The notes under the pieces are model-generated. The model was given only the letters and a program-made list of their open reading frames with translations. It did not search any database and was not told where the DNA came from. Made by a program: the position numbers and the translations under genes. Below are positions 1 through 64,000 of a stretch of 64,000 nucleotides of DNA, piece by piece. The DNA is from an uncultured Anaerolineales bacterium (lineage in GTDB: Bacteria > Chloroflexota > Anaerolineae > Anaerolineales > UBA11858). The number at the start of each line of letters is the position of its first letter. The stretch's first letter is position 1. The stretch lies in assembly GCA_964453155.1 (NCBI GenBank), contig CAYVQU010000002.1, forward strand, positions 11,240-75,239, read 5' to 3'.

Positions 1-2544
1 CGTGAAGTGATGCACTTTGCGCTCCTATTTGGCTATGGGGCCAGCGCCATCAATCCCTATGGCGCGTTCGCCAGTATCTATGAGCTGGTCAACCAAGGTC
101 GTTGCGAGGGGGTGCAAAACTATTTGGAGGCCGAAAATAATTATCTAGAGGGTCTCCAGACCGGCCTACTAAAAGTATTATCCAAATTGGGCATTTCCAC
201 CTTGCGCAGCTATCATGGTGCCCAAACTTTTGAAGCCATTGGGTTGAGTGATGATCTCATCACGACCCATTTCACCGGGACAACGTCTCGAATCGGCGGA
301 TTGGGACTCACCGAAATCGCCCAAGAAGCCCTGCAGCAACACCAAATCGCGACCATAGAACGTCCCGCCTATTTACCATCGGAAGGGGTTTACCAGTACC
401 GTAAAGATGGCGAAAAACACGCCTGGAACCCCGAGACTATCTACCTACTCCAATGGGCTGCCCGCACCCATAGTTATGAAAAATATAAAGAATTCGCGGC
501 CCGAGTTAATCAGCAAAACCAGCGGCCGCATGTGTTGCGAGGCTTACTCAATTTTGTCGACCGCGACCCAATCCCCCTCGCTGAAGTCGAACCGGCCACC
601 AAAATTCTCAAACGCTTCACCACCGGCGCGATGTCGTTTGGCTCACTGGGGAAAGAAATCCATGAAACCATCGCCATCGCGATGAACGCTATCGGCGGCC
701 GCAGTAACTCAGGGGAGGGCGGCGAAAATCCGGCTCGCTATCAACCCCTGGCCGATGGCACCTTGAGCCGCAGCGCGATCAAACAGGTGGCCTCAGGACG
801 ATTTGGGGTCACCATTGACTACCTGGTCAATGCTGACGAACTCCAAATTAAAGTCGCTCAGGGCGCCAAACCCGGAGAAGGAGGACAGTTGCCCGGCTTC
901 AAGGTCGATGAAAAAATTGCCGCCACCCGTTATTCCACCCCTGGGGTGACGCTGATCTCCCCGCCGCCCCATCACGATATTTACTCTATCGAAGACCTGA
1001 AGCAGTTGATCTTCGATCTCAAAAATGCCAACCCCCAGGCCCGGATCAGCGTCAAACTGGTGTCGGAAGCCGGAGTGGGGACGATTGCGGCCGGGGTCGC
1101 CAAAGCCCATGCCGACAATATTGTCATCAGCGGCTATGACGGCGGCACCGGAGCCAGCCCCCAAAGCTCGATCAAACATGCTGGGCTGCCGTTCGAATTG
1201 GGAATTGCCGAAACGCACCAAACCCTGGTGTTGAACAACCTGCGTGGCCGGGTTAGGCTGCAAACCGATGGCCAACTAAAAACCGGGCGCGATGTGGTTC
1301 TGGCCGCAATCTTAGGGGCTGATGAATTTGCCTTTGGCACTGCGGCCCTGATCGTTTTGGGCTGTGTGATGATGCGCAAATGCCACCAAAATACCTGCCC
1401 GGTGGGGATCGCTACCCAAAACCCCAAGTTGCGCGAGAATTTTGCGGGCCAAGCCCAACATCTGATCAACTACTTTAAATTTCTAACCGCCGAGGTGCGG
1501 GAAATTATGGCCCAACTCGGAATTCGGACCTTTGATGAACTCATCGGACGAACGGATTTGGTGCAAGCCCGGGCGACCGATCATTGGAAGGTCGGCACCC
1601 TAGACCTGGAACGGCTGCTTTACCAACCTGCCGAAGCCGCTGACAACCCCACCCGTTGTGTAACCGCCCAAGTCCAAGATGTTGACCCAGTTTTAGATCA
1701 AACCTTGATTAAGCAAGCCCAATCCGCCCTGGACGCCCAGAAACCGGTCCATATTGAAATGCCGATTACCAATGTCAACCGGGCCGTGGGGACGATGCTG
1801 TCGGGTGAAGTCGCCCGGCGCTATGGGAACGCCGGTTTGCCGGATGAGACCATCCAATTTGATTTTCAAGGCAGCGCCGGACAAAGCTTTGGGGCCTTTC
1901 TGGCCCCCGGCATCACCCTGCGGCTGCACGGCGACGCCAACGATTATTTTGGAAAAGGGTTATCTGGCGGCAAACTAATCACCGTCCCGCCCGCGGGGAG
2001 CGCGTTCGTGCCTGAAGAGAATATCATCATCGGTAACACGGCTCTGTATGGGGCCACTTCCGGCGAAGCCTATGTGCGCGGGATCGCCGGAGAGCGCTTT
2101 GGGGTCCGCAACAGCGGCGCGCTGGCCGTGGCGGAGGGGGTCGGCGACCATGGGGCCGAATACATGACCGGGGGCCGTCTAGTCGTTTTAGGTTCTGTGG
2201 GCCGTAATTTTGCCGCCGGGATGAGCGGGGGTATCGCCTATGTCCTAAATGTGGATGGTATGTTCGGGTATTTTTGCAATCAAGAAATGGTCGAACTATC
2301 ACCGGCTATCGAGTTAGACGATCAAAAATGGATTAAGTTGCTGCTCACCAATCACTACCATTACACCGGCAGCACCCTGGCCGAGAACATCCTGGCGAAT
2401 TGGTCGCAGTTTATGCCCCGTTTTGTCAAAGTGTTGCCACTAGACTACAAACGAGTCCTGGCGCAATCTGAAAATCTGGCCCAAATCCAACAGGCTGATC
2501 AACTCATGCTCGAGGCCGCCCACACTCCTATGGAGGTGTCCTGA
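1..2544 (+). CDS. gltB: glutamate synthase large subunit, C-terminal part (5' end cut by window edge)
   Basis: The ORF is open from base 1 in frame 1. It has FMN/TIM-barrel region motifs (KVAQGAKPGEGGQLPG, ISPPPHHDIYSIEDL, CHQNTCPVGIATQ) and a C-terminal GXGXG beta-helix domain (GDANDYFGKGLSGG...GGRLVVLG). Confidence 0.92.
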   Translation, partial: REVMHFALLFGYGASAINPYGAFASIYELVNQGRCEGVQNYLEAENNYLEGLQTGLLKVLSKLGISTLRSYHGAQTFEAIGLSDDLITTHFTGTTSRIGGLGLTEIAQEALQQHQIATIERPAYLPSEGVYQYRKDGEKHAWNPETIYLLQWAARTHSYEKYKEFAARVNQQNQRPHVLRGLLNFVDRDPIPLAEVEPATKILKRFTTGAMSFGSLGKEIHETIAIAMNAIGGRSNSGEGGENPARYQPLADGTLSRSAIKQVASGRFGVTIDYLVNADELQIKVAQGAKPGEGGQLPGFKVDEKIAATRYSTPGVTLISPPPHHDIYSIEDLKQLIFDLKNANPQARISVKLVSEAGVGTIAAGVAKAHADNIVISGYDGGTGASPQSSIKHAGLPFELGIAETHQTLVLNNLRGRVRLQTDGQLKTGRDVVLAAILGADEFAFGTAALIVLGCVMMRKCHQNTCPVGIATQNPKLRENFAGQAQHLINYFKFLTAEVREIMAQLGIRTFDELIGRTDLVQARATDHWKVGTLDLERLLYQPAEAADNPTRCVTAQVQDVDPVLDQTLIKQAQSALDAQKPVHIEMPITNVNRAVGTMLSGEVARRYGNAGLPDETIQFDFQGSAGQSFGAFLAPGITLRLHGDANDYFGKGLSGGKLITVPPAGSAFVPEENIIIGNTALYGATSGEAYVRGIAGERFGVRNSGALAVAEGVGDHGAEYMTGGRLVVLGSVGRNFAAGMSGGIAYVLNVDGMFGYFCNQEMVELSPAIELDDQKWIKLLLTNHYHYTGSTLAENILANWSQFMPRFVKVLPLDYKRVLAQSENLAQIQQADQLMLEAAHTPMEVS

Positions 2545-3974
2545 TGGCTGATCCCCACGGATTTTTACAGGTCGAACGCTCCGACAACCCTTATCGCCCC
2601 GTGGATTTGCGGGTCCGCGATTTCGCCGAAATAGAAACCCTACTCCCGGCCGCTGCACGCCAGGCGCAGGCCGCCCGTTGCATGGACTGTGGGGTCCCGT
2701 TTTGCCATTGGGGCTGCCCGGTCAGCAATCTGATCCCCGAATGGCAGGATAAACTCTACCATGGGGATTGGCGCGCTGCCTATGAATTACTCCAGCGCAC
2801 GAATAATTTCCCCGAGTTCACAGGCCGGGTGTGTCCTGCTCCCTGTGAGGGGTCCTGCGTGTTGGAAATTAACGACCAGGCTGTCACCATTCGTGCCAAC
2901 GAACTGGCCATCATCGAGCACGCTTTCGAGGCTGGATATGTGCAACCTCAGTCCCCACCCTTCCGGACCGGAAAAAAAGTGGCCGTCATCGGCAGCGGAC
3001 CCGCAGGTTTGGCCGCGGCGGACGAACTCAACCAAAGGGGGCATTCCGTGGTTTTATACGAGGCCGCGGCCGAAGTGGGAGGCTATTTGCGGTATGGGAT
3101 TCCGGATTTCAAGCTGGACAAGGCCGTCATCGACCGGCGGGTTGACATCCTGGTTCAGGAGGGAGTGGAAATTGTCACCGAGGTGAAAGTTGGGGTGGAT
3201 ATTCCTGTAGACGAACTCAAATCCCGGTTTGACGCCGTCTGCCTGGCAATTGGGGCCAGAATCCCGCGGGATTTAGCCATCCCTGGTCGAGATTTAGGGG
3301 GGATACACTTTGCCGTGGATTACCTCACCCAGCAAAACCAGGTCAACGCGGGCCTCCCCATTTCTGCCGCGGATCGATTTTTAGCCACCGGTAAAAATGT
3401 CGTCGTCATCGGGGGTGGCGATACCGGCGCTGATTGCGTCGGAACTGCTATCCGCCAGGGGGCTAAATCCGTCACCCAGTTGGAAATTATGCCCGAACCT
3501 CCGGCTGAGCGAAAAACTGACAATCCCTGGCCGTTGTGGCCGCGGACTTTGCGAACTTCGACTTCTCACCAAGAAGGGTGCGAACGGTATTTCAGCCTCG
3601 CCACTCAAAAATTCCAGGGCGAGAATGGGCAGGTCTCCAAGCTGGCAACCACCCGCGTCGACTGGCAACCCACTGCCAACGGTGGTTTTCAGATGAAAGA
3701 AATCTCAAATTCGGCCCAAGAATTCCCTGCTGAGGTGGTCCTGTTGGCGATGGGGTTTATCCAAATCGAAACGGAGGGATTGATTTCTGAGTTGGAAGTC
3801 CAACAAAATGAACGCGGCAGTCTGGCTTTGGACGAAAATATGATGACCAACCTCCCCGGCATTTTCGCGGCCGGAGATGCCCACCGCGGCCCTGCTCTGA
3901 TCGTGTGGGCCATTCAGGATGGCCGGGCGGTGGCGTCCGCTATTGATCAATATTTGCAAGATCGAAATTTCTGA
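2544..3974 (+). CDS. gltD: glutamate synthase small subunit (NADPH-dependent)
   Basis: It has N-terminal Cys clusters (CMDCGVPFC, CPAPCEGSC) and two dinucleotide-binding motifs (VAVIGSGPAGLAAA, VVVIGGGDTGADC). The ATG overlaps the gltB stop (ATGA coupling). Confidence 0.9.
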   Translation: MADPHGFLQVERSDNPYRPVDLRVRDFAEIETLLPAAARQAQAARCMDCGVPFCHWGCPVSNLIPEWQDKLYHGDWRAAYELLQRTNNFPEFTGRVCPAPCEGSCVLEINDQAVTIRANELAIIEHAFEAGYVQPQSPPFRTGKKVAVIGSGPAGLAAADELNQRGHSVVLYEAAAEVGGYLRYGIPDFKLDKAVIDRRVDILVQEGVEIVTEVKVGVDIPVDELKSRFDAVCLAIGARIPRDLAIPGRDLGGIHFAVDYLTQQNQVNAGLPISAADRFLATGKNVVVIGGGDTGADCVGTAIRQGAKSVTQLEIMPEPPAERKTDNPWPLWPRTLRTSTSHQEGCERYFSLATQKFQGENGQVSKLATTRVDWQPTANGGFQMKEISNSAQEFPAEVVLLAMGFIQIETEGLISELEVQQNERGSLALDENMMTNLPGIFAAGDAHRGPALIVWAIQDGRAVASAIDQYLQDRNF

Positions 3975-3977
3975 TTT

Positions 3978-4056
3978 GTCCAACTTATCTAACGGGTCTG
4001 AGCGGTCGGATCCGCTATACAAATTAGACCACTTAGACTTTTACGACCTTTTTGAC
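3978..4056. repeat. 9-bp-phased GTC/GAC word array forming an imperfect palindrome
   Basis: GTC or ATC occurs at 3978, 3987, 3996 and 4005. GAC occurs at 4027, 4036, 4045 and 4054, exactly 9 bp apart. The last unit (TTGACA) doubles as a -35 box. Confidence 0.7.
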
Positions 4057-4080
4057 AAATACTCTCCCCCATGCTACAAT
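4052..4080 (+). promoter_or_regulatory. sigma70-type promoter (TTGACA, 17-bp spacer, TACAAT)
   Basis: TTGACA lies at 4052-4057, the spacer is exactly 17 nt, and TACAAT lies at 4075-4080. Confidence 0.6.
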
Positions 4081-4086
4081 CCTGCC

Positions 4087-4220
4087 CGGCGAGAGCACGC
4101 TGCCGCACGGCCGAAACTGATAAATCAGTCCTTGGCCCGTTGATACCTCGATAGAATGATCTACAATAGATTTTTTGAAGCGTTGATTAACCCGGTTGGC
4201 AGGTGCCACCGGGATTTTTT
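4087..4220 (+). ncRNA. candidate ~135-nt small RNA or terminated leader; family not recognised
   Basis: It is bounded by the near-consensus promoter at 4052-4080 and a strong intrinsic terminator at 4191-4220. It has internal hairpins (for example ACUGA-UAAA-UCAGU) and no credible ORF. It lies 220 nt upstream of rnj. Confidence 0.3.
4191..4220 (+). terminator. Rho-independent terminator
   Basis: The stem is CCCGG(U)UGGC / GCCACCGGG (9 bp with one bulge), the loop is AGGU, and AUUUUUUG follows. Confidence 0.7.
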
Positions 4221-4441
4221 GTTCCTACCCGCGTGTTCTCTGTAGCGATATCTGGTTCCCTGTGATGATTGGTTGAACATAAAAGGATCGCTACCCTAAC
4301 TTAAAACTATTCCCTCGAGATACAGAGGGTTTAAATACAATTCCATATCCGTTTCTTGACAGGTTACAGGACAGGCGTAAACCGTTTTTCGGGTTAAGCG
4401 CGTCTATCACCTGGGATTTGGGCGGATGAAAAGGTGAAAAA

Positions 4442-6079
4442 ATGAATAAAAAATTACGCATCATTCCCCTGGGTGGTCTGGGGGAAGTCGGTAAAAACAT
4501 GATGATCTACGAATACGATGATCAAATTTTGATCGTCGATACCGGGATCATGTTCCCCGACAACGATATGCTGGGGATCGACTATATCATCCCTGATTTC
4601 CAATATCTCAAAGATAACCGTGACAAAGTTGTGGGGATCGTTATTACCCACGGGCACGAAGATCATACTGGGGCCATCCGCCACGTTTTAGAAGAAATCA
4701 ATGCCCCCATCTATGCTACCCCGCTGACCCGCGGCTTAATCGAAGTGAAACTGTCGAAGGCTGGTTTACTGGGCGCGGCCGAACTGGTCACCGTCCAGGC
4801 CGGAGAAATGGTCGAAATCGGCCCCTTCGAAGTCGAATTCTTCCACGTCTGTCACTCGGTGCCCGATGCAGTTGGACTGGGGATCAACACGCCCGAAGGC
4901 TTGATCGTCCATGCCAGCGACTACAAATTTGACCCCACCCCCGTGGATGGTTGGCCCACCGATTTTGCCAAACTGGCCGAACTCTCGGGGCGCGGCGTCC
5001 TGGCTCTCTTTGCCGACTCCACCAACGCCGACAAACCCGGCTGGACCCCCTCTGAACGGGTCATTGACGGTGCGCTGGACGAAGTTTTCGCCCAGGCTCC
5101 CGGTCGAATTTTGGTAGCCTCCTTCGCCTCGCTGATCTCTCGGATGCAGCAGGTTGCCAACGCCGCTCACCGGCATGGTAAAAAATTGGCCTTTGTGGGG
5201 ATGAGCATGACGGCCAATGCTGAAATGGCTCAAAAATTAGGGTATTTGGACATCCCTGCCGGGGTAGAAGTGCCCCTGGATCAGGCCCTCAAAATGCAGG
5301 ATAGCAAAGTGGTTTTGATGTGCACCGGTTCTCAAGGCGAGCCCTCCTCAATTTTAGGTCGGCTCTCGGCCGGAACGAATCGCCGCTTTTCAGTTCAAGC
5401 CGGGGACACCATCGTGCTTTCTTCTCACCCCATTCCGGGGAATGAAGAGACCATTTACCGCACCATCAACCGCTTGTTCCGCCGCGGGGCCAATGTGATC
5501 TACGAACCGCTCTACTCGGTTCACGTTTCAGGCCACGCCAACCAAGATGAAATGCGCTTGCTGCTCCATCTGGTCAAACCCAAATACTTCATCCCCACCC
5601 ACGGTGAACTCCGCCACCTGAAACAGCACGCCCTCATCGCTGAAGATGCCGGAATCCCCTGGGAAAACATCGAAGTGATCGAAAACGGTCAAATCGTAGA
5701 GTTTTCCAACGGGATGATGCGCCTCGGCGACCGGATCCCCGGCGGCTATGTCTTCGTGGACGGGGCCCGCCCCGGCGAAGTCGGTCCCAGTGTGGTCCGC
5801 GAACGCGAAGCCCTGGCCCGGGACGGCATCGTCCTCGTCAGCCTAGCTCTAGACCAAAACGGCCGTTTACTCGACGAACCCGAGATCATCACCCGCGGCT
5901 TCATCTACAAACGCGACGCCGATGACCTCCTCAGCGAGACCATCGTCCGCATCGAAGATGTCATCGAACGCGGTAATGGCAGCATCCACGATGATGTCAA
6001 ACAAACCGTGCGCTCGTTCCTGTACAATGAAACGAAACGCCGTCCGCAGGTGTTTGTGACTTTAAGTTGGGTTAATTGA
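4442..6079 (+). CDS. rnj: ribonuclease J
   Basis: The N-terminus (LRIIPLGGLGEVGKNM), the metallo-beta-lactamase motif (THGHEDHTG), the beta-CASP region and the 545-aa length are all typical of RNase J. Confidence 0.9.
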   Translation: MNKKLRIIPLGGLGEVGKNMMIYEYDDQILIVDTGIMFPDNDMLGIDYIIPDFQYLKDNRDKVVGIVITHGHEDHTGAIRHVLEEINAPIYATPLTRGLIEVKLSKAGLLGAAELVTVQAGEMVEIGPFEVEFFHVCHSVPDAVGLGINTPEGLIVHASDYKFDPTPVDGWPTDFAKLAELSGRGVLALFADSTNADKPGWTPSERVIDGALDEVFAQAPGRILVASFASLISRMQQVANAAHRHGKKLAFVGMSMTANAEMAQKLGYLDIPAGVEVPLDQALKMQDSKVVLMCTGSQGEPSSILGRLSAGTNRRFSVQAGDTIVLSSHPIPGNEETIYRTINRLFRRGANVIYEPLYSVHVSGHANQDEMRLLLHLVKPKYFIPTHGELRHLKQHALIAEDAGIPWENIEVIENGQIVEFSNGMMRLGDRIPGGYVFVDGARPGEVGPSVVREREALARDGIVLVSLALDQNGRLLDEPEIITRGFIYKRDADDLLSETIVRIEDVIERGNGSIHDDVKQTVRSFLYNETKRRPQVFVTLSWVN

Positions 6080-6093
6080 TCACAACAAAATTT

Positions 6094-6330
6094 ACCGCTA
6101 ATCTACGCGAATAAACGCGAATTTGAAATTATTCGGAGAAATTTGTAGAAGTCAGATAGAGCTTGAACATCGTTGAGGCGCTGAGCGCGCAGAGATTTTT
6201 TCAATTTCGTGAGAAGATCCAGCGAACTCCGCGTCTCCGCGGTGAAAAAAAGTTTTCAAGCTGTGTTGACGACCATTACATAATCACCGTGAATTTAAAG
6301 TTATTCGTGAAAATTCGCTAGATTAGCGGT
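6094..6330. repeat. nested long inverted repeat filling the rnj-hemY spacer
   Basis: The outer arms are perfect over 12 bp: ACCGCTAATCTA (6094-6105) and TAGATTAGCGGT (6319-6330). The middle arms are GCTTGAA (6161-6167) and TTCAAGC (6255-6261). The inner part uses CGCAGAG/CTCCGCG words. The arms are built from ~10-bp-phased CGCGAAT/ATTCGCG words. Confidence 0.75.
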
Positions 6331-6447
6331 TTTTTTATTTTTCTGGGGGAAATTTCATGAAACACACACCAAAACCTATGTAAACCTACATCGTCTGATT
6401 TTTCACAAACGAATAAAATCGACGCACATCAACTTTTGGAGTACTTA

Positions 6448-7869
6448 ATGGTATCGACTCAGAATGCGTCGCAACATATTGTCATCGTTGGGGGTGGGAT
6501 CACCGGGCTGAGTGCAGCCTGGGAAATTCAACAAACTACTGATGAAAATATTACCTTTACTGTTTTAGAAAAATCAGATCGCTGGGGCGGCAAAGTTGTC
6601 ACCCAGACTATTGATCATCCCTCCGGCGAGCAATTCACCATTGACGCCGGGCCTGAGTCCTTCATTACCCGCAAACCCGAAGCCTGGGAACTGGTTCAAG
6701 AACTCGAAATGGATGACCAAGCCATTGATCCTGGCAGTGAAACCCAGCAGATCTACGTCTTGGATGATGGTAAGCCAGTTGCCATTCCCCTTTCGCCGCC
6801 CGCGTTCATCACCTCGAAATTGATGACCTGGCATGGTAAATTGCGGATGCTGGCGGAACCGTTCATCCCCGCCAAGCGGGATGGAGAAGACGAATCGCTG
6901 GCTCAATTTGCAGACCGGAGATTGGGGATCGAGGCCCGGGAAAAATTTATTGGCCCGGTGCTGGCGGGAATCTACAATACCAACCCCGAAACCCAAAGTA
7001 TCCTGACGACCTCCCCCATCATGCGGGAGATGGAAGCCGAATACGGTGGCCTGTTCAAAGGCGCTTTTGGCCGCATGCGGGTCGCTCGGAAAGAGAAAAA
7101 AATGGGTGAGCCGCAGAAACCACGTTTTGTGACTTTCAAAAACGGAGCCGAAGAACTCATCGCTCGTTTGGTAGAGAAACTAGACGGGGATTTACGCTTG
7201 AATACCGGGGTAACCAACATCACAAAAAATAGTACTGGCTACCAGGTTCAACTCACAGATGGCACGCAACTCGCAGCCGATGGCGTCATCCTGACGACGA
7301 TGGCCAATGTGAGCGCGCAAATTTTGGCTGAGATTGCTTCTGAGGCCGCGGCCGAACTCGTAAAAATCCGACACACGAATATCGGCACGATATCGTTGGC
7401 CTACGATCAAGCTCAGATCACAGATTTACCTTTTCGCGGATTGATGATCCCCCGGAGAGAAAAACGCGACATCGACGCCGTGACCTACACTTCGGCCAAA
7501 TTGGATATTCGCGCCCCCAAAGACTGCTCACTGGTTCGGGTGTTCTTCGGAGCCGGGAATCCCGACACCGTTCACCTGGATGATGACACCCTGTTGGCGA
7601 CCGTAAAACGGGAGTTACGGGAACTACTCGACATCCAAGTTGAACCTAGCGATTACCGCGTTTGCCGCTGGCCCGCTGAATTCCCCCAGGCCGACGTCGG
7701 TCACCTGGACCGCGTTGATGCCATTGAAGCCGCTCTCCCGGTTGGTCTGTACCTCGCCGGGAGTTCCTACCGCGGCATTGGCGTCCCCGATTGCGTCCGC
7801 CAGGGGAGAGATACAGCACTAGAATCGATAAAAAACATCACGCAAAGGCGTCAAGTCGCAAAGTTTTAA
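6448..7869 (+). CDS. hemY: protoporphyrinogen/coproporphyrinogen III oxidase (HemY/PPOX family)
   Basis: It has the FAD-binding motif IVIVGGGITGLSAAW and HemY-like length and layout. I chose the ATG at 6448 (GGAG sits 6 nt upstream) over the TTG at 6436. Confidence 0.8.
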   Translation: MVSTQNASQHIVIVGGGITGLSAAWEIQQTTDENITFTVLEKSDRWGGKVVTQTIDHPSGEQFTIDAGPESFITRKPEAWELVQELEMDDQAIDPGSETQQIYVLDDGKPVAIPLSPPAFITSKLMTWHGKLRMLAEPFIPAKRDGEDESLAQFADRRLGIEAREKFIGPVLAGIYNTNPETQSILTTSPIMREMEAEYGGLFKGAFGRMRVARKEKKMGEPQKPRFVTFKNGAEELIARLVEKLDGDLRLNTGVTNITKNSTGYQVQLTDGTQLAADGVILTTMANVSAQILAEIASEAAAELVKIRHTNIGTISLAYDQAQITDLPFRGLMIPRREKRDIDAVTYTSAKLDIRAPKDCSLVRVFFGAGNPDTVHLDDDTLLATVKRELRELLDIQVEPSDYRVCRWPAEFPQADVGHLDRVDAIEAALPVGLYLAGSSYRGIGVPDCVRQGRDTALESIKNITQRRQVAKF

Positions 7870-7925
7870 GTTTTTCATAGCGCCTTTGCGGCTCTGCGTG
7901 ATTAAAAGTATTAAGGAGAGAATTT

Positions 7926-9254
7926 ATGAAAACAGTTGTAAAAATTTTGAATTATATTCGTCTGGCCTTGTTCCCGATTGGGTACGGCCTGACCGGAGCC
8001 TTGATTGGCGGCACCTTGAACCGCATCATGATCGCCGATATTGGCCTGCCCGCTTCTTTGGTAGGGTTGTTCTTTGCCGTCCCGCTGATGATTTCTCCCT
8101 TGCGGGTTTGGCTGGGCTATCGCTCAGACGGATTCCCCATCATGGGCCGCCGCCGTGAGCCGTATATGATCTTGGGCTTCGTTTTGGCGGGGATTGGGAT
8201 CCTATTGATCACCACCATTTCTGTGGGAATCGGTAAAGTCAACATGGCGCTGGTTGCCGGTGTATTCGTGGCCTTTGCAACCTATGGTTTGGGCCGCAAC
8301 TTAGCGCACAACTCCTTCCAGGCCCTGATCGCCGATAAGTTTAAGGGCGACCAACGCCCCCGCGCGGTCACCGCCTACGAAGTTGCTACGATGATCGGGC
8401 TGATTATTGGGGCTGGTGGTCTCGGTGGCGCGCTTAAAACTTATGATCCAGGCAAACTGGTCCAGGTCGCGATTGGCGTGGCGATCATCGCCCTGGTACT
8501 GACCTTCCTGGGCGCCATCGGTCAGGAACCCCGCACCGATGTCACCACCAAGGCCTCCGACAAGGCCCGCGAAACATCCTTCGCCGAATCGGTAAAAACC
8601 TTGATCTTGCCCGATCCCCAAATTCGCCTATTCTTTATCCTCGTATTCTTTACGATGGTCGGTACCCTGGCACAAGATGTTTTACTAGAACCCTACGGGG
8701 CGCTGGTGTTGGGTATGGAAGTCGGTGAGACCACCAAACTGACCCAGTTCTGGGGGATTGGCGTGCTGATTAGTATGCTCGTCTCCGGGGTTTTCCTGAT
8801 CAAATGGCTCGGACAGATGACCGTCTTGCGAATGGGGATTGTTGCCAGCATTTTGGTTTTCGTTGGGATCATCGTCGCTGGGATGGCTGGTAACGTCGGT
8901 CTGTTCAACCAACTTGTGCTGGTTATGGGCCTGGGCACCGGGCTGGCTGGTGCCGGTTTGTTAGCCGGGATCGTCAATTTCACGACCGTTATTCGAGCAG
9001 GATTATTGATGGGTGTTTGGGGGATGGCCAACCAGGTCGGGCATGCTTTCGGCAGCCTGATGGGCGGCGGCGTGGTTGATATCATGCAATCGGTCACCGG
9101 CGGGGATGCGTTTGTATCCTATGCGACAGTATTCGCCCTTGAGGTCGTCATGCTAGTCGTCGCCCTGTGGATGACCACCCGCCTCGACGTCCGCGCCGCA
9201 CAGGTGCAGGTTGAGGAAGTTACCCAGTTGGATGGGAGTGGAGCTGCGGAATAA
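7926..9254 (+). CDS. BCD-family MFS transporter (PucC/LhaA-like)
   Basis: GTLNRIMIADIGLPASLVGLFFAVPLMISPLRVWLGYRSDG...GRRREPYMILG closely parallels the conserved N-terminal block of PucC/LhaA proteins. It has about 12 predicted TM segments. Confidence 0.8.
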   Translation: MKTVVKILNYIRLALFPIGYGLTGALIGGTLNRIMIADIGLPASLVGLFFAVPLMISPLRVWLGYRSDGFPIMGRRREPYMILGFVLAGIGILLITTISVGIGKVNMALVAGVFVAFATYGLGRNLAHNSFQALIADKFKGDQRPRAVTAYEVATMIGLIIGAGGLGGALKTYDPGKLVQVAIGVAIIALVLTFLGAIGQEPRTDVTTKASDKARETSFAESVKTLILPDPQIRLFFILVFFTMVGTLAQDVLLEPYGALVLGMEVGETTKLTQFWGIGVLISMLVSGVFLIKWLGQMTVLRMGIVASILVFVGIIVAGMAGNVGLFNQLVLVMGLGTGLAGAGLLAGIVNFTTVIRAGLLMGVWGMANQVGHAFGSLMGGGVVDIMQSVTGGDAFVSYATVFALEVVMLVVALWMTTRLDVRAAQVQVEEVTQLDGSGAAE

Positions 9255-9279
9255 TCGTATTTTCCCCCAAAATCTTGTT

Positions 9280-9309
9280 GTAGGGGCGGGTTTCGAAACC
9301 CGCCCCTAC
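9280..9309. repeat. REP-like perfect palindrome GTAGGGGCGGGTTTC/GAAACCCGCCCCTAC
   Basis: It is a 30-bp perfect palindrome between convergent genes (7926-9254 + and 9314-9583 -). Confidence 0.85.
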
Positions 9310-9313
9310 GCGT

Positions 9314-9583
9314 TTAATCATGCCCTTTTTGGATCCGTTTTACCTGACGGAAGAATTCGATCCCATCCCAGATGGTGGTGATGGCGACGATGCCCAGAAC
9401 GCCAGAGAGGGTGTTATTCACTACAAATCCTGACCCGATCAGGATGACAACGCCCAATATGATGAAGGGTAGCCCTAAACGGGTACCAAATGTAGGGGTT
9501 AGACGACGGACGAGGATATGTCCGACCGCGATGGTGGCGAAACTGGTGATCGCGAGAATGATGCCGGCAAATTGCAAACTCAT
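9314..9583 (-). CDS. small integral membrane protein (3 TM), unknown function
   Basis: The 89-aa ORF is hydrophobic, and its start overlaps the stop of the upstream small membrane gene. Confidence 0.55.
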   Translation of the reverse strand: MSLQFAGIILAITSFATIAVGHILVRRLTPTFGTRLGLPFIILGVVILIGSGFVVNNTLSGVLGIVAITTIWDGIEFFRQVKRIQKGHD

Positions 9584-9873
9584 TTACGGTCCCCTTTGTT
9601 AGGATTGGCCGGGAAGATGCCGCGGGCGACGCGTTCCTCCTGATCGGGGAGTTCAGTGGCACCCCAGGCGATTGAACCGCCGATGATCCCTAGCAAGGCG
9701 GAACCCCAAAACGAGGGAATCCATAGGGAGGCGAGGCACAGGAGAATTCCCAGGGCCAGGACTCCCTTCCAAACATGGGCGCCCACATAAAATTCCAGTT
9801 TAATGACCCATATAAACCCGATCCCGATCGCAAAAAGTGTCAATAAGCCGATAAATAGTCCAGTTAAATTCAT
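9580..9873 (-). CDS. small integral membrane protein, unknown function
   Basis: I trimmed the ORF to the internal ATG (MNLTGLFIG...). The longer 9580-10035 form would overlap pcm, and its extension is encoded by an 8-bp TGGTTTGT repeat. Confidence 0.5.
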   Translation of the reverse strand: MNLTGLFIGLLTLFAIGIGFIWVIKLEFYVGAHVWKGVLALGILLCLASLWIPSFWGSALLGIIGGSIAWGATELPDQEERVARGIFPANPNKGDRK

Positions 9874-9970
9874 GTAATTTCCTGACAGGGGGGCTAGTTT
9901 GTGGGTTTGTTGGTTTGTTGGTTTGTTCGTTTTTTTCCCTAACGACCCAACTATCCAACCATCAAACCAA

Positions 9971-10651
9971 CTACCACAACTTAAACCGATCCCATTTCTT
10001 TTCATCCCAACCTTCCTCACCGATGAGGGGGACAAAAGCCACGGCCGTGATGGTATTCGTTTCGAATTTAGGACCTAACCGCTGCCAGACTTCGAGGGTT
10101 TGACTGTATTTACGACCAACAGGCAAGACCAAGCGACCCCCATCGGCGAGTTGATTCAGCAGGGGTTGGGGCACTTTGGGGGCCGCGGCGGTGACCATGA
10201 TGCCTTCATAGGGGCTGTGTTCAGGCAAGCCGAGAGTACCATCGCCAGTATGGACCTGGACATTGGAGAGACCGTGTTCGAGCAACAATTCTTGGGCTGC
10301 GTCAGCGAGGGGTCCATGGCGCTCGATGGTGTGAACTTCAGCGGCCAGATGACCCAAAACCGCGGCCTGATACCCTGATCCGGTGCCGACTTCGAGCACT
10401 TTCTCATTTCCCTGTAGTTTGAGCGCCGCGGACATCAACGCGACGATATAGGGCTGCGAGATGGTCTGCCCCATGTTGATTCGGAGCGCGCCATCGGAGT
10501 AGGCCCAGGTGCGCTGGTCTGCGGGGATGAAGCAATGGCGCGGCACGGTCCGCATGGCATGGAGCACCTGGGGATCGCGCACGCCCCGTTTGGCAATCTG
10601 CTCTTGGACCATATGTTCGCGTTGGCCGTCGAAATCTTCAGGGGATGTCAT
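9971..10651 (-). CDS. pcm: protein-L-isoaspartate O-methyltransferase
   Basis: It has the SAM motif VLEVGTGSGYQAAVL, the ISQPYIVALM block and the PLIGEEG C-terminal region typical of PIMT. Confidence 0.88.
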   Translation of the reverse strand: MTSPEDFDGQREHMVQEQIAKRGVRDPQVLHAMRTVPRHCFIPADQRTWAYSDGALRINMGQTISQPYIVALMSAALKLQGNEKVLEVGTGSGYQAAVLGHLAAEVHTIERHGPLADAAQELLLEHGLSNVQVHTGDGTLGLPEHSPYEGIMVTAAAPKVPQPLLNQLADGGRLVLPVGRKYSQTLEVWQRLGPKFETNTITAVAFVPLIGEEGWDEKKWDRFKLW

Positions 10652-10737
10652 AATAATTCAACGCAAAGACGCTGAGATGCAAAGGTGCAAAGATATTTTT
10701 ATAGTTCTTTGCATCTCGGCCCAGTTGCGCCTTTGCG

Positions 10738-11469
10738 TTAAGCTTTTATTGCCAGGGCCGCACCGATGATTCCGGCTTCGTTGAGGGTTTCGGCAGGGAC
10801 AACTTCGGCTTCGACGGTCAGGTAGTGGAAGAATTTTCTGTGTTTTTTGCTGGCACCGCCACCCAAGATGAAGAGATCGGGCCAGAAGAGGGCTTCGAGG
10901 GTGTTGAGGTAGCGGTCGAAGCGCCTGGACCATTTCTTCCAGGAGAGATCGAGACGTTTACGGGCCGCATCGGAAGCGTTCCATTCGGCGTCTTCACCGT
11001 CAATTTCGATGTGACCGAGTTCGGTGTTGGGGACGAGAACCCCATCGCTGAAGATGCAGGTCCCTAACCCAGTGCCGATGGTGACGATCATGACGACACC
11101 CATTCGCCCCTTGCCGGCCCCAAAACCCATTTCGGCGAGACCGGCCGCGTCGGCATCATTGATCATGGTAACCGGACAACCGGTGGCTTTGCCAAAAAGT
11201 TTTGCCGCGTTGGTGCCGATCCAGCTATCATCAATGTTGGCCGCGGTGCGAGCCACCCCTTGCTGCACTGGGGCCGGGAACCCACAGCCAATGGGGCCCG
11301 TCCATTCGAAATGGTTGGCAATTTCGCCAACCACGGCGGCCATATCCGCGGGTTTAGCTCCTTCGGGGGTCGGAATTCGGTAACGCGGGGCTAATAATTC
11401 ACCTTTGATGGTGTCAACGGGGGCGCCCTTGATGCCGCTGCCGCCAACGTCAATGCCGAGAATGTTCAT
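10738..11469 (-). CDS. ppgK: polyphosphate glucokinase (ROK family)
   Basis: [31 protein letters not shown] and ELGHIEIDG match the ROK/PPGK pattern. The length is 243 aa. Confidence 0.8.
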
Positions 11470-11554
11470 GGGAAACTCCTAGGGATGAGATATCCCCATT
11501 ATACCTAAGAGATTTTGTTGATACGTGAAGCGTGATGAGTGAAATGTGAGATTC

Positions 11555-11563
11555 TGCTATAAT
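11555..11563 (+). promoter_or_regulatory. extended -10 promoter element (TGcTATAAT)
   Basis: TGCTATAAT lies at 11555-11563, about 10 nt before the left end of the IS200-like element. Confidence 0.45.
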
Positions 11564-11573
11564 CAAATCGCTC

Positions 11574-12208
11574 GGCGATAAATCATCGAGCTAACGGCTA
11601 AAGGACGGTGAACCGCCCTGTTATTAGCCCCAGCGGGGCTTGCGCTCTGAGCCTGGGAGTTTACCCCCAGGCGTTAGGAGGGAACTATGCCATATTGGCG
11701 ACTTTTCTATCACATTACTTGGGGGACGAAGCATCGATTACCACTCATCGAAAATTCTTGGGAAGATGATCTTTATGGTTATTTGTGGGGTAAAACGGAT
11801 GCTTTAGGTTGCATTCCGCACGCGATCATTGGGGTGGTAGATCATGTGCACATTGTTATTTCGATTCCCCCGAAGTTTGCGGTGGCAGAAGTTATTGGGA
11901 AACTCAAAGGTGCGAGTTCCCACCATGTCAATCAAACGATTTTGGGGGAGAAGAATTTTTATTGGCAAGCAGAATATGGGGTGATGACATTTTCTGAGCG
12001 GCACCTTTCAACGGTTGTAGCATATGTGCAAAATCAGAAGAAGCACCATGCTGAAGAATGGTTGTGGCCGATATTAGAGAGTCGTTCGATTGGAGCGCCC
12101 AGCGATAAATCACCGGGTTAAACGCTCAAGGACGGTAAACCGCCCTGATTATTAGCCCCAGCGGGGCTTGCGCGCTGAGCCTGGGGGTTTAGCCCCTGGC
12201 GAATTAGG
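11574..12208 (+). mobile_element. IS200/IS605-family element (tnpA only) with ~105-bp hairpin-bearing ends in direct orientation
   Basis: Coordinates 11574-11678 and 12102-12208 are near-identical direct repeats. Each carries two hairpins (AGCCCCAGCGGGGCT and GCCTGGG...CCCAGGC). They flank a Y1 HUH transposase gene. Confidence 0.7.
11687..12121 (+). CDS. tnpA: IS200-like Y1 (HUH) transposase TnpA
   Basis: It has the HUH motif (HVHIVISIP), a catalytic-Tyr region (VVAYVQNQKKHH) and the N-terminal block YHITWGTKHRLPLI. The length is 144 aa. Confidence 0.85.
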   Translation: MPYWRLFYHITWGTKHRLPLIENSWEDDLYGYLWGKTDALGCIPHAIIGVVDHVHIVISIPPKFAVAEVIGKLKGASSHHVNQTILGEKNFYWQAEYGVMTFSERHLSTVVAYVQNQKKHHAEEWLWPILESRSIGAPSDKSPG

Positions 12209-12904
12209 CTCATAATCCCACCGGAAATTACAATACTCAGCGCCCATCCCAATCGTCTGCGCGCGGCCCCATTTAATTGATTCAGGCATCGCACCCATCA
12301 AAATATCATCCAGTTTGCAGAAAACCGGGGTTAGCTCAGGGGCATTGTACTGTTTGAGAACATCGATATAAAAACAATGATGGATATCGAAAGCCAGAGA
12401 ATTTTCGTCATTTTGGACAATGTCATACTGCCAACCCGGCGCGGGGAAAGCATTGTCCATTGCGAAAAGCGTCAGTTTTCGAAAGATGTCGAAATTCTCA
12501 GGAGCGAATTTCATCAACTGGTTCAGCCGCATATTAAGGGGTGGAAATTGGTAAAACCAGGCTTCAAACAGAGCATCAATCTCAACCAGCGCAGTTTTGA
12601 CATCTTTACCATCTTCCCGCAGGATTTGATAGAGCGCTAACCCCGGCAAGATGTTGCCAACCACATGGGAGTTGAAGACTGCCTTATCGAAAACAGGTCG
12701 CTGAACCTTTAATTCTCCATAGCGCTGCTCGACGCGGGTCATGAAAATCGCGGCATTAAGTTCACCCATTTTCTCAGTCAGGATCCGCTGCCAGATTTTG
12801 GCGTTGGGCATGCGGGGCGTGGCAAATCGTTTTTTAGCAATGAGGGTGCCACCGACTGCACCGATTGCAAGACCAAGCAAGAATTTTGCGACGTTTTTGA
12901 GCAT
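12152..12904 (-). CDS. membrane-anchored ATC-hydrolase-like (L-2-amino-thiazoline-4-carboxylate hydrolase family) protein
   Basis: It has an N-terminal TM helix. The C-terminal block HHCFY...APELTPVFCKLDD...GAEYCNFRW resembles the ATC_hydrolase Cys pattern. The last ~19 codons lie inside the IS200 right-end repeat. Confidence 0.4.
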   Translation of the reverse strand: MLKNVAKFLLGLAIGAVGGTLIAKKRFATPRMPNAKIWQRILTEKMGELNAAIFMTRVEQRYGELKVQRPVFDKAVFNSHVVGNILPGLALYQILREDGKDVKTALVEIDALFEAWFYQFPPLNMRLNQLMKFAPENFDIFRKLTLFAMDNAFPAPGWQYDIVQNDENSLAFDIHHCFYIDVLKQYNAPELTPVFCKLDDILMGAMPESIKWGRAQTIGMGAEYCNFRWDYEPNSPGAKPPGSARKPRWG

Positions 12905-12962
12905 AGTTTCTCCTACAGAGAGGATAATGAGTTATTGGGTATAGAGTGACTGGGGCAATTCC

Positions 12963-13766
12963 CTAATCACCTACTTTCGGTTTCCTGCCAACATAAATCC
13001 CATAGCCCATAAAATTGAGATATTTCCCTGGATTACTCCCAACATATTTGAGCATGGCGCGCGTTTCCCGATCAGCAAACAGCGTTTTAAAGGTCCGTCC
13101 TAGTATGCGTAGATAGGTACGTTTGTTTAAGAGCGCACTCTGATTTTTCGCTTCGGTTCGCATTCCCATCGCATGGTCCTCGGCAACCAGATCAACCAAC
13201 CCGGCCTCCGTCATGAGATTCTGCCATAACTCGGAGGGCAGGAATTCTTGCCCGGTGAGGTCAACAATGGTTTGGCGCGCCGCTACTTCGGGGTCATTGA
13301 CCCAGATTGCTTCTGTCAGCCCCACATACCCGCCTGATTTGATGACCCGGACATATTCGCTCATGGCCTTCGGTTTATCTGGCACGAATACATTGACGCT
13401 CTCACTCATCACTGCGTCAAATTGATCGGCATCAAAGGGTAGGTCCATCGCATCACCCAACCGAAACTCGACCTGGTCACCCATGTCTTTCTCAGTAGCC
13501 CAATTTTGGGCGCTGGCTACCATACTGGGAAGCAGATCCACGCCAACAACGCGGCACCCATACTTCTCGGCGATATACAAACTTGATAGCCCCGAGCCGG
13601 AGCCGACATACAGAAGGATTTTCCCTGGTTGAAGTTGACATAATTCAGCTAATTTATGGGTCGCGTGGGCCCCGCCGATGTGCTTGGTATGGCCGATCTT
13701 AGCCTGCATATCGAAGTATTGGGGCAGGCCGTGGTCGGCGGCGCGGGATGAAGTTTTTTCAGACAT
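12963..13766 (-). CDS. class I SAM-dependent methyltransferase
   Basis: It has motif I (ILLYVGSGSGLSS) and post-I (VVGVDL). Confidence 0.75.
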   Translation of the reverse strand: MSEKTSSRAADHGLPQYFDMQAKIGHTKHIGGAHATHKLAELCQLQPGKILLYVGSGSGLSSLYIAEKYGCRVVGVDLLPSMVASAQNWATEKDMGDQVEFRLGDAMDLPFDADQFDAVMSESVNVFVPDKPKAMSEYVRVIKSGGYVGLTEAIWVNDPEVAARQTIVDLTGQEFLPSELWQNLMTEAGLVDLVAEDHAMGMRTEAKNQSALLNKRTYLRILGRTFKTLFADRETRAMLKYVGSNPGKYLNFMGYGIYVGRKPKVGD

Positions 13767-13887
13767 AACTCGCTTCCTTCAATTTTTGGAAAGTAAACCA
13801 CGAATTACGCTAATCCCCGTTAATTTCTTACAAAGATTGGCGAAAATTCGCGCAATTAGCGGTTTTAAATCCGCTTTTCTAGAATTA

Positions 13888-14598
13888 TTACCAGATGAAC
13901 GGCAGCAATCGATAGCGCGTCTTCTGTGTAAATTCCTGATACCCCTCCAACTCAACCTGGAGGGTTTTATCTTCCAGCGCGGTACGGATGATGAGAGCGA
14001 TGAGGGTGAGCGCGACGGGGATGTAGGCCCAGAGAGCTCCAAGGATCAGGGGTATGGCGGCGAAGAACAACGCGGCCCCAGAATATCCTGGATGGCGGAC
14101 GATTTTGTAGGGACCGGTATCGCAGACGGTGTGGCCACGATCGGTCTGGATGCGGACGACGGCGGAAAAGAAGCGGTTTTCGATCAAAGCCCAGGTGCCG
14201 AAGGCAAATCCGAGCAGGCCAACAGCTAATGCAATCCAGGGGATTGCCGGGACAATCGAAGCTGACCAGCCAAAGCGATAATCCAACCCGGCGACGATCA
14301 AAATGGCAATATTGCCATACACCCCGACAATGGCGCTGAGCGCCCGATCCCAGGATTTGACACCCGCCGCCGCGCGAAAGTTGCCGCGCTCCTGGGCTAA
14401 GTCAGGATTTAGTTTAAACATGGCCACGCGGCTGACAATCGTCAAAACAACGGTGACGGCAGAATATACCCAACCCAGGGGCCATTTGATTGTGCCAGCG
14501 GTGACGAAAAGAATAATGGGATTGAGTAAGAGATAGATGCCAAAGGCGATGAGGGCTTTGACGGGGAATTCTTTTTGGGGTGGTGTGGTGGTGGACAT
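13888..14598 (-). CDS. isoprenylcysteine carboxyl methyltransferase (ICMT/PEMT) family membrane protein
   Basis: It is multi-TM and has the C-terminal motif VRHPGYSGAALFF...RTALEDKTLQVELEGYQEFTQKTRYRLLP. Confidence 0.75.
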   Translation of the reverse strand: MSTTTPPQKEFPVKALIAFGIYLLLNPIILFVTAGTIKWPLGWVYSAVTVVLTIVSRVAMFKLNPDLAQERGNFRAAAGVKSWDRALSAIVGVYGNIAILIVAGLDYRFGWSASIVPAIPWIALAVGLLGFAFGTWALIENRFFSAVVRIQTDRGHTVCDTGPYKIVRHPGYSGAALFFAAIPLILGALWAYIPVALTLIALIIRTALEDKTLQVELEGYQEFTQKTRYRLLPFIW

Positions 14599-14714
14599 GG
14601 AGCCTCCGAAGATAAAAGATTAGGGGAGAAGGATTGGGGGAAAGAGTCATGCAACCCTATGCCCTAACACTTCATACCTTATCCTTTATAAATCTACCCC
14701 CAGCCCACAATACC

Positions 14715-15896
14715 CTAATAATATTCGTGTAAATAGGGCAATTTCTGGGGGAACATGGTCCGCAGGACTGCTTGTATCTCGAGAGATGGATCACCCCATC
14801 CCAAGAAGCAGAAATCTCCCGGATCGTTGGTACCATAAATTAGAGCGGATAAGCCTTGAATAGTGAGGGTGCAGTCGGCACTGGGGGCTGGGGAGACCTC
14901 CAGGGTACCGGAATCTCCCCTAAATTTCCAGATGCAGTTGTTCCAAGGGCAATCCGAGTCCACGATTTGGGCTGAGAACGTGCCGGGTTCGCACGGCATC
15001 CCATTTAATCCCTTAACATCCAAAACCCGGCCCATGGGGGCCACAAAGACGGGCTCCAACTCAGGACGGAGATCAGCCAGCCAGGTGCCAGGGCGCTCGT
15101 AGGCCGGGAGCCACATTTCGACTCGGTTAGCTTGATCGACGTGGCGGGCGATCCAATCGAGCATGAGATATTTGGCCGCGCTGGTCCGATAATAAAATCG
15201 AGGCGCTCGAAGTGTAAACCGCATAATCTCACCGCCGGTGAGTGAATAGACCATCAGCCCCACCAACTCGCCATCCACAATGGCTTTCAAGACCCAGCTC
15301 CGGTTACTCTGCGCACCTTCCTTTTGCGACTCTTCGAAATTGGCCATACCATGAATGCCGGGCTGCATGGCGAGAACATAATCGCGGTACTCATCGTAAA
15401 CATCGCCTACCAGCGCCAGTTCGCATTCTCCGGGGAGATCCATTTTGAAAATTGGCTGCAAATCCTGGGGATCGAAAATAGCCTGTCGAGTTTGGGGGAA
15501 AGTCACGTAGCCGAGGCGCTCGTAAAATGAGCCCCGGAATGGGTAGAGGCTGGAGACTACCCGGCCTTCGTTGACCTGTTGCTCATAGGCGTGGCGCATG
15601 AGTTGGCGCACGTAGCCCTTGCGACGAGCTTTGGGGTGGGTGGCGATACTCGCAAAGCCCCCCATCCTGAGGATTACCCCGCGCACATTCTGCGTGAGGG
15701 TCGGGCAGCCAACGACCGCGACGGCTTCAACGCCTTCAAATAGGGCGTAATAAGTCGGCCCTTTGCGCGTTTTCAGCCGCGTTTCCCACTCGGCTTTATC
15801 CGAGAAGGGTGGGTTGGCCGTATAGGCGTAGTTATCGAGCCAGTAGGTGATATCGAGAAGTTCTTGATCTTGGATTTGGCGGATGGTGGTGGACAT
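14715..15896 (-). CDS. Eis-like GNAT N-acetyltransferase with C-terminal SCP2-like domain
   Basis: It has GNAT motif A (HPKARRKGYVRQLM) and an Eis-family layout of about 390 aa. I chose the ATG at 15896 (MSTTIRQ) because the TTG-initiated extension to 15956 is encoded by a word-repeat spacer. Confidence 0.7.
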   Translation of the reverse strand: MSTTIRQIQDQELLDITYWLDNYAYTANPPFSDKAEWETRLKTRKGPTYYALFEGVEAVAVVGCPTLTQNVRGVILRMGGFASIATHPKARRKGYVRQLMRHAYEQQVNEGRVVSSLYPFRGSFYERLGYVTFPQTRQAIFDPQDLQPIFKMDLPGECELALVGDVYDEYRDYVLAMQPGIHGMANFEESQKEGAQSNRSWVLKAIVDGELVGLMVYSLTGGEIMRFTLRAPRFYYRTSAAKYLMLDWIARHVDQANRVEMWLPAYERPGTWLADLRPELEPVFVAPMGRVLDVKGLNGMPCEPGTFSAQIVDSDCPWNNCIWKFRGDSGTLEVSPAPSADCTLTIQGLSALIYGTNDPGDFCFLGWGDPSLEIQAVLRTMFPQKLPYLHEYY

Positions 15897-16019
15897 GGCA
15901 GTTGGTTTGTTAGTTGGATGGTTGGTGAAAAATTTTGAGCTGTCTGATTGGTTCAAAGAGTCTTACTGGTCGGACATTTCAAACCAATCAGACCTTTTGG
16001 AACCTTTTGACCAATTGGA

Positions 16020-16613
16020 CTACTTCCGTTGGCGGTAAAGATCAGGATCAACCACCGCTTGCATTTGCTCGATATCCAACTCTCCACCCAAAAATTCGTT
16101 GATTTTATGGACGTAGGGAGTGGGGTCAGCGAGCATAGCATTGTAATCGACATCGATATATTGTAGGTTGGATTGGCTGTCCATCCAGGCCTTGACTTGC
16201 TTGACATGCTTGGCAAACAGGTCGGCCATGGTGGCGTCGTCGACTTTAGAATCTTCACCGCGATTTGCGAGCATCTTGGCCTGGGAGGCTAATACTTCTT
16301 CGATTTTGCGGCGCATGAAGAGGACGCGGTACTCATAGTTATTGGGGAGGGAGGTTAGCAGCGCGCCGATCACTTTGACGGCTTTGCCTTCAGCATCGGG
16401 AAGCCAGGCGACATCGCCTTCTTTGAGCTTTTTGGCGCGCTCGAATTCATAATAACCCTTGGGGTTGTCGCTATCCGCGGTGCGGATATGGTCGGTGAGA
16501 GGGGGAATTCCACCCGCTTCGAGCATCGTCATCGTCATCGAGGTCCCCGAGCGCGGCAGTCCCGAGACGATGGTGATGGGTGTTTTTTTCTTGCGTTTGA
16601 ATAGTTTTAGCAT
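16020..16613 (-). CDS. sulfotransferase family protein
   Basis: It has the PAPS-binding 5'-PSB-like loop SGLPRSGTSMT. The length is 197 aa. Confidence 0.65.
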   Translation of the reverse strand: MLKLFKRKKKTPITIVSGLPRSGTSMTMTMLEAGGIPPLTDHIRTADSDNPKGYYEFERAKKLKEGDVAWLPDAEGKAVKVIGALLTSLPNNYEYRVLFMRRKIEEVLASQAKMLANRGEDSKVDDATMADLFAKHVKQVKAWMDSQSNLQYIDVDYNAMLADPTPYVHKINEFLGGELDIEQMQAVVDPDLYRQRK

Positions 16614-16717
16614 GTTAAGTCCTTGAAGTAGAACACGGATGACGCGGATCTATTTATTTAATTTATATCCATGCGAATCCGAAAAATTCGCGTCATCCGC
16701 GTTCTATTTATGAAATG

Positions 16718-16751
16718 AAAAACCGACCGCGGATGGTGCTGCGGCCGGTTT
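16718..16751 (-). terminator. Rho-independent terminator after the ABC ATPase gene
   Basis: In minus-strand sense, the stem is ACCGGCCGC / GCGGUCGGU (9 bp, one G-U pair) and UUUUC follows. Confidence 0.6.
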
Positions 16752-16781
16752 GAATTATAGTCGAAAAACAGGTGTTTGGCT

Positions 16782-17639
16782 TTAAGCGCCGTTGGTCTCA
16801 ACTAGGAAATTTTTGACGGCTTTGAGGCCTTTCTTGGGCAATTCCATTTCGGCAAGAGCCCCATCGTGATCGCCTTCGACGATGCGGCGGCCGAGACCGG
16901 AGTGACGCCACATTTTGAGATCCTCCTCGACCGGAGAGCCGATCACATCTTCACGGGCAATCTTGCCATCGGCCATGACGACGATGCGGTTGGTCTGCCG
17001 GGCGACAGTGTGGTCGTGGGTGACGACGATGAAAGTGGTTCCCTGACTGGCATTGAGATCGTGGAGTAGGGTCATCAGGGCGCGCCCAGATTCGGAGTCC
17101 AGAGCACCGGTGGGTTCATCAGCGAGAACCAAGGCCGGATTATTGGCTAACGCCCGGGCTACCGCGACCCGTTGGCGCTGTCCGCCGGAGAGTTGGTTGG
17201 GTAGGTGGGTCATCCGATCACCCAATCCGACAAGTTCCAATAGCTCTTTCGAACGTTTCTTGCGGGCCAGAAGCCCAACTTGGCCCATCATCGGCACTTC
17301 AACGTTTTCACGCGCCGTCAGGGTCGGGATCAGGTTATGGAGTTGAAACACAAACCCTACTTTTTTAGCCCGAAAGACATCTTTATTCTTGATTTTAGCG
17401 AGGTCTTCGCCTTCAATAAGAACCTGGCCGTTGGTAGGTTCATCCAGGGCACCGATCATATTGAGCAATGTGCTTTTTCCGCTACCGCTGGGTCCCATTA
17501 CAGAGACCAGTTCACCCTGCTCAATCTTAAGGTCAACCCCATCCAAAGCCCGGATTTCTTCACCATCGCCATAGATGCGGGTGAGGTCGCGGGTTTCGAT
17601 GAGGGGAGTGGGAGTGCTTATATTTTGGGTCATAGGCAA
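16782..17639 (-). CDS. ABC transporter ATP-binding protein (MacB/LolD-type)
   Basis: It has Walker A (GPSGSGKST), the signature LSGGQRQR and Walker B (LVLADEPT). A C-terminal extension of about 55 aa follows. Confidence 0.9.
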   Translation of the reverse strand: MPMTQNISTPTPLIETRDLTRIYGDGEEIRALDGVDLKIEQGELVSVMGPSGSGKSTLLNMIGALDEPTNGQVLIEGEDLAKIKNKDVFRAKKVGFVFQLHNLIPTLTARENVEVPMMGQVGLLARKKRSKELLELVGLGDRMTHLPNQLSGGQRQRVAVARALANNPALVLADEPTGALDSESGRALMTLLHDLNASQGTTFIVVTHDHTVARQTNRIVVMADGKIAREDVIGSPVEEDLKMWRHSGLGRRIVEGDHDGALAEMELPKKGLKAVKNFLVETNGA

Positions 17640-17735
17640 GTTCCAGGGAAAATAGGGACTAGGGGGCCGAGGTGAGGGGGGTGGGCAAGCTCCATAATTG
17701 CGGAGCCCTAACCCTTCACCCTTATCCCCTGCCCT

Positions 17736-19079
17736 TTATTCCAATTCAACATCCACAAAGGCCGTCATCCCCCAACGTAACTCTGCCGGGACTTCGTCCA
17801 GTTCGACGACGACGGTGTAGTTGACGCCGGAGCCTTCGGTGGCCTTGGGCGCAATGCTGGTGATGGTGCCATCAATGACGGCATCCGGCAAGGCATCGAA
17901 GGTCACAATGACCCGGTCCTGAACCGCCACTTGGGCCACATCAATCTCACCCAGGTCCGTGGTCTCGACGTGCAGGTGTCCGAGATCGGCCAGGAGCAGG
18001 ACGGGTTGACCGGGCGAAACGAATTCACTCTCATTGATGTTGAGTTCACCAATCGTCCCGCTGAAGGAAGCTACCAGTTCCAGGTCCGCCAGCGCCGCTT
18101 CGGCTGCCGCCAGTTGGGCCTTGGCATTCTCGATCCGGGCCTCCGCAATCGCCACATCATCGGGGTCCGGCCCCTGAGTGTACATCTCGTGGTCGGCCTG
18201 GGCATCGGCAATCAAAGCTTCCAAGACGGCAATGTCTCCGGGTTCAGGCCCCTGTTGGACTCGATCCCACTCGCGCTGGGCTTGGGCCAGTTGGGCCTGC
18301 GCCAGCAGCAGCTTGCCTTCTTCCGCATCAATGTCCACCTGCCGCCCCGTCCCCTGCAGGTTGTTCAAGCGGCGGACCGCATCTTCGTAGGCTTTCTCCG
18401 CCGTGGCTTTCTTGGCCAGGAAGTGGGCCCGCGTCAGGTTCGTCTCCGCTTTCTTCTCATGTTCTTCGAAGTCTTCGGTCGCTTTCTCCAGCGCATCTTC
18501 TGCCAAAATCACCTGGGCCTGGGCCGCATCAATGTCATACTGATTGGCCGTCGTCTGTTGGTAGCGGAAGTTCCGGTCGTAGGTGTCGATGGCCTTGTTG
18601 GCATCCGCAATCGCCTTCAGGGCCGCCGCTGCTTGCAAATCGAAGGCCAGCAGTTCTTCCAGTTGGACGGCGTAGTCTTCTTTGGCCTGCAGGGCTTGGG
18701 CCGCCAGAAGATCGGTGTTGTCATATAGTTGATCCAGGGCGTATTCGGCGTTGGCCAGTTCGAACTTGGCCGCTGAGACCGCCGCCTGCTGCTGTTCGGT
18801 CCCTTCCAGGCGCACCAGGACGTCGCCTTCACTTACTACATCCCCCTTCTCGACCAATACTTCCTGCACCACTCCGCCGGTCTTGACCGACAGGTAGGCG
18901 CGCTGTTCGGGCACTACTTCGCCGGTAGCACTCACGATCGGCACAAATTCTTCAAAGACCGTCACTGCCTCGGCTTCTGCCGCTTCATCGCCACCAGGCG
19001 TAGGCAGTTCGCAGCTGGTGAGGGCAAAAGCCAGACTCAGGGCCAAAATTGCTAATATGGTTACTTTGCTTGTTTTCAT
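17736..19079 (-). CDS. HlyD/MacA-type periplasmic adaptor lipoprotein
   Basis: It has a lipobox (LTSC), a barrel-sandwich start (GGVVQEVLVEKGDVVSEGDVL) and a long Ala/Gln/Glu coiled-coil hairpin. Confidence 0.8.
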   Translation of the reverse strand: MKTSKVTILAILALSLAFALTSCELPTPGGDEAAEAEAVTVFEEFVPIVSATGEVVPEQRAYLSVKTGGVVQEVLVEKGDVVSEGDVLVRLEGTEQQQAAVSAAKFELANAEYALDQLYDNTDLLAAQALQAKEDYAVQLEELLAFDLQAAAALKAIADANKAIDTYDRNFRYQQTTANQYDIDAAQAQVILAEDALEKATEDFEEHEKKAETNLTRAHFLAKKATAEKAYEDAVRRLNNLQGTGRQVDIDAEEGKLLLAQAQLAQAQREWDRVQQGPEPGDIAVLEALIADAQADHEMYTQGPDPDDVAIAEARIENAKAQLAAAEAALADLELVASFSGTIGELNINESEFVSPGQPVLLLADLGHLHVETTDLGEIDVAQVAVQDRVIVTFDALPDAVIDGTITSIAPKATEGSGVNYTVVVELDEVPAELRWGMTAFVDVELE

Positions 19080-19132
19080 AGTTATCTCCTAAAAAACGCT
19101 AAAATGTTCAACGTTCGAACTTTCCAACGCTG

Positions 19133-21376
19133 TTATTCATATCGTAATGCTTCCACCGGTTGCAGTCGGGTGGCCCGAAAGGCCGGATAAATGCCACCGA
19201 GAATGCCCAAGAAAAGGGCAATGGCAATCGCGCGGGCAAAAATATCAATTTCCCAGATAATCGAATAGACATCACCCACCAGGGGAGCGTTATCAAGTAT
19301 ATAACCCAATCCAAATCCGATCAGGATACCGGTCAACCCACCCAAAATGCCCAGCCAAAACGCCTCTGTGACGATCATGCTCAAAATCCGGCGGCGGCGC
19401 CAACCTAAGGCCCGCAGCACACCGATTTCTCGGGTCCGTTCTAAAACGGCCATCAACATGGTATTCATCACGCCAAAACCGCCGACGGCAATTGCCAGGA
19501 AGGATATGGCCCCCATCATGACGTCCATGGCAGCCATATCGGGCATTTGTTCAGCGAATTCACCGGCGAGTGAGGCATGAGCTTCGGGGAATTGACGATT
19601 GATCTCGGCGACAATCTCGGGGGCGTCGGTGGGGTTATCCACTTTGACCATGTACATGCTGACTTTGCGGGGTTTGCCCACAATGGTCTGACCATCCCGC
19701 AAGGAGATGATGCCGCCCATTTCCATCCAGCCGGAACCACTTTCGTAAATGCCGACCACCTTGAAACGGCTGCCGATCAACTCAATCGTGTCGCCAATAT
19801 CCTTGTTCATGGCTTCGGCCATCATTTTGCCAAGGAGCATCTGATGGTTGCTGGTCAGCGGTTCCCCGGCAATAATGTTTTCTTGTTGAATACCATATTC
19901 GTTGGGAGCCATTCCCCGATAAATAAAGAAAGTTCCGGCTTCGGGGATCATCGTCGCGGAGAAAATCAGCCCACTCACAGCTCTGACGCCTTCTAAACCC
20001 GAAATCTGACTACCCAGGCGTTGATCGAGGGTACTGTAGCCTGTATCGGCGATGCCTGCTTGCCGGATCATAATTTCGGATTCGTTGCTAATTCCGCCAA
20101 TCATGTCCATCGTACCGCGCACCAGCGCTTCGAGGGCCGTGATCCCGCCGACGGTGATGCCGATCACACCGAGGGTCAGGAAGGTTCGGGAAGTACGCTG
20201 CCACAGGCTCTGGAGGGCCATTCCCCCAAAGGGCAATCGCCGGACTTTGCCGCCACTGCTACCCCCTTCATATCGGAGGGCTTCAACCGGGGGCATCCGA
20301 GAGGCTCGCCAGGCCGGGTAGGCCCCGCCAACAAATCCTAAAATCAACACGGTCATAAAGGCCTGGATCAAAATCGAGGCGCCGATATTTTCCACACCAG
20401 CCCCAAAGAAAGTCATAAAATCAGAAAGTGCGGCCATCATTAGCCAACCGAAGATGACGCCAACTAATCCACCCAAAAAGCCGACCAAAACCGATTCGCT
20501 CAAAATCAAAAGCATCACCCGCCGCTTGCTCCAGCCAATCGACCGTAATACGCCGATCTCCTGGGTACGCTCGATGACAGCCATGAGCTGGGAGTTCATC
20601 ATGCTGACACCACCGATGACAATGGCCAGCCCGGCGATGCCCCAGGCAAACCCGTTCATGGTTTGACCCATGATTTGTTTATCAGCAAACGTTTCGGTAG
20701 TGTTGACCTCGGCTTCAGGCCAGAAGCGGTTAATCCGGGTTTCGACCCGCTCCGTCATGGAGGGGTCTTTAAGTTGGACATAAAATATATTGACGGTGCG
20801 CTGCTTGCCCAGCAGGGTTTGGGCATCTTCCAACCGCATTACCCCGCCGCTGTCTTCGAGTTCCTGGCCGGTTTCGTAGATGCCCACAATCCGGAAGACA
20901 CTGTCGAGCATCCGCAGGGAGTCACCGGGCTTCTTTTCTAGTATTTCAGCCGCATTGGCTCCCAGAATGACGGGTTTACCTTTAACTCGGCTGGCATCCC
21001 GACTGTCGAGAGCTACTCCCTCAATGATATTGAATTTACCCAACACAAAACTATCAGCCGGATAGCCAAAAACAAAGAAATAGGGCACGGTCTCGGTTTG
21101 GACGAAACTCTGCATCATCGCGCTGACATCCGAGACTTCGGCCATTTTTTCCAGTTCATCCCCTATGCTTTCATCGAGGGAACTGATGCTGACATCCATT
21201 GATTCGGATTGCGAAATGACCAGATCAGCTTTGCTGCCAGTAATGAATGAGTCGTAACCGGCCTGAACACCCTCGGCCAGTGCGCCCAGGGCTACAATCG
21301 CGGCTACCCCCATAGAAATCGCGAGTACCGTCAGAATGGTCCGTCCCTTGCGTCGTGAAAGGTTTTTTAAGATCAT
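19133..21376 (-). CDS. ABC transporter permease with two MacB_PCD/FtsX modules
   Basis: The FtsX-type C-terminal block is duplicated (REIGVLRSIGWSKRRV and REIGVLRALGWRRRRI; both copies end PVEALRYE). Confidence 0.85.
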   Translation of the reverse strand: MILKNLSRRKGRTILTVLAISMGVAAIVALGALAEGVQAGYDSFITGSKADLVISQSESMDVSISSLDESIGDELEKMAEVSDVSAMMQSFVQTETVPYFFVFGYPADSFVLGKFNIIEGVALDSRDASRVKGKPVILGANAAEILEKKPGDSLRMLDSVFRIVGIYETGQELEDSGGVMRLEDAQTLLGKQRTVNIFYVQLKDPSMTERVETRINRFWPEAEVNTTETFADKQIMGQTMNGFAWGIAGLAIVIGGVSMMNSQLMAVIERTQEIGVLRSIGWSKRRVMLLILSESVLVGFLGGLVGVIFGWLMMAALSDFMTFFGAGVENIGASILIQAFMTVLILGFVGGAYPAWRASRMPPVEALRYEGGSSGGKVRRLPFGGMALQSLWQRTSRTFLTLGVIGITVGGITALEALVRGTMDMIGGISNESEIMIRQAGIADTGYSTLDQRLGSQISGLEGVRAVSGLIFSATMIPEAGTFFIYRGMAPNEYGIQQENIIAGEPLTSNHQMLLGKMMAEAMNKDIGDTIELIGSRFKVVGIYESGSGWMEMGGIISLRDGQTIVGKPRKVSMYMVKVDNPTDAPEIVAEINRQFPEAHASLAGEFAEQMPDMAAMDVMMGAISFLAIAVGGFGVMNTMLMAVLERTREIGVLRALGWRRRRILSMIVTEAFWLGILGGLTGILIGFGLGYILDNAPLVGDVYSIIWEIDIFARAIAIALFLGILGGIYPAFRATRLQPVEALRYE

Positions 21377-21628
21377 GTTTTTTTAGGAAATGGGTATTTG
21401 GTGATTAGGTGATAAGGCAACCTGTTACCTGATCACTTGTTACCTGGTCACCTGCCCCGAAATTATGCTCCTGCGGGGAGGGTTGATCACCCATAAAATA
21501 TAAGTGGTTGGGGGTGGGATGGTTTAGGATTGTTTTAATATTCGAACGATTTACCATCCCACCTTGGCAAATTTCGGTTCGAGCAAGATTTAAATTTTCA
21601 CGCTATCTCCGAAATTTGCCGAGAGAAA

Positions 21629-22432
21629 TTAAATTTCAGTAATTTCGGGGACGGTCAGCAGGTGAAAGGCCAGGGTAGACATCCAGGGGGCTTTGCGGAG
21701 TTTGCCGCCGGGCTGATTGGAGGTGGCCCGTTGGGTGATGGCCCGACAGTGTTCGAGCACGGCCTCGTCGGTGAAATACATATCCAGGGGCACCTCACCG
21801 GTCAAAATTTCACGCACGCCCAGTTTGCGATAAATGGTGCTGATAATTTCTGAGACCCACCCGGCACCCAAGACCAATTCATCCGCAATATCCCGAATGG
21901 CCAGATTGAAGATGATCCCCAGACGGATAAGTTCGTTTTCACGCCGGGAGAATTTAGTCGTCAGACGACGACCATCGAGGATCAAGGTGCCAGTCGGGAA
22001 GGCATACCGGCCTGCCGATTTATGGATCCCCGGAGAAATGACGCAAGTGTCATTATAGACAGCCGCGACGACAGCACCCAGGGCATATAAGATATCCTGT
22101 TTCAGGACATAGCCACTGCACTGCGAGTGAATAATTTCATCTAAAACTTCTCTTTTTGCCAACGTACCGGTATACAGAATTTTTGGAGGGTGCGGCATCT
22201 GCTGAGTTAGGGCTGCCAGCTTGAGGGGGAGTCCCGGTTCCCCTGGAATCTCGGTATCAATAATGACCACATCGACCGTTTGCAGTTCATCGGTGAGAAA
22301 CAGCTCTAACTCTTTCTCACCATAAACTTCACCAACCACCCGGGTTCGCCAATCACGAGTCAACAGCAGCGACATGAGATCGCGGGCGTAGGGGTCGTCT
22401 TCGATAATCAGTACACGGATGTCTTTGGCCAT
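21629..22432 (-). CDS. response regulator, REC domain plus LuxR-type HTH
   Basis: The REC domain shows VLIIEDDPYARD and VVIIDTEIPG. The HTH region shows RENELIRL...IRDIADELVLGAGWVSEIISTIYRKLGV. No histidine kinase gene is adjacent. Confidence 0.75.
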   Translation of the reverse strand: MAKDIRVLIIEDDPYARDLMSLLLTRDWRTRVVGEVYGEKELELFLTDELQTVDVVIIDTEIPGEPGLPLKLAALTQQMPHPPKILYTGTLAKREVLDEIIHSQCSGYVLKQDILYALGAVVAAVYNDTCVISPGIHKSAGRYAFPTGTLILDGRRLTTKFSRRENELIRLGIIFNLAIRDIADELVLGAGWVSEIISTIYRKLGVREILTGEVPLDMYFTDEAVLEHCRAITQRATSNQPGGKLRKAPWMSTLAFHLLTVPEITEI

Positions 22433-22446
22433 GGGGTTTTCCTTGG

Positions 22447-22479
22447 GTCTAAATGGTCGGAAAGGTCTAAGTTGTCGAG
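22447..22479. repeat. 9-bp-phased GTC word array directly upstream of the response-regulator start
   Basis: GTC occurs at 22447, 22456, 22465 and 22474 (GTCTAAATG GTCGGAAAG GTCTAAGTT GTCGAG). Confidence 0.65.
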
Positions 22480-22550
22480 TTTATTATCAGCATCTTGAGT
22501 AGCGCTGCGTATCGAAGGGGCGACTCGGTGTAAGTCATTTCACAGATGCA

Positions 22551-23048
22551 TCATTTGAAGAAGAGATTATACGCTAAAACTGTGTTTACCAGGGTTAAAA
22601 CCGCCCCGATTCCTAGACCAATTGGGAGGGAGATCAGAATATGCTTGCGCATGGATTCTTTTCCCAGCGCGGCAGGGAGTTTGAGGAAATCGGGTCGCCA
22701 TTTGGCGAGAACGAAACCGTCAATCACGATGGTATCGTAAGCAAAAAAGACCAGATATAACCCATAATTCAGGAGTAGAAGTGTCTCAAAGTCCAGCGAA
22801 ATTCCCTGGCGGGCAAGGTTGAAGTAATTAGCAGCTAAAGTTAACCCCAGAAAAAAGAGCGGAAGGATCATCATCGCCAAAATCCCCTGGAGGGGGATCT
22901 TTTCTTTGAGCAGGCCGTCTTCATTTCGGGCGGTGTAGACCAATCTTGTCCGGAAGGCGACCACAACAAAAACACTAAAGGCTGCGATGCCAATCAAGCC
23001 CCAGATGGTCAAAAACGAAATGAGCGTTGACGATGTCATTAGAATCAT
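22551..23048 (-). CDS. integral membrane protein, unknown function
   Basis: The ORF is hydrophobic with 4-5 TM segments. I trimmed it to the ATG at 23048 because the TTG-initiated codons up to 23063 lie inside a REP palindrome. Confidence 0.5.
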   Translation of the reverse strand: MILMTSSTLISFLTIWGLIGIAAFSVFVVVAFRTRLVYTARNEDGLLKEKIPLQGILAMMILPLFFLGLTLAANYFNLARQGISLDFETLLLLNYGLYLVFFAYDTIVIDGFVLAKWRPDFLKLPAALGKESMRKHILISLPIGLGIGAVLTLVNTVLAYNLFFK

Positions 23049-23050
23049 TT

Positions 23051-23080
23051 TGTAGGGACCCAATATATTGGGTCCCTACA
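23051..23080. repeat. REP-like palindrome variant TGTAGGGACCCAATAT/ATATTGGGTCCCTACA
   Basis: It is a 30-bp perfect palindrome. Its right arm supplies the last Leu codon and the TAG stop of the DtxR-family gene. Confidence 0.8.
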
Positions 23081-23744
23081 AGACCTCCACAAATATCTCA
23101 CAAGTAATACTCGGTCCCAAAACCACCGGTTCAGGCTGTCCGTCTACTTGAATTTTGAGATTACCATCGAAAGGCGAGATTTCGACCACCGTCAGAACCG
23201 CATGGGGTACAACGCCATTTTCGCCCAGGTAACGCAGTAATTCGGGGTCATCATCCGGAACTTGTTTGATCTCCGCCCGTTGGCCGATGGACAAATCTCC
23301 TAAACAGAGTGAAGTCGTCGCGGGGACTTTTAAATCACGAGAAGGGATCGGGGCGCCATGAGGATCATACTCCGGATTGCCTAACACTGCCGCCATCCGC
23401 TCAACAAAACGCGGCGAGATAACGTGCTCCAGGCGATGGGCTTCAGCATGCACCTCATCCCAGGGGAAGCCTAATATTTCATGGAGAAATTGTTCCAACA
23501 ACCGATGGCTGCGCGTAATTTTTAGCGCGGCATGTTCACCATCAGTGGTCAAAGTAACGCCGTAATGTTTCTTATACTCCACTAACGGCTGCTGGCTTGC
23601 GGCCAATTTCTGGATCATCCCGGTGACCGAGGCCGGTTTGACCTCCAACGCAGCGGCAATATCTTTCGTGCTGGCGCGGCCATGTTGGGCAGACAGATCG
23701 TAGATGATCTTGAGATAGTCTTGAATGGCGGGGGTTAAGTTCAT
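23076..23744 (-). CDS. DtxR/MntR-family metal-dependent transcriptional regulator with C-terminal FeoA/SH3-like domain
   Basis: The N-terminal wHTH shows AIQDYLKIIYDL...STKDIAAALEVKPASVTGMIQKL. The metal-site region shows HRLEHV...DPHGAPIP. An SH3-like tail follows. Confidence 0.85.
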   Translation of the reverse strand: MNLTPAIQDYLKIIYDLSAQHGRASTKDIAAALEVKPASVTGMIQKLAASQQPLVEYKKHYGVTLTTDGEHAALKITRSHRLLEQFLHEILGFPWDEVHAEAHRLEHVISPRFVERMAAVLGNPEYDPHGAPIPSRDLKVPATTSLCLGDLSIGQRAEIKQVPDDDPELLRYLGENGVVPHAVLTVVEISPFDGNLKIQVDGQPEPVVLGPSITCEIFVEVL

Positions 23745-23808
23745 AATTCGTGAGGCATGGAGCGTGAAGCGTGATGAATTTCAAGTCTCACGTATCACGC
23801 TTCACGGA

Positions 23809-24417
23809 TTATTTCTTTGAAAATCCAATCATTGGCAAAAACCTGCCGGTTCTGGTCATGTAATCCCGATATTCATCACCAAATTTCGCGATCAAGTTGG
23901 CTTCTTCTTGGGGGGTGCGGAACGCCATGATGATGAAGGTCAGTAAGCCCAGAAGCATGATGAACCAGTTATCGGCCATCAAGCCAAATGAGATGAAAAA
24001 GGTGGTCCCAATTGTGTAGAGGGGATGTCGCACCCAGCGATAAGGGCCACTCGTAGAAAGTTCGTGTTCTGTCCGGGTGGCACTGGTAGGGGTGATCCCG
24101 CTGCCGATGCTGCTGAACAACCAGTAAATACCGATGGTGCATAAAATACCAAGAACAGCGCCAGCCCAGCGAAAACCGACTAGCAATCCGAGTTTAGACC
24201 AGTTCATCCAGTGGGGATTGATCAAATAAGCCAGGGGGCTTAGCCACAAAACCAACCCACCAATCCGAATGATACTCAGCAGGGCAGTTCCATCGACACG
24301 ACGAGAGACTTGCTCCCCTGATTCCTGATCCGCCTTGCGCCGGAAATAGGCCGAGATGCCAAAACCAGTAAAGAAGATGAGACTAGCCAGCAGGCGAAAG
24401 ATGCTTTCGTTGTTCAT
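23809..24417 (-). CDS. ICMT/PEMT-family membrane methyltransferase
   Basis: It has YRWVRHPLYTIGTTFF...PQEEANLIAKFGDEYRDYMTRTGRFLP. Confidence 0.7.
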   Translation of the reverse strand: MNNESIFRLLASLIFFTGFGISAYFRRKADQESGEQVSRRVDGTALLSIIRIGGLVLWLSPLAYLINPHWMNWSKLGLLVGFRWAGAVLGILCTIGIYWLFSSIGSGITPTSATRTEHELSTSGPYRWVRHPLYTIGTTFFISFGLMADNWFIMLLGLLTFIIMAFRTPQEEANLIAKFGDEYRDYMTRTGRFLPMIGFSKK

Positions 24418-24489
24418 CAGTACCAGGGTTAGGGGACAAGAGTAAAGGGACAGGAAAATCCCTCAACCTTTATCCCTTCACCCCTATTT

Positions 24490-25920
24490 TTATCCTGCAA
24501 ATAACCGCCACACCTGAGCGACTACAAATGTGATTACAAAGCCCATCAGCACTGGGGCCAGCGAAGCGACCCAGGTCCATTTGGCATTGCCAGTTTCTTT
24601 GTAGATGGTGTAGATGGTTGTGCTGCACGGGTTATGGATCAGACTGAAGAGCATCAAGTTGACGGCCGTCAGTAAGGTCCAGCCCCCGGCTTGGAAGAGA
24701 GCCATTGTCTCCATTCCGGATTCAAGTTCGAACATCACGCCCGTTCCTTCGCCGACGCCGGAAACACCGGTCACCAGGACGGTTAGCATCATAATAGTGG
24801 GAATGACAATCTCGTTAGCAGGGATGGCGACAATATAGGCCACCAAGATCACACCATTCAACCCTAGGAGCAAGCCAAAGGGGTTTAGGAAATCGATCAG
24901 ATGTCCGGCGATGCTGACCCCAGCAATGTTGATATTCGCACTCAGCCACAGGACGGCGCCCGCGGGAAGGGCGAACACAATGGCGCGCCACAGCACGATC
25001 AAAGTCCGGTCGATGATGGAGGTATAGATGGTCTGCCAGATACGGGGTGGGCGATATGGCGGTAATTCCAAACTAAAGGTGGAAACTTCGCCTTTGAGCC
25101 AGGTTTTGGAGAGAAACATAGAGGTCAAAAAGGTCAGCAATATCCCTAAAAGGGCGATGCCCACCACCGCCAGGGCCGATATCACGCCGGCCAAGGCGGG
25201 CGGCACCAGCGCGCCAATGAACAGGCTGGCAATCAAAATTTGCGTCGGCCAGCGGCCGTTACAGAGGGCAAAGTTGTTGGTGATGATGGCGATCAAGCGT
25301 TCCCGGGGGCTGTCAATGATCCGGGTAGCAACTACTCCGGCGGCATTGCAGCCAAACCCCATCGTCATGCTGAGGGCTTGTTTGCCGTGGGCCCCAGCTT
25401 TGCGAAACATATTATCCAGGTTAAACGCGACCCGGGGGAGATAACCAAAGTCTTCGAGCAGCGTGAACAGCGGGAAGAAAATGGCCATCGGGGGCAGCAT
25501 CACGCTGATGACCCAGCCGGTAGCGAGGTACATCCCGTCGATCAACAGACCATCGAGCCACCAGGGCATGTTGATGGCAGCCGCCAGCCCCTTAAGCCAG
25601 GGATGGATGGTATCCAGGAAGAGAGTCGCCAGCATTGAGGAGGGTACATTGGCTCCCGAGATCGTCAGCCAAAAGACGATCATCAGCAGGAGCAGCATCA
25701 GGGGGAAACCCCAGACCCGACTGGTTAAGATTTGGTCAAGTTTGCGGTCAAAATCGAAGCGCGGTTTCTCTTCGGGGCGAGTCACGGCTCGGTCGGCGAT
25801 TTGGGCCGCGTCGGTATACATCGTTTCCATCAATTTTTCGTGAAAATCCACACCGACTTCCCAGCGCAGGGATTGAGCGGCATTCAGAATTTCATCGGGG
25901 GAGGTTGTGTTTGTGGTCAT
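24490..25920 (-). CDS. feoB: FeoB membrane (gate/nucleoside-recognition) portion, separate ORF
   Basis: Its N-terminus aligns with the end of the FeoB helical domain (AAQIADRAV...[19 protein letters not shown]), and the polytopic FeoB core follows. A GGAG RBS lies 7 nt before the ATG. Confidence 0.85.
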
Positions 25921-25934
25921 AATTTCTCCGTGGT

Positions 25935-26002
25935 CAGTGAACAGTTATCAATGGTCGGTAATCAGTGAGCACTGTTTACTGCTAACCGATAACTGTTTAC
26001 TG
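25935..26002. repeat. nested hairpin element at the FeoB split point
   Basis: CAGTGAACAGTTATC (25935-25949) pairs with GATAACTGTTTACTG (25988-26002), matching 14 of 15 positions. An inner pair is CGGTAATCAGT / ACTGCTAACCG. The stop codon of the G-domain ORF (25997-25999) lies in the right arm. Confidence 0.7.
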
Positions 26003-26833
26003 ATTCCCGATCACTTGCAACTGTGCGGCCCGGGACTCAATATCACCATGCGTCAAATCGCCAAGTTCACCCCGGCGCAGGGCCTCGGCAATGCGTTCGT
26101 CGCCGTCGAGGAGGCGGAGGGCCACCCACCGGGCATTGGGCAGCTCGGGGTAAGCGGTTTCGATTTGAGCTGTGAGTTGGGAGACCGCTTTTTTGAGTTC
26201 GGGTGAGTCATAGTTTACTTTGTAGGGGTTTCCGACGACCTCGCCGCTGGCAACTTCATTGACAGCCTGCAAAAGTTCGGGAACCCCTTCACCTTGACGG
26301 GCCACCATTGGAACCACCGGCACCCCTAAATCCCGTGCCAGCCGCCGTTCATCAATATCGAGGCCGTGCCGCTGAGCTTCATCCATCAAATTCAGGGCCA
26401 CGACGGCTCGATTGGTAATTTCCAAGACCTGTAAAACCAGGTTCAAATTGCGTTCCAGGCGGGTAGCATCCACCACCACAATCGTCACATCTGGTTGGCC
26501 AAATAGAATGAAATCGCGGGCCACTTCCTCGTCCAGGCTGGTTGCCAGGAGGGAGTAGGTGCCGGGGAGATCTACGAGCTTGAACTTGGCATCGGCATAC
26601 TCAAAACCACCTTCAGCGCGCGTCACAGTTTTGCCAGGCCAATTGCCCGTGTGCTGACGCAGACCGGTCAGAGCATTGAAAACGGTGCTTTTTCCCGTAT
26701 TGGGGTTCCCAGCCAGGGCGATCACATAATCGAAATCCGTCATATCGACGCCGAGTTTACGCAACGCAGCCGCATTGTGAACCGGGCAAGTAGCGCAGCC
26801 GTCGGCAGAGACATTAACATTGGTTGTCATCAT
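25997..26833 (-). CDS. feoB: FeoB N-terminal GTPase plus part of the helical domain, separate ORF
   Basis: It has G1 (GNPNTGKST), G3 (DLPG), G4 (NLMD) and RWVALRLLDGD of the helical domain. It ends inside the repeat element. Confidence 0.85.
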   Translation of the reverse strand: MMTTNVNVSADGCATCPVHNAAALRKLGVDMTDFDYVIALAGNPNTGKSTVFNALTGLRQHTGNWPGKTVTRAEGGFEYADAKFKLVDLPGTYSLLATSLDEEVARDFILFGQPDVTIVVVDATRLERNLNLVLQVLEITNRAVVALNLMDEAQRHGLDIDERRLARDLGVPVVPMVARQGEGVPELLQAVNEVASGEVVGNPYKVNYDSPELKKAVSQLTAQIETAYPELPNARWVALRLLDGDERIAEALRRGELGDLTHGDIESRAAQLQVIGNQ

Positions 26834-26914
26834 TTTTTTCCTTCACTTTTTGCATACCGTAAAGCGTGATACGTACTTACAAATCATCACGCATCACGGT
26901 TTACATTTCAGGTA

Positions 26915-27949
26915 TCAGCATTCCCCCATTTCGGGGCAAACGGTAATTAACTTAGCTTGTGATTTGCGCAGGGCAATCACTGCTCCGCGGACACGATAAG
27001 CGATGGGATCACCGCCGGCCGATGCCATCTCGACTTCAATGGTCGTACCGGGTAGTAGACCGAGGTCCATTAAGCGGCGGCGTTCGGCCCCTCGAATTCG
27101 AGGGGATACTTCTACGACCTCGGCTTCTTGACCGGGTTTGAGATTGGTCAGCGGTTCTCCGGGGACAGCCTCGGCTTCAGGTTGTTCGGCTACCGGGACC
27201 ACCGCGATATTGTTGGCCAAAATTGGCGCCAGAATATGTTCATCACCCCCGGCCCAAAAGCGGACCCGTTGAGACGAGGTCTCGAGCAATCGAACTTCCT
27301 GACCGACATGCAGACCCTCCGCGACGAGTTGGGCATAAACCGCCTCAGGCTCATCTTCCATATGGATGATGCGGGCCGGGGTATTTAGATCGAGTTGGGT
27401 CAGGGCTTTGCGGTCAGCGGGATAGACCACAGTCCCGTCAGCCATGGGGATGGGGTCGCCATGGGGGTCATGGGTGGGATTCCCCAGTTGGTAAGCCAGT
27501 TTTTCGACCTCTTCTGGAGTGAGTTGATGCTCCAGCTGATGTGCTTTGGTGTGCCATTCGGATTCTTCAAAACCGGTCTGTTCGGCCAGATAGCGTTCAT
27601 AGATGCGATGGGCGCGAATGACTCGCAGGGCATAATCGCGCCCCGCGGTTGTCAGGCTGAAGTCAGTGCCGGCCATTTTGATGAGATCATGAGCCTCGAG
27701 ATTAGAGATCACATCCGCAGCCTGACTGGTGCTGATGTTCAGAGCACCTGCCAGACTCTCCACGGAAGGTTGTCCACCGTGAATGTCAAAATCATGAATA
27801 TGTTTGAGCGCATCCTCGTTCAAGACACGGTCCGTCATTTCATTGGTACGCTGCCAACGCCAGTACAATCCGCGTTCAGGCCAAAAGATCAACAGGCCCA
27901 CGGCTGTCAGCACGGCGGCGATGATTAAGGAAGATAAGGGATCGGGCAT
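26915..27949 (-). CDS. membrane-anchored DtxR-like regulator fused to two FeoA domains
   Basis: It has an N-terminal TM helix (LIIAAVLTAVGLLIFW), a DtxR-type wHTH with dimerisation/metal region (RAHRIYERYL...HQLEH...DPHGDPIP), and two FeoA/SH3-like repeats. The second repeat is LKPGQEAEVVEV...LMDLGLLPGTTIEV. Confidence 0.75.
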   Translation of the reverse strand: MPDPLSSLIIAAVLTAVGLLIFWPERGLYWRWQRTNEMTDRVLNEDALKHIHDFDIHGGQPSVESLAGALNISTSQAADVISNLEAHDLIKMAGTDFSLTTAGRDYALRVIRAHRIYERYLAEQTGFEESEWHTKAHQLEHQLTPEEVEKLAYQLGNPTHDPHGDPIPMADGTVVYPADRKALTQLDLNTPARIIHMEDEPEAVYAQLVAEGLHVGQEVRLLETSSQRVRFWAGGDEHILAPILANNIAVVPVAEQPEAEAVPGEPLTNLKPGQEAEVVEVSPRIRGAERRRLMDLGLLPGTTIEVEMASAGGDPIAYRVRGAVIALRKSQAKLITVCPEMGEC

Positions 27950-27966
27950 AAGGTCACCTCGGTGGG

Positions 27967-28045
27967 GTCTAAATCGTCCAAGATATCTGATAGGTCTAAC
28001 TGGTCATTGGCTTTGACATTTTCGACAAATTTGACCTATCAGATA
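27967..28045. repeat. 9-bp-phased GTC/GAC palindromic array upstream of the DtxR-FeoA gene
   Basis: GTC or ATC occurs at 27967, 27976, 27985, 27994 and 28003. GAC or GAT occurs at 28015, 28024, 28033 and 28042. The array includes a perfect 13-bp inverted repeat: TATCTGATAGGTC (27984-27996) and GACCTATCAGATA (28033-28045). Confidence 0.75.
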
Positions 28046-28149
28046 CGCTAGATTTTTTGACTAAAACAATATTTAGGCCAGACTAATATTTCGGATTTTA
28101 GCAATTCTATCCAAAAATGTCAATGACAAGTTTTGCAGGATTTCATCTC

Positions 28150-28178
28150 TTGGCAAATGTCAGCATGTCCCTTACAAT
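28150..28178 (+). promoter_or_regulatory. sigma70-type promoter (TTGGCA, 17-bp spacer, TACAAT)
   Basis: TTGGCA lies at 28150-28155 and TACAAT at 28173-28178. A GGAG RBS lies before the ATG at 28213. Confidence 0.55.
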
Positions 28179-28212
28179 CCAAAAACACTGAAACCGCATA
28201 GGAGCAACACAG

Positions 28213-29409
28213 ATGCAATATCGTAAATTTGGTTCTTTAGATTTCGCCGTTTCCGCCTTGGGGTTCGGTTGTATGCGCCTCCCCGGGCGCCGCTTTAGCC
28301 TGATGGGGGCGGACACAAATGAGTCCATCAAAATTATTCGTTCAGGGATCGATCAGGGCATCAACTATATCGATACGGCCTGGCCCTACCACCTGGGTGA
28401 AAGCGAAAAAGTTTTGGGTTTGACGCTGAAAGATGGTTACCGCGCAAAAGTCAAACTGGTGACCAAACTGCCCATGTTTTTAGTTCGTAAAACTGAGGAT
28501 TTTGACCGTTATCTGAACGCCCAACTCGAACGCCTACAAACTGAAACTATCGATATTTATCTCTTCCATGCCATGAATGCGGGTGGATTGGAGAAAGTCA
28601 AACGGTTGGGTTTGATCGAAAAAATGGAAGCGGCCCAGCGTCAGGGTCGGATTCAGCACATCGGGTTCTCGTTCCATGATACCGCGCCAGTTTTTCGTGA
28701 GATCATCGATTACTACGATTGGGATATGACCCAAATCCAATACAACTATATGGATACCGGTTTTCAGGCCACCACGGCCGGGCTTGAGTATGCCCATGAA
28801 AAAGGGATCGCCGTCGTCATCATGGAACCGGTCAAGGGTGGAACACTGGCAAATCCCCCGGCGGAAGCCCTGGCCGTGATGAATTCGGCCGCTGTGAAAC
28901 GCACGCCAGTCGATTGGGCCCTCCAATTCTTATGGAATCGGCCCGAAGTCGCGACCGTCATCAGCGGGATGGGCACTCAGCAAATGGTGGACGAAAACTG
29001 TGCCAGTGCCGCCCGTTCGGGGATCAACTCACTCAGCCCTGAAGATGAAGCAATCATTGAAAAACTGGCTGCCATTTACCAGCAAAAAATCCTGGTTCCC
29101 TGTACTGCCTGTGAGTATTGTATGCCTTGTCCGGCGGGGGTTAACATCCCCCAAAATTTTGCCATTTTGAACAATCTCTCGCTTACTGATGGCCGTCTCC
29201 GAAAATTCATGACGCGCCGGGATTATGGCAAATTGGCGAATACCAAAGCCCAACTCAACTCAGAGAAAACCAACGGGAATGCGGCCATGTGTGCGGATTG
29301 CGGCCAATGCGTCGAAAAATGCCCGCAGAACATCAACATCCCGGTTGAATTAGAAAAAACCCATGCAATTTTGGGAAAAAGAGAGGCAATTGAACAATAT
29401 TACACGTAA
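28213..29409 (+). CDS. aldo/keto reductase with C-terminal 4Fe-4S ferredoxin-type domain
   Basis: The AKR N-terminus shows LGFGCMRLP and IDTAWPYH. Two C-terminal Cys clusters are present (CTACEYCMPCP and CADCGQCVEKCP). Confidence 0.8.
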   Translation: MQYRKFGSLDFAVSALGFGCMRLPGRRFSLMGADTNESIKIIRSGIDQGINYIDTAWPYHLGESEKVLGLTLKDGYRAKVKLVTKLPMFLVRKTEDFDRYLNAQLERLQTETIDIYLFHAMNAGGLEKVKRLGLIEKMEAAQRQGRIQHIGFSFHDTAPVFREIIDYYDWDMTQIQYNYMDTGFQATTAGLEYAHEKGIAVVIMEPVKGGTLANPPAEALAVMNSAAVKRTPVDWALQFLWNRPEVATVISGMGTQQMVDENCASAARSGINSLSPEDEAIIEKLAAIYQQKILVPCTACEYCMPCPAGVNIPQNFAILNNLSLTDGRLRKFMTRRDYGKLANTKAQLNSEKTNGNAAMCADCGQCVEKCPQNINIPVELEKTHAILGKREAIEQYYT

Positions 29410-29614
29410 GTGCGTGGCGATTTGTGGTTTATGAGAAAACTGGCAAGATTATCCGCCGCGCCTGAGCAGATTTCGGTTTGCACGGAAATTTTATTGCATA
29501 TTATGTATGATCTCAATTTTTCGGAGCTAGCAACCAGCATCCTGAGTTACGGAATGTATCAAAGGATACTGGTCAGGCTTAGCCTCGAAGCTCTGAGAGG
29601 ATACCAAAATCTGC

Positions 29615-30169
29615 TTGGGATCCAAAATGGATTTGGACATGTGGCCGTTCGATAATCTGACAATCCAGGCCGCCTTGTTAAAAATCTCGATCTTCTGGCC
29701 AACTAAATATAATGCCCCCTGGCTGCCAGCTTCCATGGAAATTGTGCATAAAACGTTGCAACTTGCCGAGGTCGGGCCTGAAGACCTGATCTATGATCTC
29801 GGTTGCGGCGATGGACGTACCATCATCACGGCCGCCCGCGACTATGGGGCCAAGGCGGTAGGCATCGAGCTTGATCTGCTTCGTTATCTATGGTGTCAAT
29901 TGCTGGTTACCATTTTGGGTTTGCGCGGGCGGGTCAGAATCATCTACGGCGATTTCTTTCAGCACAATATCAGCGCAGCCGATGTAGTCACCTGTTACTT
30001 GGGGCAGGCTACCAACGAGACATTACAAACCAAATTTGAACAAGAGCTACGGCCTAATGCTCGAGTTGTATCCTATAACTTCACCTTTCCTAAACTAAAC
30101 CTCATCAGCCAAGACGATCAAGCCGAACTTTTTCTGTACGACTTACGCGCATCTGATCAACAGAATTAA
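29615..30169 (+). CDS. small class I SAM-dependent methyltransferase, paralogue A
   Basis: It has motif I (IYDLGCGDGR). It is clearly paralogous to 31592-32131 along its length. The start codon is uncertain. Confidence 0.65.
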   Translation: MGSKMDLDMWPFDNLTIQAALLKISIFWPTKYNAPWLPASMEIVHKTLQLAEVGPEDLIYDLGCGDGRTIITAARDYGAKAVGIELDLLRYLWCQLLVTILGLRGRVRIIYGDFFQHNISAADVVTCYLGQATNETLQTKFEQELRPNARVVSYNFTFPKLNLISQDDQAELFLYDLRASDQQN

Positions 30170-30172
30170 TAA

Positions 30173-30365
30173 CTCATGTTACGCACGAAGCATCCCTTCG
30201 ACAGGCTCAGGACAGGCCTGAGTAAGTCCGCAGGACCGTATCGAAGGGTGCGGGTCGTCCAAAAATTCACCCTTCGATACGCTAGCGCTACTCAGAGCCT
30301 GCACTGAGCGCAGTCGAAGTGATGAATTTTCAAGCATATTTTCTCAACCTTGCGTAACATCAGTT
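30173..30365 (+). mobile_element. 193-bp MITE-like element, copy A (TA-flanked, terminal inverted repeats)
   Basis: The terminal inverted repeats are ACTCATGTTACGCA and TGCGTAACATCAGT, with TA on both flanks. The interior is self-complementary (for example CGTATCGAAGGGTG / CACCCTTCGATACG). Confidence 0.75.
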
Positions 30366-30433
30366 AATAACAATTAAAAGACCAAGAAACCAGAAATTTT
30401 CCTCTAGCATTTCTGGTTTCCTTAGGAAAAAAT

Positions 30434-31357
30434 ATGCCCCCAAAATGGACGCAACAAGACATTCCTGATTTATCGGGAAAAATCATTGTCATCACCGGTG
30501 CCAATAGCGGTTTAGGTTTTGAATGTTCGAAGACTTTTGCAGAAAAGGGCGCCACCGTCGTGATAACCGCCCGCAACCTGACCAAAGGTGAGCAGGCCAA
30601 AGCAGGAATTCTCAAAGCATTTCCAAATTCTCCTCTGGACCTGATGAAACTCGATGTCGGTGACTTAACCTCCGTGCGGGAATTTTCCGAGGCTTTCAAG
30701 GAAAAATATGATCGTCTCGATATTTTGCTCAACAACGCGGGAGTAATGGCCATCCCGCGGCAGGAAACTGTTGATGGTTTCGAACAGCAGTTGGGCGTCA
30801 ACCACCTGGGACACTTTGCTCTGACTGGGTTACTCCTGGACGCCATAGTGAAAACTCCTGGCGCTCGTATTCACAATGTCACCAGCAGCGTTCATTGGAT
30901 TGGGCGGTTCAATTTCGAGGATCTGATGGGCCAGAAGAAGTACAACCGCTGGCGGGCTTATGGACAGAGTAAACTTGCCAATGTATGCTTCACTTATGAG
31001 TTACAAAAACGGCTGCAAACAAACGGGTACGATACGATTGCGAATACATCACATCCGGGATTTGTAATCGGCCAATTGCAAGCAAACAGCATTGAACAAT
31101 CAGGGACCCCACTAGAAGGATTGCTTTACACCCTTGGTAAACCGCTAGTAGCCCAAGATGTTACAACAGGTGTGCTGCCAATGCTCTACGGGATGACAGC
31201 TCCCGCGGCCAAAGGCGGTGTATTCTATGGGCCAAGCTTCTTGAGTATGCGCGGCTACCCCAAGGAAAATATACCCAACAAAGCAGTTAACGATGCAGCC
31301 ATTCTCAAGCGTATTTGGGATGTATCGGAAGAATTGACCGGTGTTCAATTTCTTTAA
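30434..31357 (+). CDS. SDR-family oxidoreductase (classical short-chain dehydrogenase)
   Basis: It has the cofactor motif VITGANSGLGFE, NNAG, and YGQSK for the YxxxK catalytic motif. The stop codon overlaps the TA flank and end of MITE copy B. Confidence 0.85.
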   Translation: MPPKWTQQDIPDLSGKIIVITGANSGLGFECSKTFAEKGATVVITARNLTKGEQAKAGILKAFPNSPLDLMKLDVGDLTSVREFSEAFKEKYDRLDILLNNAGVMAIPRQETVDGFEQQLGVNHLGHFALTGLLLDAIVKTPGARIHNVTSSVHWIGRFNFEDLMGQKKYNRWRAYGQSKLANVCFTYELQKRLQTNGYDTIANTSHPGFVIGQLQANSIEQSGTPLEGLLYTLGKPLVAQDVTTGVLPMLYGMTAPAAKGGVFYGPSFLSMRGYPKENIPNKAVNDAAILKRIWDVSEELTGVQFL

Positions 31358-31549
31358 CTCATGTCACGCACGATATGCAAAATGAGCCAGAAAATTCATC
31401 CCTTCGACTGCGCTCAGTGCAGGCTCTGAATAGCGATAGCGTATCGCAGGGTAAATTTTCGGATGAGCCGCACCCTTCGATATGGTCCTTCGAACTTACT
31501 CAGGCCTCACCTGAGCCTGTCGAAGGGATGCTTGTTGCGTGACATCAAT
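31357..31549 (-). mobile_element. 193-bp MITE-like element, copy B (inverted relative to copy A)
   Basis: It is close to the reverse complement of copy A along its whole length. The terminal repeats are ACTCATGTCACGCA and TGCGTGACATCAAT, and it is TA-flanked. Confidence 0.75.
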
Positions 31550-31591
31550 TATTAAACCTTAGCGGTTGGCGCCTTTTCGTGCGATTCTACA

Positions 31592-32131
31592 ATGGCAGTC
31601 TATATTCTCGCAATCTTAATTATCGTTATTGTCATCTCCATCTTCCTGGCGGACTTCTTCGGTGCACCGTGGGTACCAACACCGCGGAAATTAGTGCCTA
31701 GAATGCTGACCCTGGCCGAGGTTGGTCCTGACGACGTCGTTTATGACCTGGGATGTGGGGATGGGCGGATTCTCATCACCGCGGCTCGAAAGTATGGGGC
31801 CAGAGCCGTGGGGATTGAAATCGACCCCCTGCGATACTTATGGTGTCAGATCATGGTTACCCTGTTCGGCGTTCGAGACCGAGTCATCGTCGTTTATGGG
31901 AATATCTTCACAGAAAATTATCATCCCGCCACGGTGGTCACCTGTTTCCTCCGCCAGCGCACGAATAATAAATTGGAAAAAAAACTGCTCGCAGAATTGA
32001 AACCGGGCACCCGGGTAGTTTCCAACACATTTATTTTTCCCACCATTCCTGCGGTGGGAGGCGACGACACAATTCGGTTATATCTTTTTTATCCAGATAA
32101 AACCGAGGGTTTGAAAAAATCATTATTTTAG
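31592..32131 (+). CDS. small class I SAM-dependent methyltransferase with N-terminal TM helix, paralogue B
   Basis: It has an N-terminal TM helix (ILAILIIVIVISIFLADFF) and motif I (VYDLGCGDGR). Confidence 0.65.
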   Translation: MAVYILAILIIVIVISIFLADFFGAPWVPTPRKLVPRMLTLAEVGPDDVVYDLGCGDGRILITAARKYGARAVGIEIDPLRYLWCQIMVTLFGVRDRVIVVYGNIFTENYHPATVVTCFLRQRTNNKLEKKLLAELKPGTRVVSNTFIFPTIPAVGGDDTIRLYLFYPDKTEGLKKSLF

Positions 32132-32170
32132 GGCGCGTTTTGCTCCTGCAAAAAATCAGAGCAGCAGGGG

Positions 32171-32200
32171 TTGACAAATCTGGGTCACTAGAGAGATACT
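32171..32200 (+). promoter_or_regulatory. possible promoter (TTGACA, 18-bp spacer, GATACT)
   Basis: TTGACA lies at 32171-32176 and GATACT at 32195-32200, upstream of the hydrolase gene. Confidence 0.35.
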
Positions 32201-32344
32201 TTTATCAAATATCAAATTTTTTTATGCAGATTTCGGAACGCTTTTTAAAATAGCATTTAAATTTAGACCGAAATCTGCTCAGGCGGTGCGGTAAACCAAG
32301 TTGGTTGGTTTAAAGCACAAACCGCAGCGCACTTAGGAGGCAAC

Positions 32345-33181
32345 ATGCACCACGCGGAGGGCAATTTCAAAGGGGTACGAGATGCAAATATTTACTATCA
32401 AAACTGGCTACCAGATGGGGAAGTAAAAGCTGTGCTGCTGGTCGTTCATGGGCTAGGCGAACATTGTGGCCGTTATATGAATGTAGTCAATCACTTTGTT
32501 CCACGGGGATACGCGGTCTACGGTCTCGATAATATCGGCCATGGCCGCTCAGATGGGCAGCGCGAATTTGTCGATAAGTTTACAGATTTCACCATTACAC
32601 TGAAGACCTTTTATGATTTGGTCGCGGCCGCGCAACCCGAAAAACCAATCTTCCTACTAGGGCACAGCATGGGCGGGGCGATCGCGACGTATTATCTTCT
32701 CGACCACCAGGATGATTTCAAAGGCGCAATTTTGTCAGCTCCGGGGGTAAAAATTGGAGAAGGGATTTCGCCAGTAGCGATCACGATGAGCAAAATATTA
32801 TCAAAGTTGGCCCCTAAAATGGGTGTAGTCGCGTTGGATCCGAACGCCATCTCACGGGATCCGAAAGTGGTAGAAACATATCGTAATGACCCCCTGGTTT
32901 TCTCTGGAAAAACACCGGCCCGATTGGGTGCAGAATTTCTAACCGCAGTTGAACGCATCGGTAGCGAGGCAGACAAGATTGCTTTGCCACTGATCATGGT
33001 TCAGGGCGCAAAAGACACGCTCGTCGAACCAGCTGGGGCCCAGATGCTGTATGACCAGGTCACTTCAGCCGATAAAACCATCAAAATTTACCCCGAGATG
33101 TATCACGAGGTCTTCAACGAACCTGATCGAGATTTGGCCCTCAAAGATGTCGAGGAATGGCTGGAAAAACAACTTAACTAA
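32345..33181 (+). CDS. alpha/beta hydrolase (lysophospholipase/monoacylglycerol lipase-like)
   Basis: It has the oxyanion region HGLGEH, the nucleophile elbow GHSMGG, and a C-terminal His in YHEVFNE. Confidence 0.8.
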   Translation: MHHAEGNFKGVRDANIYYQNWLPDGEVKAVLLVVHGLGEHCGRYMNVVNHFVPRGYAVYGLDNIGHGRSDGQREFVDKFTDFTITLKTFYDLVAAAQPEKPIFLLGHSMGGAIATYYLLDHQDDFKGAILSAPGVKIGEGISPVAITMSKILSKLAPKMGVVALDPNAISRDPKVVETYRNDPLVFSGKTPARLGAEFLTAVERIGSEADKIALPLIMVQGAKDTLVEPAGAQMLYDQVTSADKTIKIYPEMYHEVFNEPDRDLALKDVEEWLEKQLN

Positions 33182-33182
33182 C

Positions 33183-33212
33183 AAAAAAGAGCGCTCTCGG
33201 GCGCTCTTTTTT
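33183..33212. terminator. bidirectional Rho-independent terminator
   Basis: AAAAAAGAGCGC-TCTCGG-GCGCTCTTTTTT lies between convergent genes. Confidence 0.75.
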
Positions 33213-33237
33213 GATTCTTGATCCCGCTGGCAAATGA

Positions 33238-34179
33238 TTATCTTTTCGCAGCCTGATTGACCTCGATGGTAATATGCGCCAGCCCCAAATCAGTAGGGAG
33301 AAGTTGTTTATATTCATCCGGTGACCGCAGGTTTTCGGCCAGTAGTGAAATAATAACGCTGTTCATTTTCGGCCCAATCGACCAAAGATGTAAGTCCGTG
33401 ACCTGAGCGCCGCTGGCTTCCAAAGCCGTCTGTATTCGCTGGCGAAGAGTAGCCGAACCCTGCTTATCTAGCAGGACAGCGCTGGTGGTGCGGATCAGCC
33501 CCAGGGACCACTTCGACACCCAAAATGCGCCGACCAACCCCATCAGGGGATCCATCCAACTCAGGCCGAGAAATTTTCCGCCCAAGAGAGCGAAAATCGC
33601 CAGTAGGGAAGTCAGGGCATCGGCCAAAACGTGCAGATACGCGGCCCGCAAGTTATGATCGTGATGCTCGTGTTCGTGGTCATGGTCGTCATGCTGGTGA
33701 TCATGGTCGTGTTCGTGATCGTGGTTGTCTCCCAAAATTAACACCGAAACCCCGTTGACGATCAGTCCCAACACGGCGACAAAAATGGCCTGATTGAATG
33801 CGATCTCCACCGGGTTGAGCAGCCGGTCGACGCTCTCCCAGGCCATCATTAGGGCAAAGATGGCCAGCAAAACAGCCCCCGTAAAACCACCCAGGGCATT
33901 GACTTTACCGGTCCCAAAGCTAAAGGTGTGGTTATGGGCCTGCCGCCGGGCGTAGACATAGGCAAAGACGTTGATGGTCAGAGCCGCGGCATGAGAGGCC
34001 ATATGCATCCCATCGGCCAGCAGTGCGATCGAGCCAAAGAGTACACCGGTGGCAATTTCAACCACCATCATGGTGGCGGTGATAATAATAACGATTAAGG
34101 TGCGCAGCTCCCCGGTCCGCTTTTCATCCTGACCGAAGGCATGACTGTGTTGCCATTGTTTGAGATTTGTATTTTGCAT
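33238..34179 (-). CDS. cation diffusion facilitator (CDF) metal efflux transporter with His/Asp-rich loop
   Basis: It has six TM segments, the CDF signature region (LLADGMHMASHAAAL) and the loop DNHDHEHDHDHQHDDHDHEHEHHDHN. Confidence 0.85.
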   Translation of the reverse strand: MQNTNLKQWQHSHAFGQDEKRTGELRTLIVIIITATMMVVEIATGVLFGSIALLADGMHMASHAAALTINVFAYVYARRQAHNHTFSFGTGKVNALGGFTGAVLLAIFALMMAWESVDRLLNPVEIAFNQAIFVAVLGLIVNGVSVLILGDNHDHEHDHDHQHDDHDHEHEHHDHNLRAAYLHVLADALTSLLAIFALLGGKFLGLSWMDPLMGLVGAFWVSKWSLGLIRTTSAVLLDKQGSATLRQRIQTALEASGAQVTDLHLWSIGPKMNSVIISLLAENLRSPDEYKQLLPTDLGLAHITIEVNQAAKR

Positions 34180-34285
34180 ATTTTAAAATGGAAACCCGAT
34201 ACAAAAGAGTGGCTGGTTGTCGTTTTAGGATGATTTGTACCGGGTTGTACCGGGTTAGTGTCAAAAAGATTTTGTTGATATGGGT

Positions 34286-34543
34286 TTACTTTTGGATCGT
34301 GTATACGTTTGGAATCTGCGCACAAGCGCGAACCAAAACCGGAGCACAATTACTGGCTCCCGGACCACAGGAGCAATTGTCTCCTTCTCTTTCATCAGCT
34401 TGAATTTGCAAGCGCCCCTTCTGCACCCAAAACTGGATCATCCCTTCTAGGGCGGCAGGCTCAATTTCCATCTTCCGGCCCAATTCACTGACCGTGATCG
34501 GCCCGCGGGCATTTTCAATTTCACACAATACTTGATTTAACAT
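34286..34543 (-). CDS. feoC: FeoC-like winged-helix protein with Cys-rich tail
   Basis: It is 85 aa, with a wHTH (ITVSELGRKMEIEPAALEGMIQFWVQKGRL) and then the cysteines CSCGPGASNC. It lies immediately downstream of feoB. Confidence 0.6.
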   Translation of the reverse strand: MLNQVLCEIENARGPITVSELGRKMEIEPAALEGMIQFWVQKGRLQIQADEREGDNCSCGPGASNCAPVLVRACAQIPNVYTIQK

Positions 34544-34554
34544 AATAATCCATT

Positions 34555-34580
34555 GTAGGGGCGCAATCGTGCGCCCCTAC
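34555..34580. repeat. REP-like hairpin GTAGGGGCGCA-ATCG-TGCGCCCCTAC
   Basis: It has an 11-bp stem and a 4-nt loop, and sits between feoB and the feoC-like gene. Confidence 0.8.
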
Positions 34581-34586
34581 ATATAT

Positions 34587-36326
34587 TTATCCTAATCCCA
34601 ACAACAAACCACCCTGGAAGACGACAAAGGCCATCATCCAGGCCAAAACCAACTGCCCCAGGATCGAAACCCAGGTCCATTTCATCCCGAGTTCCTGGCG
34701 TTCGGCCGCGACGGCAACCATGCAGGGAGTGTAGATCAACACGAAGACCATAAAAGCCAGGGCTGCCAAGGCCGCGTGACCACCACTGGAAGTCTCAAAC
34801 CCGGATCGAATCGCACCCATCAGGGCACTGGGCTCTTCTTCAGCATCTTCATCAAACAAATTGATCCCCACAATCAGCGGCAGAGATTTAAGCGTGTCAC
34901 CGGTCGCGCTGACGAAGGAGGTTACAATTTCGCGCAGGTCCGCCCCAAAGGTGGTCGGTTCAGCTGCAGCCTCGGCTTCTTCGACATCATAGACCTGCGA
35001 CATGGTGCTGACGACCACTTCTTTGGCGACAAACCCGGTCAGCAGGGCGCTGCTGGCTTGCCAGTTGCCAAATCCCAAAGGTTTTAGCAGTGGAGCGGTG
35101 ACCCGGTTAATACCCGCGAACAGGCTGTTTTCTAGGTCTACCTCGGCAAACGGTTCCCCCTGAACAATTGGGGTCGCCATCAAAATCCAGATCAAAATGG
35201 AGGTGCCTAAAATAATGGTGGTGGCATTCTTCAAAAAAGTACCAACCCGCTTCTGGACGTAGATCCCGACGGATTGCATGTTCGGCCAGCGGTAAGGGGG
35301 CAACTCGATGATCAAGGCTGATTGTTCTTTGCCTTTGAAAACCGTGTTGCGCAAGATCACCCCAAAAACCAGAGCGGTTAAGATCCCCAATAGATACATG
35401 CTGAATACGGCCGTCCCGGCATTATTCGAGAAGAAGATGGCTCCAAACAAAATATAAACCGGCAGGCGGGCCCCACAGCTCATGAAGGGCACCAATAACC
35501 CAGTCAGAATCCGGTCTTTCTCGTTTTCGAGGGTGCGGGTGGCGTAAAAGGCTGGTACTGTGCACCCAAATCCGACCAGCATCGGCAAGAAGCTCTTGCC
35601 GTGCAATCCGATGGCACTCATCACCCGGTCCATCACAAAAGCCCCGCGGCTCATATAACCGGTGTCTTCCAAAATCGCCAGCGCCAGATATAAGAACCCG
35701 AGTACCGGTACAAAAACCAGCACGCCACCGACCCCGGCAATGATCCCGTCCACAAACAGGCTGCTGACCCAGGTATCCCCCAGACCCAACGCGGCGATAA
35801 TGGCGGCCACCCACTTGGTAATTGGACCGCCGATCAACCCATCAACCCAATCCAAATAGGGCGCCGAGACTTCGGCCGTCAATTTGAACACGGCCCACAT
35901 GACGACTAAGAAAATGGGAATACCCAGGTAGCGGTGTGTCAGGATACTGTCCAAGCGATCAGAAAAAGATACCGAGGCGGTCGCGGGGCGTGAAACCGCG
36001 TTATGCACCAATTGGTTGATCCACTGATAGCGCCGGTCGGCGATCTGGACGTCTAAATCTTCACCGTGGATTTCCCGCAGCCGGGCCACGCTTTGTTTGG
36101 ATTTCTCAATTAGATCCGAGCCCCCTTGTAAAGCCAATAATTTGATCTGAATATCGCGATCTTCTTCCAGTAATTTGATCGCCACCCAGCGAGCCGGGTA
36201 TTTGTCCTGAATTTGGGGGTGATTGCCAATCTCATTAATCAGGGACCCAATTTCGATTTCTAACTCGGTCCCATAGTTAATTTTGAAGGTATTGTCTACC
36301 GATAAAGTTGATTCTGCAAAACTCAT
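34587..36326 (-). CDS. feoB: FeoB helical plus membrane portion, separate ORF
   Basis: It starts at the helical domain (ARWVAIKLLEEDRD...QIADRRYQWI...LDSILTHRYLGIPIFLVVM), and the full polytopic FeoB core follows. GAGGA lies upstream of the ATG. Confidence 0.88.
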   Translation of the reverse strand: MSFAESTLSVDNTFKINYGTELEIEIGSLINEIGNHPQIQDKYPARWVAIKLLEEDRDIQIKLLALQGGSDLIEKSKQSVARLREIHGEDLDVQIADRRYQWINQLVHNAVSRPATASVSFSDRLDSILTHRYLGIPIFLVVMWAVFKLTAEVSAPYLDWVDGLIGGPITKWVAAIIAALGLGDTWVSSLFVDGIIAGVGGVLVFVPVLGFLYLALAILEDTGYMSRGAFVMDRVMSAIGLHGKSFLPMLVGFGCTVPAFYATRTLENEKDRILTGLLVPFMSCGARLPVYILFGAIFFSNNAGTAVFSMYLLGILTALVFGVILRNTVFKGKEQSALIIELPPYRWPNMQSVGIYVQKRVGTFLKNATTIILGTSILIWILMATPIVQGEPFAEVDLENSLFAGINRVTAPLLKPLGFGNWQASSALLTGFVAKEVVVSTMSQVYDVEEAEAAAEPTTFGADLREIVTSFVSATGDTLKSLPLIVGINLFDEDAEEEPSALMGAIRSGFETSSGGHAALAALAFMVFVLIYTPCMVAVAAERQELGMKWTWVSILGQLVLAWMMAFVVFQGGLLLGLG

Positions 36327-36346
36327 TGTTTTCCTCGATGCTGCAG

Positions 36347-36847
36347 TTAGGTGTTGGTTGAGGTGGCCACGATGGCATCCAATAACTGCCCCAGCCCTTT
36401 CTCTGCCCGGGCTACCGTCCGGACGACCGGCACATCCAAAGCTGCGGTCAGGGCTTGTTCTTGGACCTTAATCCGCTTGGAATCAGCGACATCAGTCATA
36501 TTGAGGGCCAATATCACCGGAACTTCGGTCTCCAAGACCTGGACGGTCAGATACAGATTGCGTTCCAGGTTGGTCGCATCAACTACATTCACAACTAGAT
36601 CGGGTTTTTCATTCAAAATAAAGTCACGGGCAATAACCTCTTCTGGTGAAAAGGCGCTTAAACTATAAGTCCCTGGCAAATCTACAATCCAGATTTCCTG
36701 GCCTTTGTGTTTGAAAGTGCCTTCTTTTTTCTCGACCGTTTTTCCAGGCCAATTGCCCACGTGTTGCCGCGCCCCCGTCATGGCATTAAATAAAGTCGTT
36801 TTTCCGGCATTGGGGTTGCCCGCCAAGCCTACTAAGATGGGTTTCAT
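36347..36847 (-). CDS. feoB: FeoB GTPase domain, stand-alone ORF
   Basis: It has G1 (GNPNAGKTT), G3 (DLPG) and G4 (NMTD). I chose the ATG at 36847 (MKPILVGLAG). The stop lies 20 nt before the next feoB ORF. Confidence 0.85.
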   Translation of the reverse strand: MKPILVGLAGNPNAGKTTLFNAMTGARQHVGNWPGKTVEKKEGTFKHKGQEIWIVDLPGTYSLSAFSPEEVIARDFILNEKPDLVVNVVDATNLERNLYLTVQVLETEVPVILALNMTDVADSKRIKVQEQALTAALDVPVVRTVARAEKGLGQLLDAIVATSTNT

Positions 36848-36979
36848 AAAGTGTGATGTCTGATACCATTTTCGCATATTTCGGCAAGAATCTGAAAATA
36901 AGAAGATCCATCAAGCCAAAATTTGCTCAGGTGTGGCGTTAAAATTTGCTCGTTTTATTATTAGCAACAAACCGCCAAC

Positions 36980-37213
36980 TTATCCAATCAAGTCGACGCT
37001 GATTTTATTGGCCATCCCTCGCCCAATGGCGATGCGTGAATCCCGCACCGAAATCAACAATGGGCCACCGTTATCATGTAGTACCGAGAATTCAACCCCC
37101 GGGGTTAACCCCAATTCGGCCAAACGATGACTAAAGCGCCGTCCGGCATCTGCCCGGACCATTCGTACTTTTTGTCCGACTGAGACATTGGATAAAGATA
37201 AAGAATCAGACAT
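36980..37213 (-). CDS. feoA: FeoA
   Basis: It has an SH3-like FeoA pattern (VGQKVRMVR...LAELGLTPGVEFSVL). The ATG at 37213 overlaps the stop of the upstream regulator gene. Confidence 0.8.
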   Translation of the reverse strand: MSDSLSLSNVSVGQKVRMVRADAGRRFSHRLAELGLTPGVEFSVLHDNGGPLLISVRDSRIAIGRGMANKISVDLIG

Positions 37214-37916
37214 TTTGCTCCTCAACAAGGATAGTATCAGCGATATCTTTAGTCACCGTCACTTGTTCACCCTGATCGGTTTCTACCAAAAAATTTCCCG
37301 ATCCATTGGCCGCGATAATGCTGCCACGGGTCCCCGGAAATATTCCCGCGTCCGTCAAGAAAACTTGAACATTCTCGGCCCCATCGACGTTGACAACTTG
37401 GAATACTTTTCCAACCTTCATGGCGCTTAAGGCCACGCTGGGGATACGTTGGCCCTGATCTTTGGCCGGGTAAATGGGTTTGCCATGAAAGCACACAGCA
37501 GGGTCTTCCAAAAACGTCGAGAGCCGGTTGGCCACATCTTCCGAAGTGATATGCTCCAACTGACAGGCCAGTACATCGGCCTCCTCAATCCCCATCTTCA
37601 GGGCTTTGACCAGGAAAACCTCCCACATCCGGCGATGGCGCAAAATCGTGTTCGAGATCGAGCGCCCCTCGGCGGTGAGTTCTACACCCTTGTAGGGAAT
37701 GTAGTTTACATAACCCGATTCAGCCAATTTTTTAACCATATGATTGACCGACACCGGCTGCACGTCCAACGCCGCCGCGATTTTGGGGATCGGGATCACC
37801 GCATTATCACCCTCTTCGCTGATTTGGCGAATGGTCACCAGATATTGATCTTCACTGCTGGTTAGAATGTTGTGATGAGACATAAGATATTCGCTATAAA
37901 TTTTATGCTTGGGCAT
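37206..37916 (-). CDS. DtxR-family metal-dependent regulator with FeoA/SH3-like C-terminal domain
   Basis: It has a wHTH (IPKIAAALDVQPVSVNHMVKKLAESGYV), RHRRMWEVFL, and CQLEH...CFHGKPIY. An alternative start lies at 37883. Confidence 0.8.
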   Translation of the reverse strand: MPKHKIYSEYLMSHHNILTSSEDQYLVTIRQISEEGDNAVIPIPKIAAALDVQPVSVNHMVKKLAESGYVNYIPYKGVELTAEGRSISNTILRHRRMWEVFLVKALKMGIEEADVLACQLEHITSEDVANRLSTFLEDPAVCFHGKPIYPAKDQGQRIPSVALSAMKVGKVFQVVNVDGAENVQVFLTDAGIFPGTRGSIIAANGSGNFLVETDQGEQVTVTKDIADTILVEEQNV

Positions 37917-37966
37917 AATATATCACTAACCGGGTGACTCGTAACGGATAAATATCATGTCAATTT

Positions 37967-37982
37967 TGTGACAACTGTCACA
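37967..37982. promoter_or_regulatory. perfect CRP/FNR-type palindrome TGTGA-N6-TCACA
   Basis: TGTGACAACTGTCACA lies at 37967-37982, about 50 bp upstream of the dtxR-feoA-feoB operon start. A TTGACA hexamer abuts it on the operon strand. Confidence 0.45.
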
Positions 37983-38032
37983 GATAACATTCTGATTCAC
38001 CCCCAGGGTGCTTCTGCGTCCTTAAACCGTCA

Positions 38033-38062
38033 GCCGGGAGGCTTCAGCTCCCGGCATTTTTG
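38033..38062 (+). terminator. orphan plus-strand Rho-independent terminator
   Basis: GCCGGGAG-GCUUCAG-CUCCCGGC is a perfect 8-bp stem, followed by AUUUUUGG. No plus-strand gene lies upstream. Confidence 0.55.
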
Positions 38063-38169
38063 GTACGCGGATTATTTGTAGCTCTCTCCAATAACCACAG
38101 AGCACACTGAGTTCGCGGAGTTTTTTATATGTCTCTGCGTTCTCCGCGCACTCTGCGGTGAAAAGTTTC

Positions 38170-40554
38170 TTACCCTAAAACAACCTTAACCCGATTCTCA
38201 TCCCCCAACTTTTCAACCGGGATCAAGTTATCAGGCAATACTTCCCCATTCAGCGTGATCGCTTTCATCCCGCGGCAAACGCCCGCAGGATTGGTCACTT
38301 CGATTTGGAGTGACTTCCCCCGGAAGCGGCGGGTGACCTTGAATCCATCCCATTCCGACGGAATGCAGGGATCAATCCGCAAGCCGTCATACTCCGGCCG
38401 GATTCCCAGGATGTATTGGGTCGCGCTGTAGTAGAACCAGGCCGCGGTTCCCGTCAACCAGGCCAGCCGGGTGTTACCCGGCCGCGGTGAGAAGATCGAA
38501 TACGTTGTCTGCCCCTGGACGTAGGGTTCCAACTGCCGGATTTCAGCTCGGTCGTTGTAGGCTGCGGGCATCGCGGCCCGGAGATATTCATAGGCTCGGT
38601 CGCCGTTACCTTGCATACACTCGGCCATGATGCCCCAACCCTGGGTGTGGTTGAAAATCCCCGCGTTTTCTTTAATCCCTGGGTTGAACACCACGGACCG
38701 CATCACATCCACCGGGGTTTTGACAAACGGCGGGGCAGCCAGCATCAGCCCATAAGGGGTTGCCAACTGCTCGTGGACGGTCTCCAGGCTGCTTTCGGCT
38801 TGTTCCGCGGTCGCGGCCGCACTGAGCACGGCCCAGATTTGGGTGTTGAGATAAACCTGACCTTCGTCATAATCCTTGGTGCCGTAGACGGTACCATCTT
38901 CGCCAATCGCCCAGATAAACCACTCCCCATCCCAGGCAATCGCCTGAATATTGGCGTCGAGTTCGGCCCGTTGCGCGAAAGCCCAATCGCGTTCTACCGG
39001 GTTGTCAAAGCGTTCATTTAACTCGGCGTAAACCGTCAACCCCAATCGGAGTTGAAAGGCCACAAACAGGCTCTCGCCGTAATACCCCAGACGCAGGCAG
39101 TCGTTCCAATCTGCGGAGAGACCACACGGCAGGCCGTTTTTGCCCCGGCGTTCCAGGTTGAATTCCAACGCCCGCCGCAAGTGGCCGAGAACCGTATCTT
39201 CACCCTCATCAGCGTAGGGCAGCACTTTAAGGTAGAAGTCCATGTTCCCGATTTCGGCGACCAGCGCGGGAACCGCATTAAAGAACCACAGGCAGTCGTC
39301 GGAGCGGTATTCTTCATCGGGCGGGGGGGCTTCATGCCCAGGATTATGCTCGAAGGGCTTGATCACCGGAATGGCTCCGCCGTTGGCGAGTTGGCCGGTT
39401 AGCATCAGTTCCAACCGAGCCTGGGCCTCCTCTGGAATGGCCGCGGCAACCCCCACAATATCCTGGACTGAATCCCGGAAACCGAGCCCATCACGCTCGC
39501 CATTGTAGATCAGGCTGGCGGCCCGTGACCACGCAAATGTAATCAGACAATTGTACAACCCCCACATATTGATCGTCGAGTTGAGTTCCGCATCGGGCGT
39601 TTCAACCAACATGCTGCCCAGTTTGGCGTGCCAGCTTGCTTTGAGTTGGTCGAGTTCGGCAGTGGCCCGTTCCAGCGATCCAAATTCAGCAACCGCTGCT
39701 TTTCCGACAGTTTTGGCTTCCCCGATCCCCAACATCACCAGGATCTCTTTAGTTTCGCCTGGCTGCAGGGTTAAAGTGGCTTGTAGCGTCCCGCAGGCAT
39801 TGTCCCCATAGGCCTGACTGTCAGTGCATTGCCCCATCTCCACAATCAGCGGGTTATGATAGCTGCGATAGGGTCCAATGAAAGCTTCCCGGCTGGTGTC
39901 GTATCCGTCCAGGTCAGCTCCTACCAACGCCATCCAGGACTGCATAACCCCATCGTTACCGCCGCTTTGAGATAAATTGTCGTGGCTGGCGATTCGCAGT
40001 AATTTATCATCGGTCAGGCTGCCTTTCACGATGAAGGTCGAGTATTGTAAATTGACCTGATCTTGTTCGGTGAACCATTGGTTGGTGAATTCGCAGTAGG
40101 TGAAGGCCGCAATCTCCCGCGGGCGATCACTCTCGTTGGTCAGTTTCAGCCGCCAGTATTCGAAATTCTGCCCCAGTGGGACAAAATATGTCGCTTCAGA
40201 CGCAATTCCGGCATACCGGGATTCAAACACGCTGTACGCAGTCCCATGTCGACAAGTGGATTGGTACTCTTCCAGGGATTTACCAACTGGCTGCCAGGAG
40301 GCGGACCAATAATCACCGCTCTCCTGATCCCGCAGATAAAAATATCGTCCCGGTTGGTCCATGGGGATAGCGTTAAACCGCAGGCGCAAAAATCGCCCGC
40401 GGGCTCCAGACTTATAAAATCCATACCCCCCGGCATTATTGGTGATCACGGCCCCATATTCCGTCGATCCGAGATAATTACTCCAGGACCGCGGCGTATC
40501 CGGCCGAGTGATCACATATTCGTTGGCTTGATCGTCAAAATAACCGTATTTCAC
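38170..40554 (-). CDS. GH94 cellobiose/chitobiose-type phosphorylase
   Basis: The N-terminus MKYGYFDD..EYVITRPDTPRSWSNYLG, the catalytic-region motif ADWNDCL and the C-terminus WLTGTAAW...GLRIDPCIP..WDGFKVTRRFRG closely parallel characterised cellobiose phosphorylases. The length is 794 aa. Confidence 0.9.
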   Translation of the reverse strand: MKYGYFDDQANEYVITRPDTPRSWSNYLGSTEYGAVITNNAGGYGFYKSGARGRFLRLRFNAIPMDQPGRYFYLRDQESGDYWSASWQPVGKSLEEYQSTCRHGTAYSVFESRYAGIASEATYFVPLGQNFEYWRLKLTNESDRPREIAAFTYCEFTNQWFTEQDQVNLQYSTFIVKGSLTDDKLLRIASHDNLSQSGGNDGVMQSWMALVGADLDGYDTSREAFIGPYRSYHNPLIVEMGQCTDSQAYGDNACGTLQATLTLQPGETKEILVMLGIGEAKTVGKAAVAEFGSLERATAELDQLKASWHAKLGSMLVETPDAELNSTINMWGLYNCLITFAWSRAASLIYNGERDGLGFRDSVQDIVGVAAAIPEEAQARLELMLTGQLANGGAIPVIKPFEHNPGHEAPPPDEEYRSDDCLWFFNAVPALVAEIGNMDFYLKVLPYADEGEDTVLGHLRRALEFNLERRGKNGLPCGLSADWNDCLRLGYYGESLFVAFQLRLGLTVYAELNERFDNPVERDWAFAQRAELDANIQAIAWDGEWFIWAIGEDGTVYGTKDYDEGQVYLNTQIWAVLSAAATAEQAESSLETVHEQLATPYGLMLAAPPFVKTPVDVMRSVVFNPGIKENAGIFNHTQGWGIMAECMQGNGDRAYEYLRAAMPAAYNDRAEIRQLEPYVQGQTTYSIFSPRPGNTRLAWLTGTAAWFYYSATQYILGIRPEYDGLRIDPCIPSEWDGFKVTRRFRGKSLQIEVTNPAGVCRGMKAITLNGEVLPDNLIPVEKLGDENRVKVVLG

Positions 40555-40685
40555 TGCTTGCTCCTCTCTGCTGAAATTGGGTTGATTCTATCAAAAGATG
40601 GTGAAATTGGCTGATGATCCGACAATGGTGTCATCTAGACGATTGATCTAGATTATGGCATAATCCCCCCAACTTATTCGAGAAA

Positions 40686-41013
40686 AGCGATGATGGAAAC
40701 GAGTAGACTGGCCGGCGCCCCGTGGTGCCATGATTTGATAGAGAACCCAGGGTAGCTGGAAACTGGGACAGATCGGCGAGTTGAAAATCCTTCCGGAGCT
40801 GTGACCTGAAAGCGCAATCATTTTGATTACGGATTAGTAGGGAAAACGGAATTGTTCACCGTTAGCAGAACACAAGCTTGAATTGGTTATCAGTTGCAAA
40901 CTGACATACACCGAGAGAGCTTGACCAAGTGCCCGATAAACGTCGGGAATTCCGGGTGGTACCGCGGGAGAAGCATTAGCGACCTCGTCCCAGAGTGGAT
41001 GAGGCGTTTTTTG
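40686..41013 (+). promoter_or_regulatory. T-box riboswitch leader, probable Ile (AUC) specifier, with intrinsic terminator
   Basis: Stem I base and K-turn: AGC-GAUGAU-GGAA pairs with UUCC-GGA-GCU. Other Stem I elements are GAGUA, an AGAGA bulge and a distal loop. AUC lies at 40787-40789 in the 3' side of the specifier loop. The F-box CCGUUA is at about 40859 and Stem III is CCCGA...UCGGG. The T-box sequence is GGGUGGUACCGCG (40953-40965). The terminator is CCUCGUCC...GGAUGAGG followed by a U-run (40983-41013). Confidence 0.8.
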
Positions 41014-41020
41014 TTTAAAG

Positions 41021-41116
41021 GTCGCAGATGTCCAAAAGGTCTGAATCGTCTAAAATGTCGACTACTCAGACAAATTAGACCAACTAGACGCTTTAGACAT
41101 CTCAGACCATTGAGAC
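41021..41116. repeat. 9-bp-phased GTC/GAC palindromic array (5 + 7 units) centred on GTCGAC
   Basis: GTC occurs at 41021, 41030, 41039, 41048 and 41057. GAC occurs at 41060, 41069, 41078, 41087, 41096, 41105 and 41114. The arms are about three-quarters complementary. The array ends 8 nt before the ATG at 41124. Confidence 0.8.
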
Positions 41117-41123
41117 AAATATT

Positions 41124-41585
41124 ATGGCTACCAAAGATGAATTAATTGCCTGGCTGGAAGAATCACACGCCAAAATGGAGGCCGTAGTCGCCCAGGTAGA
41201 TTGTGACACCGAAATCTATCCGGGCTGGACGATACGCGAAGTGCTGGCCCATCTGACCGGCTGGGACGACGCCGTCCTGACCTCGCTCAAGTCGCACGCC
41301 GCGGGCGGCATCCCCGTCGTCGTAGCCCAACACGGACCCGACGCTTACAACGCCGCCACCGTTACCGAACGCGAGACTTTGAGCTACGACCACATTTACC
41401 GGGAATGGCAGACCACCCACGAGCAGCTCAAGATCGCCATTCGTGATCTGTCCCCGGATAAGATGAACGAACAAATCGTTTTCCCCTGGGGACAGGCCGG
41501 TAATGTCGAAGATTTGGTCATAGGGCTCACAACCGAACACGAAGTGAGTCATGCGAAAGATATTGAAAACTTACTGACAAAATAA
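41124..41585 (+). CDS. DinB/ClbS-like four-helix-bundle protein
   Basis: It is 153 aa. WTIREVLAHLTGWDDAV and a C-terminal HEVSH match the DinB-superfamily His pattern. Confidence 0.55.
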   Translation: MATKDELIAWLEESHAKMEAVVAQVDCDTEIYPGWTIREVLAHLTGWDDAVLTSLKSHAAGGIPVVVAQHGPDAYNAATVTERETLSYDHIYREWQTTHEQLKIAIRDLSPDKMNEQIVFPWGQAGNVEDLVIGLTTEHEVSHAKDIENLLTK

Positions 41586-41779
41586 AAATTGGTACCCGGA
41601 TTTAATGGATATAACGGATTTTTCAACCGCGAATAACGCTAAGCTTCACGAATATAAAAATTAGCGTCAATTCGCGTGACACCTGCACTTGTCACCGCAG
41701 GTGCAAGTGTTAGCGGTTTTATATCCGCAAAATCTGCGTTAGCGAAGCGACATCCGCGTACAAAAAGATGGAGAACACA

Positions 41780-44700
41780 ATGGCATTCAAACAAGTACCC
41801 AACAAAGTCGACTTTGTCGACCAAGAACACGAAGTTTTGGCGTTCTGGAAAGATACCGACGCCTTTGAAAAATCCCGCGCCCTGCGGAAGGACAAACCGA
41901 CTTGGTCCTTCATCGACGGCCCGATCACGGCCAACAACCCGATGGGCGTCCATCACGGCTGGGGTCGGACCTATAAGGATCTCTACAACCGCTTCTGGAC
42001 CATGACGGGCCGCGAGCTCCGCTACCAGAATGGCTTTGACTGCCAGGGTTTGTGGGTCGAAGTCGAAGTTGAGAAAGAAAAAGGCTTCAAATCCAAGATG
42101 GATATTGAAGAATACGGCCTCGACGAATTCGTCAAGGAATGTAAAGCCCGCGTGCTGCGCTACGCGGGGGTCCAGACCCACCAATCGATGCGTCTCGGCT
42201 ACTGGATGGAGTGGAACGACCCCGAGAAACTCAATATGCTGGCTGACAAATTGCTCGAAGATCCGCTGCAAGAGATCACCTTCACCGGGCCGAATGGCAA
42301 AACCGTCACCGACACCGTCGAACAGGTCGTCGGCCAACTCGGTTTGGCCCAACTGGGTGGCAGCTACTTCACCTTCTCCAATGAAAACAACTTCATGATC
42401 TGGAAAATGATCAAGAAGAGTTGGGAGAACGGCTGGCTCTACCGCGGCGCCGACGTCATGCCCTGGTGCCCGCGCTGCGCCACCGGGATCAGCCAGCACG
42501 AGATCGTCACTGACGGGTATATGGAGCTGACGCACCGCTCCGTGACGCTGCGATTCCCCCTGCGAGACAAACCGGGTGAATCCCTCCTCGTCTGGACCAC
42601 CACCCCCTGGACCCTGACATCCAACGTCGCCGCAGCCGTCGGCCCCGAACTGGATTACGTCAAGGTCAAAAACAATGGGCACATCTTATATATGTCCAAA
42701 GGTACCCTCCACATGCTGAAGGGCGACTATGAAGTCCTGGCTGAACTCAAAGGTGCCGAGATGGAAGGCTGGACCTACGATGGTCCCTTCGATGATTTGC
42801 CCGCGGCCAACACTCCCGGCGGTGTGACCTATCTCGACGAGTTGATCGAAGGGATCACCGCCACTGCCGTGACCTCCCACCAGGTCATCCTGTGGGACGA
42901 AGTTGGCGAGGCCGAAGGTACCGGCATCGTCCACATCGCACCCGGTTGTGGGGCCGAGGACTTTGAACTCGGCAAAGAGCATAATTTCCCGTTGATCGCC
43001 CCCATCGAGGATGAAGGTGCCTTCATCGACGGCTTCGGCTGGCTGACTGGAATGCATGTCTCGGAAGTTGCTGATCCCATCTTCGAAGATCTGAAGAAAA
43101 AGGGCGTGCTCTACGTCGTCGAGCCCTACACCCACCGCTACCCGACCTGCTGGCGCTGCAAGACCGAATTGGTTTTCCGCCTGGTCGATGAGTGGTTCAT
43201 CAGCATGGGCCAATTGCACGACAAACCGCGTGAGCAGGTCACCGCGGCCGAGAAACAAGAATCCCTGCGCTACCAGATCATGGACGTGGTCGATCAAATC
43301 CGTTGGATTCCCGAATTTGGCCACAAACGCGAACTCGATTGGCTCCGCAACATGCACGACTGGATGATCTCCAAGAAACGCTATTGGGGCCTGGCCCTGC
43401 CAATCTGGGTCTGTGATGAGTGTGGCCACTACCACGTCATCGGCGACGATCACGAACTCGAAGAGCGCGCCGTTGAAGGCTGGGACGAATTCGCCGGTCA
43501 CACACCCCACCGCCCCTTCATCGACGCCATCAAGATCGTCTGCGACAAATGCGAATCCAAAATGAGCCGTATCCCCGATGTCGGCAACCCCTGGCTCGAT
43601 GCCGGGATCGTCAGCTTCAGCACCCTCGGTTACCGCGATGACCCCGAATTCTGGCAAAAATGGTATCCAGCCGACTGGATCAGCGAATCCTTCCCCGGCC
43701 AGTTCCGCAACTGGTTCTACAGCATGCTCACCATGGGCACCGTCCTCGATGGCTCGCCCTCCTTCCTGGAAAACTTCGGTTACGCTAGCCTGCACGCCGA
43801 GGACGGCCGCGAGATGCACAAATCGTGGGGCAACTCCATCGAATTCAATGAAGCTGCCGACAAAATGGGCGTCGACACCATGCGCTGGCTGTACTGTGCC
43901 CACAAACCCGAGAACAACCTGCTCTTCGGCTACAACCGGGCCGAAGAAACCCGCCGCCGGTTCATTATTCCTTTGTGGAATGTGTACTCATTCTTCTCCA
44001 CATATGCGAGTTTAGATGGGTGGGTTCCGACGGTTGAGAACTTTGAACCTGGCACCCCCGAGGGTCCCACGCCCCAGAGTGATAACCCGTTGGACGCGTG
44101 GATTTTGGCCCGCCTGAACCAGGTGGTGGCCCGCGTCACCGATAATTTCACCAACTCCGACGCTTATACCGCCACCCTGGCTTTCGAGGCCCTGATGGAC
44201 GATTTGAGCAACTGGTTCGTCCGCCGCTCCCGCCGCCGCTTCTGGAAGTCCGAGCAGGATAACGACAAGAACACGGCCTACGCCACCCTGTGGCACGTCC
44301 TGGTCAAGATGGGCCGGGCGCTGGCCCCCGTGATCCCCTTTATCACCGAAGTCATGTACCAAAATCTGGTCCGCGGGGTGTTTGACGAAGCCTATGAAAG
44401 CGTCCACCACACTGACTGGCCTGAGATCGACGAAGCCGCCATCGACGAAAAACTCGTCTACCAGATGGGACTGGCCCGCCGGGTCGCCAGCCTGGGCCTC
44501 AGCGCTCGCGGCAACGCTGGCTTGAAAGTGCGCCAACCGCTGGCCAAAGTTTTGGCCCACGTTTCTGAAGGCGAAGCCGAACTCAACCAGGAACTGGTCG
44601 ATATCGTCGCCGACGAACTCAACGTCAAGGCCCTCCAATTTGTCGAGGATGCTGGCGACTTGGTCAGCTACAAAGTTTTGCCGGTCAACAAAGTCCTCGG

Positions 44701-45217
44701 CCCCCGTTTCGGCAAGGATTTCCCCAAAGTCCGTGCCGCCCTGGCAGCCCTGGACCCCGCCGAAGTTGCTGAAACTGTTGCAGCCGGTAAACCGGTCACC
44801 TTCGAAGTGGCCGGTGAAACCATCGAGTTGGCCCCCGACGAAGTCCTGGTCAACACTGAGTCGGCCGAAGGCATGGCCGTCGCCGCCGACAAAATCGTCA
44901 CCGTCGCCATCGACACCGTCCTGACCCCCGAACTGAAAGCCGAAGGACTGGCCCGCGAACTCGTCCGCCGCATCCAGGCCCAGCGCAAAGACGCCGATTT
45001 TAATATCGAAGACCGCATCACCACCTGGTATCAGGCTGAAGATGACCCTTCGACAGGCTTAGGACAGGGACTGGCCGAAGTTTTTGCGACCTTCGCCGAC
45101 TACATCCAAGCTGAAACCCTGACGACAAAACTCGTCGCCGGGGAACCGCCCGCAGAGGCCTACACCGAAACCCACAAAGTCGAAGGCCAGGAGGTCACCA
45201 TCGGCGTGAAGAATTAA
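41780..45217 (+). CDS. ileS: isoleucine--tRNA ligase
   Basis: It has a class I HIGH-type motif (NNPMGVHHGWGR), an editing-domain insert, a Zn-type Cys cluster (CDECGHYH...CDKCES), a KMSKS-position variant (MHKSWGNS) and an anticodon-binding region. I preferred the ATG at 41780 (GGAG 6 nt upstream) over the one at 41768. Confidence 0.92.
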   Translation: MAFKQVPNKVDFVDQEHEVLAFWKDTDAFEKSRALRKDKPTWSFIDGPITANNPMGVHHGWGRTYKDLYNRFWTMTGRELRYQNGFDCQGLWVEVEVEKEKGFKSKMDIEEYGLDEFVKECKARVLRYAGVQTHQSMRLGYWMEWNDPEKLNMLADKLLEDPLQEITFTGPNGKTVTDTVEQVVGQLGLAQLGGSYFTFSNENNFMIWKMIKKSWENGWLYRGADVMPWCPRCATGISQHEIVTDGYMELTHRSVTLRFPLRDKPGESLLVWTTTPWTLTSNVAAAVGPELDYVKVKNNGHILYMSKGTLHMLKGDYEVLAELKGAEMEGWTYDGPFDDLPAANTPGGVTYLDELIEGITATAVTSHQVILWDEVGEAEGTGIVHIAPGCGAEDFELGKEHNFPLIAPIEDEGAFIDGFGWLTGMHVSEVADPIFEDLKKKGVLYVVEPYTHRYPTCWRCKTELVFRLVDEWFISMGQLHDKPREQVTAAEKQESLRYQIMDVVDQIRWIPEFGHKRELDWLRNMHDWMISKKRYWGLALPIWVCDECGHYHVIGDDHELEERAVEGWDEFAGHTPHRPFIDAIKIVCDKCESKMSRIPDVGNPWLDAGIVSFSTLGYRDDPEFWQKWYPADWISESFPGQFRNWFYSMLTMGTVLDGSPSFLENFGYASLHAEDGREMHKSWGNSIEFNEAADKMGVDTMRWLYCAHKPENNLLFGYNRAEETRRRFIIPLWNVYSFFSTYASLDGWVPTVENFEPGTPEGPTPQSDNPLDAWILARLNQVVARVTDNFTNSDAYTATLAFEALMDDLSNWFVRRSRRRFWKSEQDNDKNTAYATLWHVLVKMGRALAPVIPFITEVMYQNLVRGVFDEAYESVHHTDWPEIDEAAIDEKLVYQMGLARRVASLGLSARGNAGLKVRQPLAKVLAHVSEGEAELNQELVDIVADELNVKALQFVEDAGDLVSYKVLPVNKVLGPRFGKDFPKVRAALAALDPAEVAETVAAGKPVTFEVAGETIELAPDEVLVNTESAEGMAVAADKIVTVAIDTVLTPELKAEGLARELVRRIQAQRKDADFNIEDRITTWYQAEDDPSTGLGQGLAEVFATFADYIQAETLTTKLVAGEPPAEAYTETHKVEGQEVTIGVKN

Positions 45218-45225
45218 TCTACGAC

Positions 45226-45253
45226 GTAGGGGCGCAATATATTGCGCCCCTAC
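45226..45253. repeat. REP palindrome GTAGGGGCGCAATAT/ATATTGCGCCCCTAC
   Basis: It is a 28-bp perfect palindrome between the ileS stop and the RAYT RBS. Confidence 0.9.
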
Positions 45254-45271
45254 CCGTATTGGGAGGAATTT

Positions 45272-45823
45272 ATGACCAGGGGACGAAAACCAAAATACGA
45301 TCCACAAAAACACCAGCGTAAATCCATTCGGTTGCGGGGCTATGACTACACCCAAGCAGGCGCGTATTTCGTGACCATTTGCACTTATCAGCGGGAATGT
45401 TTGTTCGGTGAAATTATGAACGAGGAAATGGTCTTAAACGAATTGGGTGTTATTGCAAATGAATGTTGGCGCGCCCTTCCTGAACATTTCCCTCGCGTAG
45501 AATTGGGGGCGTTTGTGGTTATGCCTAATCATGTGCATGGGATTGTTATCATTACCGAATCCAAGGTAGGGGCGCAGCATGCTGCGCCCCTACGACAGCA
45601 ATCAATAAACGTGAAACCCGGATCACTAGGCGCAATTGTGCGTTCATTCAAAGCCGCCGCCACTCGCCGCATTGGACGCGAACAAGGCATATCAGGCATT
45701 TGGCAGCGCAATTATTACGAACACATCATTCGCAACGAGGTCGGCCTGCACCGCATTACTGCTTACATCGAAGCTAACCATGCAAATTGGGAAACAGATA
45801 GTGAAAACCCTAAAAATATTTGA
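45272..45823 (+). CDS. REP-associated tyrosine transposase (RAYT, IS200-like Y1 HUH family)
   Basis: It has the HUH motif (PNHVHGIVII) and the catalytic region WQRNYYEHIIRNE...ITAYIEAN. A GGGAGG RBS lies before the ATG at 45272. REP palindromes lie upstream, inside and downstream. Confidence 0.85.
   Translation: MTRGRKPKYDPQKHQRKSIRLRGYDYTQAGAYFVTICTYQRECLFGEIMNEEMVLNELGVIANECWRALPEHFPRVELGAFVVMPNHVHGIVIITESKVGAQHAAPLRQQSINVKPGSLGAIVRSFKAAATRRIGREQGISGIWQRNYYEHIIRNEVGLHRITAYIEANHANWETDSENPKNI
45566..45593. repeat. REP palindrome variant GTAGGGGCGCAGCAT/ATGCTGCGCCCCTAC inside the RAYT CDS
   Basis: It is a 28-bp perfect palindrome, in frame, encoding VGAQHAAPL between the HUH and Tyr motifs. 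Confidence 0.85.
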
Positions 45824-45862
45824 CGTGGTATCATCTCCAAAAATGATTTTTCAGGAGTATAA

Positions 45863-46498
45863 ATGCGCATTTTAGCCCTTTGCGACGACATCTGGCATCC
45901 GGCGCAAGTTGTTCAAGACGGGTTGTTAGGTCTAGAAAAACACGGTTTTGAATTCGACTTCATAACTAACGCGCGGGAATGGTCTTCCGAGCGAATGGCC
46001 GAATATCCGCTGGTGATTTTGGCAAAGGCGAATAATATCTCAGCCGCTGATGAAACGCCCTGGATGATACCCGAAGTGGCGCAGGTTTTTCAGGAGTATG
46101 TCCAGACCGGGAATGGGTTGTTGGCAATCCATTCGGGGACGGCGGGATATGCGGATACACTGGTTTTACGGAGGGTGTTGGGTGGTGTGTTTCGAGAGCA
46201 TCCGGAGCAGTGTGAGGTGACAATAAAATCCGTCGTAGGGGCGCAATATATTGCGCCCCTACCATCTAACGAATTCTCCATTATGGATGAACATTATTTC
46301 ATGGAATTGGATGATGATCAGGCCACAGTGTTTATGACAACCACGTCCGAACATGGGACCCAACCGGGGGGTTGGACGCGGATGGAGGGGGATGGAAGGG
46401 TGTGTGTGTTGACACCAGGGCATAATTTGGCGGTATGGGAGCAGCCGGTGTATCAGGATTTGATTGAGCAGGCAATAAATTGGGCTGGTAATTTGTAG
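45863..46498 (+). CDS. ThuA-like (class I glutamine amidotransferase-like fold) protein
   Basis: It is 211 aa with a ThuA-type layout (MRILAL.DD.WHP...LLAIHSG...HPE...TPGHN). It contains an in-frame REP palindrome. Confidence 0.6.
   Translation: MRILALCDDIWHPAQVVQDGLLGLEKHGFEFDFITNAREWSSERMAEYPLVILAKANNISAADETPWMIPEVAQVFQEYVQTGNGLLAIHSGTAGYADTLVLRRVLGGVFREHPEQCEVTIKSVVGAQYIAPLPSNEFSIMDEHYFMELDDDQATVFMTTTSEHGTQPGGWTRMEGDGRVCVLTPGHNLAVWEQPVYQDLIEQAINWAGNL
46235..46262. repeat. REP palindrome identical to 45226-45253, inside the ThuA-like CDS
   Basis: It is a 28-bp perfect palindrome, in frame, encoding VGAQYIAPL. Confidence 0.9.
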
Positions 46499-46524
46499 GG
46501 GCAGGTTTGAAACCTGCCCCTACA
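46494..46524. repeat. REP palindrome variant TGTAGGGGCAGGTTT-G-AAACCTGCCCCTACA
   Basis: It overlaps the ThuA-like stop codon (TAG in GTAGGGG) and ends 12 nt before the next gene. Confidence 0.85.
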
Positions 46525-46536
46525 TGAGGGATTTTC

Positions 46537-47256
46537 ATGGATCAAAATACGTTTGTAACCGGTGCAGATCGCGGGTTGGGGTTGGCAATTTGTGCGAATT
46601 TATTGGAACGCGGCTGGCAGGTATTTGCGGGACAGTATTTACCCGATTGGCACGAGTTGGGAGAGTTGACAAATTGGTATCCCGGGAAATTACACCTGAT
46701 CCCGTTGGATGTGGCTGCGCTGGAGTCGGTGCAGGCGGCGGCCAAGGAAGTAGCGACGGTAACCGGTCATATTGATCTGCTGGTTAACAACGCGGGGGTT
46801 AATACACCGACGAAGGAGCGAAAAATACACCAGGGACAGGATTACGCCGAGTTCGACCGAATGTATCAGATCAATGCAGTTGGTCCGATTCGGGTAGTGG
46901 AATCCTTTTGGGGTTTGGTGGAGCAGGGGAATCTCAAACGGTTGGCATTTATATCTTCGGAGGCAGCCAGCATCAAACGATGTACCCGGGAGGCGTGGTA
47001 CGGCTACACGATGTCAAAAGCCGCGCTAAATCGGGCCGTGAAGATCATGTTTAACCACCTCCATCCTAAAGGATATACGTTTCGGCTCTTTCATCCCGGC
47101 TGGGTGCAATCCTATATCGGAGGCGAATACAATCATGAGGCCCATCTAACTCCCACAGAATCGGCTGCCGCCGCGGTTGAGCATTTTCTCAACCCATTGG
47201 AAAATGAAGCCCAATTGGCCATGATTGATTGGGAGGAACGGTCATGGCCGTGGTAA
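46537..47256 (+). CDS. SDR-family oxidoreductase
   Basis: It has the cofactor motif VTGADRGLGLA, NNAG, and YTMSK for the YxxxK catalytic motif. Confidence 0.8.
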   Translation: MDQNTFVTGADRGLGLAICANLLERGWQVFAGQYLPDWHELGELTNWYPGKLHLIPLDVAALESVQAAAKEVATVTGHIDLLVNNAGVNTPTKERKIHQGQDYAEFDRMYQINAVGPIRVVESFWGLVEQGNLKRLAFISSEAASIKRCTREAWYGYTMSKAALNRAVKIMFNHLHPKGYTFRLFHPGWVQSYIGGEYNHEAHLTPTESAAAAVEHFLNPLENEAQLAMIDWEERSWPW

Positions 47257-47296
47257 CAAATTCGTAGTACCCCAATACTATTTAACCTAATTTCAG

Positions 47297-47305
47297 TGCT
47301 ATAAT
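47297..47305 (+). promoter_or_regulatory. extended -10 promoter element (TGcTATAAT)
   Basis: TGCTATAAT lies at 47297-47305. A GGGAG RBS lies before the ATG at 47364. Confidence 0.45.
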
Positions 47306-47363
47306 CCAAATTGGTGTTATCTTTTTTGGCATTCCATGTGCGCGCATCCGAAGGGAGTGGATC

Positions 47364-50300
47364 ATGGCAAAGAGAAAGTGGAACCCAGGGATTGAAGTTT
47401 TGGTCGCCATCATTGGGATGGTTGGATTAGCTGCGTTGGCATTTTCCCAAATATCTGCATTGAGCGCTAGCAGTGAGGCCTGGCATGTGGCTGTCGTAGG
47501 CCCCATGAGTGGAAAAAACCAGGCCAAAGGCCAAGAAATGGTGCAAGGGGTAAGCCTGTATATCGATCAGATCAATGCTCAAGGGGGTATTAACGGTAAA
47601 CCGGTAAGACTGCTGCCCCCATATGATGATCAAAATGATCCCGATTTAGCGCGGCAAGCGGCCGAAAAAATCGCGGCCGAAAGTCAGGCCTTGGTGGTGT
47701 TTGGCCACCGCTCGACTGAAGCCTCGGTGGCCGGTGGTGCAATCTATCAAGAATATGGGGTTCCAGCCATCTCAGGGTCGGAGGCCGAAACCGAGGGCAA
47801 TGACTGGTACTTTCGCACGACTTCCAGCAACCAGGATCAAGCGATCTTTTTAGCCAACTACGTTCGCCGGATTTTGGGACAGGAGACGGTCAGCATCATA
47901 TTTGATCAAGATACCTATGGGACTTCAATCGCTGAGAATTTTGAGTATACCTTCCAAGGATTAGGGGGAGAGATCAAATTTAAATGGAGTTTTGATACCC
48001 AAACCGGTGATTTAGAGGCCCAAATCGACGAAATCGTAACCGCCCTGCTCAAAGCCCGCAACGACAACCCCGGGATGCTGTTCATGTCCACGCATGGTAA
48101 TGAAGCCGTCAAAATCGTAACCGCGCTACGGCGTAAGGGGTTGAAATATGCCATAATCGGTACTGATTCCTTAGGAACCCCGGCAATGGGTGAAAAATTT
48201 GCGACCTATCCTGAAGAGCAAAGCCAGCCCGGCTATCTCTCCGATGGAATATATGCCGTCACCGATGTCCTCTTTGATGTCGGTGGTGAGGAGGCGGCCC
48301 AATTCAAGAATTATTTCATTAAAGCCTATGGGGAAGATCCCGGTTCGCGGGCCGCCACTTACTATAACGCCGCTATTGCCGCCTTCCACGCCATGGAACA
48401 GGCCGACCTGCAGGGGGATTCTATCAATTTGGCCGCCGACCGGTTGAAAATCCGCAACCAACTTCTAGCCTTGAATAATCTCAATAATATCGCCACCGGC
48501 ATCGGCGGCCCGGTTTTTTTCGATGATCATGGCGATGTGGTTAAGGCCATGTCGATGGGCATATTTGATCACCAAAAATTCATCTCAGCGCTGACCCAAC
48601 TCAAACCGATTACCGATCTCAACCGCATCCCCGATCTCAATGCCGAATTGGCGGCAGGACGGGTACATGTGGTCAATGGCGAATATATGCTCCAGACCAA
48701 CGTGGTCTACGCGGGGATGGATATTAATGAAATCAGCAACCTAGATATCAAAAATTCATCGTACACGGTTGATTTTTACTTGTGGTTCCGCTATCGCGGC
48801 GATTTTGAACCCGATAATATCGAGTTCATCAACATCAAGGGAAAGACCAATCTGGGCGAACCGATCATCCATGATGTGATCGATGGCGTCACTCACAAAC
48901 TGTACCGGATTAAAACCGAGTTTATCGGTGATTTTTCTTTTTACGATTACCCCTTCGATGAGCAGGATGTTGAGATTAAATTTCGACATATCAGTATGAC
49001 CCGCGACCAACTGCTGTACGTGGTCGATGTGGTCGGCATCCGGGAAACCGCCAGCCAGGATATTTTGGCAAAATTCGACCGGGCGCAGGTCCTCGATTCC
49101 ATCGACACCTGGGAGGCAACCACAGTTAAGTTTTTCCAGGATTCACTCCATAATGAATCTACGCTCGGTTCGCCCCACTTCTTTGACACCGTTTCAGACA
49201 TCGAATATTCCCGTTTCAACGCCAATATTGGTCTCAAGCGCGATGTACTCAGCTTTACGATCAAAAACCTGCTGCCCCTGTTTGCCATCATCATTCTAGC
49301 CTATATTGCCGCTTTGCTGGCCCCGGCGCAGTTTGCAATCACCAACGCCATTTTGCGCGGCTCACTGCTGACGGTAGCCTTCTTTCATATCAAATTGTCG
49401 AACGATCTCCCTGGCATCGGTTACACCGTGGCCCTCGATTATGTGTTTTATATGATGTATGTGTTGATCGTCTTGCTCCTCATTTTGACGGTTCTCAGTC
49501 ATAATGATCATCAAAATAACCAGTTAAAACGGGCCAGAGTGTTTAACCAGATTGGGCGGATACTTTATCCGGTGGTCATCTTGGGATGTGGAATATTCTT
49601 TGTGACCCGGTTTGATCTGCTGACCCGTTTCAATGTGGCGGGAATGGCGGAATCCGAGGCATTAACGGCTACCGCCGATGAGGCTGCCGCTCCCACTGCC
49701 TCACCCGGTGAGGGGGCGGCTGACGAGGCAGTCGTCCTCACTTTGGGTTCCTGGCGGGTCGAGGACGACGAGCAAATGACCCGCATCCTGGATATTTTCA
49801 ACGCCGAACATCCTGATATCACGGTGAAATTCTCCCCCGGGGTTGAATATCAGCCGACCCTGACGTTCCAACTCGAGAATGGGATCGCGCCCGATCTGTT
49901 TTATATATCGTCTTATTCATTCTCCCAAAATCTGTTCAAACGGGGATTTTTGGAAACCGTAAATGATGTTCCCGGTCTGAACGAGAGTTTCCCCGCGGCG
50001 GCGATTGCAGCCTGGGCTACGGATGATGGCACAGTCTATGGGGTGCCCTTCCTGGCCGTTTCCCATGGGGTGTATTACAACCAGGATATTTTTGATGAAC
50101 TTGGACTGGCAATCCCAACCACCTGGGAAGAATTCCTGACCGTTTCTGAGCAAATCAAAGCAGCCGGATATATTCCGCTCGCTAATGCTCCTGGGCAGCA
50201 TGGCGCGTTTGCGGAAGAAGTTTTCATGAATTTAGCCCCCAATTTCATCGGCGGTCAGACCGGGAGGGAGCAGTATTTAACCGGGGAACGCTGCTTTAAC

Positions 50301-50912
50301 GATGCGCACACAACTGCAGCCTACCAGGCAGTTTTAGATTTAGGTCCTTATTTGCCTGAAAATGGAACCGAACTCAGTTCCCATGATAGCAAGCGGATGT
50401 GGCTAGATGGTGAGGCCACCATGATGATGGGCGGTTCGTGGGATATCTCGTTTTTCGAAGGGCAGGCTCCCGATTTTGAGTGGAGTATTTTTGCCATCCC
50501 TGCGCCGGAGGGGCAAACGCAATACGTAACTTTCCATCCCGACGCAGCCATTGGTCTGAGTGCGGCATCCCCACATAAAGCTGAAGCCAAAATCTTCTTG
50601 GAATGGTTGACAACCCCCAAAGTGGCCGAATTGCTCAATAATGAACTGCCGGGCTTTTTCTCCATGCAAAGCTACGCGCCCGAAATTCAAAACGAACACG
50701 CCAATACCTTCTTGGGTCTCAACCAGGGTCGAGGTACCGATGTCCGCTGGCCGTACCCGGTCCTGCGGGACAGCATCCCCGATGGATTTGCGCTGATGAA
50801 AGATGGAACCGCCGCGGTCATTCGAGAAGAAATGACACCCCAAGAAGCTGCTGATGCCCTGCAAGCAGGCTTGGCCCAATGGTTTAAACCGGCGCAAGTC
50901 TGTGGAAAATAA
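47364..50912 (+). CDS. tripartite fusion: LivK-type periplasmic binding domain + pentameric ligand-gated ion channel (ECD + 4 TM) + family-1 solute-binding domain
   Basis: It has a signal-like N-terminus. Residues ~40-400 look like Peripla_BP_6 (VAVVGPMSGKNQAKGQEMVQGVSLYIDQINAQGGINGKPV). Residues ~445-628 form a pLGIC extracellular domain with YPFDEQDVEIKF. Residues ~629-750 contain M1 (NLLPLF), M2, the M2-M3 loop LPGIGYTVALDY, M3 and M4. Residues ~788-1182 look like a sugar-type SBP. Confidence 0.8.
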   Translation: MAKRKWNPGIEVLVAIIGMVGLAALAFSQISALSASSEAWHVAVVGPMSGKNQAKGQEMVQGVSLYIDQINAQGGINGKPVRLLPPYDDQNDPDLARQAAEKIAAESQALVVFGHRSTEASVAGGAIYQEYGVPAISGSEAETEGNDWYFRTTSSNQDQAIFLANYVRRILGQETVSIIFDQDTYGTSIAENFEYTFQGLGGEIKFKWSFDTQTGDLEAQIDEIVTALLKARNDNPGMLFMSTHGNEAVKIVTALRRKGLKYAIIGTDSLGTPAMGEKFATYPEEQSQPGYLSDGIYAVTDVLFDVGGEEAAQFKNYFIKAYGEDPGSRAATYYNAAIAAFHAMEQADLQGDSINLAADRLKIRNQLLALNNLNNIATGIGGPVFFDDHGDVVKAMSMGIFDHQKFISALTQLKPITDLNRIPDLNAELAAGRVHVVNGEYMLQTNVVYAGMDINEISNLDIKNSSYTVDFYLWFRYRGDFEPDNIEFINIKGKTNLGEPIIHDVIDGVTHKLYRIKTEFIGDFSFYDYPFDEQDVEIKFRHISMTRDQLLYVVDVVGIRETASQDILAKFDRAQVLDSIDTWEATTVKFFQDSLHNESTLGSPHFFDTVSDIEYSRFNANIGLKRDVLSFTIKNLLPLFAIIILAYIAALLAPAQFAITNAILRGSLLTVAFFHIKLSNDLPGIGYTVALDYVFYMMYVLIVLLLILTVLSHNDHQNNQLKRARVFNQIGRILYPVVILGCGIFFVTRFDLLTRFNVAGMAESEALTATADEAAAPTASPGEGAADEAVVLTLGSWRVEDDEQMTRILDIFNAEHPDITVKFSPGVEYQPTLTFQLENGIAPDLFYISSYSFSQNLFKRGFLETVNDVPGLNESFPAAAIAAWATDDGTVYGVPFLAVSHGVYYNQDIFDELGLAIPTTWEEFLTVSEQIKAAGYIPLANAPGQHGAFAEEVFMNLAPNFIGGQTGREQYLTGERCFNDAHTTAAYQAVLDLGPYLPENGTELSSHDSKRMWLDGEATMMMGGSWDISFFEGQAPDFEWSIFAIPAPEGQTQYVTFHPDAAIGLSAASPHKAEAKIFLEWLTTPKVAELLNNELPGFFSMQSYAPEIQNEHANTFLGLNQGRGTDVRWPYPVLRDSIPDGFALMKDGTAAVIREEMTPQEAADALQAGLAQWFKPAQVCGK

Positions 50913-51263
50913 TCGCTGAATAGGACACGGAGCATTCCAATGTTCTACATTGGAACGAGATACGCACTGGGGTATTCTGGTTATAGTGCTCTGCGTCGTA
51001 ACCAAACCAGCACACTCCGCGTGCCGTTAATCCATGATAGAATGCCCCGGCATGGATACCTTACGCTATCGCCTCATTGCTCAAATATTTTTCGTTTTCG
51101 GAGGAGTTTCTCTGGCCTGCCGTCCAGTGATGACCATTGGTTGGCAGGAAATGTTGATATTGATCGTAATCTTGGGGATATTGATCGGACCAGCGTTATT
51201 CCGGTTGTATAAACGGTGGGATGAGTTTCAGCGGTGGCGATCCAGAGATCAAGATAAGCAGGA

Positions 51264-54020
51264 TTAATGACCGATACTTTTCGGAATAGCTGGTACCGAT
51301 AAGGGGCAAATCAATTCTTCGGGATCGGGTACTCGAGTAAAAATTTGTGGTTCGGTACCTAATACTGCCACGGCTGCTGCTTCAACTTCGTGTATGGAGC
51401 GACCACGGCAACCAATAATTAACACATCAGCAGCGTGAAAAATATCGGGGGGAGATGGTAACAAGGGCAAGATTACCTGTTTGGCACCATTGGTACTCAA
51501 TGTTGTTAGCACTAACCTAGAGAACGGTTGAATCCGATAGCCACGGGTACCATCGCCTTGTCTGGCCCAAAAATAACGCGGGTACAAACCCCGCCCCACG
51601 AAAGCCAGGGCATCCGGTTGTTGCAAGAACTGCTCAAAATCAGCTGGTTCATAATCAGTTTGAGTCAGTAATGCTTCTTGGGATAACGTATTGAGCACCT
51701 CTTCGGTTGTAACGGGGTGATAGCGGAGCGGAATCGTTCGGTCTAAAGCCGTAATAGTAAGCATGAAAACTACAAATGGAACCAAACTCCAAGCTCCCAC
51801 CGTAAATGAAAGTGGTCTTACAACTATTTCATCAGATTCTAGCTTTGGGGAAAATCCAAAAAGGGTTAACCCGACCCAGATCAGCTGAAGCAATCCCAAC
51901 GCGAAATAGAGCAATACAACCCAATTGATCGGCACAATATAACGCCCCCCGCCATTCCGGGCCAGGGCGGTAGCCGTATTGTAAGCCAAGTAAATTCCCA
52001 TGGGTATCAATCCAGCTAAATGCCATTTTTGGAACGCTTTTGCAATTCCCAAGGCCAGAATCAACAAATTGATGGCGATGGCAATTTTATCGATGAGGGG
52101 TAAATCCATCAACCAGTCATCTGCAGTATCTCGCCAGTAGCGACTGCTTTCAAAAATAGTACCCGTTCGGATTTCGTTCGGAAAATGGGCCAAGATAGAC
52201 TGGGTTGGCAGGATCAGCACACTGGTGATGAGATTATGACTAAAGTAGTTAAAAATTCGATAAACTGTCCCGTAACGGTGAAATTCAGGTTCAACCGGTT
52301 GAGCGGCTTGAACAGTAGGTTGAGGACTTCCAGCCTCAACTTGTTCAGCAGTAGTGGTTACGGCTTGATCAGTTGAAAGAGTTGTAGGTGTGGGGCTGGG
52401 AACCGGGGTTGTTTTGGGCTGGATCAATGGATTAGCTTTGGAATTAGGTGAGGGCGCCCCTCGAAAACCACTATCGAACACCAGTGCGATTTGATGCGTA
52501 AAGAAAAATGGGTTTCCCGATATAGACCAACTTCGCCACATCCAGGGTGAGACAACCAAAAGAAAGGAAATTATGACAATGGCTACGTATTTCAGGCTGG
52601 TTTTCAGATCTAGTCCAAAAACCATAATTATTCCTACCAAGGCCGCCAAAAAGACGACCAGGCCATTGAAACGAAACATAATCAACAACCCCAGTAATCC
52701 CCCTAAAAGTATGGCGTAACCTGGACTTTTGTGCGGTTTTCGCAGCCAAAGGAACATCAGGAGAGCAATCCCCACCAAGCTAACCGCACTGGGAAATTCG
52801 GTCAACAGCAATTTTGAATGTGATAAATTCAATTCGTTGCTAGAAAGAATCGCATTTATCTCATGTAAGATTGCTAAACCCGCTAAAAAAAGACCTAGAT
52901 AACGATTATACATCTCCTTCCCCAACCAAAAAAGTAGGGCGGGTAAAATTGACAAAATACCAACTTGCAATGTCATGATGGCTTCATAATCTTGACCGAC
53001 AAGCAGATGGAAAATGAGTAAAAGGCCCGAATAACCAGCATGGTCGGCCCGGGCTAGACTATTGGCTAGGCCTTGACCGATGAGCGCAAACTGCGCATTA
53101 GTATCCCAGGAGGCAGCATCAGAAAAAGGGTAATATTCGTTACCCGGCAAAATTGGTTTGGGCAAAAAATAATTTTGCTTAAATGATGTATTTTGCCACA
53201 TCACAAAAGCCAACATCCAAACACTAAAAAATAGGATTACGTTAATGATGCTTTGAGTAAGTTTAAGGTTTTTAAGCGCCAACAGCAATATTGTAATTAG
53301 ACCCGCACAAATTGCGGCCAGCCCGACCTGGCTTCCTAATATCGGCACACCAACTTCGTACCAAACGGTCCATTTATCAGATTGAATGCCCAACCCAGAA
53401 TAAACCAATCCCCCCCAACTGCTCAACAAAAGAATATAGACACCCCCAGCCATAGTGATATAAGGTATTTGATCTCGATTCAGTTTCGGCCAGGATGCGT
53501 TATTTGTGAGTGTCTTTATAAGCAGAATTGTTTGCCAACTTATTTGGGTAGTCAATAACATGGCTGGGCGGAGGCGCACAATGTAAGCCTGCCAGTTCCC
53601 AAAACGATTGCCAGGCACCAAGAGAAGAAATATTGTCAAAATAGCTACTAATTGGGAAATTCGAATAACAAGCCAGCTCAAATTCGGGCTAGAAGTGAAG
53701 GTTTTTTGAACTCGGACGCTCCAAGCTGGCTTACGCCGTGCCTGAATACCAGCCCAAATGGCTAGGAATAATAAAAAAATAAATACCCCGGCAAGCCCCA
53801 TCCGGAATTTTGAAAACCCGAACAGCCAATTGGATTTTTGATCAGTGGGAATGTTCAGCAAACAAAACAAATTTCCAGCTGAGCCTAACGCGGCCAGAAT
53901 AAAATAAACCGAAAAAACTGAACGTACTGAATATTGGGTTTCGGTTGAGTTGTGTGTCAAGTTCCGCTGCCTCTTATTACCACCCAAATCGTCCGAAATA
54001 AAATATAAAAATCCATCCAA
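51264..54020 (-). CDS. very large polytopic membrane protein with internal Pro/Thr-rich linker and C-terminal soluble domain; function unknown (possible GT-C-like enzyme)
   Basis: It is 918 aa with more than 15 hydrophobic segments. The linker is [45 protein letters not shown]. It is the last gene of the glycan operon. The start is uncertain because it overlaps the upstream gene by 64 nt. Confidence 0.45.
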   Translation of the reverse strand: MDGFLYFISDDLGGNKRQRNLTHNSTETQYSVRSVFSVYFILAALGSAGNLFCLLNIPTDQKSNWLFGFSKFRMGLAGVFIFLLFLAIWAGIQARRKPAWSVRVQKTFTSSPNLSWLVIRISQLVAILTIFLLLVPGNRFGNWQAYIVRLRPAMLLTTQISWQTILLIKTLTNNASWPKLNRDQIPYITMAGGVYILLLSSWGGLVYSGLGIQSDKWTVWYEVGVPILGSQVGLAAICAGLITILLLALKNLKLTQSIINVILFFSVWMLAFVMWQNTSFKQNYFLPKPILPGNEYYPFSDAASWDTNAQFALIGQGLANSLARADHAGYSGLLLIFHLLVGQDYEAIMTLQVGILSILPALLFWLGKEMYNRYLGLFLAGLAILHEINAILSSNELNLSHSKLLLTEFPSAVSLVGIALLMFLWLRKPHKSPGYAILLGGLLGLLIMFRFNGLVVFLAALVGIIMVFGLDLKTSLKYVAIVIISFLLVVSPWMWRSWSISGNPFFFTHQIALVFDSGFRGAPSPNSKANPLIQPKTTPVPSPTPTTLSTDQAVTTTAEQVEAGSPQPTVQAAQPVEPEFHRYGTVYRIFNYFSHNLITSVLILPTQSILAHFPNEIRTGTIFESSRYWRDTADDWLMDLPLIDKIAIAINLLILALGIAKAFQKWHLAGLIPMGIYLAYNTATALARNGGGRYIVPINWVVLLYFALGLLQLIWVGLTLFGFSPKLESDEIVVRPLSFTVGAWSLVPFVVFMLTITALDRTIPLRYHPVTTEEVLNTLSQEALLTQTDYEPADFEQFLQQPDALAFVGRGLYPRYFWARQGDGTRGYRIQPFSRLVLTTLSTNGAKQVILPLLPSPPDIFHAADVLIIGCRGRSIHEVEAAAVAVLGTEPQIFTRVPDPEELICPLSVPAIPKSIGH

Positions 54021-55309
54021 ATAGACCAGTTGCTGATATAGTGCTCGTCCATAAGCAGACGCTGTTCAAAGGTTGTATTATGCCGGCCTAAAACCTGCCA
54101 CCAGCCGGTCATACCCGGTTTTACTCTTAAGATAATGGCCGCATGGACTCCCATCTCACCATGTTCGGAAACCATATAGGCGCGCGGACCAACCAGACTC
54201 ATATCGCCTTTGATGATATTCAGGATTTGGGGTAATTCATCTAAACTAAACCGCCGTAACCAGGTTCCAACGCGAGTAACACGCGGGTCGGGGTGAATTT
54301 TATGATATTTCTCATAGGCTGCACAGGTTTCGGGGTCCGATTGAAGTAGTTCAGCCAGTTTTTCATCCGCATCAACTATCATTGTCCGGAACTTGTAAAC
54401 ATTAAATTCTTTAAAGTTTTGCCCAAACCTTTTTTGCATATATATAATTGGCCAGCCAGAATCAAACCAGATTACGATAGAGATCATAATAAAAATTGGA
54501 CTTAGCAACAAAAAAATGATACCGCCGCCTACAAAATCGATAATAATTTTGGTCCATTTGGCGCGGTTGGTAAGCAAATGATATTGGAACTCTAAACCTA
54601 ATTGTCCATCTAAATCCCTGGGTATGACATAAATTGAACCAAAATTATTGCGTTCGTGCACCAGTATCACTCGTCGAAAGTGTCTTTGCAAATGGCGGGT
54701 ATAAGCATTCACCCGAGACCGACTGGATGGCGCTAAAATCGCAATTTCATGCTGATTGCCCTCGTATTGTTCAATCCTATCGAGAGAGTAAATCTGCTTC
54801 ACTTGCCAGCCTAACCGGGTAATTCGAGCTAGCGACTCAGCCACATGATCGACCCAAGGCTGATCGCCAAAAATGATGACCGGAACACCATACCAGGTTT
54901 GTTTGGAAAGTAAATTTCGAACGATCAACCGTCCCAGGGGTAGGATACCCAATGAAAGCAGCCAAGCAATCAGCAGTACCAACCGAGAAAAAATCAAAAA
55001 ATCTCTGTTAAGAAAAGAAATCCCGGCCAAAACGATGAACACCAAGGTCGTGCCACGGGCAATACCTTCAATCTCTTGAACGGCTAATATCCCAAAACCA
55101 GGGTATTGTTCCAGCAACAGAAAAATAGCTATGAGAAAAAATACCGCCAGACGAATGAGCGCGGTTATGGTCTCGAACTGAACCGGAAAACCAATCAGAG
55201 GTGTCAATAAACTCCGTAGATACCAGGCGAAATGAAAAATCCCCAAAAAAAGTAATGCATCTACGAACATGATGATCAAACTAGTGGAAAATACAGATTT
55301 ATGCTTCAT
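53957..55309 (-). CDS. polyprenyl-phosphate glycosyl-1-phosphate transferase (WbaP/EpsL-type initiating sugar transferase)
   Basis: The Bac_transf domain shows [29 protein letters not shown]...YKFRTM...[37 protein letters not shown]. Confidence 0.88.
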
Positions 55310-55332
55310 AATTTCCTCCCAAAGGAATATTA

Positions 55333-56103
55333 CTAATTAGTCATTTTTCTTTCTGAAAAATCTTTCCACATTTGGGCAACTGCCAGCATAACAAACTGAG
55401 GGTAAAGCCGATAGCGCGGCCACAATCTTCTTGGTTCAGTGAAAAATCGAAACAACCACTCTAATCCAATTTGCTGCATCCATAAGGGCGCTCTGATTTT
55501 CTGTCCAGACAAAAAATCAAAGGCGGCGCCAACCCCCACTAGAACTGAAGCATTCAACTTATCGATGTTGGCCGTCATCCAGCGTTCTTGTTTCGGTGAG
55601 CTGATGCCTACCCAAATGATATCGGGTTGCGCAGCGTTGATGCTGGAATGAACATCGTCCGTCTCTGCTGGCGTTAATACGCGAAAGGGAGGGGAATAGG
55701 TTCCAACAATTTGCAGATCGGGATATTTGCGTTTGAAAGTTTGGGCTAATTTTTCAGGTACTCCGGGACAACCACCATAGAAATAGTGACGCCACCCTTT
55801 CTGACCAGAGGCGGCTAAAACCGCGGTCATCAAGTCGGAACCAGCTACTCGTTCTACATGTTTATTACCCTTCATTTTTAATATCCAGGCTAATGACATG
55901 CCATCGGGTGTAGTCATCCCGCTGTTATTGAAAAGTTCATAAAGGCTGGGGTCATTCACACAATCCATGACCGAATGGGCTGGGGTAACACAAACATAGT
56001 GTTTGGTTTTTGTAGAGATCCAATTTCCGATGGTGGCAACTGCTTGCGCCATATTAATGGCACTCACTTGAACGCCGAGAATATCCACACGTTTGATGGT
56101 CAT
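55333..56103 (-). CDS. WecB/TagA/CpsF-family glycosyltransferase (GT26)
   Basis: VDILGVQVSAI...TPDGMSL..., GISSPKQERW and EWLFRFFTEPRRLWPRY are typical of GT26. Confidence 0.85.
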   Translation of the reverse strand: MTIKRVDILGVQVSAINMAQAVATIGNWISTKTKHYVCVTPAHSVMDCVNDPSLYELFNNSGMTTPDGMSLAWILKMKGNKHVERVAGSDLMTAVLAASGQKGWRHYFYGGCPGVPEKLAQTFKRKYPDLQIVGTYSPPFRVLTPAETDDVHSSINAAQPDIIWVGISSPKQERWMTANIDKLNASVLVGVGAAFDFLSGQKIRAPLWMQQIGLEWLFRFFTEPRRLWPRYRLYPQFVMLAVAQMWKDFSERKMTN

Positions 56104-57290
56104 TTCTTATTCCCGTGATTGGATATGGCCCGCTGATAGATTGTCATGAGTAATTGATAATTCTTATCGGCAGCATATTTGGTTTCAAATTCGCAGCGAG
56201 CAGCTTTGCCCATCGCGGCCATTTCTGCTGGGTGCTGCCAGGCCCAATCGACTTTAGCGGCCAGATCTTCAGGATTTCCAGGGGTGAAGTGGAGGCCAGT
56301 ATGCTGATCGGCAATGATTTCAGCCATTGCACCTAATTTTGAGCCAACTACCGGGGTTCCACACGCAAAAGATTCGGCAATCGTCATCGGGAAACCTTCA
56401 TAATTTTCTGAAGGGAACACTAAAAACTGGGCACCTTTAATAATCGGTACAATTTCTGCGTATGGCAGACGTCCAGCGATGTCGACGGAAGAAATTTGGT
56501 GAGCAGCTACAAATTTTTTCATCTCAGCCATGAGCGGACCATCGCCAAAAATTCGCAGCGGAATATGAGGCAGGTGCTGCCAGGCCTTCAGCATAGTAAA
56601 TATGCCCTTATCGGCGCTCATACGGCCAACATGGCAAACATAGTTTCCTTTATCTTGGGCAGCCGGCAAATCAAGATCGGGAAAGACAATATTGGGCTTT
56701 ACCATAATTTTGTCGGCAGACAGGCCGCCCTCGATATATTTCCGGCGGGCAAAATCTGTTAGGGCAATGTAAACATCCACTTTCTGGTTCCAGGTCTTTA
56801 TCCAGTGATGGAATGAAACTGATAAGGTCAGATTTAACGTTTGAGAGCGAGAATTACGATAACAGGCGTAGCGTACTCCGTTGCGTGGTAAAGGAGAATT
56901 AAGGCACAGTTCACAAATTACATTGTCGCGATAAAAATGGGTTGACGAAGGGCAAAATAAACGATAGTTATGTAAAGTTTGCACCACCGGGACGCCCATA
57001 TTCTGTGAAGCATAAAACAGTGCCGGTGACATCAGCGGCCAAGTATTATGACTGTGGAGCAGATCGGGTTTTTCAGCAGTAATTATTGTCCGAATCTGCT
57101 GGTAAACATGATGGTTCCAAAACGATTTTCTAACCACCTGCCGGATGGGCATGTTTTTAATAGCGTCATTATGCAGCGTATACCGGATAACTTCGTGGCC
57201 ATGTGACTCTAGCAAGAATTTTTCGGCGTCGAAGACTGCTTTTTCGCCCCCAGGCTGCTGGTAATAATTATGGGTTTGTAGTATTTTCAT
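56100..57290 (-). CDS. GT4-family glycosyltransferase
   Basis: It has a GT-B C-terminal domain with the EX7E-type region (PSENYEGFPMTIAESFACGTPVV). Confidence 0.8.
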   Translation of the reverse strand: MKILQTHNYYQQPGGEKAVFDAEKFLLESHGHEVIRYTLHNDAIKNMPIRQVVRKSFWNHHVYQQIRTIITAEKPDLLHSHNTWPLMSPALFYASQNMGVPVVQTLHNYRLFCPSSTHFYRDNVICELCLNSPLPRNGVRYACYRNSRSQTLNLTLSVSFHHWIKTWNQKVDVYIALTDFARRKYIEGGLSADKIMVKPNIVFPDLDLPAAQDKGNYVCHVGRMSADKGIFTMLKAWQHLPHIPLRIFGDGPLMAEMKKFVAAHQISSVDIAGRLPYAEIVPIIKGAQFLVFPSENYEGFPMTIAESFACGTPVVGSKLGAMAEIIADQHTGLHFTPGNPEDLAAKVDWAWQHPAEMAAMGKAARCEFETKYAADKNYQLLMTIYQRAISNHGNKK

Positions 57291-58692
57291 CCGTCACCAG
57301 ATTATTTTGTGTGCTTTGGGATGTGGCAGGGAGTACTTCTCGTGGCAACCAACCTGAACGCAGCCGATCATAAAATGCCAATATACAGCCCCAAAAGAAA
57401 TAATACGGAATAGTCCAAAACGGTTTTTCAAACGCATCTTCACCAATGGCCAACACCCAGGTCATCACAAAGAAGGCCATGATGAACAACAACCAGTTCA
57501 ACCCAGTTTGCCAATTGATCTGTTTACACATCTGGTAAGTGCGGCGCCAAATTCGAATCAATAAGAAGTGCATCCAGGAGAAAGCCAACAAACCAACGGC
57601 TCCCAGTCGTCCAATAATGGAGATGTATGAGTTATGAGGTTCGCGGACTGGAACTTGGTAACGAATTCGAAACTCGGTTAGCGGAAAACCATAACCAACA
57701 CCAAACAAGAAGTTCCAAACAGAAGCAAGCCACTCATCTATGATTGCAAGCCACCAGCCTAAACGCTGCTCGATACCATGAGCTGGACCCTCCAAACCAC
57801 TCGTTGCAATTCCAAAAGTAGATATGAGATGCTTGAGCAAAAATTCAATCGATATCGCCTGCTGTAATCGACCGGTAATCTTAATATCTAAACCTGATAC
57901 CAACATCAATAAGAAGAACGCTGCCACACCTCCGATAACAAACCTAGATAACAAGTTTTTGCGAAAAAATACCAATAAGGCAATCAGGGCAATGAGTTGC
58001 AGATATATTGTTCGAGCTTGAAAAAGAAATACTACGTAGCAAGTTAAAATACCCGCTAGAATATTCGCAATGGTTATATTTTTACCAACACCACTACGAA
58101 ACAGGAGCAGGAATACGGCAGTCCACAATAACATTTGAGGGGTGTTTGTGTAGTAAAAAAGAATTGGGGCTATATAACCAGCTCCAGCCACAATAGTTGG
58201 CGACATCAGGAGCAATTTATCTCGAATCGGATAGCCCAGCGCGTATAGACTGACTATGATTAAGAATACGGGCACATACCAGTAAAGCTGCTCTGGTTTT
58301 TTCATACCGATAACCAGGGCAAAGCCAACAATAAAAAACAGAGATTCGATAACATGAGTGGCATCCCGCAACGCCCACAACCCCCACTCAGGGACACCAA
58401 ATATTGCCCGCCCCAACCCAAAACCCCACCAAACTAGAAAGGGTAGCAAGAAAACGGCCTTAGATAACTGGGGGATTAAATTCTTGTAATCCAAGCTTGC
58501 CAACACAATTAGCAAGATCAACTCACCAATCGGGATCCCCCCACCTGCAATGGGGGGAATCCGCACTTGCATAAAGCCGCTATTCAGCAATAGATACAAA
58601 CCCAGAATTACCCCAACCAAGGCAATCCGCATGGTCATAAACGACTTCAATATTTCATTTATAGATAATGATCGCCAACGACTATTTGCCAT
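57268..58692 (-). CDS. O-antigen ligase/polymerase (Wzy-like) family membrane protein
   Basis: It has about 12 TM segments and a large loop containing REPHNSYISIIGRLG (a Wzy_C-like motif). Confidence 0.6.
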   Translation of the reverse strand: MANSRWRSLSINEILKSFMTMRIALVGVILGLYLLLNSGFMQVRIPPIAGGGIPIGELILLIVLASLDYKNLIPQLSKAVFLLPFLVWWGFGLGRAIFGVPEWGLWALRDATHVIESLFFIVGFALVIGMKKPEQLYWYVPVFLIIVSLYALGYPIRDKLLLMSPTIVAGAGYIAPILFYYTNTPQMLLWTAVFLLLFRSGVGKNITIANILAGILTCYVVFLFQARTIYLQLIALIALLVFFRKNLLSRFVIGGVAAFFLLMLVSGLDIKITGRLQQAISIEFLLKHLISTFGIATSGLEGPAHGIEQRLGWWLAIIDEWLASVWNFLFGVGYGFPLTEFRIRYQVPVREPHNSYISIIGRLGAVGLLAFSWMHFLLIRIWRRTYQMCKQINWQTGLNWLLFIMAFFVMTWVLAIGEDAFEKPFWTIPYYFFWGCILAFYDRLRSGWLPREVLPATSQSTQNNLVTDENTTNP

Positions 58693-59885
58693 AAATATCT
58701 CTCTGCTCGCTTGCAGGCGCCCTGGCGGAGAGTAGCATTTAAATCTCCATTGCCTGATAATTCCATCAAAGCCGCCGTCAAGGCCACGATAATTTCTTTT
58801 TCATGACGTCCTGCAGTTCGAATTTTGCGACCACAAGTAGAATCCACGATCACTCCCGGACCGCCTAAATCTAAGCAAATTGTAGGTAAGCCATGAGCCA
58901 GAGCCTCTAAGACTACCATTCCGCCAGAATCCCGCAGGCTGGGAAATAAAAACACATCATGTTGGGCATAAATTTCTGATAATTCTGCCTGATTTACCCA
59001 AGGTATCCAAACCGTTTGGTCAGCGATACCCAAATCTTGAGTCATTGATCGCCAGTTAGCTTCACTAGGCCCGCGCCCCACCAGCGTTAGGCGAGCAGCT
59101 GGGTATCGCTGCGCCAGATTTGCAAAGGCCTGCAAGCCTAAATGCCCCCCTTTTAGAGGCAGAAAATGCCCCACAAAAAGAACTCGCACCGTATCATTTT
59201 CAGCACGCGGTACCAATTTTATATCATTTTGAATGATTTGAGACCCACTCCAACCAATCGCCAATTTAACATTCGTCTTGGGATGAAATTTCTTTGGAAG
59301 TAAAACGCGAGTCTGATCGGAGGTTACATATATTTTTTCTGCAGATCGGTATGTCAACCGCAATAAAGGATCAAAGCGCGGTAGAAAATTAGAGAGATCT
59401 CGTAATAACTCATATATTTGCGCTTCCCTGGAAAAACTCCGCCGTAATGGTTTTGGGACACTTTCCCCACCGGCGACTGGACCAAAGGTGAATGGTATAT
59501 TCAACCGTCCCATAAAACTGGGTTGGCGAACGCTTACCAGGGTCACATGATGTACCCGGTCAAATCTTTCACGGTGATGTATTTTTTTAACGGCTTGATA
59601 CGCGCCCCATTGCCATAAAAAATAATATAAATGAATACCTCGCCGGCCTTTTTTCCACCACAACGCCCATATGGGCAGATCATAGTAAATAAAATTGATA
59701 TTTGGTATTGGACTTTGTGTTAGGGCAGTTTCGATTACTGGCTGGTTGTTCTTGCGAGTAACAACCCAAACTTCATGCCCCAATTTGGTCAACTCAATGG
59801 CCCAATGCCAGCCAACGCCAGGCTCTGACCCTTTATGCGGCTCGCAAGCATATGCTGAAAGTAAAATTTTTTGCGATTTCGTCAT
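58659..59885 (-). CDS. GT4-family glycosyltransferase
   Basis: GVGWHW appears near the N-terminus. The C-terminal GT-B region shows FPSLRDSGGMVVLEALAHGLPTI. Confidence 0.8.
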   Translation of the reverse strand: MTKSQKILLSAYACEPHKGSEPGVGWHWAIELTKLGHEVWVVTRKNNQPVIETALTQSPIPNINFIYYDLPIWALWWKKGRRGIHLYYFLWQWGAYQAVKKIHHRERFDRVHHVTLVSVRQPSFMGRLNIPFTFGPVAGGESVPKPLRRSFSREAQIYELLRDLSNFLPRFDPLLRLTYRSAEKIYVTSDQTRVLLPKKFHPKTNVKLAIGWSGSQIIQNDIKLVPRAENDTVRVLFVGHFLPLKGGHLGLQAFANLAQRYPAARLTLVGRGPSEANWRSMTQDLGIADQTVWIPWVNQAELSEIYAQHDVFLFPSLRDSGGMVVLEALAHGLPTICLDLGGPGVIVDSTCGRKIRTAGRHEKEIIVALTAALMELSGNGDLNATLRQGACKRAERYLWQIVVGDHYL

Positions 59886-59927
59886 AATGATTGGTTATTT
59901 TTTGATCACAAAAAGCGTTTTATCTCT

Positions 59928-60971
59928 TTAGATCCAAAACTTTTGGTGCCAAAATCGATAATGTGAGTCACTCATAGTTCCATCTTGCAATGCTTTCTTA
60001 TATGCATCAAAGGCGGTCAGCATCGTTATGGCTTGTGCCTGGCGATGATTAACATTCAGCCAATCGACCTCTGTCAAAATTCTTGTTGTTTTATGTAATG
60101 CTTTTTCAGGCGGCCAACGATTAATGAGTGCCCCGATTTGAAGCAGATAATAGGCCATATCGACACCTGGAAAACCATCCAGGGTGCCGTATTCCCAATC
60201 AACTGCTGTGATCTGATTTCCTTTTTGCAACAAATTCCAGGGGGCAAAATCTCCATGCACTGGTAGAACAGCCCATTCTCGGGCAGCTAATTGGCTCGCA
60301 GCAGCAGAAATTACCGGGATATCACTCGAAAAAAATTGTGCTAACCACGGATGTGAATTTCCCGGCCTATGATCCATAACTGGTATAGAGGCCAAATAAC
60401 GACTGACATTTTTGGGGATTTGAAAACGGGCAGAAACCCGGCGACCCAACCCAGGAGAAATCAAAAGGCCAACTTGGGCATCAAAATGTAGCGGTTTGGG
60501 TGCCAAACCTACAGGCAACGCGGCCAAAACTGAATATTCGTGGGAAATTCGTTTTTGAGCTGCTCGAGAACACCCATATTTAAAATAAGCGGCTATTGAT
60601 CCAGATTGATCTCTCAGTTCTAGAATCATTTTCTTAGCTGCATTTTGTGTTCCAACCAGTAATGTACTGGGTATTAATTCAGAACATTGCCTCATCTGCA
60701 AGAATTCATCCAGGAAATACTCGTTCCCAGACTGGTAGGCTGGCCCTGGGAATAATAAACCTTTCGTTCGCATAAAATAACGGAAGATCAAGGCGGTCCA
60801 ACGCGAGGCCGGGTAGAGACGACTACCAGTCCAACGCAAATGAAAATTGGCTGCATTCAGATACAAACGCGGCTGCCTCCAATTAGGGAGGGCAATGACC
60901 TTGGTCCCAGGCCGAAACAATTTTCTCCAGGTTTCTTCCATTGATCCACTTACTACTGCAACCCAATACAC
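59928..60971 (-). CDS. aminoglycoside-phosphotransferase/choline-kinase-fold kinase-like protein
   Basis: It has the catalytic loop HGDFAPWN, the metal-binding VDWEYG, and candidate beta3 Lys (AYFKYG) and alphaC Glu (HEYSVL). Confidence 0.65.
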   Translation of the reverse strand: MYWVAVVSGSMEETWRKLFRPGTKVIALPNWRQPRLYLNAANFHLRWTGSRLYPASRWTALIFRYFMRTKGLLFPGPAYQSGNEYFLDEFLQMRQCSELIPSTLLVGTQNAAKKMILELRDQSGSIAAYFKYGCSRAAQKRISHEYSVLAALPVGLAPKPLHFDAQVGLLISPGLGRRVSARFQIPKNVSRYLASIPVMDHRPGNSHPWLAQFFSSDIPVISAAASQLAAREWAVLPVHGDFAPWNLLQKGNQITAVDWEYGTLDGFPGVDMAYYLLQIGALINRWPPEKALHKTTRILTEVDWLNVNHRQAQAITMLTAFDAYKKALQDGTMSDSHYRFWHQKFWI

Positions 60972-62101
60972 GCCAGCATTACTTGCTCGATTTGATGAGC
61001 AAAATTTGCCGGGCTATACCTTTTTAAAGCATCGTCCTTGGCTCGCGAACCATATAAATTTCCTTCCGAGGGAAACTTCAATAGTCTTTCGATATTTTGG
61101 GATAACTCGTGAGAATTTCCGGCTTTAAATAACAAACCATTTAATTCGTGTTGAATTAATTCGGGTAAAGCTCCAGTATTCGCAACGATAATTGGTTTAG
61201 CAGCTAACATGGCCTCAGCCACGGCAATTCCAAAAGCTTCTCCTTGGGCAGTATGAACGTAAATATCCATTAGCCCTAGTAAATTTCTGGCGTCTGTTCT
61301 TGGACCCAAAAACACTACATTTTCGCTGATACCTAGCGCAACTGCCTCATTTTTCATATCTTCAAAAATTTGGCCAATACCCACTAAAACCAGTTTCAGC
61401 AGAGGGTATTTTTCGGTCAACAGGGAGAAAGCTTCCAATAATGTTTGGTGATCTTTCCAGTTTGTGAACTCAGCGGTATAGCCTAAAATAATATTGTTCT
61501 CAGGCAAACCTAAGATTTCGCGAACTTGTGATTTCGAATAGGGAGTATTGTCTCCGGTCGCTGGAAAAACACCATAAGGAATAACCCAACTTTGACCCTG
61601 ATACCAATCTCCACCATGGACTTGCTGGGTTGCCTTTGAATTAAAAATCAACGGATCATTTTTGGCCAAAATCCTGAATACCCATTTACGTATTCTTCCT
61701 GGCATCAAAGGAATAGCCTGAATCCAAAATGCTATCCTTGTTTTATTTAAAATCAGGGTGGTAGCAATTTTAGCTACTAGATAACTCTTAAAAGATGCCG
61801 CAATAACTAAATCAAAATTTTCTTGCAACAAGAGCTGGCGAATTACTAGAATTGGCTGCCAATACCCTGAATCGCCAATAGTATGCACCGGGATTTCGCT
61901 TTCCAAAAACGCTGAAGACATTTCAGACGAAGGTTTTTCAAAACTCGCAACTTGGATCAAGAAATCTTTTGAAGTAATGCTATGAGTTAATATAGAAAAC
62001 GCTCGGGGAATACCGCCGTGAAAAACCAAATCTCGATTTAATAACAGGATCTTTTTAGAGAATGCTAAATCATCGTTGATACGGGCCTCACTTCTCATCA
62101 T
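60953..62101 (-). CDS. GT4-family glycosyltransferase
   Basis: The GT-B C-terminal region shows VHTAQGEAFGIAVAEAMLAAKPIIV. Confidence 0.8.
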   Translation of the reverse strand: MMRSEARINDDLAFSKKILLLNRDLVFHGGIPRAFSILTHSITSKDFLIQVASFEKPSSEMSSAFLESEIPVHTIGDSGYWQPILVIRQLLLQENFDLVIAASFKSYLVAKIATTLILNKTRIAFWIQAIPLMPGRIRKWVFRILAKNDPLIFNSKATQQVHGGDWYQGQSWVIPYGVFPATGDNTPYSKSQVREILGLPENNIILGYTAEFTNWKDHQTLLEAFSLLTEKYPLLKLVLVGIGQIFEDMKNEAVALGISENVVFLGPRTDARNLLGLMDIYVHTAQGEAFGIAVAEAMLAAKPIIVANTGALPELIQHELNGLLFKAGNSHELSQNIERLLKFPSEGNLYGSRAKDDALKRYSPANFAHQIEQVMLACIGLQ

Positions 62102-63020
62102 TACCCCCTTTTTTACACAACAAATTGAGGTAGAAGGTTCGCCTAAGATTCCCTTGATAGTAACCGTCTGAATTTATAATTTGTGAAACAGGAATCAAGT
62201 TACCTTTTTCCTCAAGGATTGCCTGGATATCATCAAAACCTAATTCCTGGAGAAAATTTAGCAATTCTATTGGTTTATTCCCTGCCAAAGTCTGATAGTG
62301 GGGTGCATATTCAATGAGTAAGTATAAATCATTTGATCGCTCAATAACTTTTTGCATCCCTCGCAAGGCCAGGATTTCAGCCCCTTCAATATCCAGTTTA
62401 ATCAGATTTACCTGATCAATATTCAATTCAGACAACGCTTGATCCACAGTAATAGTGTCTACCTGATACTCCTGTGGTTTAAAACCAGCTTTGATTTTGG
62501 GACTTAACTCATTTTTAAATTCATTCCAGATTGACTCGCGAGTCTCCTCGTCAAAATAAATCGAAGCGGTAGCAGAGGAAGTAGATGAATCATACAGTGT
62601 GATCTGCCCAATTATGTCTGAGGCCGCTTTTTTTAAAACCATTACATTGTTTTGATTGCCAACATTGTGGGTCAGCAGTTGATGATTCAGGGGATGAGGT
62701 TCAAAAGCAATTACTTTCCCTTGAGAACCAGCTAATTTTGAAAATATCTTGGTGTAATACCCAATATTGGCACCTATATCTAGATAAACCCAATCTAATT
62801 GAGCTACTTCCCGAACAACTTTCATCGATCCACTTTCGGTTCTCTTTAGCAAATATTCTACTCTACCAGATAGCGGGTCTGTTGGGTTGGTCTGAAAACC
62901 GTTTAAGGTTTCAAGCAATATCAGCAAATTACTCATAAGCCAATAAATCAACCGATGAACTAAAGGAATCTTTTTCAAAATGTTACGATAGAATTCCATA
63001 AAGGCAGTATAAAATTTCAT
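62088..63020 (-). CDS. FkbM-family methyltransferase
   Basis: YLDIGANIGYYT, IAFEPHP and IKLDIEGAEILAL are typical of FkbM. Confidence 0.8.
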   Translation of the reverse strand: MKFYTAFMEFYRNILKKIPLVHRLIYWLMSNLLILLETLNGFQTNPTDPLSGRVEYLLKRTESGSMKVVREVAQLDWVYLDIGANIGYYTKIFSKLAGSQGKVIAFEPHPLNHQLLTHNVGNQNNVMVLKKAASDIIGQITLYDSSTSSATASIYFDEETRESIWNEFKNELSPKIKAGFKPQEYQVDTITVDQALSELNIDQVNLIKLDIEGAEILALRGMQKVIERSNDLYLLIEYAPHYQTLAGNKPIELLNFLQELGFDDIQAILEEKGNLIPVSQIINSDGYYQGNLRRTFYLNLLCKKGGNDEK

Positions 63021-63931
63021 TTATCAAGTCCTAATAGCATTGATTGGGTAATGCTTGCCCGGTGGTCAAACCATTTGTCTACTTTTTTTGGCCAGCCATC
63101 TGCAGATTGAGACCATTCTTGTAAGGCCGCGCTCCATACATCCAAAGTATAAGCTAGAGCTAACAATACAATAATTCGCTCTCCTACAATGCCTAAGGCC
63201 CCAAAATAAGAAAAAAAACTGCGTTGTTCAGCCCGCAGCACCTGCAATCCAAAATGTGAAATTTGGAAAAAATGGAACAAGTCCCATCCTGGTAGCCAAC
63301 TTGGACGCGCACTTTCCAGATCAGTCACATTAAGTTTTCCAGTTTCACGATCTAACCCCAAGTTCCAAGGGGAGAAGTCTCCCAACCGCCATATGAATGG
63401 AAAGGCAATATTACATAATTCAGAATTTAGGGTAATAATCACCTGACTTATTAATTCTACATGCTCATTCGGAATTTTTTGAAATAGCTTTTTCCAACGT
63501 TTTTGAACAGTTATCCAAAATCCACTTGCTATAAATTGCTGTAAGGCCATATCTATTTCGGCAATTTCGATTAGGCAATTCGAATGCTTATCGGAGAAGT
63601 TAGGAGTAAAGGTCAACTTTAGTGGGCTGGATACTAAAACATTGAATCCGGCGCCTGAATCTTGGAAAAATTGCACGTCCGGCAACCTGGTATATTTTAG
63701 GGGGAAAGTGCCAAATACTTGCAACACCTTTTTTTCATTGGATACCATATCTCTGGTAATCTGATCCCACCCAATTTTTATATATGCTCGAATTTCTCTA
63801 TCAAGATCAGCAATCTGGAGCACTGGCTTGCGCTGAGGACCGGGGGTGCCTAATGATATCGAGAGAATGGAATTATCATGGGAAAGAACATCCCTGATCA
63901 CTTTTGAAAAAACATTGTTTTCTCGATGCAA
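63017..63931 (-). CDS. second kinase-like (APH fold) protein, divergent paralogue of 59928-60971
   Basis: It has AYIKIG, NEKKVL, RLGDFSPWN (His replaced by Leu) and TDLESA. It has a TTG start, and an in-frame stop lies just upstream. Confidence 0.5.
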   Translation of the reverse strand: MHRENNVFSKVIRDVLSHDNSILSISLGTPGPQRKPVLQIADLDREIRAYIKIGWDQITRDMVSNEKKVLQVFGTFPLKYTRLPDVQFFQDSGAGFNVLVSSPLKLTFTPNFSDKHSNCLIEIAEIDMALQQFIASGFWITVQKRWKKLFQKIPNEHVELISQVIITLNSELCNIAFPFIWRLGDFSPWNLGLDRETGKLNVTDLESARPSWLPGWDLFHFFQISHFGLQVLRAEQRSFFSYFGALGIVGERIIVLLALAYTLDVWSAALQEWSQSADGWPKKVDKWFDHRASITQSMLLGLDK

Positions 63932-64000
63932 ATATACTCTCGGGAGTACTCGAATTAAAATTTTGTTTTGAAAAACTTTGGATAAAATTTTTTTTATTCG

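Follow-up and report, generated by a model that had tools for sequence, protein, structure and literature searches.

This locus raises the question of what kind of system is formed by an IS200-like HUH/Y1 gene and four palindromes that lie in and around it within 1.3 kb. It could be a chromosomal RAYT (TnpA-REP) gene with its cognate REPs, an insertion sequence that moves with its terminal hairpins, or a set of host hairpins that are only by accident close to such a gene. To this is added the question of whether a palindrome found inside the gene itself is a passenger or a maintained element. We have analyzed the whole stretch of DNA (64,000 nucleotides, the 64 kb window in what follows) and compared the gene with its homologues. 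Our analysis indicates that we are very probably dealing with a chromosomal, vertically inherited gene for an HUH/Y1 ssDNA nuclease, accompanied by copies of the "double-foot" REP that is cognate to it.

The RAYT gene and its product

The gene (45272-45823, + strand) is an intact ORF coding for a protein of 183 aa, with both PNHVHG and WQRNYYEH in its translation, so the IS200-like HUH/Tyr gene of the original prediction is indeed present. It is the only RAYT copy in the window. The protein matched the NCBIfam family NF047646 (REP_Tyr_transpos, E = 2e-17, 63.4 bits), under the equivalog cut-off of 80 set for a model that was presumably built on proteobacterial RAYTs. It also matched Pfam Y1_Tnp (PF01797, E = 2e-4, 22.1 bits), marginally under the gathering cut-off of 23, the score being reduced because a REP-encoded loop interrupts the core. 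A precomputed PF01797 match is present in many of the close homologues, and several of them carry the JGI label "REP element-mobilizing transposase RayT". When the AlphaFold model was compared with known structures by Foldseek, the best match was 4ER8, the E. coli TnpA-REP in complex with a REP hairpin (E = 5e-6, rmsd 2.5 A over 155 columns), and the transposases of ISDra2, IS608 and IS200 came next. With E <= 1e-3 there were 26 matches in the PDB; these, and likewise all the top-ranked 30 (E <= 1.6e-3), were TnpA-REP or IS200/IS605 transposases. The fold is RRM-like, a four-stranded sheet with helices beside it as in the solved Y1 transposases.

Aligned with 4ER8, the residues H87, H89, Y165 and N169 correspond to its catalytic H59, H61, Y115 and N119, and they are invariant among the 28 homologues aligned, so that both HUH and a catalytic Tyr are kept. 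In the model, the HUH histidines (H87-V-H89, 45530-45538, within MPNHVHG) are located on the beta strand 87-94, while Y165 (45764-45766) and N169, four residues after it, belong to the AYIEAN motif on the helix 156-167. This is the arrangement of Y1 nucleases, a single Tyr on the C-terminal helix with a metal or positioning residue four positions further on, as with N119 in E. coli TnpA-REP and Q131 in IS608. The alignment makes Y165 (YIEAN) the most likely catalytic Tyr. The original prediction had taken WQRNYYEHIIRNE for the Tyr motif, and this turned out to be the conserved W-strand. The C-terminus is found 14 residues past N169, that is, there is no C-terminal extension. Besides, an N-terminal motif upstream of the core, R16-S18-R20...D25-Y26, is also invariant in the 28 homologues.

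Palindromes between and inside the genes

Upstream of the RAYT gene is ileS, the isoleucyl-tRNA synthetase gene (41768-45217, +; Pfam tRNA-synt_1, Anticodon_1 and DUF5915), and downstream are a ThuA-like gene of the type 1 glutamine amidotransferase-like group (45863-46498, +; 211 aa; Pfam ThuA, E = 8e-27) and a short-chain dehydrogenase (SDR) gene (46537-47256, +). We searched the window for the pattern GTAGGGG-N(8-20)-CCCCTAC and found six matches (45226-45253, 45566-45593, 46235-46262, 46495-46523, 9280-9309 and 34555-34580), versus 0.00 in 100 dinucleotide-preserving shuffles. A seventh copy, at 23052-23079, has a variant foot, GTAGGGAC...GTCCCTAC. The four GTAGGGGC...GCCCCTAC palindromes originally described are thus real, with none expected by chance, and they cluster as had been supposed, with four copies in 1.3 kb versus three in the remaining 62.7 kb (Poisson P = 6e-7). 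GTAGGG...CCCTAC, i.e. the double foot plus three G-C pairs at the bottom of the stem, is present in all seven, and all of them fold as ssDNA hairpins of 12-14 bp (-15 to -17 kcal/mol, z -5 to -8). The inner stem is variable, and this single RAYT is seen alongside at least four inner-stem variants.

REP1 (45226-45253) is a perfect 28-bp double-foot palindrome, GTAGGGGCGCAATATATTGCGCCCCTAC, located in the intergenic space (as a hairpin, -17 kcal/mol, z = -7.0). The ileS stop codon is 8 nt before it, the RAYT ribosome-binding site (GGGAGG, 45261-45266) 7 nt after it, and the RAYT start codon at a distance of 18 nt. REP3 (46235-46262), 411 nt downstream of the RAYT gene, is the same 28-mer, as had been noted before; the two copies have four additional 5' bases in common, CG[A/T]C, and their identity reaches 33 nt with one mismatch. 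REP4 (46494-46524), 671 nt downstream, consists of a 29-bp core, GTAGGGGCAGGTTTGAAACCTGCCCCTAC, extended on the outside by one T-A pair. Bases 2-4 of this core (TAG, 46496-46498) are the stop codon of the ThuA-like gene, and the SDR start codon follows 13 nt after the end of the element. There is no REP immediately 3' of the RAYT stop codon. There are three dispersed copies. One at 9280-9309, GTAGGGGCGGGTTTCGAAACCCGCCCCTAC, is located 25 nt past the stop of an ORF at 7926-9254 (+), and a shorter one at 34555-34580, GTAGGGGCGCAATCGTGCGCCCCTAC, 6 nt past the stop of an ORF at 34587-36326 (-). In the copy with the variant foot (23052-23079), GTAGGGACCCAATATATTGGGTCCCTAC, the TAG on the minus strand is the stop codon of the ORF 23076-23744. 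Altogether, five of the seven REPs supply a stop codon or are found within 25 nt of one.

It had been claimed that all four clustered palindromes abut or overlap gene ends. This applies to REP1 and REP4; the other two are located within coding sequences. REP2 (45566-45593), a perfect 28-bp palindrome, GTAGGGGCGCAGCATGCTGCGCCCCTAC, is in frame within the RAYT gene, where it provides codons 99-107 (VGAQHAAPL), past the HUH motif and ahead of the catalytic Tyr. In the model, V99-L107 form the loop after the HUH strand and before the next helix, and pLDDT drops under 50 solely at residues 1-18 and 99-111. REP3 provides codons 125-133 (VGAQYIAPL) of the ThuA-like gene; V125-L133 fall between two beta strands, in a loop (124-137) with lowered pLDDT, and stand in place of the "VGHPL" loop of REP-less ThuA-like homologues. 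We considered whether a foot-like micro-homology in these homologues, GTTGG(G/T)CATCCACTC, could mark the site of insertion, and we do not claim it; the resemblance is weak and can be explained by the conserved V-G-H-P-L codons.

The exact 28-mer is found in at least 120 metagenome contigs; among those listed, none overlapped the window or was demonstrably from this organism. In the flanks of the 28-mer (122 copies) we saw no conserved sequence, except for a preference for pyrimidines at -1 and -2. Since the flanks are not conserved, we rejected the existence of a longer mobile unit, and the unit is the palindrome itself.

REPs at homologous loci and the alternative readings

We have compared 74 homologous RAYT loci, defining as linker the region of about 180 nt from HUH to W. 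The REPs are concentrated at these genes, as in the window, and most of all inside them. A strict double-foot REP was present in the linker of 36 of the 74 loci (39 copies), versus 10/74 for the 100 nt upstream and 7/74 downstream. The density was 2.9 REPs per kb in the linker, 0.33 up to 500 bp from the gene and 0.03 further away; that is, across phyla, the linker exceeds the adjacent flanks about 9-fold in REP density, and the genome around them about 100-fold. Together with the REP_Tyr_transpos match, 4ER8 as the best fold and the 5' GTAG feet that are typical of REPs, this concentration upholds the reading of the locus as a RAYT with its cognate REPs. The 72 distinct double-foot REPs found across loci included 50 28-mers, and the palindrome was still perfect when the RAYT proteins were only 45-60% identical. 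In 8 of the 18 informative loci the internal REP was the same as another REP of the locus.

These figures are also what gives some weight to the main alternative, namely that the internal REP of the RAYT gene is, instead of a passenger, a maintained cis-element, for example an autoregulatory site of binding or cleavage in the gene or its mRNA, or a reference copy that is inherited together with the enzyme. The linker is the most frequently filled position despite the demand for an in-frame insertion, and in about 14 loci its REP is the sole one in roughly 10 kb. The reading frames used by the linker REPs are distributed 25:11:0, both stop-free frames being in use, which indicates that what is retained is the DNA and not the peptide. 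Of the 72 distinct REPs, 45 are without a mismatch from end to end, including the would-be loop. Moreover, RAYTs with an identical internal REP are closer to each other (60% alike versus 53% otherwise; permutation p < 0.0005).

Against this alternative, some hairpin is present in the linker of 62 of 75 homologues and none in the other 13, and there are further homologues whose linker hairpins are decayed and have lost the GTAG foot. At the site orthologous to REP2, a sister species has the peptide VIGVQHAAPR, which implies a degraded foot. The distance from HUH to the REP varies between 15 and 60 nt, and some linkers (L076, L082, L084, L031) contain REP debris or as many as two or three REPs, which looks as if REPs had repeatedly been inserted and had decayed. 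As for a "master copy" role of REP2 in this window, we rejected it; the central hexamer GCATGC of REP2 is absent from the other six copies. Finally, the intragenic insertion has been modelled as peripheral to the active site (Quentin et al., 2018). Altogether, we consider a maintained cis-element rather unlikely. If true, a maintained linker REP would be a DNA-level element recognised by the enzyme in its own gene, and a role as reference copy would keep together the specificities of enzyme and REP. It would explain why these 180 nt are the most REP-dense known for these genomes, and also the perfect palindrome and the use of two frames. In the published view intragenic copies are neutral insertions, and the comparative figures offer a concrete reason to ask whether they mark insertion hot spots or functional cis-elements.

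A second alternative is that the palindromes are regulatory hairpins of the host (terminators, mRNA stabilisers or protein-binding sites) and that the proximity of the RAYT is incidental. E. coli REPs influence mRNA decay and translation termination, and the association of five of the seven copies with stop codons would fit a similar role here. However, the terminator scan called none of the REPs and no T-run follows any of them, Rfam gave no family at gathering score (only sub-threshold noise), and two copies are within coding sequences. The mismatches found in the REPs (GT 12, AC 8, CT 6, AG 5) show no clear G:U excess, which led us to reject selection at the RNA level; this lack of bias and the self-complementary would-be loop point to a constraint on the DNA. 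Nor is it incidental that, across phyla, REPs are concentrated roughly 100-fold in RAYT genes and their surroundings, and we find this alternative very improbable.

The inheritance of the locus bears on the last alternative. The order ileS-RAYT-ThuA-SDR is kept in a sister species whose RAYT is 78% identical, and a third lineage (L086) has a decayed RAYT pseudogene remnant at the ileS-ThuA junction. For L086 we discarded a REP-mediated deletion, since the junction is better explained by its two ends, which encode peptides similar to each other, IIxIND and IIRND. Orthologous REPs are retained across species, with inner stems that differ in a compensatory manner, and in a ThuA fragment of the sister species (L088) the orthologue of REP4 again overlaps the ThuA stop codon. 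Five independent metagenome contigs with the locus are 99.98-100% identical, and across them there is no polymorphism of filled and empty REP sites. Among 72,556 plasmids, only 5 have a RAYT homologue. An active IS200/IS605-type insertion sequence moving as a whole with its terminal hairpins, rather than a domesticated REPtron, could be argued from the Y1 HUH fold, from structural matches that include the IS200, IS608 and ISDra2 transposases, from the Pfam family name "Transposase IS200 like" and from the REP1 hairpin just 5' of the gene, but it is extremely improbable given the shared ileS-ThuA position and the decayed remnant, the single gene copy in the window, best structural and family matches to TnpA-REP and not to TnpA-IS200, hairpins dispersed without the gene, a 3' end with no hairpin, no tnpB, and metagenome copies that are nearly identical and without empty or filled variants.

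Proposed mechanism and known systems

For the preferred reading, a chromosomal RAYT with its cognate REPs, a mechanism can be transferred from the biochemistry of the TnpA-REP enzymes of E. coli, S. maltophilia and Marinomonas and from the 4ER8 structure. Wherever DNA becomes single-stranded, such as at the replication fork, the REP would fold into a hairpin, and a RAYT monomer would bind the hairpin and its GTAG foot. H87, H89 and N169 would hold a metal ion that positions a nearby phosphate. Cleavage at this phosphate by Y165 would leave a 5'-phosphotyrosine link, after which the strand would be joined to another 3'-OH; by such cutting and rejoining, REP copies would be spread or exchanged. 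Because the palindrome is symmetric, the same GTAG-footed hairpin is available on both strands. If the RAYT acts mostly near its own gene, as we infer, REPs would therefore accumulate there. The in-frame copies in surface loops, such as the RAYT linker and the ThuA loop, would be tolerated, and those adjacent to stop codons may double as mRNA hairpins. In the enzymes from which the mechanism is taken (subclasses 2.2 and 2.5) the GTAG is unpaired, whereas here it can pair with CTAC.

Among other dispersed palindromes, the Rickettsia palindromic elements (RPEs) differ in being longer (about 100-150 bp) and in having no known dedicated transposase. The TnpA of IS200/IS605 elements (IS608, ISDra2, IS200) shares with this RAYT the HUH/Y1 fold and the logic of recognising an ssDNA hairpin. 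However, these are dimeric enzymes of multi-copy mobile IS, with distinct hairpins at the left and right ends and often a tnpB, whereas here there is one syntenically conserved gene and the dispersed item is a short palindrome. The GTAG-tagged REPs (Di Nocera et al., 2013) are more similar. They have the GTAG foot and a terminus that supplies a TAG stop, they occur in Chloroflexi, and whole REPs were described in frame within genes of known proteins. In them the GTAG is at one end and unpaired, while here the tag is mirrored and the element is perfectly palindromic throughout.

E. coli TnpA-REP (YafM; 4ER8; subclass 2.2, group 2) is the best structural match, with aligned HUH, Tyr and Asn, and it is also a single chromosomal gene with GTAG-footed hairpins. 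The identity to the RAYT described here is only about 21%. The E. coli REPs are imperfect and bulged, with an unpaired 5' GTAG that has no CTAC partner, while here the GTAG can find one. The E. coli enzyme has a C-terminal tail that gives E161 to the metal site and an HUH-to-Tyr spacing of 54-56 aa, and its gene, unlike this one, is without an internal REP.

The closest counterparts are those of TnpA-REP subclass 2.4 (RAYT group 4), and from the format of the REPs and the anatomy of the gene we assign the locus, with considerable confidence, to the REPtrons of this subclass. Subclass 2.4 is defined by double-foot GT[AG]G / C[TC]AC REPs whose stem has three G-C pairs at its bottom; it has in-frame REPs within the tnpA-REP gene, between HuH and Y, and is scattered over Cyanobacteria, Bacteroidetes, Chloroflexi and others (Quentin et al., 2018, BMC Genomics 19:475). 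In the literature we found no biochemistry for any of its members. Table S1 of the same work gives the same 28-mer format for the subclass 2.4 of Chloroflexus aggregans, and we found that these 28-mers, e.g. GTAGGGGCACAGCGCGCTGTGCCCCTAC, are the internal REPs of two of our homologous loci (L041 and L025). Group 4 RAYTs are common in Caldilineae (Bertels et al., 2017, GBE 9:2110), and GTAG REPs had been reported in Chloroflexi (Di Nocera et al., 2013). The novelty of REP family and Chloroflexi context implied by the original prediction does not hold, both being already catalogued in these three studies, and the locus is an ordinary further example of a described class, to which it adds a case in the Anaerolineales with a corrected anatomy, two of its four REPs being intragenic. 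Its wider value is in the comparative figures, which identify the loop that follows the HUH strand in RAYT genes of subclass 2.4 as the densest REP site. As in other members of subclass 2.4 and group 4, the REPs flank the gene and are also in frame inside it, there is a variable insertion after beta3, the C-terminal extension is lacking, and a conserved motif precedes the core. The reported median spacing between HUH and Tyr is 88 aa, versus 78 aa from H87 to Y165 here. There is no difference in kind; what is particular to this locus is its uncultured Anaerolineales-like lineage, with inner-stem variants of its own.

Palindromes around the RAYT gene

The window has six matches to the pattern GTAGGGG-N(8-20)-CCCCTAC (at 9280, 34555, 45226, 45566, 46235 and 46495), which gave 0.00 matches in the shuffled window (100 dinucleotide-preserving shuffles). 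The original prediction of four palindromes around an HUH/Tyr gene, two of them identical 28-mers, was borne out by these matches. Four copies lie within 1.3 kb against three in the other 62.7 kb (Poisson P = 6e-7): REP1 (45226-45253), REP2 (45566-45593), REP3 (46235-46262) and REP4, whose 29-bp core is widened to 46494-46524 by an outer T-A pair. REP1 and REP3 are the identical 28-mers, with similarity reaching 33 nt with one mismatch. The seventh copy (23052-23079), with a variant foot, was detected in the window by a relaxed pattern. All seven are predicted to form ssDNA hairpins of 12-14 bp (-15 to -17 kcal/mol, z-scores -5 to -8).

The cluster comprises four genes, each on the + strand: ileS (41768-45217), the RAYT or TnpA-REP gene coding for an HUH/Y1 nuclease of 183 aa (45272-45823), a ThuA-like gene (45863-46498) and a short-chain dehydrogenase (SDR, 46537-47256). 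The expectation that all palindromes sit at gene ends holds for REP1, located 8 nt past the stop of ileS, its upstream neighbour, and 7 nt ahead of the RAYT ribosome-binding site, and for REP4, which supplies the ThuA-like TAG stop (46496-46498). It is wrong for the other two, since REP2 is inside RAYT (codons 99-107, peptide VGAQHAAPL) and REP3 inside the ThuA-like gene (codons 125-133, VGAQYIAPL), where the structure model places its peptide in a loop between two strands (residues 124-137). The three dispersed REPs are all intergenic; those at 9280 and 34555 are 6-25 nt past a stop codon, and the one at 23052-23079 provides the TAG stop (23076-23078) of the - strand ORF 23076-23744. In REP4 and in this last copy the stop is formed by bases 2-4 of GTAG.

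Similar situations were seen in metagenomes. Among the copies listed, 10 had REP base 4 as the exact end of an ORF (stop-to-stop stretch) of 100 codons or more, and the REP TAG serves as stop in L096, L102, L114, L128, L138, L151 and others, a use already recorded by Di Nocera et al. 2013. The 28-mer GTAGGGGCGCAATATATTGCGCCCCTAC was found inside ORFs of 700-1200 codons (metagenome loci L106, L126, L132, L165, L194, L197, L151 and L175), suggesting that it is no rarity for REPs of this family to lie in frame within ordinary genes. The 48 calls inside ORFs, among the matches listed, come from a naive ORF test and some are probably spurious overlapping frames. Besides, a 1182-aa ORF of the window (47364-50912, +) combines domains of two different periplasmic-binding-protein families, with ANF_receptor/Peripla_BP_6 N-terminal and SBP_bac_1/SBP_bac_8 C-terminal to a hydrophobic region; the syntenic relative has a conserved counterpart of 1193 aa.

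The RAYT protein and the REP in its linker

The protein matched NCBIfam REP_Tyr_transpos with E = 2e-17 (63 bits, under the 80-bit equivalog cut-off) and Pfam Y1_Tnp with 22.1 bits, under the gathering score of 23. The best PDB match of its AlphaFold model (alignment of 28 homologues, mean pLDDT 76) was the complex of E. coli TnpA-REP with a REP hairpin, 4ER8 (155 columns at rmsd 2.5 A, E = 5e-6), followed by IS200/IS605 transposases. In the sequence alignment H87/H89, Y165 and N169, all invariant among homologues, stand opposite the 4ER8 active site (H59/H61, Y115, N119). WQRNYYEH, first taken for the catalytic-Tyr motif, is actually the conserved W-strand, and it is Y165 that aligns with Y115. 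Model confidence was low only at the N-terminus and at residues 99-111, the latter being exactly the REP2-encoded peptide. The window contains an intact enzyme gene with a complete catalytic set and cognate palindromes, both clustered and dispersed, and its intragenic copies are predicted to fall in loops.

RAYT has more than 8000 homologues, the closest mostly from Anaerolineales. Their alignment is hypervariable in length after the HUH strand, and some peptides of this linker, which extends to the W-strand, recur despite the change of length (VGAQHAAPL, VGATHASPL, GRGAAMLRPY, VGAQHCCAPT). They are one kind of palindrome, GTAGGGGC...GCCCCTAC, read in different frames. We compared 80 homologous loci from Anaerolineae, Dehalococcoidia, Cyanobacteria, Desulfobacterota, Nitrospirota, Proteobacteria, Bacteroidota and Planctomycetota. 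A linker hairpin was present in 62 of 75 RAYT genes, and a strict double-foot REP (5' GT[AG]G mirrored by 3' C[TC]AC) in the linker of 36 of 74 loci. This represents 39 copies per 13,446 nt, or 2.9/kb, against 0.33/kb outside the linker up to 500 bp from the gene and 0.03/kb farther away. Intragenic REPs used the two stop-free frames at 25:11 and the TAG-reading frame 0 times.

The inner stem varies by locus and keeps its self-complementarity. Among 72 distinct REPs, 50 were 28-mers and 45 were perfect end to end. Of 53 REPs of even length, 42 had a self-complementary would-be loop, the 4 nt at the centre (chance 1 in 16), and the mismatches had no G:U excess, two features that point to a constraint or generating mechanism at the DNA level, not to peptide or RNA fold. 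Of 18 informative loci, 8 had a further REP identical to the internal one, and in most of the others the internal REP departed only by mirrored, compensatory changes. RAYTs with an identical internal REP were closer to each other (60% vs 53% identity, permutation p < 0.0005). Identical 28-mers are also found in RAYT genes across phyla with proteins only ~55-60% identical: L010 (a Desulfuromonas MAG) and the window, L006 (Anaerolinea) and L011 (Nitrospinota), L014, L022 and others. They could derive from horizontal transfer of the REPtron (the gene plus its cognate REPs) or from a constraint on the permitted inner sequences. The same few hexamers turn up repeatedly at the centre (ATATAT, GCATGC, AAATTT, GCGCGC). 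Two or three REPs, or REP debris, share one linker in L076 (three perfect 28-mers), L082, L084, L078, L009, L031 (VVGAQHAAPSGSAPSGSAPSGAAP) and L013.

Intragenic REPs have been regarded as neutral insertions in a peripheral loop (PMC6006769). REPs appear to have landed repeatedly in the RAYT linker, and a hot spot of recurrent insertion and decay would fit the variable offset of the linker REP, the multiple copies or debris in some linkers, the 13 genes devoid of a linker hairpin and the degraded foot in the sister species. That the intragenic REP is more than tolerated and is maintained for a function in cis seems to us unlikely, even if a REP is 3.6 to 5 times as frequent in the linker as in the adjoining 100 nt up- or downstream, coding constraints notwithstanding, and the linker often holds the sole REP in 10 kb.

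History of the ileS-ThuA junction

The order ileS-RAYT-ThuA-SDR is shared by a relative with a RAYT 78% and a ThuA 70% identical. A third genome from Chloroflexota (L086, GCA_042581465.1) has, after ileS and in this order, an intrinsic-terminator-like hairpin, a RAYT remnant, a decayed palindrome (GTGGGGATAAC...GCCCCCAC, ~1448-1475) and ThuA. The remnant (L086:1333-1437) is a 34-codon pseudogene, HLHGIIVINDDDLQHITSYIETNPTNWDKDDENP*, located at the junction that RAYT occupies in the window; it aligns with two separate parts of intact RAYTs and lacks the N-terminus and the stretch from linker to W-strand. Its internal deletion fuses two similar peptides, IIxIND and IIRND. The conserved order and the remnant show a RAYT that is old at this position, vertically inherited and decaying in some lineages, a behaviour housekeeping-like rather than insertion-sequence-like. 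RAYT homologues are almost missing from plasmids, with 5 of 72,556 records.

The ThuA genes of L086 and L087 have no REP, and PLVGHPL stands at the REP3 site. In the sister-species ThuA fragment (L088) the loop has a longer, degenerate REP-like insert and a REP again covers the stop codon, with an inner stem that is different yet complementary. By these counterparts REP3 and REP4 are orthologous, old and remodelled. As read in the window, REP3 has the sequence of the commonest 28-mer of the genome, which suggests overwriting of existing REPs at this site rather than fresh insertion. All three orthologous REPs of the sister species appear to begin with ATAGGGG, not GTAGGGG, on the coding strand (L088:398-444 and 673-699; residues 98-107 of P0002, from its syntenic contig); one retains the 3' CCCCTAC, and the RAYT-internal case is deduced from the peptide only. 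If these starts hold, the GTAG foot would be left only on the opposite strand, either because the REPs decayed together or because they are a single-foot variant with a strand orientation.

Candidate mechanism and relation to the published class

By analogy with the TnpA-REP of E. coli, S. maltophilia and Marinomonas, RAYT would bind the REP hairpin on single-stranded DNA and the GTAG foot would direct the choice of a nearby CT or CA dinucleotide. Cutting would proceed via a 5'-phosphotyrosine intermediate, giving an end that could be joined to another 3'-OH, and the symmetric double foot would offer the same substrate on both strands. Around 122 copies of GTAGGGGCGCAATATATTGCGCCCCTAC (L089-L208 and the window, among the matches listed) no longer stretch of flanking sequence is conserved. 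On the 5' side of GTAG, on either strand, T accounted for 49%, C for 29% and A for only 7% of the bases at -1, and T for 40% and C for 27% of those at -2. This pyrimidine-rich -1/-2 is possibly the footprint of a cleavage or target dinucleotide beside the foot, with which it is compatible without being proof.

The reading of the locus as a RAYT with cognate REPs was correct. Neither the unfamiliar type of REP nor its occurrence in Chloroflexota is new, since both were described by Quentin et al. 2018 (PMC6006769) and Di Nocera et al. 2013. The latter, the earlier of the two, reported GTAG REPs in Chloroflexi, REP termini as TAG stops and whole REPs within genes. Quentin et al. defined TnpA-REP subclass 2.4, which is RAYT group 4 of Bertels et al., through four features: a 'double foot' (5' GT[AG]G and 3' C[TC]AC), three G-C pairs at the start of the stem, a variable protein insertion between beta3 and alphaC, and, described as 'a remarkable and unique feature', REPs placed in frame between HuH and Y of the tnpA-REP genes. 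Their Table S1 includes the Chloroflexus aggregans 28-mers GTAGGGGCACAGCGCGCTGTGCCCCTAC and GTAGGGGCGACCGGCCGGTCGCCCCTAC, identical to the internal REPs of two of our homologous loci (L041 and L025). The window locus is a genuine REPtron of TnpA-REP subclass 2.4 / RAYT group 4.

Follow-up and report, generated by a model that had tools for sequence, protein, structure and literature searches.

The 64,000-nucleotide stretch of DNA analyzed here (the window) carries on its forward strand a single ORF at 47364..50912, which starts with an ATG codon and encodes 1182 amino acids plus a stop. Four elements were identified along the ORF in the following order: a signal or anchor helix, a LivK-type type-I periplasmic binding domain (PBP-I), a predicted complete subunit of the pLGIC type (pentameric ligand-gated ion channel), and a family-1 sugar-type solute-binding protein (SBP). 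The three-part domain order put forward in the original prediction (Peripla_BP_6, pLGIC core, and SBP_bac_1) was confirmed by Pfam together with fold matching, and the full-length AF2 monomer model of the ORF reached a pLDDT of 84.5 and a pTM of 0.76. Direct reading of the sequence placed a putative extended −10-like element (TGcTATAAT, 47297..47305, + strand) 5′ of the ORF, a Shine-Dalgarno-like AGGGAG (47352..47357, +) 6 nt from the ATG, and a hairpin (TTCCAATG-TTCTA-CATTGGAA, 50935..50955, +) 23 nt past the stop codon. The −10-like element was missed by the consensus scan because a good −35 is absent, and the hairpin has no T-tract and received no call in the terminator scan. The gene had been credited with its own promoter and 3′ hairpin; both are present as sequence, but neither was called by the consensus scan or is statistically notable. 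Inspection of the flanks of the ORF found no ABC permease or ATPase gene, in agreement with the earlier claim.

At the N-terminus, a hydrophobic helix spans residues 8–35 (47385..47468, +), ends in ALSA, and reaches a hydropathy maximum of 2.35; it is predicted to be a signal peptide or signal anchor. The anticipated signal-peptide-like segment corresponds to the stretch PGIEVLVAIIGMVGLAALAFSQISALSA at these residues, for which AF2 modeled a helix over 8–33 and then low-confidence residues at 32–36. The LivK/LivJ-like PBP-I domain follows at residues 41–397 (47484..48554, +), where a LivK-type domain had been expected at approximately 40–400, and matched Peripla_BP_6 (PF13458) far above the Pfam cut-off (E 2.2e-38; 133 bits versus 31.7), with positions 3–334 of the 343-position profile covered. 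The ANF_receptor profile also matched this domain (E 1.3e-16), as did the LivJ structures 1z15 and 2liv at E ~4e-15 (1z15: 3.5e-15). The stretches GHRSTEAS and ISGSEAE were set by eye against LivJ motifs as candidate counterparts. In the AF2 model, the PBP-I domain is joined to the top of the channel β-sandwich via a well-ordered connection.

The middle part of the protein consists of a pLGIC extracellular β-sandwich at residues 434–626 (48663..49241, +), delimited by AF2 strands and by Foldseek matches to GLIC, GABA-A, and GluCl, and a transmembrane domain at residues 628–749 (49245..49610, +), recognized by AF2 helices, hydropathy, and phmmer. The Pro-loop YPFDEQ (residues 529–534; 48948–48965, +) lies within the β-sandwich, while the four transmembrane helices were bounded in the AF2 model at 628–651 (M1), 654–681 (M2), 690–717 (M3), and 721–749 (M4), with a short, K/R-rich M3–M4 loop. 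The corresponding Pfam models remained below threshold (Neur_chan_memb, 17.3 bits versus a cut-off of 28.1; Neur_chan_LBD, 13.6 versus 26); of the anticipated succession of Pfam hits, Peripla_BP_6 and SBP_bac_1/8 scored above their cut-offs but the two channel models did not. TIGR00860 (LIC) matched at E 1.2e-7, yet with 30.8 bits against a cut-off of 280, NF033918 (LGIC_1) gave 16 bits against a cut-off of 500, and precomputed PF02932 or PF02931 hits are present on some relatives. Searching the core against solved pLGICs by phmmer returned significant matches (3e-9 to 1e-5), including the transmembrane domain of GABA-A alpha5 (3e-9), DeCLIC (1.8e-6), and ELIC (~5e-6, across the extracellular and transmembrane domains), with GLIC also among the sequence matches. 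These phmmer and TIGR00860 matches, together with the fold match described below, upheld the pLGIC identity proposed for the middle part.

The sequence motifs quoted in favor of this identity are all present, namely YDYPFDEQDVEIKF at residues 527–540, the pre-M1 arginine R626, KNLLPLF with P638, and LPGIGYTVALDY at 682–693. Since the whole protein contains only three cysteines (742, 977, and 1180), the Cys-loop pair is absent, as had been noted. Conservation was assessed over 69 cores, in which D532 and R626 are invariant (69/69 each), P530 is kept in 68, and the M1 proline P638 in 62; P683 of the M2–M3 loop is kept in 57 of 65. Alignment with GABA-A alpha5 set the register and assigns L669 to position 9′ of M2, and this position is hydrophobic in 65 of the 69 cores and Leu in 50. 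By eye, the M2 alignment presented no obvious charged selectivity ring in the pore. At the level of residue conservation, the channel core is shown to keep the positions predicted to link its extracellular domain with the pore.

The AF2 model of the core (pLDDT 90.7, pTM 0.83) was compared with the PDB by Foldseek; complete subunits of GLIC, a GLIC–GABA-A chimera, GABA-A, and GluCl were matched at E ~1e-19, and the target-normalized TM-scores were 0.70–0.78 across ~335 columns (GLIC 6hz0, E 3e-19 and TMt 0.73; 5osb, TMt 0.78). By its modeled fold and conserved gating motifs, the middle part is predicted to be a complete pLGIC subunit. The topology, based on hydropathy and AF2 helices, comprises the N-terminal hydrophobic segment plus the four transmembrane helices; the N-out start, these four helices, the K/R-rich M3–M4 loop, and the conserved Cys pair of the C-terminal domain support the earlier placement of both binding domains outside. 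Alternatively, the core might no longer conduct and might act as a scaffold that displays the two binding domains for nutrient scavenging or partner signaling. The subthreshold Pfam scores and the lack of clear selectivity-filter residues would fit such a scaffold, as would the finding that in some relatives the same PBP1-plus-ECD module is mounted on another channel, MscS, and can therefore serve other outputs. However, the Pro-loop motif has decayed in the MscS hybrid, which has lost its coupling with a pLGIC pore, and its retention here thus argues for a working pLGIC. The strong conservation of P530/D532, R626, P683, and the hydrophobic 9′ gate, and a confidently modeled four-helix bundle that matches both open and closed channel structures, further speak against a non-conducting core, which we consider improbable.

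After M4, the protein continues for 433 residues. The first segment is a tether rich in Ala, Thr, and Glu at residues 753–787 (49620..49724, +), matching the predicted Ala/Glu/Thr-rich linker; with pLDDT below 50 over its length, it is modeled as disordered and constitutes the sole long disordered stretch of the full-length model. In 23 three-part relatives, the linker measures 31–53 aa and is low-complexity and unconserved. The C-terminal domain (C-domain) at residues 788–1182 (49725..50909, +) is a family-1 carbohydrate-type SBP of the PBP-II fold class, recognized by SBP_bac_1, SBP_bac_8, and solved sugar SBPs. SBP_bac_1 (PF01547) matched residues 805–1088 at E 1e-33, far over the Pfam cut-off (118 bits versus 26), as foreseen for a sugar-type SBP, and SBP_bac_8 matched at E 6e-30. 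The RafE-type structures 2hq0/2heu, plus 6pql, matched at ~2e-22, and NagB2, XylA, and MBP were also matched. AF2 modeled the C-domain clamshell with high confidence, and its cysteines C977 and C1180 are kept in 21/23 and 20/23 rows, respectively. Across the fused C-domains, the sugar-site-type aromatic and polar residues are at least 90% conserved, and the C-domain of the ORF shares 55–63% identity over its full length with free ABC-importer SBPs.

The identical protein (P0166) is recorded for six contigs, one of which, from a JGI sample, contains the same neighbor genes as here, and the linker is the same in an 87%-identical relative. A search for the same domain order identified a single uninterrupted three-part ORF in at least 19 species-representative genomes from three phyla (Chloroflexota, Cyanobacteriota, and Beggiatoa-type Gammaproteobacteria), with ~23 cluster representatives at 50% identity aligning to the query over its full length. 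These findings bear on the possibility that the long ORF is an artefact of a chimeric join, two-gene read-through, or a linker frameshift. The low complexity of the linker, a terminator-like hairpin flagged inside it at 49712–49739, and one relative (L001) that gene callers split into three genes might point in this direction, but L001 is collinear in one frame, interrupted by no more than two point-like in-frame stops, and with nine terminator-like hits the region shows no significant excess over the 5.0 ± 2.1 expected. Given also the same 1182-aa protein on six contigs, the shared linker, and the uninterrupted ORF in nineteen genomes, the artefact reading is effectively refuted, and we assign it a negligible probability.

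Among the relatives, PBP-I is found in the same ORF in all 83 core copies examined, with the exception of a few that are disrupted or cut off by a contig end, and about one quarter of the close relatives extend past M4 into a tether and ~395-aa SBP. Three-part and two-part members are intermixed on the core tree, and the C-domain is therefore dispensable for basic function; in L020, L021, and L026, a three-part copy is paired in tandem with a two-part one. Other post-M4 modules in relatives include SBP_bac_8, Bmp/PnrA, and SBP_bac_1 plus SBP_bac_5. The three-part proteins are publicly named substrate-binding proteins, a database label that suggests part of a transporter and is misleading for this family. 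The architecture had been proposed as possibly new, and no paper on it was found in the literature covered; it is, however, a populated, conserved family in public databases rather than a singular oddity.

N-terminal PBP-I fusions of bacterial pLGICs were described by Tasneem, Iyer, Jakobsson & Aravind (2005; PMC549065), with examples from Magnetospirillum magnetotacticum and Bradyrhizobium japonicum. The ORF shares with them the order of signal peptide, PBP-I, LBD, and four transmembrane helices; whereas those proteins end after M4, it continues with the tether and ~395-aa SBP, and its subfamily has diverged enough that the Pfam pLGIC models miss the query. The most fitting place for it is within the PBP-I–pLGIC class of PMC549065, as an extended form. 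The same study reported conserved operons of bacterial pLGICs and stand-alone PBP-II genes and proposed their cooperation. In both cases a PBP-II-class protein is tied to a pLGIC, but here the link is covalent, C-terminal, and located after M4, and the fusion therefore represents a covalent form of a known association.

In the literature searched, we found no description of a folded domain after M4 of any pLGIC and, as originally surmised, no characterized homolog with the same three-part architecture; a 2026 preprint lists the extra domain of prokaryotic pLGICs as N-terminal only. DeCLIC (Desulfofustis; PDB 6v4a and others) likewise belongs to the prokaryotic pLGICs and carries an accessory domain in the periplasm, which modulates gating (PMC9897478, PMC12664993), but this domain is N-terminal and built of two β-rich lobes with no clamshell, and a post-M4 domain is lacking. 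The ionotropic glutamate receptors (NMDA/AMPA; per PMC549065) also combine a leading PBP-I, their amino-terminal domain, with a PBP-II, their ligand-binding domain, on an ion channel; their pore, however, is a tetrameric P-loop inserted within the PBP-II, whereas here a pentameric-type four-helix pLGIC lies between the two domains. The two pore families are unrelated, and the likeness is one of analogy and not of channel homology. Transport-type SBPs serve as sensor inputs in the pairs of maltose-binding protein with Tar and LuxP with LuxQ, and the ABC importers GlnPQ and OpuA have fused SBDs. The ORF resembles these cases in that an ABC-type binding protein family, free or tethered, is recruited to supply the input for a membrane protein of signaling or transport, and differs from them in that the partner is a ligand-gated ion channel, joined at the extracellular end of M4.

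In each of the four free C-domain homologs sampled on long contigs (six loci), the SBP heads a canonical operon in which two BPD_transp_1 permease genes come next and then either a URO-D-family gene or a MalK-type ATPase. One free homolog, P0069, has the same orientation as genes for a histidine kinase and two response regulators. Around the three-part genes, no ABC permease or ATPase was recurrent among 65 neighbors of 19 genes, and no stand-alone C-domain homolog was found within ±6 kb of two-part relatives. The C-domain derives from an ABC-importer binding-protein family and would therefore probably recognize the same sugar as those importers. The fused C-domains have diverged far more than the free transport SBPs, which suggests changed constraints.

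Since most free C-domain homologs are ordinary transport SBPs, a transport-related role has to be weighed, in which the C-domain would be a membrane-tethered SBP for an ABC importer encoded elsewhere and the channel would be its anchor, or the two functions would be merely co-located. The SBPs of monoderm Chloroflexota need an anchor, which fusion with a membrane protein can provide, and a tethered importer SBP would also be consistent with the 55–63% identity, the operon position of the free SBPs, and the conserved sugar-site-type residues. Yet ABC permease and ATPase genes are neither adjacent to the ORF nor recurrent among the 65 neighbors of the 19 three-part genes, and diderm cyanobacteria and Gammaproteobacteria, where anchoring of SBPs is needless, carry the fusion as well. 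Moreover, in every case the anchoring part is a pLGIC whose gating motifs are intact, never an arbitrary membrane protein, and the marked divergence of the fused C-domains likewise argues against an importer SBP, leaving this explanation unlikely. The proposal of a stand-alone sensor rather than a transport component thus holds with respect to the missing ABC genes in the flanks, but is tempered by the transport SBP family from which the C-domain derives.

The C-domain could also act without binding an external ligand, as an assembly, localization, or autoinhibitory module that, for example, binds envelope polysaccharide to position the channel. Its repeated loss or gain, including the tandem pairs, and its faster evolution compared with free SBPs would be compatible with such a module. 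This is nevertheless quite unlikely in view of its full-length identity to functional-looking transport SBPs, its confidently modeled clamshell, and the nature of the other post-M4 modules in relatives, which are bona fide small-molecule binding families.

We infer that the three-part protein most likely serves as a two-input sensor channel, for which the gene arrangement of P0069 and the cooperation proposed for pLGIC–PBP-II operons offer precedents. The explanation that we favor as a whole, with somewhat more confidence than doubt, is a pLGIC subunit with two extracytoplasmic clamshells, which would assemble as a homopentamer or with the tandem two-part paralog where present. The N-terminal clamshell would shut on its ligand, either an amino acid or some small compound of amide type, and its closure would be relayed to the β-sandwich and bias gating. 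The tethered C-domain, once loaded with carbohydrate, would dock onto the extracellular ring and modulate gating, in a manner that may be comparable to free binding proteins acting on chemoreceptors and sensor kinases. The output would be ion flux, i.e. a change in membrane potential, that reports two nutrient classes jointly. More tentatively, these proteins may form a class of pLGICs under the control of two Venus-flytrap domains, one rigid on the extracellular domain and one docking from an M4 tether, that independently invented the two-clamshell logic of glutamate receptors and offers a modular post-M4 slot (SBP_bac_1, SBP_bac_8, Bmp, and tandem SBPs). The family apparently clusters in filamentous and in multicellular bacteria, a hint of chemo-electrical signaling along or between cells.

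The window gene (47364..50912, + strand) is a single uninterrupted open reading frame of 1182 amino acids with an ATG start, and its base composition is even (GC 0.45–0.53), with no step at the linker. Pfam searches located both binding domains put forward in the original prediction, namely Peripla_BP_6 at residues 41–397 (E 2.2e-38; ANF_receptor as an overlapping relative) and SBP_bac_1 at residues 805–1088 (E 1e-33; SBP_bac_8 as an overlapping relative), and every motif quoted there was found in its place. NCBIfam was concordant, with a branched-chain amino-acid SBP subfamily at residues 23–404 and carbohydrate SBP models at residues 789–1114. The three-part architecture, in which a PBP-I domain precedes a pLGIC (pentameric ligand-gated ion channel) core and an SBP (the C-domain, residues 788–1182) follows the last transmembrane helix, M4, is in our assessment close to certain.

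The Neur_chan_memb (17.3 bits vs a cut-off of 28.1) and Neur_chan_LBD (13.6 vs 26) profiles stayed under threshold, and the Pfam check proposed with the original prediction would thus have seemed negative for pLGIC identity. The NCBIfam matches likewise fell short of cut-off. Both collections were therefore set aside as proof of this identity, and sequence matches to PDB entries and a fold search were used instead. In phmmer searches, the core (residues 418–767) matched the GABA-A alpha5 transmembrane domain (TMD; 3e-9), DeCLIC (1.8e-6), GLIC (1e-5), and ELIC (~5e-6), the last with query positions 70–334 aligned to chain positions 75–318, spanning both the extracellular beta-sandwich domain (ECD) and the TMD. 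An AlphaFold2 model of residues 405–775, based on a 69-sequence alignment (mean pLDDT 90.7, pTM 0.83), displayed a beta-sandwich and, after it, four long helices. Its top Foldseek matches in the PDB were exclusively pLGIC subunits, including GLIC (6hz0, E 3e-19) and a GLIC–GABA-A chimera (5osb, target-normalised TM 0.78), followed by GABA-A and GluCl, and the alignment of ~335 columns corresponds to the entire GLIC chain. The residues coupling the ECD to the pore are kept across the 69 aligned cores: P530 (68/69) and D532 (69/69) of the Pro-loop, the pre-M1 arginine R626 (69/69), the M1 proline P638 (62/69), a hydrophobic residue at the M2 9' position (L669; 65/69), and the M2–M3 loop proline P683 (57/65). 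Fold and motifs agree in assigning the window protein to the pLGIC superfamily, as had been proposed. M2 has no clear charged ring from which ion selectivity could be inferred. A non-conducting scaffold seems a poor candidate for the protein's role.

Hydropathy analysis revealed an N-terminal hydrophobic segment (residues 8–35) and the M1, M3, and M4 spans, with an amphipathic M2. In the full-length model (pLDDT 84.5, pTM 0.76), M1–M4 form helices at residues 628–651, 654–681, 690–717, and 721–749, the connection between PBP-I and the ECD is well ordered (pLDDT ~80–90 over residues 400–445), and the sole long low-confidence stretch is the tether, residues 753–787. Since an N-out start is followed by four helices, the post-M4 domain is placed on the outer side, in agreement with its predicted extracytoplasmic location. 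A short M3–M4 loop (NDHQNNQLKRARVFN) rich in K/R accords with a cytoplasmic position. Two of the protein's three cysteines, C977 and C1180, lie within the C-domain; 21/23 and 20/23 three-part relatives, respectively, retain them, a pattern compatible with a disulfide formed in an oxidising compartment.

An identical 1182-aa protein (P0166) is present in NCBI, JGI, and ENA and is on record for six contigs; in the contig displayed, from a JGI sample, its neighbours match those of the window gene. Furthermore, the linker of an 87%-identical relative is recognisably homologous to that of the window protein, and the three-part arrangement recurs as one uninterrupted ORF in 19 loci of GTDB species representatives. 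These observations led us to reject a chimeric join or a linker frameshift and uphold the single real ORF originally predicted, leaving a negligible chance that the window ORF is an artefact.

A word-indexed homology search with the core alone returned only 16 matches, and an exhaustive search and a genome scan were required. Scanning GTDB species representatives with the core alignment identified 332 relatives, and 79 loci were kept. A single ORF encodes both PBP-I and the core throughout these 79 loci, save for a few contig-truncated or disrupted copies, and in 19 of them the ORF continues without a stop through the linker into a C-domain homologue (36–59% identity). The 19 loci belong to Chloroflexota (Anaerolineae, Caldilinea), Cyanobacteriota (Trichodesmium, Pseudanabaenaceae, and others), and Beggiatoa-type Gammaproteobacteria (Parabeggiatoa, Halobeggiatoa, Marithrix, Thioploca). 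Exhaustive phmmer against 1.84 billion representatives added ~23 clusters (50% identity level) matching the query from end to end, among them the database protein P0017, whose residues 22–1190 align with query residues 20–1180 at 47% identity. A 43%-identical collinear homologue of the entire three-part gene was also found on a metagenomic contig (ENA ERZ27250278 k141_372461, L001:2578-6144). Gene callers split it into three genes, a reading we rejected because the locus is one 1188-codon frame with two in-frame stops, TAG (3448–3450, opposite Ser) and TAA (5209–5211, opposite Glu); it is probably a recent pseudogene, a strain variant, or an error-bearing (assembly-error) copy. Hundreds of these channels are named 'ABC transporter substrate-binding protein' or 'branched-chain amino acid transport system substrate-binding protein', and domain-based censuses of bacterial ion channels consequently overlook them. 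The window gene is real, conserved, widespread, and mis-annotated. Judging by the hosts of loci L002–L080 and by database names, the PBP-I–pLGIC family as a whole appears concentrated in filamentous, multicellular, or gliding bacteria; such hosts include Anaerolineae/Caldilinea/Chloroflexia, Beggiatoa-type sulfur bacteria, Thiomargarita, Thioploca, cable bacteria (Electrothrix), Desulfonema, Candidatus Magnetomorum, and the filamentous cyanobacteria Moorena, Trichodesmium, Okeania, and Planktothrix.

Comparison of these relatives revealed that the post-M4 slot is modular. It holds a different SBP_bac_8 domain in the database protein P0047 and in a gene of Electrothrix marina (L009:1812-5441), a Bmp/PnrA-like domain in P0055, and SBP_bac_1 followed by SBP_bac_5 in P0168 (1662 aa). 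The post-M4 linkers of three-part relatives are 31–53 residues long, low in complexity, and unconserved. A rough NJ tree built on the core intersperses three-part members with two-part relatives, which lack the post-M4 SBP. Tandem channel paralogues occur in loci L020, L021, and L026, and also in L028 and L055; in the first three, one copy carries a post-M4 SBP and its neighbour does not. The scattered three-part members and the mixed tandem pairs show that the C-domain was lost or gained repeatedly, and heteromeric channels of tandem paralogues are a possibility. Elsewhere in the family, P0083 bears additional N-terminal TPR repeats, and many relatives (P0097, P0111, P0161, P0222, P0229, P0244-P0251, and others) retain PBP-I and the entire pLGIC-type ECD, but beyond the pre-M1 region they carry a mechanosensitive channel of the MscS type, in most cases together with a cyclic-nucleotide-binding domain. 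P0097 shares 40% identity with the window protein over residues 32–652, and its Pro-loop motif has decayed to RPAFRQH; such proteins combine a pentamer-type ECD with a heptamer-type channel.

The closest solved relatives of the C-domain are carbohydrate SBPs, led by RafE-type 2hq0/2heu (2e-22) and including 6pql, the chitin-oligosaccharide binder NagB2, XylA, and MBP. Querying with just the C-domain retrieved hundreds of free SBPs of 420–470 aa at 55–63% identity, many from Chloroflexota. Those sampled on long contigs (4/4, six loci) head canonical importer operons, in which the SBP gene is followed by two BPD_transp_1 permeases and these by either a URO-D-family gene or a MalK-type ATPase, with ROK, PIG-L, and SIS genes nearby. 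The C-domain accordingly originates in a family of transport SBPs, whose ligand it has probably kept. The C-domain tree groups the free SBPs in a single tight clade next to the window's subclade; the fused domains are much more divergent, which is compatible with altered constraints after fusion, within the limits of rooting and sampling; an accessory domain that binds no ligand is set against the close match to free sugar SBPs and is improbable.

A tethered SBP that serves a distant ABC importer would accord with the operons of the free homologues, and we regard it as unlikely. No ABC permease or ATPase gene lies near the window gene, which bears out the original prediction, and none recurs among the 65 ORFs flanking the 19 three-part genes. 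Two suspected sugar ABC operons turned out to be EamA/ROK/fasciclin genes (in L070, a locus of a relative) and FeoAB/DtxR-type genes (window 24.5–28 kb). A Rosetta-stone check within ±6 kb found no free C-domain homologue beside two-part channel genes. Downstream of one free homologue (P0069) lie instead a histidine kinase and two response regulators, so that sensory re-use of this SBP family has at least one other instance, and another is an orphan; a dedicated 'sensory SBP lineage', suggested by P0069, was rejected because four further free homologues sit in canonical ABC-importer operons. In L085–L088 and L090, a free homologue belongs to a conserved operon with two permeases and a URO-D-family gene (PF01208), an unusual member of a sugar-importer operon.

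Bacterial pLGICs with an N-terminal PBP-I, or with MCP-N plus Cache, were described by Tasneem et al. 2005 (PMC549065), who also noted conserved pLGIC operons with stand-alone PBP-II genes and proposed their cooperation with the channel. DeCLIC is the structurally characterised pLGIC with an N-terminal domain, and a 2026 preprint still sums up the family as an ECD and a TMD, to which prokaryotic members may add an N-terminal domain, the only accessory domain that current descriptions admit. The literature searched contained no account of a prokaryotic pLGIC with a folded domain after M4 or at its C-terminus, although its coverage is incomplete and leaves absence unproven; within that literature, the post-M4 SBP architecture is undescribed. 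The window protein is accordingly an extended variant of the PBP-I–pLGIC class, and would resemble SBP-dependent receptors in function. It shares the domain logic of ionotropic glutamate receptors, which place PBP-I and then PBP-II on one pore, whereas the pores themselves are unrelated; with such a pair of domains on a pentameric pore, the likeness is striking.

Beyond the domain order, fold, topology, and conservation of the protein and its lack of transporter partners, which our analyses demonstrate, we somewhat favour a two-input sensor channel. The protein would assemble as a pentameric channel, closure of the N-terminal PBP-I clamshell on its ligand would bias gating, and the tethered sugar-type SBP, when loaded, may dock on the extracellular ring and modulate gating. 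To our knowledge, prokaryotic pLGICs (GLIC, ELIC, DeCLIC) still largely lack an assigned native ligand and physiological role. In the three-part family, the inputs can be guessed from the fused domains, which makes agonist discovery tractable: an amino-acid or amide-type PBP-I, and a sugar SBP 55–63% identical to importer SBPs of loci with ROK, PIG-L, and SIS genes. A folded domain at the extracellular end of M4 also provides a natural means of probing the influence of the M4 tip on gating.

On its own strand, the window gene is preceded upstream by IleRS, an IS200/RAYT-like gene, a ThuA-like gene, and an SDR; downstream of it, the opposite strand carries a 918-aa membrane protein and a glycosyltransferase cluster. 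An AGGGAG ribosome-binding site is present as sequence. The extended -10-like element and downstream hairpin of the original prediction likewise exist as sequence (TGcTATAAT for the former), but all three are unremarkable in scans and the hairpin has no T-tract. A terminator-like GC-rich hairpin of 11 pairs (49712–49739, + strand) with a T-poor tail lies within the ORF at the linker/SBP boundary; the region holds nine terminator-like matches vs 5.0 ± 2.1 expected, an excess that is not significant, and the hairpin is probably meaningless, though it falls exactly where a two-part product would finish. A perfect 28-nt palindrome, GTAGGGGCGCAATATATTGCGCCCCTAC, occurs twice (45226–45253 and 46235–46262), one copy lying within the ThuA-like ORF and coding for '...GAQYIAPL...', and a diverged third copy (45565–45596) lies within the adjacent IS200/RAYT-like ORF (45242–45823; Y1_Tnp E 2e-4, below cut-off). 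Together they resemble a REP element accompanied by its RAYT transposase, lying directly upstream of the channel gene. The polytopic 918-aa protein (51264–54020, - strand) has no Pfam match at E <= 0.001 and adjoins a sugar transferase (Bac_transf) and a glycosyltransferase cluster of the WecG family; it could represent an unmodelled family of large glycosyltransferases or polymerases. Finally, the window contains two separate ferrous-iron uptake loci (23076–27949 and 34587–37916, - strand), both with FeoB parts and DtxR-type repressor–FeoA fusion proteins; in the former, separate ORFs encode the N-terminal GTPase and the membrane part of FeoB.
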